This document shows, piece after piece, positions 1-32,000 of a stretch of DNA of 32,000 nt. The stretch comes from an uncultured Actinomycetes bacterium. Lineage in GTDB: Bacteria > Actinomycetota > Actinomycetes > S36-B12 > CAIYMF01. The stretch is from contig CAWJMG010000003.1 in NCBI GenBank assembly GCA_963843975.1, forward strand, positions 990,001 to 1,022,000, read 5' to 3'. How positions within the stretch are numbered: the first letter of the stretch is position 1; every line of letters starts with the position of its first letter. The notes beneath the pieces are model-generated. The model saw nothing but the letters and a program-made list of their open reading frames with translations, was not told the origin of the DNA and made no database searches. The translations under genes and the position numbers were made by a program.

Positions 1-265
1 ACAGCGCGAGCATCCCCGACCAGCTCGGCAGCCGCCACGCCACCAGGTGCGCGCCGAGGTACCCGATGAGAAGACCCGCCAGGATGATGAGGCCGCCCAT
101 CGACGGGGTGCCGCGCTTCCCCTCGTGCTCCGGGTAGGCCTCGTCGGCGGTGGACACGCGGATGGCCTGCGCGAGGTGGTGCCGGCGCAGGAACTTGATG
201 AGCAGCGGCGTGCCGAGCAGCGACACGAACAGGCCGAGGCCGGCAGCGATGAGCACGAGCCTCAT
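1..265 (-). CDS. mraY: Phospho-N-acetylmuramoyl-pentapeptide transferase MraY, N-terminal part (runs off the left edge)
   Basis: Minus-strand ATG at 265-263 overlaps the murF stop (ATGA). My translation is MRLVLIAAGLGLFVSLLGTPLLIKFLRRHHLAQAIRVSTADEAYPEHEGKRGTPSMGGLIILAG..., which is MraY-like (GTPxMGG). The position after murF matches dcw order. It is absent from the ORF track because there is no stop in the window. Confidence 0.88.
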   Translation of the reverse strand, partial: MRLVLIAAGLGLFVSLLGTPLLIKFLRRHHLAQAIRVSTADEAYPEHEGKRGTPSMGGLIILAGLLIGYLGAHLVAWRLPSWSGMLAL

Positions 266-1671
266 GCGGGGACCTCCGTCAGGGCCAGGGCGAGCCGTTC
301 GAGGCCGGCAGCGCGCGAGGCCTTCACCAGGACGACGTCGCCGGGCGCGACATCACCGGCGACGAGCCGGACCGCCTCATGCACGTCGGCCACCGCCGTG
401 ACCACGCTGGCACCTCCGACCCCTTCCGCGCCCGTCGCCACGCCGGAGGCGCCCGCTCCGACCGCGATGATGCGGTCGATGCCGCGCTCGGCGGCGGCGC
501 GGCCGACGTCCTCGTGCGCGGCCTCGGCGTCGTCCCCGAGCTCGCGCATCTCGCCGAGGACCGCCCAGGTGCGGCGGGCGGGCCGGTGCTCGGAGGCGGC
601 CCCCATCACCACGAGGGCGTCCAGCGCGGCGAGCACCGACTCGGGGTTGGCGTTGTAGGCGTCGTTGACGATCGTGACGCCGGCGGGCGTCGTCGAGACC
701 TCCATGCGCCAGCGGCTTGCTGCCGTCGCCCCGGACAGACGGCGGGCGACGACGTCGCCGGGGATCCCCAGCTCGAGCGCGGTGGCCGCGACGGCGAGGG
801 CGTTGGAGACCTGGTGGGCGCCGTGCAGCTGCAGCTCGACGCGCTCGTGGACGCCGTCGGCGGCGAGGGTGAACGAGGCGCGCCCCTGGTCGTCGAGCAC
901 CTCGTCCTCGGCCCGCACGTCGGCCGACGTCGACCGGCCGTAGGTGACGACCCGGCCCGGCGTACGGGACGCCATTGCGGCGACGAGGTCGTCGTCGGCG
1001 TTGAGGACGGCGACGCCGCCTGCAGCCGCGGCCGGCACGGCCTCGACGAGCTCGCCCTTGGTGACGGCGATGTTCTCGCGCGAGCCGAACTCACCGAGGT
1101 GCGCCGAGCCGACGTTGAGGACGACGCCGATGCGCGGCGGGGTGATCGTGCACAGGTAGGCGATGTGGCCGAGGCCGCGCGCGCCCATCTCGGAGACCAG
1201 GACGCGCGTCGCGCCGTCGCACTGGAGGGCGGTGAGAGGGAGCCCCACCTCGGTGTTGAACGAACCCTGCGGGGCCACGACGGGACCGAGCTCGGTGACG
1301 ACCTGCGCCATGAGGTCCTTGGTGCTCGTCTTGCCGCTGGAGCCGGTGATGCCGACGACGACGAGGTCGGTCAGGCCGTCGACCACCGAGCGCGCGAGCC
1401 GGCCGAGCGCGAGCACGGTGTCGTCCTCGACGACCACGCACGGGACGTCGAGCTCGCGCGAGGCGAGCACGGCCGCCGCGCCGGCGCCGACGGCCTGCGC
1501 GCCGAAGTCGTGCGCATCGTGGTGCTCGCCGACGACTGCGACGAAGAGATCGCCGGGGTGCACCGAGCGCGAGTCGGTGCTGAACCCGGTCACGGCGGTG
1601 ACGGCATCAGCACCCCCGGCCAGACGGCCGCCCACGGCGGCCGCGACGCCCCCGAGATTCAGGGTGATCAT
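262..1671 (-). CDS. murF: UDP-N-acetylmuramoyl-tripeptide--D-alanyl-D-alanine ligase MurF
   Basis: 469-aa ORF with Mur-ligase P-loop GITGSSGKTSTKD. It has 4-nt overlaps with murE (1668-1671) and mraY (262-265). Confidence 0.95.
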   Translation of the reverse strand: MITLNLGGVAAAVGGRLAGGADAVTAVTGFSTDSRSVHPGDLFVAVVGEHHDAHDFGAQAVGAGAAAVLASRELDVPCVVVEDDTVLALGRLARSVVDGLTDLVVVGITGSSGKTSTKDLMAQVVTELGPVVAPQGSFNTEVGLPLTALQCDGATRVLVSEMGARGLGHIAYLCTITPPRIGVVLNVGSAHLGEFGSRENIAVTKGELVEAVPAAAAGGVAVLNADDDLVAAMASRTPGRVVTYGRSTSADVRAEDEVLDDQGRASFTLAADGVHERVELQLHGAHQVSNALAVAATALELGIPGDVVARRLSGATAASRWRMEVSTTPAGVTIVNDAYNANPESVLAALDALVVMGAASEHRPARRTWAVLGEMRELGDDAEAAHEDVGRAAAERGIDRIIAVGAGASGVATGAEGVGGASVVTAVADVHEAVRLVAGDVAPGDVVLVKASRAAGLERLALALTEVPA

Positions 1672-3245
1672 GGCGAGTCCTCGTCGGGTGGCAGGAGGTC
1701 GGCGGGCACGATCCAGCCCGGCTCCATCGCCTCGGCCAGGGCGACCCGGTCGTCGAACGGCGTGACCGTACCGGCCACCTCCTGGCCCTGCTCGTGCCCC
1801 TTGCCCAGCACGAGAACTACGTCACCCTTGCCCGCGAGCGCGACCGCGATCCGCATCGCACGCAGCCGGTCCGGCATCTCGATCCGGCGCCTGCCCGTGA
1901 TCGTGCGCGCGCCGCGCAGGATCTCCGTGCGGATGAGGGCAGGGTCCTCGCTGCGCGGGTTGTCGTCGGTGACGATCACGACGTCGGCACCCTCGACCGC
2001 CGCCCTCCCCATGTCGAAGCGCTTGTGCGGGTCGCGGTCGCCGCCCGCGCCGAGCACCACGTAGACGTGCGAGCGACGGCCGGAGCGTGCGGTCGCCACC
2101 TCTCGTGCGGCCTCGAGGGCCCGCTCGACGGCATCGGGCGTGTGGGCGTAGTCGACGTACGCGTAGAGGCCGCGCTCGAGGTCCGGGTCGGGCACGCGCT
2201 CCATGCGGCCGGGCACGCCCTCGCACGCCGCGATGCCGTCGGCGGCAGTGAGCGGGTCGACCCCCGCCGCCACGAGCAGCCCGAGGGCGCCGAGGGCGTT
2301 GCTGACGTTGAACTCCCCCGGCATCCGCACCTCGAGCGGGACGTCGACGCCCTCCGGTCCGAGTGCGCGCATGACCGAGCCGCCAGGCACCGACACCACG
2401 CCCTCGACCATCCACGTGGCAGGGCCGCGCGTCGAGTACGTCGAGACCGCGAGTCCTTGGGCCGCAGCCGATGCCGCCATGCGCACGCCGTACTCGCCGT
2501 CGACGCCCACGACGGCCGCGTGCGTGCGCGACGCCGTGAAGAGCATGGCCTTCGCCGCGAAGTAGTCGTCCATGTCGGCGTGGAAGTCGAGGTGGTCCTC
2601 GGTGAGGTTCGTGAAGCCGCCGACCGCGAACCGCACGCCGTCGACGCGGCCGAGGACGAGCGCGTGGCTCGACACCTCCATCGTCACCGCGGTGACGCCG
2701 CGCTCGCGCATGACCGCGAGCAGCGCATGGACGTCGGTGGCCTCGGGGGTCGTGCGGTCCGACGGCACGGTCTCGTCGCCGATCCGCGTGCCGACGGTGC
2801 CGATGAGGCCCGTGACGTGCCCGGCGGCACGGAAGCCTCCGTCGACGAGGTAGGAGGTCGTGGTCTTGCCGTTCGTGCCCGTGATGCCGACGACGACGAG
2901 ATCCCGCGACGGGTGGTCGTAGATGTCGGCCGCGACTTCCCCGAGGACCGCTCGCGGGTCGTCCACCACGAGGACCGGCAACCCCGTGGCGGAGCAGCGC
3001 TCGGACCCGGACGGGTCTGTGAGCACGGCTACGGCGCCGGCTGCGGCCGCCTGGGCGACGTACTCGGCCCCGTGCGTGACGAAGCCCGGCAGCGCGGCGT
3101 ACAGATCACCGGGACGGACGTCGCGGGAGTTGTGCGTCACGCCCGTGACGAGCACGTCGGCGGTGGAGGGGACGTCGGCACCCGCCACCCGTGCGACCTC
3201 CCGGAGGGGCCGCGGCGGCGTGCTCGGTCGAGGTCCGGCAGGCAC
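1668..3245 (-). CDS. murE: UDP-N-acetylmuramoyl-L-alanyl-D-glutamate--2,6-diaminopimelate ligase MurE
   Basis: 525-aa ORF with GTG start at 3245. It has P-loop GITGTNGKTTT and a DNPR motif (VTDDNPRSEDP) typical of DAP-adding MurE. dcw gene order fits. Confidence 0.95.
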   Translation of the reverse strand: MPAGPRPSTPPRPLREVARVAGADVPSTADVLVTGVTHNSRDVRPGDLYAALPGFVTHGAEYVAQAAAAGAVAVLTDPSGSERCSATGLPVLVVDDPRAVLGEVAADIYDHPSRDLVVVGITGTNGKTTTSYLVDGGFRAAGHVTGLIGTVGTRIGDETVPSDRTTPEATDVHALLAVMRERGVTAVTMEVSSHALVLGRVDGVRFAVGGFTNLTEDHLDFHADMDDYFAAKAMLFTASRTHAAVVGVDGEYGVRMAASAAAQGLAVSTYSTRGPATWMVEGVVSVPGGSVMRALGPEGVDVPLEVRMPGEFNVSNALGALGLLVAAGVDPLTAADGIAACEGVPGRMERVPDPDLERGLYAYVDYAHTPDAVERALEAAREVATARSGRRSHVYVVLGAGGDRDPHKRFDMGRAAVEGADVVIVTDDNPRSEDPALIRTEILRGARTITGRRRIEMPDRLRAMRIAVALAGKGDVVLVLGKGHEQGQEVAGTVTPFDDRVALAEAMEPGWIVPADLLPPDEDSP

Positions 3246-3265
3246 CTCGCGACCCTATCCCGCGC

Positions 3266-5080
3266 TCACCACTCGACCGGGATCCGCGGGCGGTGCGAAC
3301 CGGTCGGCGGGGTGCGCTCCTGCTGGAGCGCGAACGAGGTGACGCGCTTGAAGACCGGGCCGGCGAGGACGCCGCCGTAGTGGCCGTTGCGCGGGTTCTG
3401 CAGGAAGACGGCGACCACGAGGCTCGGGTTGTCCGCGGGCGCGATGCCGATGAACGACGCGGTGTAGCCCGAGTAGCTCTTGGTCTTGTCGTCGAAGCGG
3501 TTCGCCGTACCGGTCTTGCCGGCGATGCGGTAGCCGGGGATCGCGGCGTTGGGCGCGGTGCCGTCTGCCGACACGACCGACTCGAGCATCGAGCGGACTG
3601 TCTTCGCGGTCTTCTCGCTGACGACGCGTGTCTGCGCCGGGGTCGGTGCAGCCTGGTAGGTGCCGTCGGGCAGCGTGTAGCCGGCGACGAGGCTCGGGGT
3701 CACGCGGACGCCGTTGTTGGCGATGGTCGCGTAGACCGACGCCGCCTGGACGGCGTTCAGCGACAGGCCCTGGCCGAACGCGAGAGTGCCGAACGAGGTG
3801 TCGGACCACTGGTTCGGCGCGGGCACGAAGCCCTTGTTCTCACCGGGGAAGTCCAGGCCGGTCTTCTCGCCGATGCCGAACTTCTTCAGGTAGCTGTAGA
3901 GCTTGTCGCCGCCGATCTTCTCGGCCGCCATGATCGTGCCGATGTTGCTCGACTTGGCGAGCACGCCGTTCAGCGTGAGCTTGAGGGTGCCGTGCGGGCT
4001 GTGGTCGTGCCAGGTCTTGGCCGGACGCTTGAGCACCGGCGGGATGACCATCTTCGTGGTGGGCTTGGCAGCGCCCTCCTCGAGCACCGCGGCCATCGTC
4101 ATGACCTTGCTCGTGGAGCCGGGCTCGAACACGTCGGACACCGCGCGGTTGCCGATGTCGGCGGAGACCGCCTCGGCCGGACGGTTCGGGTCGAAGGTCG
4201 GCACGGTGGCCAGCGCGAGGATCGCGCCGGTCCGCGGGTCCATCACGACGACGGTGCCGCTGTCGGCCCTGGCGTACTTGACCTGCTTGGCGATCGCGTC
4301 CTGCGCCACCCACTGGATGTCCCGGTCGATGGTGAGGCGCACGGTCTTGCCGGCGACGGCGTCGGTGCCCTCGGTGGCCACGGTGGGGATCTCGGTGCCG
4401 CGCGCCGAGCTCTCGAAGGTCTGCGAGCCCGCGACGCCGGCGAGCTGGTCCTGCAGGCCCCACTCGAGACCCGAGCCGCCGGTGCCGTCCGCACGGACGT
4501 GGCCGACGACGTTCGCGGCCACCTCCCCCGCCGGGTAGACGCGGGTCGTGGCCGCCTCGCTGAAGACTCCCGGCACCTTGAGCGCCGCGACCTTCGCCCA
4601 GGTCTCGGGGGTGATGCTCTTGGCGATGTAGACGAAGCGGCGGGTGCCGTCGAGCCGGGGCGCGTACGCCGACGCGTCGCCGCCCAGCACCGAGGCCAGC
4701 GCAGCGGCGCTGGCCTGCACGTCCTTCACCATCGTCTGGTCGACCGTCACGTTGCGGGCGGCGACCGTTGTCGCGAGCGGGACGCCGTTGACGTCGGTGA
4801 TGTCGCCGCGGGTCGCAGGCAGCACGACCTCGCGCATGCGGCTCTTCTCGGCCGCTGCGGCGAGGGCCGGGCCCTGGATGACCTGCAGGTCGATCACGCG
4901 GCCGGCGACGACGGTGACGAGCATGAGCAGGCCGAGCTGCCAGACGCGCAGGCGACGGACGTGGTTGCCGGGGCGGAACGTGCGCGCCTGCTTCGGTGCG
5001 GGAGCGGGACGACGTCGCTGCGCCTGCTTCGGCGCGGGCCGAGGGGCCGGACGACGCGGCGGGGGTGCGAGCGTCGTCAT
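3266..5080 (-). CDS. ftsI: Division-specific class B penicillin-binding protein (FtsI/PbpB)
   Basis: 604-aa ORF with an N-terminal Arg/Pro-rich tail plus a TM helix. Transpeptidase motifs are STSK (SxxK), SSN and KTGT. Its ATG at 5080 overlaps the ftsL stop (ATGA). Confidence 0.92.
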   Translation of the reverse strand: MTTLAPPPRRPAPRPAPKQAQRRRPAPAPKQARTFRPGNHVRRLRVWQLGLLMLVTVVAGRVIDLQVIQGPALAAAAEKSRMREVVLPATRGDITDVNGVPLATTVAARNVTVDQTMVKDVQASAAALASVLGGDASAYAPRLDGTRRFVYIAKSITPETWAKVAALKVPGVFSEAATTRVYPAGEVAANVVGHVRADGTGGSGLEWGLQDQLAGVAGSQTFESSARGTEIPTVATEGTDAVAGKTVRLTIDRDIQWVAQDAIAKQVKYARADSGTVVVMDPRTGAILALATVPTFDPNRPAEAVSADIGNRAVSDVFEPGSTSKVMTMAAVLEEGAAKPTTKMVIPPVLKRPAKTWHDHSPHGTLKLTLNGVLAKSSNIGTIMAAEKIGGDKLYSYLKKFGIGEKTGLDFPGENKGFVPAPNQWSDTSFGTLAFGQGLSLNAVQAASVYATIANNGVRVTPSLVAGYTLPDGTYQAAPTPAQTRVVSEKTAKTVRSMLESVVSADGTAPNAAIPGYRIAGKTGTANRFDDKTKSYSGYTASFIGIAPADNPSLVVAVFLQNPRNGHYGGVLAGPVFKRVTSFALQQERTPPTGSHRPRIPVEW

Positions 5081-5709
5081 CGGGTCTCCCGGCTCGTGGA
5101 GGTCGGCGCGTCGGGAACGGCGGCGTCGGTGACCGGCTTCGGGTCGGGCAGCGCACCGTCGCCCGTGGGTGCGGCCGAGGGCTTCGCCGCAGCCGCGGCG
5201 GTCGTCGCGGGCTTGGTCGTGGTCGTGCCCGGCGTCGTGGTCGTCGGGACGCCGCCCGTCGACGGGAGGCGCGAGAAGGGGTCGGCCTGCGCCGGGGTCG
5301 GGACGCCGAGCACCTTGCCGTCGGCGAGGCGCAGGAACACCGGCGACGCGACAGGCACCATGCCGAGCTTGCGGGCCTGCTCCTGCAGGGCCTCGGGCGC
5401 CTCGGCGAGGGCGACCTGCTGCACGAGCTTCTGCTCCTGCACCGCGAGCCCGCGCTGGGTGGAGGTGAGCGAGGAGATCTCGAAGGCGCCCTGGGCGAGC
5501 GAGGTGTTCAGCACCAGCAGCATGACCATGCCGCCGACCAGGATGCCGAGCACCACGAGCGAGAAGATGCCGTTGCCCGCGACGGCCGGTGCCGGCGGCG
5601 CGACCTCGCGGAGCGGCGTACGACGGGGGCGGCCGGCGATAGCAGGCGTGGCGGCCGGTCGGCCGGCGGGGCGCGTGGTGGCCCGAGCGCTGCGGGCGGT
5701 GGCGCTCAT
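5077..5709 (-). CDS. ftsL: FtsL-like bitopic division protein (Arg-rich N-terminus, one TM, coiled coil, Pro/Thr-rich C-terminus)
   Basis: This is an internal start of the 575-aa track ORF. The ATG at 5709 overlaps the rsmH stop (ATGA). The sequence is MSATARS...[23 protein letters not shown]...QEQKLVQQV.... The position between rsmH and ftsI fits FtsL. Confidence 0.72.
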
Positions 5710-6695
5710 GCGGCGAGCCTCTGGCGCTCGGCCGCGCGAAGCCGCACCGAGGCGGCGCGAGGGTTCTCCGCGATCTCGGCAGCCGAGGCCTTCTCCGACG
5801 AGCGGGTGACGAGCTTCAGCTCGGGCTCGTGCCCTTCCGGGACGAACGGCAGGTCGTCGGGCACGTCGCTCGTCGCCCGGGACACCAACGCGCGCTTGGT
5901 GATCCGGTCCTCGAGCGACTGGTAGGACATGACGACGATTCGGCCGCCGACGGCGAGCGCATCGATCGCGAGGGGCAGCGCGCGCTCGAGGACCTCGAGC
6001 TCGCCGTTCACCTCGATGCGCAGCGCCTGGAAGGTGCGCTTGGCCGGGTTGCCGCCGGTACGACGGGCAGGCGCGGGGATCGAGTCGCGCACGATGTCGA
6101 CGAGGCGGGCGCTGGTGTCGAAGGGCGCCTTGGCCCGCTCGCGCACGATCGAGTCGGCGATGCGGCCGGCGAACTTCTCCTCGCCGTACTCGCGCAGCAC
6201 CCGCGCGATCTCCTTGCCGGTGTACGTGTTGAGGACCTCGGCGGCGGTGAGGCCGCGCGTCTGGTCCATGCGCATGTCGAGCGGCGCGTCCTGCGAGTAC
6301 GCGAAGCCGCGGTCGGCCTCGTCGAGCTGCATCGAGGAGACGCCGAGGTCGAAGAGGATGCCGTCGATGCTCGGAAGGCCCGCTTCGGCGAGCACTCGCG
6401 GGAGCTCGTCGTACACGGCGTGCACGAGCAGCACCCGCTCGCCGAACGGGGCGAGGCGACGGCCGGAGAGCTCGAGCGCGGAGGTGTCGCGGTCCAGCCC
6501 GACGAGGCGCACCTCGGGGAACCGGGTCAGCAGCGCCTCGCTGTGGCCGCCGAGACCGAGCGTGGCGTCGACGACGACGGCACCGGGCCGGGCGATCGCA
6601 GGGGCGAGGAGCCCGAGGCAGCGATCGAGGAGGACGGGGACGTGGCGGGGCACGTCGGCGTCGCGGGGTGACTGCGCGTCGACGGATCGGCTCAT
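5706..6695 (-). CDS. rsmH: 16S rRNA (cytosine1402-N4)-methyltransferase RsmH (MraW)
   Basis: Start MSRSVDAQ... at 6695. The upstream part of the 468-aa track ORF is low-complexity and non-homologous. Motifs are HVPVLL and [10 protein letters not shown]. 329 aa. Confidence 0.93.
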
Positions 6696-6697
6696 GC

Positions 6698-6859
6698 TCA
6701 GCCCAACCGCTCGACGAGGTCGGACAGGGCGAGCAGGAGGCCGGCGGAGAGGGCGACGGCGCCGCAGAGCGCCGCGACGGGGACGACTGCGCCCCGCACG
6801 CCACGCAGGCGCAGGCGCCGGCTGGGGCGCTGCGTCTGGCGGTGCAGGGTCAGGTCCAT
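6698..6859 (-). CDS. Candidate 53-aa single-pass membrane protein between mraZ and rsmH
   Basis: The ATG at 6859 is preceded by GAGGAGG about 7 nt upstream. The sequence is [53 protein letters not shown]. Third positions are almost all G/C. The stop TGA lies 2 nt before the rsmH ATG (TGAGCATG). I recognise no homology. Confidence 0.45.
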
Positions 6860-7059
6860 CGTGGTGCCTCCTCGCCCTGTCGGGCGCTCGCGGTGGGGGC
6901 CGGTCGTGCGGTCGTGCGGTGCTCTCGCGGTGCGGTGCTCGGAGGATCTGTTCGTGGTTCCAGGTCCCCGTCCGTCGTCCGGGGTGGGGTCCGCCTGGCA
7001 CCGGGGAAGGTGCGCCAGGTGGCCGGGCGACGGATCGGAGGCCTGATGCCACGACCTGA

Positions 7060-7497
7060 TCAGCTGGTCGGCACCACCTCCGCGTCGAGCTGGGCGAAGG
7101 ACTCGTCCGCACCCTCGAGGTAGGACTCCCACGCGGTGGGGTCCCAGATCTCGATGAAGGTGTTCTGGCCGATGACGACGCACTCGCGGGTCAGGCCGGC
7201 GTACTCGCGCAGCGAGGACGGGATCGTGATGCGCCCCTGCTTGTCCGGCACGTCGTCGTACGCGCTCGCGAACAGCACGCGGCTGTAGCGGCGCATGTCG
7301 GCGACCGTGTGCTTGCCCTGGGCGAGCTCCTCGGAGTACTGCGCGAAGCCCGTCTTGGTCCAGACGACGACGCAGCGGTCCTGGCCCTTGCTCATGACGA
7401 GGCCATCGGCGAGGTGGTCGCGGTAGCGCGCGGGGAGGATCACGCGGTTCTTGTCGTCCAGGCGCGGCGAGTGGGTTCCGAGGAACACCGTCACCAC
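7060..7497 (-). CDS. mraZ: Transcriptional regulator MraZ
   Basis: The ORF begins with GTG GTG ACG GTG TTC. The most likely start is the GTG at 7488, which gives the canonical MFLGTH... N-terminus with AGGAGG 9 nt upstream. Two SpoVT/AbrB-like halves are present ([18 protein letters not shown]). Confidence 0.93.
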
Positions 7498-7541
7498 CTC
7501 CTGGTCGCTCCCCCGGGCCCGCTGCCCTGGATCTGCGCGCC

Positions 7542-7573
7542 AACATACTCCACTTCACTCCACCGTCAACCAC
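7542..7573 (-). promoter_or_regulatory. Putative mraZ/dcw promoter (TTGACG-N16-TATGTT) overlapped by 10-bp-periodic GTGG(A/T)(G/T) direct repeats (candidate MraZ operator)
   Basis: The minus strand reads GTGGTTGACG GTGGAGTGAA GTGGAGTATG TTGGCG. The -35 is at 7569-7564 and the -10 at 7547-7542. GTGG starts at 7573, 7563 and 7553, and a degenerate TTGG starts at 7543. The block lies 45-85 nt upstream of mraZ. Confidence 0.5.
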
Positions 7574-7838
7574 CAATGGTCGTCCGAACGGCTCATGTTG
7601 CGCACTTCTTGCTCGACCGCGCTCATCACTGCAGGTCACAGCGGTGGTGAGAAGTGGAGGGAGCGGTGACCGACGTGCCCGAAAGCAGTCCCTTCGGTGG
7701 GGAGGAGGTCGGGCAGCGGCCGCAGCCCGAGCGGCATCACCCCAGGTCAGAGCCCTGGGCAGACCGGGCGGGGACGCGCGGGGGCGTCCGGTGGAGCGAT
7801 GTGGGGGGCCGACCAGGGGCGGGGAGCGCCGGGGAGGG

Positions 7839-8387
7839 CTAGAGGTCCGAGCGGGAGCCGACGTCGGTGACGCCGAGCTCCCTCGGCACCGGCCAGTCGT
7901 GGATCACGGACGTCCTCAGCAGGACGTCCTGCACCGAGCGGTTCTCGCGGCTGATGACGCACCAGAACAGCGCGATCGGCACGAGCGTGCACAGCGAGGC
8001 CCGCACGAAGGCGAGGGGCCACGAGAGCTTGGCGCCCTTGCGCCCGACCACGCGCAGGCCGAGCAGGCGCGAGCCGAAGCTGCGACCGGCCGTCGCCCAG
8101 CCGACCGTGAGATAGAAGACCATGTAGCAGTAGCCGAGGACGACGAAGTAGAAGAACGGCCAGACGGGCAGGTCGAACGCGCGCGGGTCGAGCAGGAAGC
8201 GCAGCACCACGATCGCGACCCAGGTGCCGAACGTCGCCCCGGCCACGAGCAGGTAGTCCACGGCGCCGGCGATCGTGCGCGTGACGACGCCCGCGCGCAG
8301 ACCCTGGAAGGCACGGGCCTCGGGGCGGATCGGGTCGAGGCGGCGGGGGTGCGGCTCCCGCTGCTCGCCCGACGTCGGCTCACTCAT
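7839..8387 (-). CDS. RDD family membrane protein
   Basis: Three to four TM segments and a GRSFGSRLLGLRVV motif typical of RDD domains. The ATG at 8387 has GAGG 5 nt upstream and overlaps the upstream gene's stop by 8 nt (ATGAGTGA). An alternative start is at 8423. Confidence 0.8.
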   Translation of the reverse strand: MSEPTSGEQREPHPRRLDPIRPEARAFQGLRAGVVTRTIAGAVDYLLVAGATFGTWVAIVVLRFLLDPRAFDLPVWPFFYFVVLGYCYMVFYLTVGWATAGRSFGSRLLGLRVVGRKGAKLSWPLAFVRASLCTLVPIALFWCVISRENRSVQDVLLRTSVIHDWPVPRELGVTDVGSRSDL

Positions 8388-9162
8388 CGCGACCTCGCAT
8401 CGAGTGCGGATCCCCGGGGGCATCGGTGCTGCGCGCCTTGCGGCGCAGCAGGATCCGGTCGACCCAGCGGTTGACGAGCTCGTCGCCGGACACCGCCGAC
8501 ATGCGGGCCGAGTCGACCACGACGGTGGCGACGCCCGAGGTGGAGTCTCGGATGATCTCCGGGAGGTCCACCTCGTCGATGACCTCCTCCGCGAGGCCGG
8601 CGACGTCGACCTGCGTGCGGATCAGGGTGTTGAGATCGACGCTCTCCACTGCGGAGTTCACGACCGCGGCGAGGTCGACCCGCTCCAGCACGAGCTCGGT
8701 GAGGTCGAGCCGGTCGAGCACCTCGGTGACGATCCGCTCGAGGTCGACCCGCTGCAGGACGAGCTGGGTCAGGTCGATCCGGTCCAGGACCCGCGTGAGG
8801 ACCTCGGGCACGACGTAGTCGAGGGTGTCGTCGGAGATGACAGTGATGTCCTCCCCCGCCGCGAACCGGACGGCGCGTCCGCGCTCGGTGAGCCGGTCGA
8901 CGGCGTACCCGGCGGTGAACCGCTCCGGAACGAGCGGCGGGCGCGAGACGAGGCCCCAGACGCTGCGGGCGACGGGGGCCAGCGATCGGCCGACGGCCGA
9001 CGTCGCCGCGACCGCAGGGCGAGCCACGACGACTGCGGCGCCGACCGCGATGTCGAGCGGGCCCTCGACCACGGCCGGCAGGCGCGGCGCCCGGTGGCGC
9101 ACGACGGGGAGCGCCGCGGGCTGCTCGCCTCCGGCGCCCGGGGCGTCGCGGTCGTCTGTCAC
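8380..9162 (-). CDS. Hypothetical protein with 23-residue (V/I/L)DL tandem repeats
   Basis: 260-aa ORF with GTG start and high GC3. The central region aa 129-206 is IDLTQLVLQRVDLERIVTEVLDR / LDLTELVLERVDLAAVVNSAVES / VDLNTLIRTQVDVAGLAEEVIDE / VDLPEIIRD. I recognise no family. Confidence 0.65.
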   Translation of the reverse strand: MTDDRDAPGAGGEQPAALPVVRHRAPRLPAVVEGPLDIAVGAAVVVARPAVAATSAVGRSLAPVARSVWGLVSRPPLVPERFTAGYAVDRLTERGRAVRFAAGEDITVISDDTLDYVVPEVLTRVLDRIDLTQLVLQRVDLERIVTEVLDRLDLTELVLERVDLAAVVNSAVESVDLNTLIRTQVDVAGLAEEVIDEVDLPEIIRDSTSGVATVVVDSARMSAVSGDELVNRWVDRILLRRKARSTDAPGDPHSMRGRDE

Positions 9163-9207
9163 CGGGTCAGTGTGGCGCAGGCTCGGCCGATGAGGGCGGG
9201 CGGTGGC

Positions 9208-9660
9208 CTAGTGCGAGAGCTGCTCGACGTTGCGCAGGCGCGAGCAGAGGACGCGCAGCATCGGCACCGCGACCTCGGGGTGCCTGTCGAGCAGGTCCTC
9301 GAACGTCCACCGAGAGAGGGCGAACGTGGTGAGCCCGCCGACCGACGCGACGATGTCGGCGGACCTTGGGCGGCCGTCGATCAGCGAGAGCTCGCCGAAG
9401 TAGTCGCCCTCCACGAGGTGGTTCACCTGCTGGCCGTTGACGCGGACGTCGGCCCCGCCGTCGAGCACCACGTGCATCTCGACACCGGACGGCGCGAACG
9501 CCTTGAACCCCGTGACGGACTCGCCCTGCACGATGACGGTCGTGCCCTCGGCGTACTCGGCCGTGTGGCCGGCCTCGGCGATGTGGCTCAGGACCTTGTG
9601 GGACAGGCCGCGGAACAGGTCGACCTCGGCCAGCGCGGCCGTCAGCTCTCGGTTGCTCAT
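9208..9660 (-). CDS. Standalone cyclic-nucleotide-binding (CAP effector-type) domain protein
   Basis: 150 aa. Motifs are LFRGLS...GDYFGELSLIDGRPRSADIVA, the cNMP-binding beta-roll/phosphate-binding cassette. There is no attached HTH or other output domain. Confidence 0.85.
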   Translation of the reverse strand: MSNRELTAALAEVDLFRGLSHKVLSHIAEAGHTAEYAEGTTVIVQGESVTGFKAFAPSGVEMHVVLDGGADVRVNGQQVNHLVEGDYFGELSLIDGRPRSADIVASVGGLTTFALSRWTFEDLLDRHPEVAVPMLRVLCSRLRNVEQLSH

Positions 9661-9774
9661 GGGCGGAGGCTAGAGCCCGACCCGCGCACTCGTCGCGGGT
9701 TCGTACGGAATCGCAACGGGCCCGCGGCCGCGCGTCGGCCGAGCGGACCCCGTCGGCGTCCCTAGCCTGGGGCC

Positions 9775-10158
9775 ATGGCCGTCGCCCGCACCCGCAAGGC
9801 CCGCGCGTCGCGCAAGCGCCAGCGGCGGATGCGCGCGGTCGAGCACGACCTGTCCCCCGCGCAGTGGACGGCGCTGCAGGGGGCCTGGGGCGGATGCGCG
9901 TACTGCGGCGCGACCGGCGTACCCCTGCAGAAGGACTGCGTGCAGGCGCTCTCGCGCGGTGGCCGCTACACCCTCGACAACATCGCGCCGGCCTGCCGCT
10001 CGTGCAACGCCAGCAAGTGCAACGACGAGGTCACCGGCTGGATGCGCCGCAAGCGCCTCGACGAGCGCACGTTCCTGCAGCGCCACGTCGAGATCCAGAG
10101 GGAGATGCTCGAGACCTTCCCCGTCGCGAACGCCGAACCGGCGGCCGGCTCAGCCTGA
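9775..10158 (+). CDS. HNH-family nuclease-like protein (variant motif)
   Basis: 127 aa with a basic N-terminus. The motif is CAYCG...LQKDCVQALSRGGRYTLDNIAPACRSCNASK. This is the CxxC...CxxC zinc scaffold plus N and K of HNH, but the usual DH is DC. Confidence 0.72.
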   Translation: MAVARTRKARASRKRQRRMRAVEHDLSPAQWTALQGAWGGCAYCGATGVPLQKDCVQALSRGGRYTLDNIAPACRSCNASKCNDEVTGWMRRKRLDERTFLQRHVEIQREMLETFPVANAEPAAGSA

Positions 10159-10164
10159 CCCACG

Positions 10165-10214
10165 GATGTGGTAGTGCCAGGGCGTCACCAGTGACGCCCT
10201 GGCACTACCACATC
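10165..10214. terminator. Perfect 24-bp-arm palindrome between convergent genes (bidirectional terminator candidate)
   Basis: gatgtggtagtgccagggcgtcac (10165-10188), ca, gtgacgccctggcactaccacatc (10191-10214). It lies between the HNH stop (10158) and the MaoC stop (10218). Confidence 0.7.
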
Positions 10215-10217
10215 GGG

Positions 10218-10742
10218 TCAGGCGGTGAGGGGGCCGGTCTTGGCCTCGGGGAAGTAGTCCTGGCCGATGCCGGTCTCGCGCTTGGGGACCATGACCGAGC
10301 GGGTCCACGACACGATCACGTCGCCGTCCTGGTTGAGGCCGCGCGTGATCATCGTGACGATGCCGAAGCCGGGGCGGGACGAGCTCTCGCGCAGGTCGGT
10401 GCAGATGCTCTCGGCGTAGATCGTGTCGCCGATGTAGACGGGGTGCGTGAGCTTGATGGCGTCCCAGCCGAGGTTGGCCACGGCGTTCTGGCTCATGTCG
10501 ATCACCGACAGGCCGAGGACGAGCGCGACGGTGAGGCCGGAGTTCACGATGATCCGGCCGCCCGTGATCGGGTTCGACTGCGCGAGGTGCGCGTTGAAGT
10601 GGTTCTGGTTGGTGTTGCACGTGAGCTGGGTGAACCACGTGGAGTCGGCCTCGGAGATCGTGCGGCCGAAGGGGTGCTGGTAGACGTCGCCCACGACGAA
10701 GTCGTCGAAGAACCGGCCGAGCTCGGCCTTGTGCAGGGTCAT
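10218..10742 (-). CDS. MaoC-like (R)-specific enoyl-CoA hydratase / hotdog-fold dehydratase
   Basis: 174 aa. The sequence FVVGDVYQHPFGRTISEADSTWFTQLTCNTNQNHFN... is typical of MaoC dehydratase family members. AGGAGG lies upstream of the ATG. Confidence 0.85.
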   Translation of the reverse strand: MTLHKAELGRFFDDFVVGDVYQHPFGRTISEADSTWFTQLTCNTNQNHFNAHLAQSNPITGGRIIVNSGLTVALVLGLSVIDMSQNAVANLGWDAIKLTHPVYIGDTIYAESICTDLRESSSRPGFGIVTMITRGLNQDGDVIVSWTRSVMVPKRETGIGQDYFPEAKTGPLTA

Positions 10743-10830
10743 GGGGAGTCCTCCTGATCACGGTCACCGGCGCCACGATGCGCCGACGTCCCGACTGTAC
10801 GAAGACGGTGTACCGCGGCGCAGCGCAGGT

Positions 10831-11874
10831 CTACCAGCGCTGGAGCGGCGCGACCTCGGGGTGGTCCTCGCGCAGCGGTGGGACGCCGTACAGGCCCGGC
10901 GGCAGCGGGTCCGTGTGCAGCGCGAGGGCCGCGAGCATCGAGGAGGAGTCGGCGTAGGCGTCCGCGGCGAGCGTCTCGGTGTGGGCGAAGTCGAGCAGGC
11001 TGGACGTGATCTGCTCCGGTGCCGGCAGGTAGATCACCGGCAGCTCCTCGGCCACCTGCAGGTCGCGCAGAACCTGCTGGCGCGTGGCGATCTGCACTGC
11101 CTGGACGACGACGGCGATGAGGCTCTCGGCCCAGCGACCCTCCATGCCGAAGCGCCCGCAGTCGAGCACCACGACCGACTTCGCACCGCGCGCGTACGCC
11201 ACCTCGATCGGCACGTTCGACACCAGACCGCCGTCGACCAGGCGACGGCCGTCACGCTCGACCCATGGGAAGACACCGGGGATCGCGGACGACGCGAGCA
11301 ACGCCGAGCGCACGTCACCGGAGTCCATCTCGACCCTCTCGCCGGTGTCGAGGTCCGTGGCGACCGCGACGAACGGCACGGCCAGGTCCTCGATCCGGTC
11401 GACGGGCACGTGCGAGGCGAGCAGGTCGGTGAGCGGACCAGGGCTGAACAGGTACGGCCGGTTCGCCCCGGCCGCGATCGCCTGGGTCAGCACGTTGCCC
11501 GGGAAGACGTCGCGGCGCTCGATCAGCGGCCACAGCGCGGCCAGGGTGTCCGGGCCGGAGCCCGGGTCGGCGGCGATCATCACGCCGTTCAGCGAGCCGA
11601 CGCTGGTGCCGACCACGAGGTCCGGCCGCAGGTCGGTCTCGTGCAGCGCGCGGATCATGCCCATCTGCACCGCGCCGTACGCACCGCCGCCGCCGAACAC
11701 GAAGGCCAGCGGCCGCGGCAGCAGCCGCGCGAGCGACAGGGGCACCGCCACGGACGGCGGCAGCGGGGCCGGCGGATCGTCGAGGGTGTCCGGCACTCCC
11801 CCGGCCACCGCGGCCGCGCGCTGCTGGGCGCGCAGCTCGGACCGCCGCACCTTGGCCTCGCGCCTGCCCGGCAT
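10831..11874 (-). CDS. Patatin-like phospholipase
   Basis: Oxyanion GGGGAYG, nucleophile elbow GTSVG and catalytic Asp in VDGGL. I chose the ATG at 11874. The ORF stays open to 11955. Confidence 0.85.
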   Translation of the reverse strand: MPGRREAKVRRSELRAQQRAAAVAGGVPDTLDDPPAPLPPSVAVPLSLARLLPRPLAFVFGGGGAYGAVQMGMIRALHETDLRPDLVVGTSVGSLNGVMIAADPGSGPDTLAALWPLIERRDVFPGNVLTQAIAAGANRPYLFSPGPLTDLLASHVPVDRIEDLAVPFVAVATDLDTGERVEMDSGDVRSALLASSAIPGVFPWVERDGRRLVDGGLVSNVPIEVAYARGAKSVVVLDCGRFGMEGRWAESLIAVVVQAVQIATRQQVLRDLQVAEELPVIYLPAPEQITSSLLDFAHTETLAADAYADSSSMLAALALHTDPLPPGLYGVPPLREDHPEVAPLQRW

Positions 11875-11968
11875 CCCGACGTCCCTCCCGCGACGCGCGT
11901 ACGGCGTCCCCTCGATCCTCCCAGTCCGAGGGCGCGCCGGCCTGCCGACTCGCACCTAGGGTGGCCGG

Positions 11969-12760
11969 GTGGAGACCCCCGAGCTGTTCACCCTCGAGCA
12001 CGTGTCGCTCGAGATCGACGGCCGGCGCCTGCTCGACGACGTCGACGAGCACCTCCACGACGGGACGGTCACCGCCGTCTGCGGGCCGAGCGGCTCCGGG
12101 AAGTCCACGCTGCTGCGCCTGTTCAACCGCCTGACGGACCCGACCTCCGGCCGGGTGCTGTTCCGCGGCACCGACGTCCGCGACCTCGATGTCCGCACCC
12201 TGCGACGGCGGGCGGTGCTCGTGCAGCAGCGGGCGGTGGCCCTGACCGACGACGTCGCTGCCGAGGTCCGTGTCGCCGCGCCCGCCCTGACCGACGCCGA
12301 CGTGGCCGCGCTCCTGCAGCGCGTCGCGCTCGACCCGGCCGAGGTGCTCGGCCGCTCGCCGCAGAGCCTGTCCGGCGGCGAGCTCCAGCGGCTCGCGCTC
12401 GCCCGCGCCCTCGCCGTCGGCCCGGAGGTGCTCCTGCTCGACGAGCCCACCTCGGCGCTGGACCCGCGCGCGGCCGACGCCGTGGACGCCGTGATCCGCA
12501 GCATCGTCGACGACGGCCTGTCGGTGGTGCTCGTGAGCCACGACGTCGCGCGGGCCGAGCGCGTCGCCGACTCGGTGCGCGTGCTGCACGACGGCCGCGT
12601 CACCGCGCGCGGGGCCACCGGCGACATCGACCTCGTGCACGAGATGACCTCGCCGCCCGACGACGGCCACGAGCACCCTCCGGACGACCCGCGCTCCCAC
12701 GGCGCCGCGCACCGCGGCCACCTGCACGAGCCGCCCGAGACCACCTGGGAGCACGGATGA
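11969..12760 (+). CDS. ABC transporter ATP-binding protein, FetA/YbbL-like, with His-rich C-terminal tail
   Basis: GTG start. Walker A GPSGSGKST, signature LSGGELQR, Walker B LLLDEPTSALD, H-loop VSHD. The stop overlaps the permease ATG (ATGA at 12757-12760). Confidence 0.87.
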   Translation: METPELFTLEHVSLEIDGRRLLDDVDEHLHDGTVTAVCGPSGSGKSTLLRLFNRLTDPTSGRVLFRGTDVRDLDVRTLRRRAVLVQQRAVALTDDVAAEVRVAAPALTDADVAALLQRVALDPAEVLGRSPQSLSGGELQRLALARALAVGPEVLLLDEPTSALDPRAADAVDAVIRSIVDDGLSVVLVSHDVARAERVADSVRVLHDGRVTARGATGDIDLVHEMTSPPDDGHEHPPDDPRSHGAAHRGHLHEPPETTWEHG

Positions 12761-13524
12761 CCCACATCCCGAGCTGGACAGCCGTTGCTGTGTCCGGCCT
12801 GCTCGTCCTCGTCGCCGTCGGCATCGCGTCGTGGCAGCAGCTCGGGATCAGCCGGGACATGGTCGTCGCCGCCGTGCGTGCTCTCGTCCAGCTGGTCGCC
12901 GTCGGCGCGGTCCTGGCGTGGCTCTTCCTCCACGCGGGGATCCTCGGAGCCCTGGCCTGGATCGCGGGCATGACGGTCGTCGCTGCGTTCGAGTCCAGGC
13001 GCCGGGGCGCAGGCCTCCCCCGTGCGTTCCTGTCGGCGCTGCTCGGGATCGCGGTCGGCACGCTGGCGACCCTCGGCGTGCTCGTGGTGGGCGGCGTCAT
13101 CTCCACCGAGCCGCAGGTGCTCATCCCCATCGGCGGCATGGTCGTGAGCGGTGCCATGCAGGCCTCGTCGCTCACCCTCACCTCGCTGCGCCGCTCGGCG
13201 CTCGACCGGCGGCCCGCCGTCGAGGCCGCGCTGTCGCTCGGGCTGGGCCCGCGGGAGGCCTTCGCGGGCGAGATGCGCACGGCCGTGCGGACGGCGCTCG
13301 TGCCCTCGATCGACTCCACCAAGGTCGTCGGCCTCATCGCCCTGCCCGGCACGATGACCGGCCTGATCATCGCCGGCGTCGAGCCGCTCGAGGCGATCCG
13401 CTACCAGATCATCGTGATGTACATGCTGCTGGCGGCCTGGGCCGTGGCGGCCCTGGTGACGGCCCGCGCGGCGGAGCGCTGGATGTTCGACGACGCCGAG
13501 CGTCTCGTGACCGTGTCAACCTGA
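12757..13524 (+). CDS. ABC transporter permease, FetB/YbbM (UPF0014) family
   Basis: This is the last 255 codons of the 931-aa track ORF. It is a multi-TM protein, and the motif STKVVGLIALPGTMTGLIIAGVEPLEAIRYQIIVMYML is typical of YbbM/FetB. Confidence 0.85.
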   Translation: MTHIPSWTAVAVSGLLVLVAVGIASWQQLGISRDMVVAAVRALVQLVAVGAVLAWLFLHAGILGALAWIAGMTVVAAFESRRRGAGLPRAFLSALLGIAVGTLATLGVLVVGGVISTEPQVLIPIGGMVVSGAMQASSLTLTSLRRSALDRRPAVEAALSLGLGPREAFAGEMRTAVRTALVPSIDSTKVVGLIALPGTMTGLIIAGVEPLEAIRYQIIVMYMLLAAWAVAALVTARAAERWMFDDAERLVTVST

Positions 13525-13555
13525 CGACCCCTCGGGCGTCCTTTCCTGCAGGGAG

Positions 13556-13580
13556 CCCCGGCGGGAACCGATCGCCGGGG
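13556..13580 (+). terminator. Weak hairpin after the ABC operon
   Basis: ccccggcg (13556-13563), 9-nt loop, cgccgggg (13573-13580). There is no U-tract. Confidence 0.3.
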
Positions 13581-13704
13581 CGGGTCGTCGGAACGTTTCG
13601 GAGCGGTCGTTCGTGCGGGGACGGTGCGCGGAGCGCCGTCGCGGGTGACAATCGGTGCCGGTGGGGGCCCTCCCCTGCCGTACGGGTCGACCAGAGGAGA
13701 CCGA

Positions 13705-14700
13705 GTGACGATCGACGGAACGGCCACCCAGGGCCAGGCCGACCCCGGTGAGGTCTCCGAGCTGGTCCACTCGGCCGCCCGGATCCGCGCGGCCGTCGAG
13801 ACCGTGATCGAGGGCAAGGGCGAGGTCATCCGCGTCGCCCTCACCGTCCTGCTGGCCGAGGGCCACCTCCTCATCGAGGACGTGCCCGGCACCGGCAAGA
13901 CGATGCTCGCCAAGACCCTGGCGAAGTCGCTCGACTGCTCGGTGCGACGCATCCAGTTCACGCCCGACCTCCTCCCCGGCGACGTCACCGGCGTCAGCGT
14001 CTTCAACCAGGAGACGCGGGACTTCGAGTTCCGCCCCGGCGCTGTCTTCGCCAACATCGTGCTCGGCGACGAGATCAACCGCGCCTCGCCGAAGACCCAG
14101 TCCGCCCTCCTCGAGTGCATGGAGGAGCGCCAGGTCACCGTCGACGGCACGACGTACGAGCTCGCCGCGCCGTTCATGGTCATGGCCACGCAGAACCCGG
14201 TCGAGATGGAGGGCACGTACCCCCTCCCCGAGGCCCAGCGCGACCGCTTCATGGCCCGGGTGTCGATGGGCTACCCCGACACCAAGTCCGAGATGGACAT
14301 GCTCGCCGAGCACGCGGCCACCAACCCGCTCGACGTCGTGCAGCACGTCGCCGACGCCGCCGAGGTCTCGCGCCTGGTGGACGTCGTGCGCAGCATCCAC
14401 GTCGCGGCCTCGATCCGGCAGTACGCCGTCGACATCGCCAACGCGACGCGTACGCACCCCGACGTCCGCCTCGGCGCCTCCCCCCGCGCCACGCTCCACC
14501 TCGTACGCGCAGCCAAGGCCGCAGCGGCTCTCGACGACCGCGACCACGTCCTGCCGGACGACCTGCAGACGCTCGCCGGCCCCGTGCTCGCGCACCGCCT
14601 GATCCTCACGGCCGACGCCCAGATCGCCGGCCGCACCACCGAGTCGGTCGTCGCCGACGTCATCAAGCGCGTCGCGGTCCCCGCTGCGGCCCGGGCCTAG
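13705..14700 (+). CDS. moxR: MoxR-family AAA+ ATPase
   Basis: GTG at 13705 with AGAGGAGA 5 nt upstream. The ORF is open from 13624. Walker A is GVPGTGKT (DVPGTGKTMLAK) and Walker B is VLGDEINRASPKTQSALLE. Confidence 0.92.
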   Translation: MTIDGTATQGQADPGEVSELVHSAARIRAAVETVIEGKGEVIRVALTVLLAEGHLLIEDVPGTGKTMLAKTLAKSLDCSVRRIQFTPDLLPGDVTGVSVFNQETRDFEFRPGAVFANIVLGDEINRASPKTQSALLECMEERQVTVDGTTYELAAPFMVMATQNPVEMEGTYPLPEAQRDRFMARVSMGYPDTKSEMDMLAEHAATNPLDVVQHVADAAEVSRLVDVVRSIHVAASIRQYAVDIANATRTHPDVRLGASPRATLHLVRAAKAAAALDDRDHVLPDDLQTLAGPVLAHRLILTADAQIAGRTTESVVADVIKRVAVPAAARA

Positions 14701-14712
14701 CGGGTCCTGCCC

Positions 14713-15993
14713 GTGCGCGCGGCTCTGCGTCAGCTCACCGGTCGAGGGCGGTTCCTGCTCGCCCTCGGCCTGGTCGGGCTGATCGTCTCCGTCGTGCTCG
14801 GGCAGCGTGACCTGCTGCGCTTCGGCGTCCTGCTGGTCGCCCTTCCCCTGCTGTCCGCCGCACTGGTGTCGCGCACCCGATACCGCCTCGCGTCGGCGCG
14901 CGGCCTGCGCCCCACGCGCGTCACCGTCGACACACCCACGACCGCGGTCGTGCGGCTCGAGAACGTGTCGCGCCTGCCCAGCGGGCTGCTCCTGGTCGAG
15001 GACGCCGTGCCGTGGCAGCTCGGCCGCTCGCAGCGCTTCGTCATCGACCGCCTCGAGTCCGGCGGACGCCGTGACGTGCGGTACGAGCTCCGCAGCCCCG
15101 TGCGCGGCCGCTACACGGTCGGCCCGGTGAGCGTGCAGCTCGTCGACCCGTTCGGCCTGTGCCGGGCGACCCGGCAGTTCGCCACCACCGACACCCTCAC
15201 CGTGGTGCCGGCGACCGTTCCCCTCCCCGGCATCCCGCTCGGGGGCGACTGGTCCGGGCTGGGCGAGGCCCGCGCCCGCGCGGTCGCCTCCGCCGGCGAG
15301 GACGACATCATCCCGCGCGAGTACCGCATCGGCGACGACCTGCGCCGCGTGCACTGGAAGTCCACGGCCAAGAGCGGCGAGCTCATGGTCAGGCGCGAGG
15401 AGCAGCCCTGGCGCACCCGGGCCACGGTCTTCCTCGACACCCGCGCCGTCGCGCACCGCGGCGACGGACCGGCCGGCTCGTTCGAGTGGGCGGTCTCCGC
15501 CGCGGCCTCGGTGGCCGTCCACCTCGCACGGCGCGGCTACTCCGTACGCATCCTCGACGCCGACGGCACCGTGCTCACCCCTGGCGCCATCAACGAGGAG
15601 GGCTTCTCCGGCGCCGAGGCCGAGGGCCCGCTGCTCGACACCCTCGCCCTCGTGACGCTCACCGAGGGCATCGCCCACGGGGTCGGCGACGCCCGCGGCC
15701 GCTCACGCGTGCGTGACGGGCTGCTCGTCGCGATCCTCGGCGACCTGGAGCAGACCCATGCCGAGTCCGTGGCGGCCCTGCGCAGCGGCCACTCCAGCGC
15801 CGCGGCGCTGGTCCTGGACACGTCGGGCTGGGCCTCGCGGGCGACGATGCCCGAGGACGGCCGCGCGACCCGGACGGCTGCGCTCCTGGCGGCCGCCGGC
15901 TGGCGCGTCGCCGTCTGCGGTCCGTCGACCGACCTCGGCACCACCTGGACCCATCTCGCCGGCAGCGGCTCCGTGGCGGGAGGCGCGCGATGA
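14713..15993 (+). CDS. DUF58 (vWA-like) domain protein
   Basis: 426 aa with GTG start and two N-terminal TM helices. The motif REYRIGDDLRRVHWKSTAKSGELMVRREE is the DUF58 signature. The stop overlaps the next ATG (ATGA). Confidence 0.87.
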   Translation: MRAALRQLTGRGRFLLALGLVGLIVSVVLGQRDLLRFGVLLVALPLLSAALVSRTRYRLASARGLRPTRVTVDTPTTAVVRLENVSRLPSGLLLVEDAVPWQLGRSQRFVIDRLESGGRRDVRYELRSPVRGRYTVGPVSVQLVDPFGLCRATRQFATTDTLTVVPATVPLPGIPLGGDWSGLGEARARAVASAGEDDIIPREYRIGDDLRRVHWKSTAKSGELMVRREEQPWRTRATVFLDTRAVAHRGDGPAGSFEWAVSAAASVAVHLARRGYSVRILDADGTVLTPGAINEEGFSGAEAEGPLLDTLALVTLTEGIAHGVGDARGRSRVRDGLLVAILGDLEQTHAESVAALRSGHSSAAALVLDTSGWASRATMPEDGRATRTAALLAAAGWRVAVCGPSTDLGTTWTHLAGSGSVAGGAR

Positions 15994-18368
15994 GCACCAC
16001 CACGACGCGACCCGCGGTCGATCCCGCGGCCGGCGGCCCCGCCGAGGCGGCGCGCCCAGGCGGCCCGGTCCCCCGCTCGCTCACCGTGCCGGGCGTCCTC
16101 GTCCCGTCCCTCGCCGTGTGGTTCGCGGTGCTCGCCTCGGCGCTGTGCCTCGGCACGGTCTTCCAGGAGTCGGGCTGGTTCGGAGCGACGCTCCTCACGG
16201 TCACGGTCGTCGTGGGCGTCGGCGCGCTCGCCACGTGGCTGCGGGTGCCGATGGTGCTGGTGCCCGTCCTCTGCGCGCTCGGGATGTTCGCCGCGCTGAC
16301 CCTGCGCTTCGTCGAGGACGCCCCCTGGGGCTTCATCCCCACGCCGGACGCCCTCGGGCAGCTGCGCGACGTCCTCGCCACGGGCACCACCGACATCGAC
16401 CGCTTCGCGCCGCCCGTGCCGTACACCGAGGGGCTCGCCGCGGTCACCGCGCTCGGGGTCGGGAGCGTCGCGCTCGTCGTCCTCGTGCTGCAGGTCGTCC
16501 TGCGGCTCCCGGCGATCGCCGGCCTCCCCCTCGTCGCGCTGTACGTCGTCCCCGCCACGATCCTGACCGGCGGAGCACCCTGGTGGGCCTTCGTCGCGGT
16601 CGTGACCGGCTGGCTGGTGCTCCTCGTCGCGGACGAGCGGCTCACGCTGATCAGCTGGGGCCGTCTGCTCAAGCGCAGCGACAAGGTCGGCGGCACCACC
16701 GCGCTGTCCGGCCTGTCGTCCTCGGCGTTCCGGCTCGGCGCGGTCGCCGTCGTCCTCGCGCTCGTGCTGCCCGTCGTGATCCCGGGCCTCGCCGACGCCG
16801 TCATCGGCCGCACGATCACCGCTGACGGGGCAGGCGACGGCGAGGGCACGGGCGAGGAGCCCGCCTCGATCGGCCTCGACCCGATCGTCGGCCTGCAGCG
16901 CAACCTGCTCAACAACCCCGACGTCACCGTGCTGACCTACAGCAGCACCGACCCGACACCCGGCTACCTCCGGGCCGTCGTGCTCGAGCAGTTCGACGGC
17001 GACTCCTGGAAGCCGCGCAGCTTCTCGGCCGACTCCGGCTCCACCCTGCTGACGGACGGCGTCGCCTCCCTGGCCGGCCTGCCCGAGGCCGTCAAGCGGC
17101 AGGAGTACACCTACCGCCTCACCGCCGACAAGCTCGACAGCCGCTACCTCCCCCTGCCTGAGACGTCCCTCAGGGTCGGCCTCGACGGCGACTGGCTGGT
17201 CGACCAGAGCACCCTCACGGTGTTCGGCGCCGACGACGTCACCACGACGACGGGCAAGACGTGGCAGGTCGACGCGGCCGAGATCGACCCGACGCCGGCC
17301 CAGTTGCGCGCCGCACCGCCGCTCACCGGTCAGGACCGCGCCACGGTGGCCACCTCGCTGGAGATCCCCGAGTCCCTCACCCAGACCGCCCAGGAGGTCA
17401 CGAAGGGCAGCACCACGGACTTCGACGCCGCCCGCGCGCTCGAGCAGTGGTTCCACAAGGAGTTCACCTACAGCACCAACGTGAAGTCGGACTCCTCCGC
17501 GTCGTACCTCGAGCAGTTCCTGCGCGACAAGACCGGCTACTGCGAGCAGTTCTCGGCGACCATGGCGCTGATGGCGACCTCGCTCGGCATCCGCTCGCGC
17601 GTCGCGGTCGGCTACACCAGCGGCAGCCCCGTGCAGGGCCAGGACGGCCAGTGGCGGGTGTCGGGCAAGAACGCGCACGCCTGGCCCGAGCTCTTCTTCA
17701 GCGGCATCGGCTGGGTCCGCTTCGAGCCGACGCCGCCCACCGCCAGCACCGGCATCGTCGCCCCGCCGTACACCGGCGAGGGCGCCGACACCCCGACCCC
17801 CGACCCGACCTCGAGCGCCTCGGCGCTGCCCGGGGGCAACCCGCGCGACCAGGACCTCGCCAGCCGCCGCGCCGACAAGGGCTCGGTCGACCTGCCGGAG
17901 ACCAGCGGCGGGCTCCTCCGCGCCGGCGACTGGTGGCGGATCTGGGCCTTCGTCGGCGTGCTCGCGCTGCTCGTCGCCGCGGCGCTCATCCCGGCCGGGC
18001 GCCGGCTCCTGCGCCGTCGTCGGCGCCTGTCGGCCGAGGCCGACGTCGAGGACGCCTGGGCCGAGCTCCGTGACAGCGCCCTGGACGTCGGCGCCGCCTG
18101 GTCGGACGCGCGCACCCCGCGCCAGGCCGTGGCCGGCCTCGTGACCGACCAGAACCTGTCCGGACCCGCGGCCGACGCCGCGATCCGGCTCGGTCGGGCG
18201 GTCGAGCGCTCGCGCTACGCCCCGACCCCCGCCGACACCACGCTCGTGACCGACGACGTCGCCACCGTGCGCGCCGCGCTGCTGCGCCGGCTCGACCGCA
18301 GCCGCCGGCTGCGGATCACCCTGGCGCCGGCCTCGCTGCGCGCCAACCGCGGGCCTGCCACCGCCTGA
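15990..18368 (+). CDS. Transglutaminase-like membrane protein (TgpA-type: polytopic N-domain, TGase core, C-terminal TM/DUF4129-like)
   Basis: 792 aa. The catalytic Cys is in [13 protein letters not shown], followed by HAWPELFF...WVRFEPTP. Six or more N-terminal TM helices. Confidence 0.9.
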
Positions 18369-18407
18369 GCACTGAGCAGGGCGTCCGTCCGGGCCCGGAG
18401 ACGACAG

Positions 18408-18437
18408 CGGCCGCGATCCCCCGAGGGATCGCGGCCG
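18408..18437. terminator. Bidirectional terminator hairpin between convergent genes
   Basis: cggccgcgatccc (18408-18420), ccga, gggatcgcggccg (18425-18437). Perfect 13-bp stem. Confidence 0.6.
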
Positions 18438-18455
18438 ATGCTGTGAGTGGGGCGG

Positions 18456-18848
18456 CTACTCGCCGTCGCCCTCGCGGCGCTTGCGGAAGCGCTCGTCCAT
18501 CTTGTCCATGAAGCTGCTCTTGGGAGCGGCGGCCTTGGCCTTCTTGCCCGAGGGGGCCGGTGCCGCGGTGGCGGCTTCGGGCTCGGCACGCAGGGTCTGG
18601 ATGACCACGAACGTGCCGCCGAGCATCGCGAGGAAGCCGACGACACCGAGCGGGATGATCGCGGTGGCCGCACCGGCAACGAGCAGGCCGACACCGCCGA
18701 GCGCGACCAGGACGCCGATGGCGGCCTTGCGACGACTGCCCGGGCGCGGGCCCGCGGAGCGCAGGCTGGAGGCGAACTTCGGGTCCTCGGCGTAGAGGGC
18801 CCGCTCCATCTGCTCGAGCAGTCGCTGCTCGTGCTCGGAGAGCGGCAC
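18456..18848 (-). CDS. DUF3040 family membrane protein
   Basis: GTG at 18848 with GAGGAGG upstream. The start [29 protein letters not shown] is followed by two TM helices, the canonical DUF3040 layout. Confidence 0.85.
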
Positions 18849-19115
18849 GGCTCCTCCTCGGGTGGTCGGGCACTCGCGTGCACCCTGTCCTATGGGTCTG
18901 AGGATAAGCAGCACGGGCCGATGTGGAAACCCAGAGTCCAGAAGTGGTCCTCGGAGTGTCGATCGGGCGACGTGCCGGAGTCGTCCTCGTACGGTCCATC
19001 GGCAGCATCCGGGGCCCACCTGAGACGAACCGGATCGGCCGAACGGGCCTACTGGAAGGACGATCCGGACGCCGACGGCGTTCCCCGGCGACCGGCTCCG
19101 GAGTACGGCGACCCC

Positions 19116-20454
19116 TCAGCCCCGGCCGGGGCGCGGGGCGACGGGCTGCTGGCCGCCGAACCCCTCGTGGCCGCCCTCGCCCGGCTCCTCCGGGCCGGGC
19201 ACGAGCCGGGCCGGGCGGATCGAGCCGCGGCCGAAGCGTGCCACGGCGCGGTCCATCGCCTGCTCGGCCTCCCGCCAGCCGACCTCGGGCTCGTCGAGCA
19301 GCATCTGGCGGGGCGCCTCCGCGGCCTCGAGCAGGCCCTCGACCTTCACCCCGACGAGACGCAGCCGCGCCCGCTGCAGGCCGAGGGCGTCGTAGAGGTC
19401 GCGCGCGGTGGCGTAGACCTCGCGGCCGACGTCGGTGTGCGAGCGCAGGGTGCGCGAGCGGGTGATGGTGGAGAAGTCGGCGAAGCGCACCTTGATCGAG
19501 ACCGTGCGCCCGGCGACCCCGGCCTGGCGCAGCCGCGAGGCGACCTTCTCCGACAGGCGCAGCAGCTCGCGGTGGATGACCTCGGGGTCGTCGACGTCGC
19601 GCGGGAACGTCTCCTCGTTGCTGATGCTCTTCTCGCCCTCGGGCATCTCGACGCTGCGCGGGTCGCGGCCCCAGGCGAGGGCCGCGAGGTGCTGCCCGGA
19701 CGAGGAGCCGAGGGCGCGCACGAGGGTGTCGACCGGCGTGTGCGCGATGTCGCCGACCGTGCGCAGCCCGAGCCGGGTGCAGCTGCTCCTCCGTCTTCTC
19801 CCCCACGCCCCAGAGCGCGCCGACCGGCAGCGGGTGCAGGAACGCCACGACGCGGTCGGCCGGCACGACGAGCAGCCCGTCGGGCTTGGCCTGGGTCGAG
19901 GCGAGCTTGGCGACGAACTTGGTCGAGGCGACCCCGACCGTGCAGGTGATGCCCTGCTCGTCGTGCACGCGGGAGCGGATCGCCTCGGCGATGACCGCCG
20001 GCGGGCCGAGCCGGCGGATGCTGCCGGACACGTCGAGGAACGCCTCGTCGAGCGAGAGCGGCTCGACGAGCGGCGTGACGTCGCGGAACACCGCCATCAC
20101 GCCGGCGGAGACCGCGGAGTAGAGCTCGAAGTCCGGCGGCAGCACGATCACCTGGGGGCACAGCCGCTTGGCCCGCGACATCGGCATCGCCGAGTGGACG
20201 CCGTACTTCCTCGCCTCGTACGTCGCGGCGGTGACGACGCCGCGCGAGCCCTCGCCGCCGACGATGACCGGCTTGCCCACGAGGTCGGGGCGGCTGCGCA
20301 GCTCGCAGGACGCGTAGAAGGCGTCCATGTCGACGTGCAGGATCGTGCAGCCGTCGTCCTCGCGGCGGCCGTCGTGCGCCACCCGGGAGTCGCCGCTGGC
20401 CGAGACGTCGGACTGGGTGATCCGTGCGCCACGGGTGATCTGGCTGCGGCTCAT
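19116..20454 (-). pseudogene. dinB: DNA polymerase IV (Y-family, DinB), reading frame broken by one extra base near 19775-19777
   Basis: The N-terminal part has [14 protein letters not shown] and [10 protein letters not shown] (catalytic carboxylates present) up to [13 protein letters not shown]. The rest ([26 protein letters not shown]... plus the little finger) continues in the +1 frame as track ORF 19116..19721. Removing one C from CACCCGG restores about 445 aa. Confidence 0.88.
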
Positions 20455-20530
20455 CGCCCCCGCCTCCCTGCGCGCTGCACGGGCCCATCATGCGCCCCCG
20501 CACCCACGGACCACGTCACCCTCGGGGTCA

Positions 20531-20575
20531 CGCCGTGCTGCCTCACGCTGTGCCGCCTCACGCTGTGCCGCCTCA
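20531..20575 (-). repeat. 3 x 15-nt tandem repeat starting at the dnaE2 stop codon
   Basis: The minus strand reads TGAGGCGGCACAGCG TGAGGCGGCACAGCG TGAGGCAGCACGGCG, then TGACCCCGAGGG TGA. That makes five in-frame TGA codons (plus-strand tca at 20573, 20558, 20543, 20528, 20516). Confidence 0.85.
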
Positions 20576-23500
20576 CCACCCCGAGCTGCCCGGGCTCGAG
20601 TGCCAGAGCTTGCTCGGCGCGTCCTTCTTCTCCTTCGTGCGTTCCTTCTCGGCGCCCGCCTGGCTGCGGGTGTCGGCGGCGTCGACGCCCTGGGGCTTGA
20701 TGTCGGCGTACGGCGACTGCTTGAACCCGCTCGCGTGCACCAGGACCCGGCGCACCCGCTCCTCGCCGGAGAGCTCCGAGCCCCGCTGGCCCATGCCGCC
20801 CGCGGCCGGGCCCGCACCACCCGACGACGACGCGGCCGCGCCGAGCCCGCCCGGGCCGCCGTACTGCGCGCCCTGGGCGGCGGCGGGCACCACCGCGACC
20901 GGGCGGGTCGAGCGGCTGCCCGCGCGCCCGGCGACCGCGGCCTCGTCGGAGTCGTCGCGGGTGCCGCCGTCGTCGAGCAGCGCGGCGACGGCGGGCAGGC
21001 CGCCCGCGCGCCAGGCGTCGTGCACGACACCGAGCTCCCACGCGCCGGTGGCGCGCAGCGAGATGCCGCGCGGGCCGGTGCGCCGGATCACCCCGCGCAC
21101 GAGCAGCAGCCACGACCCGAACACCGTGGCGGCGTACGGGCCCTGGGCGTCCTCGAAGAACGTGGCGTCGACCGGGCCGGTGGAGTCGTCGAGGGTGAGG
21201 AACACGACGCGCCGCCCCGAGCGCACCGGCGGGGTCTGGGTGGCGACCTTCACGCCTGCCACGAGCACCTCGGACTGGCTGCGGCGCCCGAGCAGGTCGC
21301 GCGAGCGTGCGACACCGAGCGCGTCGAGCATCGGGGCGTAGAAGTCCACGAGGTGCCGGCTCGCGTCGAGGCCGAGCACCTCGAGCTCGGCGCGGACGCG
21401 CTCGGCGTCGGTCATCTCGGGCAGGCCGCTCGGAGCCACCTCCCCCGGCGCGTCGCCGAGGTCGAGGGCGAGCTGCACGTCGAGGTCGGCGGCGGCCGTG
21501 GCGGTGGCCGGGCCCTGCGCCTGACGACGGGCGGCGCCGACGGTGTCGAGGCGCGCGTCGACGGTGACGCCGACCGGGACCCCCGTGGGCCCCAGCGGGA
21601 GGTCGCGCCGCTTGCCGGCCGAACGCGGCGCGGCGGCCTTGGCCGCGCGGGTGGTGGCGCGGGTGTGCCGGTCGAGGTCGGCCACCTGCAGCAGGAGGTC
21701 GCGCCGGGTCACCCGGCCGCGGCGGCGCACCGGGCTCGACAGGCCGATGCCGTAGAGGGAGTCGAAGGCGCCCGCCACCACGAGCCGCTCGACGACCGGG
21801 CGCGAGACCCGGGCGCGGGTCCAGAAGTCCGAGAGCGAGCCGTACGGCCGGCCCGCCACGATCCGCTCGACCTCGGCGGCGTTGATGCCCTTGACGTCGG
21901 CGAGCGAGAGCCGGATGCCGTACGCCGACCCGTCGGGCAGGCCCGGCACGTCGGGACCGCGGCGCGGCCGCTCGTCGAGGATCTCCGGCGGCGGCTCGTC
22001 GTACGGCGAGACCTTCTCGACGGTGTACGTGCCGCCGGAGGCGTTGACGTCGAGGCCGAGCACCGCGATGCCGAGGTTGCGCGCGTCGTCGAGGATCAGC
22101 CGCTTCGGGTACATGCCCGGGTCGTGGGTGAGCACGCCGGCGAGGAACGCCGCCGGGTGGTGGGCCTTGAGCCAGGCCGAGTGGTACGTCGGCAGCGCGA
22201 ACGCCGCGGCGTGCGCCTTGCAGAAGCCGAAGGAGGCGAACGCCTTGAGCACCTCCCACACCTTCTCGGTGGTGACGAGGTCGTAGCCCTGCGCGCGGGC
22301 GGCCGGATAGAACCACGCGCGGACCTCCTGCTGGCCCTCGGGCGAGCCCATGCTGCGGCGCACCTCGTCGGCCTCGGCGAGGGTGCAGCCGGTCATGACC
22401 GCGACGATGCGCAGCACCTGCTCGTGGAACACCACGACGCCGTAGGTCTCCTCGAGCGAGGCCCGGAGGTCGTCGTGCAGGTAGACCGGCGCGTTCCAGC
22501 CCTGCCGGGCACGCAGGAACGGCGTGACCATGTCGGACTTCACCGGGCCCGGGCGGAACAGCGAGATGTCGGTGATGAGGTCGCCGAAGGTCTCGGGCGC
22601 GAACTTCCCGACGAGCTCGCGCTGGCCCGGCGACTCGATCTGGAAGCAGCCGAGGGTGTGCGCGGACTGGATGAGCGCGAAGGTCGCGGGGTCGTCGTGC
22701 GGCACGGCGTCGAGGTCGACCTGCTCGCCGTCGACCCGTTCGATCTCGGTGAGGGCGTACGCCATCGAGGACTGCATGCGGATGCCGAGGACGTCGAGCT
22801 TGAGCAGGCCGAGCTCCTCGACCTCGTCCTTGTCGAACTGGCTCATGGGGAAGCCCATCCAGCTGGCCTCGACCGGGGTGCGGTCCAGCAGTGTGGCGTC
22901 CGAGAGCAGCACGCCGCACGGGTGCAGCGCGATGTGGCGCGGCAGGCCGTCGAGCGCCTCGACGAGGGTGAGGAAGCCGTCGAGCTCGCCGCGTGCCGCG
23001 AGCCGGCCGAGGCCCGAGGAGCGCAGCTCGGGCAGCTCCTGCAGCGCCGCCCGGGCATCGCGCGCGCGGATGTGCGGGAACGCGGTGGCGAACGCGTCGA
23101 TCTCGCCGGGCGGCATGCCGAGCGCGGCCCCGACGTCGCGGACGGCGTGCCGCACGCGGTAGGTGTCGCGCATCGACACGCACGCGCAGCGCTCGCCGCC
23201 GAACCGCTCGAGGATCCGCTCGTACACCTCGGTGCGGCGCGCGGACTCGACGTCGACGTCGATGTCGGGCAGGGCCCGGCGCAGCGGTGACAGGAACCGC
23301 TCCATGAGCAGGCCGTGGGCGAGCGGGTCGACGCCGGAGATGCCGAGCAGGTGGTTGACGAGGCTGCCCGCACCCGAGCCGCGCGCGGCCACCCGGACGT
23401 CCATCCCCTTGATGAGGTCGACGACCTCGCCGACGGTGAGGAAGTAGCCGGCGAACCCGAGCACCGCGATGGTCTCGAGCTCGGCGTCGAGCCGCTCGCG

Positions 23501-24823
23501 CGCCTGCCGCGCGCGGTCGCCGCGGGTGCGCTGGGTGCGCGGGAGGTAGTCGGTGAGCGCGGCCTCGCACCGGGCGCGCAGGTGGCGGTCGGCCTCGAGC
23601 GCCTCGGCCGCGAGCGCCGCTGGGCCGCGGTCGCGGACCGCGCTGCTGCGCTCCGCCGTACGGGCAGGCAGGAGCAGGTCGAGCTCGGGCACGTGCACCT
23701 CGCCGATCCCGAGGTCGGCGACGGGGTCGAGCCGGCACGCCTCGGCCAGGGTGCGGGTGTCGGCGAGGAGGCGGTCGACCTCGCGCTGCTCGGTGCTGCC
23801 CGCGGCCGTGCCCGAGATCCGCACGACCTCACGGGCGACCTGCTCCATCCGCAGCCCGTCGGCGAGGTGGCCCTCGCCGTTGGCGCGGTCGAGGTGGCGG
23901 GAGTCGAGCGGGACGAGCCGGCGGATCGCGTCGAGGACGTCGACCACCGGGGCCTGGTCGCGCTCGGCGTGCCGCACCGCGTTGGTCAGCACCGCGGGCA
24001 GGTCGTGCTCGCGGGCGAAGGCGAGCATCCGCGCGGCGAACGCCGAGGAGTAGGGCAGTCCGCGGGTGCGGGCCCCCGACAGGTCGGCGGCCGCGGTGGC
24101 GGAGTCGCGCGCGCGGTGGCTCACCACCTCGATCGCGAGCCGCCGGCCGAACGCCGCCCGCCATGGCGCGAGGGCGACGAGGGCGACGTCCGGACGCCGG
24201 CGCGCGAGCGCGCGACCGACCTCGGACTCGGGACCGAGCAGCACGACGAGGCCGTCGGCGTGCCGCGCGACGACCTCGACCGTGGTGACCGGTGCCCCGC
24301 GCACGGCCTGCTCCCCCGGCAGCGCGTCGGAGCCGAGGCCGAGGTGCGCGGCGGACACGAGCCGGCACAGCGACGCCCAGCCGGTGCGGCCGCGCGCGAG
24401 CAGCACGACGCGTGGGTGCCGCGGATCGACCTCGGCGCCGCCGCGCGCGGGGGTGCGTCGTGCGGGCGGACCCCCGGTGCGGTCGGTGCGGTCGGTGCGC
24501 TCGGCGAGGGTGGGGCCCGAGCCGAGCCGGCCCGCGCCGGTGCGCTGCACCCGCGACCCGAGCGACCCGCGGCCGACGCCGAGGACGGGCACCTCGAGGT
24601 CGGGGCGCACGGCGAGGTCGAGGCCGAGGATCGGCGTGATCCCGGCGTCGCGGCAGGCCAGGACGAAGCGGACCGCGCCGTACAGGCCGTCGCGGTCGGT
24701 GAGGGCGAGGGAGTCCTGCCCGAGGTCGGCCGCCCGCGCCACGAGCGCGGCCGGGCTGCTCGCGCCGTGACGCAGGGAGTAGCCGGAGGCGACGTGGAGG
24801 TGGACGAAGGGGTCGCCGGCCAC
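20573..24823 (-). CDS. dnaE2: Error-prone DNA polymerase III alpha-type subunit DnaE2
   Basis: 1416-aa ORF with GTG start. The PHP N-terminus is FVHLHVASGYSLRHG, the pol III alpha core is intact, and the C-terminal tail is VHASGFKQSPYADIKP...KLWHSSPGSSGW, as in DnaE2/ImuC proteins. Confidence 0.93.
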   Translation of the reverse strand: MAGDPFVHLHVASGYSLRHGASSPAALVARAADLGQDSLALTDRDGLYGAVRFVLACRDAGITPILGLDLAVRPDLEVPVLGVGRGSLGSRVQRTGAGRLGSGPTLAERTDRTDRTGGPPARRTPARGGAEVDPRHPRVVLLARGRTGWASLCRLVSAAHLGLGSDALPGEQAVRGAPVTTVEVVARHADGLVVLLGPESEVGRALARRRPDVALVALAPWRAAFGRRLAIEVVSHRARDSATAAADLSGARTRGLPYSSAFAARMLAFAREHDLPAVLTNAVRHAERDQAPVVDVLDAIRRLVPLDSRHLDRANGEGHLADGLRMEQVAREVVRISGTAAGSTEQREVDRLLADTRTLAEACRLDPVADLGIGEVHVPELDLLLPARTAERSSAVRDRGPAALAAEALEADRHLRARCEAALTDYLPRTQRTRGDRARQARERLDAELETIAVLGFAGYFLTVGEVVDLIKGMDVRVAARGSGAGSLVNHLLGISGVDPLAHGLLMERFLSPLRRALPDIDVDVESARRTEVYERILERFGGERCACVSMRDTYRVRHAVRDVGAALGMPPGEIDAFATAFPHIRARDARAALQELPELRSSGLGRLAARGELDGFLTLVEALDGLPRHIALHPCGVLLSDATLLDRTPVEASWMGFPMSQFDKDEVEELGLLKLDVLGIRMQSSMAYALTEIERVDGEQVDLDAVPHDDPATFALIQSAHTLGCFQIESPGQRELVGKFAPETFGDLITDISLFRPGPVKSDMVTPFLRARQGWNAPVYLHDDLRASLEETYGVVVFHEQVLRIVAVMTGCTLAEADEVRRSMGSPEGQQEVRAWFYPAARAQGYDLVTTEKVWEVLKAFASFGFCKAHAAAFALPTYHSAWLKAHHPAAFLAGVLTHDPGMYPKRLILDDARNLGIAVLGLDVNASGGTYTVEKVSPYDEPPPEILDERPRRGPDVPGLPDGSAYGIRLSLADVKGINAAEVERIVAGRPYGSLSDFWTRARVSRPVVERLVVAGAFDSLYGIGLSSPVRRRGRVTRRDLLLQVADLDRHTRATTRAAKAAAPRSAGKRRDLPLGPTGVPVGVTVDARLDTVGAARRQAQGPATATAAADLDVQLALDLGDAPGEVAPSGLPEMTDAERVRAELEVLGLDASRHLVDFYAPMLDALGVARSRDLLGRRSQSEVLVAGVKVATQTPPVRSGRRVVFLTLDDSTGPVDATFFEDAQGPYAATVFGSWLLLVRGVIRRTGPRGISLRATGAWELGVVHDAWRAGGLPAVAALLDDGGTRDDSDEAAVAGRAGSRSTRPVAVVPAAAQGAQYGGPGGLGAAASSSGGAGPAAGGMGQRGSELSGEERVRRVLVHASGFKQSPYADIKPQGVDAADTRSQAGAEKERTKEKKDAPSKLWHSSPGSSGW

Positions 24824-24826
24824 GGA

Positions 24827-25514
24827 CTAGGACGCTGCTGCGGAGGGACCGCCGAGCAGTGGCTGGTGCGGCACGCCGAGCAGCCGGGCGACGCGGGCGA
24901 GGAACGCCTCGGAGTCGCGGACGAGGTCGTCGGCCTCGCGCTCGCTGACGACGCCGCGCAGCCCGGCCTCGGCCGCCGCGCGCTTGGCCGCGCCGGCGGC
25001 GAAGAACTGCGCCCACTCGCCGAGGCTCGGGCGCGACCTCGGCGAGCAGCACCCAGGCGCTGCGCAGCCGGGCCGAGCGCTTGCCCCGCGGACGGGCCCG
25101 GGCCGCGAGGACCGCAGCCGCAGCGCGGAGGGCGGCGAGGTGGGCACGCGCGTAGCGCAGACCGGTGTCGTCGGTGGAGCCGGCGGCGAGCAGCTCGCGG
25201 GCGGCACCGGCGAGCAGGTCGCGGCTCGCGACCGGCACGACCGCCGGCGGCTGGACCGGGGCGGGCGGGGCCGGAGTCACGACCACAGCGGGCTGGGCGG
25301 GGGCGGGGGCCTCCCGCGGGGTCTCGGCGAGTGCGGTCATGGCGGCTCCTCCCGGGGTCGGTGCGTCAGGGACGGTGGTCGGGACGGTCTCGGTGATCAG
25401 GGGCTCGGTGAGGACGAGCTGCAGGGGGCGGCCGGCCGGGCGCGGGCGGACCGGACGGGCCGGTGCCGGGCTGCGCCGGGCGTGAACGCCGCTGCGGGTG
25501 CGGGTGCTGGACAT
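24827..25514 (-). pseudogene. HEPN-like small protein (resembles the actinobacterial SAV_6107-type family), frame broken by one extra base near 25024-25025
   Basis: The ATG at 25514 has GGAGG 5 nt upstream and lies 12 nt after the previous stop. An alternative ATG is at 25340 (GGGAGGAG). Frame A reads ...RYARAHLAALRAAAAVLAARARP...AWVLLAEVAPE. It continues in another frame as LGEWAQFFAAGAAKRAAAEAGLRGVVSEREADDLVRDSEAFL.... The R-x4-H motif is RYARAH. The TAG stop lies 3 nt before the dnaE2 GTG. Confidence 0.7.
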
Positions 25515-25526
25515 CGGGACCTCCGA

Positions 25527-26012
25527 TCAGTCGAGGGTGCGCGCAAGGCGCCACCGGGCGGGGACGGGCGGGGCGGGCACGGGCTCCTCGAGCCGGGCGA
25601 CCGCGGCGGCCGGGACGTCGCGCACGAGGTCGTACACGCCGACCGAGGACGAGCGGCCCGCCCGCGCCTCGACCCGCCAGACCTCGCGCTCCACGGCACC
25701 GACGTCGAACGCGACCGAGCGCCGCTCGGGCTCCCGGGCATCGGCGGCCTCGACGGACTCGGCCGCTCCTCGGTCCTGCGCGACCCCGGCGCCGACGGGC
25801 GCCGGCCGCCTGCGGCGGCTGCCGGGCCCCGCCCACCAGGTGCCGAGCTCGATCCAGTGCGCGAGCACCGCGCGGACGACGTAGAGCCGGCCGCGCCAGA
25901 GGAACTGGTGCGGGACGGTGCCACCCGGCAGGTCCGGAAGTCCGGACGGGTCGTGCAGGTCGGACGGGTCGGGCGCCGTGCGGACCTCGATGGCCTCGCC
26001 GTAGGTGCGCAT
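25527..26012 (-). CDS. Small conserved hypothetical protein (recalled as DUF6504-like)
   Basis: The ATG at 26012 has GGAGGAG upstream. The sequence is MRTYGEAIEV...PHQFLWRGRLYVVRAVLAHWIELGTWW...EREVWRVEARAG...GVYDLV...RWRLARTLD. 161 aa. The family name is from memory and unverified. Confidence 0.68.
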   Translation of the reverse strand: MRTYGEAIEVRTAPDPSDLHDPSGLPDLPGGTVPHQFLWRGRLYVVRAVLAHWIELGTWWAGPGSRRRRPAPVGAGVAQDRGAAESVEAADAREPERRSVAFDVGAVEREVWRVEARAGRSSSVGVYDLVRDVPAAAVARLEEPVPAPPVPARWRLARTLD

Positions 26013-26297
26013 GGCGTCTCCTCCCCGGCCCAGGCGGGCACGGTGCTGGCTGGCTGGCGCGTGCCCGGACGGGCGGCGCAGCCGGTCGGGGGAGGCGACC
26101 GGCGGGCACCCGGCCCCGCCCTCGGGCCCGGCGCTTCCCCACGCCGAGGCCTGATGCGGGACCGACGGTGGGCCTGCGAGGACCGCGAGCTCCCCACAGG
26201 CCCACCGTGCCTCGTCGCGGCGGCCGCGAATCCGCCGCGCCGTGGCTGGTGGTGCCCGTCGTCCGCACCGGTGGCCCGACCCTCCCGCGAGAGAGGA

Positions 26298-26313
26298 TCG
26301 AACACCTGTACGA
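26298..26313. promoter_or_regulatory. LexA (SOS/Cheo) box-like palindrome
   Basis: TCGAAC-ACCT-GTACGA versus the actinobacterial consensus TCGAAC-N4-GTTCGA, matching 11 of 12 specified positions. It lies in the divergent region between the DnaE2 cassette and the ybaK-like gene. Confidence 0.5.
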
Positions 26314-26413
26314 ACAGAACCCACCGTAGCCCCCACCCCCGACAGCGCGTCAAGCCCCGTCCTGCCCGGCGTGCAGGCAGACGCTGCCGCCGCCCACCCC
26401 TACGCTCTCGGCC

Positions 26414-27011
26414 ATGGATCCCCAGAGCCACGAGGGCCACGAGAGCGACGACGGCGTCCACGACACCGAGCCCCCGCACGCCGGGGTCCACGCCGACGGC
26501 ACGCTCGCCGTCGCCGCACCCGACCTCACGGGCCTGCACCCCAACGCCGTCACGGTCGCCCAGGCCCTCGCCGGGCTCGGTGTGGCGGGCACGGTCCGCG
26601 AGCTCGCCGAGGCCGCTCCCACCGCTGCCACCGCCGCCGCCCAGCTCGGGGTCACGGTCGGCGCGATCGCCAACTCCCTGGTGTTCGACGCCGACGGCCA
26701 GCCGCTGCTCGTGCTCACCTCCGGCGCGCACCGTGCCGACACCCTCGCGCTCGCCGGCCTCGTCGGCGCCTCGCAGGTCAAGCGCGCGACCCCGGAGTTC
26801 GTCCGCCAGCACACCGGCCAGCCGATCGGCGGCGTCGCACCCGTCGGCCACCCGCACCCGCTGCGCACGGTCGTCGACGTCGAGCTTCTCGCGGCACGAC
26901 GTCGTCTGGGCGGCCGGCGGCCACCCGCACTACGTCTTCCCCACCAGCTACGACGAGCTGCTGCGCATCACCGCCGGCGAGGCCGCCGAGGTGGGCGAGG
27001 GCAAGGCCTGA
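26414..27011 (+). pseudogene. YbaK/EbsC-type aminoacyl-tRNA editing (deacylase) domain protein, frame broken by one extra base near 26885-26895
   Basis: Frame A reads ...AIANSLVFDADGQPLLVLTSGAHRADT...IGGVAPVGHPHPLRTVVDVEL. The conserved C-terminus HDVVWAAGGHPHYVFPTSYDELLRITAGE continues in the +1 frame, which is the tail of track ORF 24984..27011. Confidence 0.75.
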
Positions 27012-27017
27012 CGCGCG

Positions 27018-27512
27018 CTACTCGCCGGCGTACGCCGCCTCGAGGGTCGCGACGTCCAGCCTGCTCATCGCGAGCATCGCCACCATCGCGCGCTGGGAGC
27101 CCTCGGGGTCGGCGCCGCCGAGCAGCTCGTACAGGCGGGTAGGCACGATCTGCCAGCTGACCCCCCAGCGGTCGACGAGCCAGCCGCAGTTGCCCTCGCG
27201 GCCGCCACCTTCGATGAGGCCGTACCAGTAGTGGTCGACCTCCTCCTGCGAGCCGCAGGACACGAGGAACGACGACGCCTCGCTGTGCGCGAACTGCGCC
27301 GGACCGCCGTTGAGGCCCATGAGCTCGCGGCCGTGCAGCGACACGGTCATCGTGAGGACCTGCCCGGCAGGCACGCGCGGCACGCCCTCCCCCGCGCGCG
27401 AGGCGTGGAGCACCGAGGCCTCGCCGTACGCCGAGAAGAGCTCGACGTAGCGCGTGAGCGCCTCCTCGGCGTCGCCTTCGAAGAACCAGAGGCACGGCGT
27501 GAAGCCCGACAT
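27018..27512 (-). CDS. VOC-superfamily protein (PhnB / 3-demethylubiquinone methyltransferase-like domain)
   Basis: MSGFTPCLWF...QEEVDHYWYGLIEGGGREGNCGWLVDRWGVSWQIVP is typical of the PhnB-like family. The ATG at 27512 has AAGGGA upstream. Confidence 0.8.
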   Translation of the reverse strand: MSGFTPCLWFFEGDAEEALTRYVELFSAYGEASVLHASRAGEGVPRVPAGQVLTMTVSLHGRELMGLNGGPAQFAHSEASSFLVSCGSQEEVDHYWYGLIEGGGREGNCGWLVDRWGVSWQIVPTRLYELLGGADPEGSQRAMVAMLAMSRLDVATLEAAYAGE

Positions 27513-27588
27513 GTGAGATCCCTTCATCGACCGGTCCTGGACCCTGTCAGCCTAGGTGCCGCAGCCGACCACCGGGGTCGGACGACCG

Positions 27589-29137
27589 CTACCCGATGAC
27601 GTCGTCGTGACCCAGCTCGTCCGACGGTCCGGGCCCGCGTAGGGCGACGACCACCGCCACCGCGACGAGCACTGCCGCGGCCACGATCACCGACGAGCTC
27701 ACGCCGTCGACGAACGCCGCCTTGGCCTGCTCCACCACCGCGAGGGCGCCGGGCGCGGCGTCCGCCGGCACCCGGGACACGAACGCGATGGACGCCGTCA
27801 CCGCCTCGGCCATCTGCGGCGGGAGGCCGGACGCCATCGAGGCGACGCCGTCGCGGTAGGCGCTGTTCAGGACGCTGCCGAGCACCGCGATCCCGAGCGC
27901 CGAGCCGAGCTCGCGCGCGGTGTCGTTGACGGCAGACGCGACGCCCTGCTTGCTGGCGGGCAGCGAGCGGACGATCGCCGTGGTCGCAGGCGTGCCCGCG
28001 AGCGCCATGCCTGCGGCGAAGAACAGCAGCCCCACAACGAACCAGCCGTAGGCGATCTCCACACCGAGCCGCGAGATAACACCGAAGCCGATCGCCATGG
28101 AGACCAGGCCGACGGCGCCGACGGCGCGGAAGCCGAAGCGGTCGGCGAAACGTGGCGCGATCCGGGCGAGAGGGATGAGGACGAACGGCATCGGCAGCAT
28201 CGCGGCCGCGGCACCGAGCGCCGAGTAGCCGTTCACGAACTGGAGGTACTGCATCACGATGAAGAAGAAGCCGAAGGCCGCGAAGAACTGCGCCGTGAGC
28301 GAGAGCGAGCCGATGCCGAAGCCGCGCAGCAGGAACAGCCGCGGGTCGAGCATCGGATGCTCCTTGCGCAGCTCGCGCAGGACGAAGGCGATGGCGGCGA
28401 GCGTGCCGGCGACGAGCGCGCCGAGCACCCACGCGTCGGTCCACCCGGAGACCGGCGCCTCGATGATGCCGAACACAACGCCGGCCACCGCCACGAGCGA
28501 CAGCAGCGCGGACAGCCAGTCGAGAGTCGGCGGATGTGGGTCGCGGCTCGTCGGGATCACCACGAGCGCACCGACGAGCGCGACCACGGCGAGCGTGGCG
28601 TTGAGCACGAAGAAGCTGTTCCACGAGAACCACTCCAGGAGCAGCCCCGAGGCAAACAGGCCGATCACCGCACCACCGCCGACGACGCCTACCCACAGAC
28701 CGACCGCCTTGGCCCGCTCCTCGGGAGGGAACGACGTGGTGATGATCGACAGCGTTGTCGGCATGACGAACGCCGCCCCCACGCCCATCACCGCGCGGCA
28801 CACGATCACCACGGTGGGATCCGTGGCGAGAACGGCCGCCGATGCGGCGAGGCCGAAGACCACCAGGCCGCCTATCAGGGTCCCCTTGCGGCCGTAGCGG
28901 TCTCCGACGGCGCCGGCGAACAGCAGGAGCCCGGCGAAGACGACGGTGTACGCGTCGACGACCCACTGCATCTCGGTCTGGGTGGCGCCCGTCTCCACCG
29001 CGAAGCCTCGGGAGCGCGACGTTGAGCCCGCTCACCGCGGACACGACCATCATGAGCGACAGCGCGACCACCACGAGCACCGCGCGGCGGCGGCGCGGGT
29101 CGGTGACGACGACGCCCGCAGGGACGGTCTCGGTCAT
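27589..29137 (-). pseudogene. MFS drug:H+ antiporter (DHA2/EmrB-like, 14-TMS type), frame broken by one extra base near 29006-29007
   Basis: The ATG at 29137 has AGGAGG upstream. TM1 reads MTETVPAG...RRRRAVLVVVALSLMMVVSAVSGLNVALP in one frame. The rest (..VETGATQTEMQWVVDAYTVVFAGLLLFAGAVGDRYGRK...) is in another frame as the 469-aa track ORF. Removing one base gives about 515 aa. Confidence 0.85.
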
Positions 29138-29146
29138 GACCCCTCC

Positions 29147-29168
29147 TAATTCCACGTTTGTGGAATTA
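29147..29168. promoter_or_regulatory. TetR operator candidate: perfect palindrome TAATTCCAC-GTTT-GTGGAATTA
   Basis: 9-bp arms in the only AT-rich patch of the MFS/TetR divergent intergenic region. It sits immediately upstream of the MFS SD. Confidence 0.65.
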
Positions 29169-29240
29169 AACTACGACGACCGCGCCCGACGTGCAAGCAC
29201 CGTGCGCGCGGGCGCCGCTGGCCTGGGGAAGGATGGGTGC

Positions 29241-29870
29241 GTGGCGACGACCGGTTCGGACAGTGGCACGGCGAGCACGGGTGCGCCTCGGCGACCGGGC
29301 CGACCGACCGCGGGCTCCCCAGACCGGCGCGAGGCCGTACTCGCTGCGGCGCGGGTCCAGTTCTCCGAGCTCGGCTACGAGCGCACCACGGTCCGCGGCG
29401 TGGCCCAGGCGGCCGGTGTCGACTCCCGCCTCGTCACGCACTACTTCGGCTCCAAGCAGCGACTGTTCCTCGCCGTCGTCGAGCTGCCCGTCGAGCCGCG
29501 CGACATCCTCCCAGGCCTGATCGGCGGCAGCGACGACCCTCCGCACGCCGTCGCGGGGTTCCTGGCCGCGCTGCTGGACTCCCCGGACTACCGGCAGGTG
29601 TCCACAGGGCTCCTGCGGGCCGCCGCCTCCGAGCCCGAGGCGGCCGACGCCGCTCGGGCGCTGCTCTCCGAGCGGCTCCTGCTGCCCCTCGCCGAGGCCA
29701 TCGGCGCAGACCAGGCACCGCTGCGTGCCTCGCTGCTCGCGTCGCAGATCGCCGGCCTGGTCCTCGCTCGTTTCGTGCTCGAGCTCGAGCCCGTCGCGTC
29801 GCTCCACGGCGAGGACCTCGCCCGGATCCTTGAGCCCGTCGTGCGGCACTACCTGCTGGACCCGCTGTGA
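29241..29870 (+). CDS. TetR/AcrR family transcriptional regulator
   Basis: GTG at 29241 with GGAAGGA upstream. The HTH region is REAVLAAARVQFSELGYERTTVRGVAQAAGVDSRLVTHYFGSKQRLF. It is divergent from the MFS gene. Confidence 0.87.
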   Translation: MATTGSDSGTASTGAPRRPGRPTAGSPDRREAVLAAARVQFSELGYERTTVRGVAQAAGVDSRLVTHYFGSKQRLFLAVVELPVEPRDILPGLIGGSDDPPHAVAGFLAALLDSPDYRQVSTGLLRAAASEPEAADAARALLSERLLLPLAEAIGADQAPLRASLLASQIAGLVLARFVLELEPVASLHGEDLARILEPVVRHYLLDPL

Positions 29871-30619
29871 CGACGTACTCCGTGCGCGACGGCGCGGGTG
29901 CACGCGAGCAGGTGCCGGTCGTCGTGAGCCTCCACCTGTACGGCGTGAGCGGCCGCGGGGTCGGCAGCGCGCTCGTGCACATGGGCCGCGACCGCGGACG
30001 TGTGCGGCGCATGGAGGGCGTGACCTTCGCCAAGCTCCTCGGCACGGGCGACGGCCGCACGTTCACGATGCGCGACGCCGACCTCGGCCACTGGGGCGTG
30101 CTCGCCTGCTGGAGCGACGCCGACGGCCCCGCACGGTACGACGACTCCGACGTGCACCGGTCGTGGAGCGGCGTCGCGCACGAGCAGGCCCGGTTCCTCC
30201 TGCGCCCGTTGGCATCGCGCGGCACCTGGGCCGGGCGCCAGCCCTTCGGCGACCCTCTTCCCTCACGCTGGGACGGCCCCGTCGCGGCGATCACGCGCGC
30301 CCGGATCAAGCCGTCGCAGTGGCGCACGTTCTGGGCCGCGGTGCCGCCCGTCTCGCTCGACCTGCGTGCCGTCGACGGGCTCGACTTCGCGATCGGCGTC
30401 GGAGAGGCGCCCGTCGGGCTGCAGGGCACGTTCAGCTGCTGGTCGTCGGGCACGGCCCTCACCGAGTTCGCGCAGCGCCGGTCGCCGCACCGCGAGGCGA
30501 TGCGTCGCACCCATGAGACCGGCTGGTACGCCGAGGAGCTCTTCTCCCGGTTCGCGCTGGTCGACGTGCGCGGCGACTACGCCGGCAGGCCCGTCGAGCC
30601 GGTCACGCCGACGGCGTAG
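29867..30619 (+). CDS. CrtA-like (spheroidene monooxygenase family) protein
   Basis: 250 aa. Its GTG overlaps the TetR stop (GTGA). It has two related halves. FAKLLGTGDGRTFT...WGVLACW and AAITRARIK...FWAAVPPV...AIGVGEAPVGLQGTFSCW...WYAEELFSRF resemble Rhodobacter CrtA as I recall it. Confidence 0.62.
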   Translation: MTTYSVRDGAGAREQVPVVVSLHLYGVSGRGVGSALVHMGRDRGRVRRMEGVTFAKLLGTGDGRTFTMRDADLGHWGVLACWSDADGPARYDDSDVHRSWSGVAHEQARFLLRPLASRGTWAGRQPFGDPLPSRWDGPVAAITRARIKPSQWRTFWAAVPPVSLDLRAVDGLDFAIGVGEAPVGLQGTFSCWSSGTALTEFAQRRSPHREAMRRTHETGWYAEELFSRFALVDVRGDYAGRPVEPVTPTA

Positions 30620-31142
30620 CCCCGGGCTCCGGGTGCCGCACGTGCGGGTCGAACACGACGTCCGCGGCGAGCGGTGCGAACGGGTCGCGCGCACGTTCGA
30701 CCACGACGGTCGGCAGCGGCGCCCGCCGCTCGGGGGCCTTGCGCCAGGTGTCCTTGAGCGCCCACACGACCGCCGGCAGCGCGGGGATCAGGAAGAAGAA
30801 GTTGGTGAAGGTCACCCACGCCGTGAAGAGCAGGATGACCGCGGTCGTGACGCTGCGACCGAGCGGTCCGAACGTGATCGAGCTGCCGCGCACCCGCTGG
30901 CCGCGCGGCTGGTCCCACTGCAGGGGCTGCACCGTCGGCGGCGCCGTGGTGAAGCCCACGGGCTTGGCCTCGTACGGCGTCGGCACGTACGCCGCCGGCA
31001 CGGCCTCGGCCTCGTGGTCGAACTCGCCCGGCGGCGTGATCGGTGGGGTCTGCGGGGCAGGCGCCGCCTGAGGCGGCGGCGCGTCCACCCAGCCGTGGGC
31101 GTGCAGGGTCCGCGGAGGCCCCGGCTGCTCGTGCGCTCCCAT
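30603..31142 (-). CDS. Hypothetical membrane protein (Pro-rich N-terminus, TM hairpin)
   Basis: 179 aa with high GC3. The hydrophobic segment is TTAVILLFTAWVTFTNFFFLIPALPAVVWAL. Its 3' end overlaps the convergent gene by 17 nt. Confidence 0.55.
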   Translation of the reverse strand: MGAHEQPGPPRTLHAHGWVDAPPPQAAPAPQTPPITPPGEFDHEAEAVPAAYVPTPYEAKPVGFTTAPPTVQPLQWDQPRGQRVRGSSITFGPLGRSVTTAVILLFTAWVTFTNFFFLIPALPAVVWALKDTWRKAPERRAPLPTVVVERARDPFAPLAADVVFDPHVRHPEPGATPSA

Positions 31143-31239
31143 GCCTCAGGCATCGGCGTCCGGACGGCCCGCCTCAACCGGCTCCCACGGCACCACCCGG
31201 TCGGACCAGTCGGCGCGGTCGCGTAGGGTCGCCCCCGCA

Positions 31240-32000
31240 ATGAGCGTTCGCGTCTACTCGGGCCCCCACGCCGACCGTCGTCGAGGCGGTGGCGGGTCGT
31301 TGCGCGCCCTCCCGTGGGTCTTCGCCCTGCTCACCGTGCTCGCGCAGATAGCCTGGCCGCTCACCTCGGACGGCACGCGCGACGTCCTCACCGCTGTCAC
31401 GGTGGTGCTGTTCTTCCTCGCGAGCGCGTCGCACGCGCTCATCGCGCGCGGGTTCCTCTGGGCCCTCGGCTGGTTCGTCATCAGCGCCGGGATCGGCCTC
31501 GCGGTCGAGGTCGCCGGCACCCGCACCGGCCTCCCGTTCGGGTCGTACGAGTACGCCGACCGCTTGGGCCCCATGGTCTTCGGCGTCCCCGCCGTCATCC
31601 CGCTGGCCTGGGCGATGATGAGCTACCCCGCGCTGCTCGCGGCCCGTCGGCTCACCACCGGCCCGCTGCTCACGCCGGTCGTCGGCGCGGTCGCGCTCGC
31701 GAGCTGGGACCTCTTCCTCGACCCGCAGATGGTCGGCGAGGGCCACTGGACCTGGAGCCAGGAGGGCCCGCAGGTGCTGGGCATCGACGGCATCCCCGCG
31801 CAGAACTTCGTCGCGTGGCTGCTGGTCTCGCTCGTGATGATGCTGCTGCTCGACCGCCTCCCGCGTCGTCGCAACGACGGCGCCGAGGGCGACGGCGTCC
31901 CCGCCCTGCTGTTCCTCTGGACCTACGCGTCGTCGGTGCTGCTCAACGCCGCCTTCGTCCACCGCCCGGGCGTCGCGATCTGGGGCGGCGTCGTCATGGG
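31240..32000 (+). CDS. Carotenoid-biosynthesis-associated membrane protein (PF04240/DUF422-like), 3' end outside the window
   Basis: My translation from the ATG at 31240 is MSVRVYSGPH...LPWVFALLTVLAQIAWPL...GTRTGLPFGSYEYADRLGP...ASWDLFLDPQMVGEGHWTW.... It stays open to the window end, so it is absent from the ORF track. Confidence 0.72.
   Translation, partial: MSVRVYSGPHADRRRGGGGSLRALPWVFALLTVLAQIAWPLTSDGTRDVLTAVTVVLFFLASASHALIARGFLWALGWFVISAGIGLAVEVAGTRTGLPFGSYEYADRLGPMVFGVPAVIPLAWAMMSYPALLAARRLTTGPLLTPVVGAVALASWDLFLDPQMVGEGHWTWSQEGPQVLGIDGIPAQNFVAWLLVSLVMMLLLDRLPRRRNDGAEGDGVPALLFLWTYASSVLLNAAFVHRPGVAIWGGVVM

Follow-up and report, generated by a model that had tools for sequence, protein, structure and literature searches.

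A DnaE2-type polymerase gene flanked by neither ImuA nor ImuB raises the question of what kind of translesion system it belongs to, and of what the two small genes that precede it contribute. The locus considered here lies in a 32,000-nt stretch of DNA (the window), in which four genes, all on the minus strand and downstream of a LexA box, encode a DUF6504 protein, a HEPN_SAV_6107 protein, a DnaE2-type polymerase and an apparently catalytically intact DinB:

25527-26012, minus strand: imuB-C, standalone ImuB C-terminal domain protein, 161 aa (Pfam PF20114, DUF6504, E 1e-17).
24827-25514, minus strand: HEPN_SAV_6107-family gene (PF18726, E 3.6e-34); frame-corrected product, 228 aa.
20573-24823, minus strand: dnaE2, DnaE2B-type C-family polymerase, 1416 aa, with PHP, pol3_alpha, finger, HHH_6 and OB domains.
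20528-20576, no strand: 15-nt tandem repeat (x3.3) overlapping the dnaE2 stop and the dnaE2-dinB spacer.
19116-20454, minus strand: dinB, Y-family polymerase with IMS, IMS_HHH and IMS_C domains.

An earlier sequence-only reading had described four tightly packed, co-directional genes, and the coordinates and domain matches bear out both the packing and the spacers. The DUF6504 stop codon (TGA) is followed by 12 nt (TCGGAGGTCCCG) and the ATG of the HEPN gene; the HEPN stop (TAG) is followed by TCC and then, 3 nt past that stop, by the GTG start of dnaE2; and 118 nt containing the tandem repeat separate dnaE2 from dinB. The repeat region aligns poorly even with L090, a related locus with about 95% DNA identity to the window. 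That reading was also correct that the cassette lacks ImuA/ImuA' and a fused, catalytically dead ImuB (by domain search of the cassette) and that the Y-family gene keeps its catalytic carboxylates, DMDAFYAS and SLDEAF being present in the dinB translation; its product is apparently an active polymerase.

Is the window copy intact? The HEPN gene contains a +1 shift caused by one extra C near 25024-25030, dinB has a +1 C frameshift near 19779, and an unrelated ybaK-like neighbour gene has a +1 frameshift near 26884; the first had been recognized and corrected in the sequence-only reading, and the other two were missed. L090 has intact HEPN (225 aa) and DinB (445 aa) orthologues. Compared with intact orthologues that share about 95% of their DNA sequence, two of the four genes have +1 insertions; this could mean that the cassette is a decaying remnant inactivated by real mutations, in which case the window copy could be non-functional. 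We consider such decay rather unlikely: the same kind of insertion is present in the unrelated ybaK-like gene, all other coding indels relative to L090 are multiples of three, and the protein on either side of each shift is 93-100% identical and otherwise undamaged. The 2.76 Mb length of the source contig and this pattern of errors would be compatible with a long-read assembly prone to indels, and all three frameshifts are probably assembly errors.

The absence of a fused ImuB does not mean that no part of ImuB is present. The DUF6504 profile PF20114 matches the extreme C-terminus of canonical ImuB proteins from Komagataeibacter (E 1.9e-7; 31.7 bits, exceeding the gathering threshold of 24.2 bits; residues 430-508 of 512), Sphingomonas (E 2.5e-4) and Agrobacterium (E 6e-3), and BLASTP aligns the window protein at 39-46% identity (E about 1e-18) with the published standalone ImuB-C proteins of Kineococcus radiotolerans and Nocardioides euryhalodurans. 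A direct profile-profile alignment (hhalign) of DUF6504 with seven ImuB C-termini is weak (E 0.018). The predicted structure is beta-rich, and QF-WR-R-Y, EREVWRVEA, GVYD and W-L are invariant in the homologues. These homologies identify DUF6504 as ImuB-C, the C-terminal domain through which ImuB binds DnaE2, encoded in the window as a protein of its own; a standalone ImuB-C beside DnaE2 was already noted in 2013 (PMC3765255).

On this basis the cassette corresponds to the putative mutasome DnaE2B-PolY-ImuB-C-RecA, which Timinskas and Venclovas catalogued (NAR 2026, PMC12926913) in K. radiotolerans, Janibacter indicus, N. euryhalodurans, Ornithinimicrobium pratense and Tessaracoccus lapidicaptus, and on sequence grounds it is a further example of that type, from the same phylum. 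It shares by homology the standalone ImuB-C, a DnaE2B (50% identical to the N. euryhalodurans protein across the initial 400 aa) and a PolY that is active and ends in a RecA-NT-like tail. The window DinB has a clamp-motif-like QMLLDE, and its C-terminus, Q[LM]xL[DG] and then GWREAExAVDRAxxRFGxGSVRPA, is kept in nearly all loci and resembles the RecA N-terminus (...IDKNFGKGSVMRLG). [quoted passage not shown] The window dnaE2 product is longer than the published ones (1416 vs 1250-1320 aa), and that paper's text and supplements never name a HEPN gene or mention a leader RNA. The accession numbers in Kineococcus and Janibacter skip one gene at the very place that HEPN occupies in the window.

Other known systems are less similar. 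The canonical ImuA/ImuA'-ImuB-DnaE2 mutasome of Caulobacter, Pseudomonas and Mycobacterium tuberculosis is likewise an SOS-box-controlled operon with an ImuB-C domain, a Y-family-fold protein carrying clamp and RecA-NT motifs, and a DnaE2-type polymerase, there encoded last; however, its polymerase is DnaE2A rather than DnaE2B, whereas the window lacks ImuA/ImuA', has ImuB-C as a separate gene and has a Y-family protein with its catalytic carboxylates. The Streptomyces dnaE2-dinB2 operon (DnaE2B-iPolY-RecA; Tsai et al. 2011, PMC3273824) encodes a DnaE2B-type polymerase with 46-50% identity to the window protein and a Y-family gene coupled downstream, but its PolY is classed as inactive while that of the window looks active, and the inspected plasmid-borne example has no ImuB-C or HEPN gene. 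Streptomyces dnaE2 is LexA-bound, LexA-controlled and damage-induced; this is the sole DnaE2B system examined by experiment, and deleting dnaE2 there changed neither UV survival nor mutagenesis (PMC3273824). Pol V (UmuD'2C-RecA) and Bacillus YqjW-YqjX/YolD follow the same general logic, combining RecA and small accessory subunits with an error-prone polymerase under SOS induction, and a HEPN accessory subunit would fit that logic; their small subunits (UmuD'; SH3-like YolD) are unrelated, and they have neither a C-family polymerase nor a HEPN protein.

What, then, is the HEPN gene doing in this operon? Synteny of the DUF6504-HEPN pair with dnaE2 had been anticipated from the window, and it extends across many Actinobacteria. 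Every one of the 75 informative related loci (those of 80 with enough downstream DNA), which come from Nanopelagicales, Kineococcus, Ornithinimicrobium, Nocardioidaceae, Jiangellales, Frankiales and others, has the order DUF6504, HEPN, DnaE, DinB, so that the HEPN gene always separates imuB-C from dnaE2; this far exceeds chance. In Micromonosporaceae and a Mycobacterium-like MAG the gene is also found at the head of canonical imuA'-imuB-dnaE2 operons, with either DUF6504 plus HEPN or HEPN alone directly upstream; ImuA' in such operons was identified by NF058630 (188 bits). Such canonical operons with a HEPN gene are not described in the literature that we searched.

This distribution bears on the idea, put forward in the sequence-only reading, that the DUF6504-HEPN pair is a new accessory module replacing ImuA/ImuA' and ImuB. 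The missing ImuA/ImuA' and fused ImuB, and the strict synteny with dnaE2 in the window's clade, fit that idea, but we find it improbable, since DUF6504 is itself the ImuB-C domain, RecA has been proposed for the ImuA role (PMC12926913), and the pair, or HEPN alone, shares one operon with ImuA', ImuB and DnaE2 in loci L093, L096 and L099-L103. HEPN thus goes with DnaE2 systems of either architecture and is no substitute for ImuA'/ImuB. The other half of the earlier proposal, in which HEPN is a putative accessory or regulatory partner of DnaE2 systems, still stands, and on firmer ground than before.

The HEPN protein has a disordered N-terminal region of about 95 aa followed by a helical C-terminal domain of about 120 aa, which is predicted to take the fold of solved HEPN domains (best Foldseek matches 2hsb, 1wol, 3o10 and 1ufb). 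R120, H125, K177, R178, R192, D195 and D196 are invariant. RYARAH had been taken as a HEPN-type motif; its R and H are indeed invariant, but this R-x4-H lies at the start of helix 2 and not at the end of helix 3, the canonical Rx4-6H position (PMC3710099). Anantharaman et al. 2013 listed the SAV_6107 family as having neither an Rx4-6H motif nor a gene context (PMC3710099); the window member differs in its SOS/DnaE2 context and in its invariant, non-canonically placed R-x4-H. Many HEPN families are toxins or defence effectors (PMC3710099), and there is a weak PADLOC match to the candidate system component PDC-M05B (E 4e-4, 18.5 bits). It is nevertheless very improbable that the gene is a toxin or defence-type module hitch-hiking beside SOS genes: the cassette has no MNT or antitoxin partner, the gene has a fixed place inside the operon with a 3-nt gap to dnaE2, it is kept across orders of Actinobacteria and two operon architectures, and between the window and Longivirga its HEPN domain is 97% identical where ImuB-C is 71% identical.

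The region ahead of the first gene contains the following:

26323-26353, minus strand: promoter-like element directed toward the cassette (TTGACG at 26353-26348, 19-nt spacer, TACGGT at 26328-26323).
26298-26313, minus strand: LexA (SOS) box, TCGTACAGGTGTTCGA, 11/12 matches to the actinobacterial consensus TCGAAC-N4-GTTCGA.
26013-26297, minus strand: conserved non-coding 5' leader, about 285 nt, 80% mean identity in six genomes.
26073-26164, minus strand: core leader RNA motif, a GGGGAAG-loop hairpin and then a C(C/U)UCCCC-loop hairpin.

The LexA-box-like site had been seen in the window, and conservation substantiates it: among 81 homologous upstream regions 68 have a perfect 12/12 box and 10 have 11/12, against 12/12 in 46 of 2000 random 400-nt segments from the same loci. 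A consensus promoter scan found nothing, so the promoter-like element is proposed from its position and conservation only (invariant block CTTGACGCGCTGTCGGGGG...CTACGGTGGG across six related genomes).

Leader indels among the six genomes are 1-2 nt, and RNAalifold predicts a long hairpin with compensatory changes; an Rfam search gave no matching family, and the single-sequence folding energy of the core is not significant (z -0.68). Covariation in alignment A7 (29 loci) amounts to 47 double-change cells vs 13 +/- 2.8 in shuffles, with 0/500 shuffles reaching 47 and much lower values in slid controls. Covariance model R1 has 31 matches in 1.45 Mb, all on the sense strand just upstream of imuB-C, and the motif is also matched upstream of HEPN-imuA'-imuB-dnaE2 operons. 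The GGGGAAG loop is complementary to the CUUCCCC loop; the two may therefore kiss, or there may be competition with the Shine-Dalgarno GGGGAGG. This covariation-supported leader looks unreported in the searchable literature.

Such a leader invites the suggestion that HEPN is a putative RNA-directed regulator rather than a polymerase subunit, the rest of the cassette being as described; it would bind or cleave the leader or other transcripts and so limit or time mutasome expression in the SOS response. RNA binding or RNase activity is typical of HEPN domains (PMC3710099), the predicted fold and the seven invariant residues are in keeping with this, the AF0298-like family (the best structural match) is proposed to use an alternative His (PMC3710099), the same covarying leader precedes operons starting with imuB-C-HEPN or with HEPN alone, and in Nonomuraea LexA-like boxes and a GGGGAAG hairpin precede an orphan HEPN gene. 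We regard this role as possible but doubtful, since helix 3 in this family does not end in the canonical Rx4-6H, the leader motif is detectable in only about 40% of window-type loci while HEPN is in all, and the leader could control translation by itself.

A literature search found no link of HEPN with DnaE2 or ImuB-C, and the gene looks unreported as a conserved companion of DnaE2 systems. The published AlphaFold 3 tetramers are already confident without it (PMC12926913), and in T. lapidicaptus the ImuB-C, DnaE2B and PolY accessions are contiguous; HEPN may be absent there and therefore may be dispensable.

The locus probably encodes a translesion mutasome of the DnaE2B type in an SOS-regulated operon, with HEPN as a conserved additional partner. 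By AlphaFold 3 modelling and analogy with the ImuA'-ImuB-DnaE2 literature, which underlie the protein contacts, SOS induction and mutagenic function proposed for the window operon, RecA activated by DNA damage would cause release of LexA from the box at 26298-26313, and a single transcript with a structured leader of about 285 nt would be produced and translated into four proteins, the first three genes being tightly coupled. The standalone ImuB-C beta-barrel would dock on the DnaE2 PHP domain; the DinB-like PolY, catalytically intact, would supply the beta-clamp motif (QMLLDE), and its RecA-N-terminus-like motif would recruit RecA. The complex would then carry out damage-tolerant, error-prone synthesis, with the HEPN_SAV_6107 protein most likely a non-catalytic accessory or regulatory subunit.

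The cassette lies on the minus strand of the window, whose G+C content is about 74%, and all of its gene assignments are backed by Pfam and NCBIfam. Its elements are, in 5′ to 3′ order, as follows.

Elements of the cassette (window coordinates)
5′ of the LexA box, minus strand: conserved promoter-like block
26298-26313, minus strand: LexA box, 11/12 consensus match
Between the LexA box and the DUF6504 gene, minus strand: leader of ~285 nt
26073-26164, minus strand: leader RNA motif with two covarying hairpins
25527-26012, minus strand: DUF6504 gene (imuB-C), 161 aa, PF20114 E 1e-17
Between the DUF6504 and HEPN genes, minus strand: 12-nt spacer with GGAGG
24827-25514, minus strand: HEPN_SAV_6107 gene (Pfam)
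Junction of the HEPN gene and dnaE2, minus strand: TAG, 3 nt, GTG
20573-24823, minus strand: DnaE-type gene (dnaE2), 1416 aa (Pfam, NCBIfam)
Between dnaE2 and dinB, minus strand: 118-nt spacer with a 15-nt x3.3 tandem repeat
19116-20454, minus strand: dinB (Pfam, NCBIfam), DMDAFYAS and SLDEAF kept

The coordinates, the Pfam and NCBIfam matches and the DinB motifs bear out in detail the gene set, order and spacers described in the sequence-only reading. A consensus-based search for promoters and terminators found none. The tandem repeat GGCGGCACAGCGTGA (15 nt x3.3, 20528-20576) covers the dnaE2 stop and the spacer toward dinB; because it aligns poorly even with L090, a metagenomic contig about 95% identical to the window, this region appears to be hypervariable. 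After dinB and a gap of ~265 nt comes a co-directional DUF3040 gene (18456-19019, minus strand), as it does in L090 and in the homologous locus L095, and beyond it is a TgpA-like transglutaminase gene of 792 aa (15990-18368, plus strand), past which L090 and L095 have a DUF58 gene.

The HEPN gene and dinB each contain a single surplus C, near 25024-25030 and near 19779 respectively; both genes are intact in L090 (225 and 445 aa), and the remaining coding indels between the window and L090 are all multiples of three. The ybaK/tRNA_edit-like gene that diverges from the cassette (26414-27011, plus strand), and is unrelated to it, has a +1 frameshift at ~26884 relative to its intact 197-aa L090 orthologue. 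This insertion is of the same kind as those in the HEPN gene and dinB, and a third single-base insertion within ~8 kb suggests that all three frameshifts are assembly indels.

The DUF6504 protein is, by sequence comparison, the ImuB-C domain, encoded here as a standalone protein. The most direct line to this assignment is its match to the sequences printed as "ImuB-C" under "DnaE2B-PolY-ImuBC-RecA system" in the supplement of Timinskas and Venclovas (NAR 2026, PMC12926913), since BLASTP gave E-values of 1e-18 and 8e-19 against ABS04681 and QBR94233. In addition, PF20114 matches the far C-terminus of canonical ImuB proteins taken from imuA-imuB-dnaE2 operons on plasmids, over the gathering threshold in Komagataeibacter (31.7 bits) and with E-values of 2.5e-4 in Sphingomonas and 6e-3 in Agrobacterium. 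The hallmarks of ImuB-C according to Aravind et al. (PMC3765255), a conserved C-terminal Trp and conserved basic residues, are present in the DUF6504 family alignment, where W154, R40, R42 and R158 are invariant, and hhalign of that alignment against seven ImuB C-termini aligned the correct motif at a weak E of 0.018. The DUF6504 profile, run in an exhaustive HMMER search, did not expose ImuB among the best 150 of its 751 matches, which are short standalone proteins, and the link was made by scanning the plasmid-derived canonical ImuB proteins instead. The AF2 model of the window ImuB-C is beta-rich, with six strands and a core pLDDT >90. A Foldseek search of the PDB with this model found no similar solved structure, in agreement with the published description of ImuB-C as a novel beta-barrel or "novel fold", and a search of the PDB by sequence found no ImuB-C structure. 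The earlier statement that the cassette has no ImuB therefore needs amending: the key part of ImuB, the domain that binds DnaE2, is here a protein of its own, so that the label "ImuB-less" is misleading.

As judged from its genes and their motifs, the cassette is of the DnaE2B-PolY-ImuB-C-RecA type, which was foreshadowed in the literature of 2013 and 2019 and has already been catalogued with AlphaFold 3 models (NAR 2026; the modelled complexes are from other species). The window DnaE is 50% identical (E 2e-92) to the first 400 aa of the published DnaE2B QBR90836 and 53–94% identical to the DnaE of 70+ syntenic loci, and on these comparisons it groups with DnaE2B. A standalone ImuB-C gene adjoins dnaE2, with the HEPN gene between them. 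The window DinB keeps the catalytic DMDAFYAS and SLDEAF and matches Pol IV models, and this PolY is apparently active. Its C-terminus resembles the RecA N-terminus ...IDKNFGKGSVMRLG (a RecA-NT motif assigned by eye), and in DinB homologues a C-terminal Q[LM]xL[DG] is followed by GWREAExAVDRAxxRFGxGSVRPA, which we read as the clamp motif and RecA-NT motif of the NAR 2026 PolYs. Canonical ImuA-ImuB-DnaE2 operons include ImuA or ImuA', whereas neither imuA nor imuB was found within the cassette of the 32-kb window and no cassette protein has an NCBIfam or Pfam match to ImuA/ImuA'; as a positive control, the ImuA' model NF058630 scored 188 bits on the homologous locus L093. Canonical operons also encode a catalytically dead ImuB with fused ImuB-C, whereas the window has a catalytic Y-family gene and a separate 161-aa ImuB-C. 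A predicted SOS (LexA) box lies upstream in both. A DnaE2B-like dnaE whose product shares 46–50% identity with that of the window is found on many linear plasmids of Streptomyces; in the only one of them examined (L082, Streptomyces sp. MMBL 11-1, 6061-11218), a truncated Y-family gene and lexA come after it, and no ImuB-C or HEPN gene was found beside it. The Streptomyces DnaE2B, the only one tested, had no mutagenesis phenotype (PMC3273824).

The arrangement of the window is widely shared. A genome scan with the ImuB-C alignment gave 80 loci from diverse Actinomycetota, and the order ImuB-C, HEPN, DnaE2, DinB holds in all 75 that have enough downstream DNA. Several lineages have a class I SAM-dependent methyltransferase-like gene (DLGGGTG motif) between dnaE2 and dinB, for example Kineococcus rubinsiae (L036, 14906-16117) and other loci with a ~1-kb gap there; this gene fits the skipped accession ABS04678 in K. 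radiotolerans. The upstream LexA box TCGAAC-N4-GTTCGA is perfect (12/12) in 68 of 81 homologous regions and matches at 11/12 in 10 more, and this conservation makes SOS control of the cassette a strong prediction at the sequence level. Such control is consistent with the experimentally shown LexA control of Streptomyces DnaE2 (PMC3273824). The supplements on the Streptomyces venezuelae LexA regulon do not mention HEPN or SAV_6107.

The HEPN gene is mentioned neither in the text nor in the supplements of NAR 2026, and the accessions listed there leave a gap of exactly one gene from ImuB-C to DnaE2B (Kineococcus, Janibacter, Ornithinimicrobium). No paper in the searchable literature names DUF6504 or PF18726 or links HEPN to DnaE2/ImuB-C. 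A search begun from HEPN homologues rather than from ImuB-C gave three more contexts. In a Mycobacterium-like MAG and another contig, the pair precedes a canonical operon, in the order DUF6504, HEPN, ImuA' (NF058630, 188 bits), ImuB, DnaE2. The order HEPN, ImuA', ImuB, DnaE2 was found in Micromonospora sagamiensis, Catenuloplanes atrovinosus, Spirilliplanes yamanashiensis and two uncultured genomes, with no DUF6504 ORF detectable in the two loci checked (L099, L100).

Homologous loci with canonical operons (coordinates of each locus)
L093, 702-4476: pair or HEPN gene with canonical operon; leader RNA motif at 580-664
L096, 6398-8039: pair or HEPN gene with canonical operon; leader RNA motif at 6266-6349
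L099 (Micromonospora sagamiensis AP023438.1), 9001-15336: HEPN gene with canonical operon; leader RNA motif at 8845-8928
L100, L101 and L103: HEPN gene with canonical operon
L102: HEPN gene with canonical operon; leader RNA motif at 6839-6924

HEPN_SAV_6107, with or without a small DUF6504 in front, thus heads imuA'-imuB-dnaE2 operons in Micromonosporaceae and a Mycobacterium-like MAG. The third context is an orphan SAV_6107-family HEPN gene in Nonomuraea (L092, 8482-8537 and 8518-9252), which adjoins a bldD-like HTH gene and has no TLS genes within 9 kb; upstream of it are two LexA boxes that match at 11/12 and a hairpin with a GGGGAAG loop. A HEPN gene of this family thus need not lie beside DnaE2. 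The sole find in a tblastn search of plasmids with HEPN was Nonomuraea gerenzanensis NZ_LT559118.1, an 11.85-Mb chromosome mislabelled as a plasmid. HEPN may be missing in Tessaracoccus. The proposal that DUF6504 and HEPN form an alternative DnaE2 module holds as far as synteny with dnaE2 is concerned (75/75 loci); the alternative role does not, since HEPN or the pair co-occurs with canonical operons and so accompanies both DnaE2 architectures without replacing ImuA'/ImuB.

The frame-corrected HEPN protein has a variable, disordered, Pro/Ala-rich N-terminus followed by a helical domain of ~120 aa, which AF2 models (pLDDT >90) as a HEPN-type four-helix up-down bundle with an insert between helices 2 and 3. 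The five best Foldseek matches to this model in the PDB are HEPN domains, 2hsb, 1wol, 3o10 and 1ufb among them (target TM 0.60–0.64, with weak E-values of 0.016–0.6). R120 and H125 of the R-x4-H motif RYARAH are invariant and are sited at the start of helix 2, whereas the canonical HEPN Rx4-6H lies at the end of helix 3 or in the helix 3-4 loop (PMC3710099). At that canonical position Rx4-6H is absent; the region reads K177-R178-AAAEAGL, and its lack of His agrees with the "No" that Anantharaman et al. (PMC3710099) entered for Rx4-6H in the SAV_6107 family. Sequence and model neither support nor exclude catalysis by this HEPN protein. In HEPN-MNT toxin-antitoxin and defence modules an MNT or other cognate partner adjoins, whereas the neighbours here are ImuB-C and DnaE2, and a PADLOC search for membership of a known defence system gave only weak PDC-M05B matches (E 4e-4). 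A PDB profile search with HEPN gave Avd, the DGR accessory protein (E 0.11), an attractive match given that the partner of Avd is a mutagenic polymerase; it had no support from Foldseek and was rejected.

Within the otherwise variable N-terminus, the clade of the window keeps LQLVL-x-EP (RPLQLVLTEP at residues ~29-37, window 25400-25430; also at the homologous loci L002, L003, L004, L010, L015, L016 and L022), with LQLxLD in the sister clade; HEPN N-termini in most other lineages are short and do not have it. The motif is similar to RQLVLGE(P), a sequence of clamp-binding type with which DinB ends in Kineococcus and Nocardioides. The idea that it compensates for a degenerate DinB clamp motif failed across loci and was rejected.

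Across six genomes the leader keeps 80% identity, as compared to no more than 64–71% for ImuB-C, and its indels of 1–2 nt mark it as non-coding. A 29-locus alignment has two hairpins with variable, covarying stems and the near-invariant loops GGGGAAG and CUUCCCC; 47 double-change cells were counted, as compared to 13 ± 2.8 in shuffles (0 of 500 reached 47), and slid-partner controls were also far lower. The sequences of the two loops complement each other (98% of cells pair); this pairing is predicted from the complementarity, since invariant loops lie outside what covariation can test. In the window, loop 2 is complementary to the Shine-Dalgarno GGGGAGG as well. The folding energy of the leader is not better than that of shuffles (z -0.68); it is uninformative in so G+C-rich a sequence, and the support for an RNA is the covariation. 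All 31 matches of the covariance model in 1.45 Mb are directly upstream of imuB-C on the sense strand, and the model also matches upstream of HEPN-imuA'-imuB-dnaE2 operons. A comparison of the leader with 4227 Rfam covariance models gave only sub-threshold chance matches (eukaryotic miRNA, SECIS). On this comparative evidence the motif is a 5′ leader RNA not yet catalogued, which precedes imuB-C/HEPN operons of either architecture.

The best-supported reading of the locus, from its sequence, is an SOS-induced DnaE2B mutasome operon. By analogy with published models, ImuB-C would bind the DnaE2 PHP domain, and the contacts with the clamp and RecA would come from PolY. The HEPN protein would be one more conserved partner, for which we favor the role of accessory or regulatory subunit. 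The main rival to that role is that HEPN is an RNA-directed regulator of the leader. Our broadest proposal, which we put forward tentatively and ourselves expect to fail somewhat sooner than to hold, is that HEPN_SAV_6107 is an unrecognised SOS-regulated part of actinobacterial DnaE2 mutasomes generally, that their operons are also under a new cis-regulatory leader RNA with complementary loops (loop 2 also against the Shine-Dalgarno), and that the HEPN fold, which is of an RNA-binding type, possibly gates mutagenic polymerase expression by acting on this leader.

The cassette type is already known; further study should go to the HEPN linkage and the leader RNA. The composition of mutasomes is still being worked out, and neither HEPN nor the covarying leader RNA figures in current mutasome models. 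A highly conserved HEPN-fold protein is wired genetically into DnaE2 operons of two architectures, including canonical ones of cultured Micromonosporaceae, and together with the leader it could reveal a new layer of control on the timing of mutagenic polymerase use.
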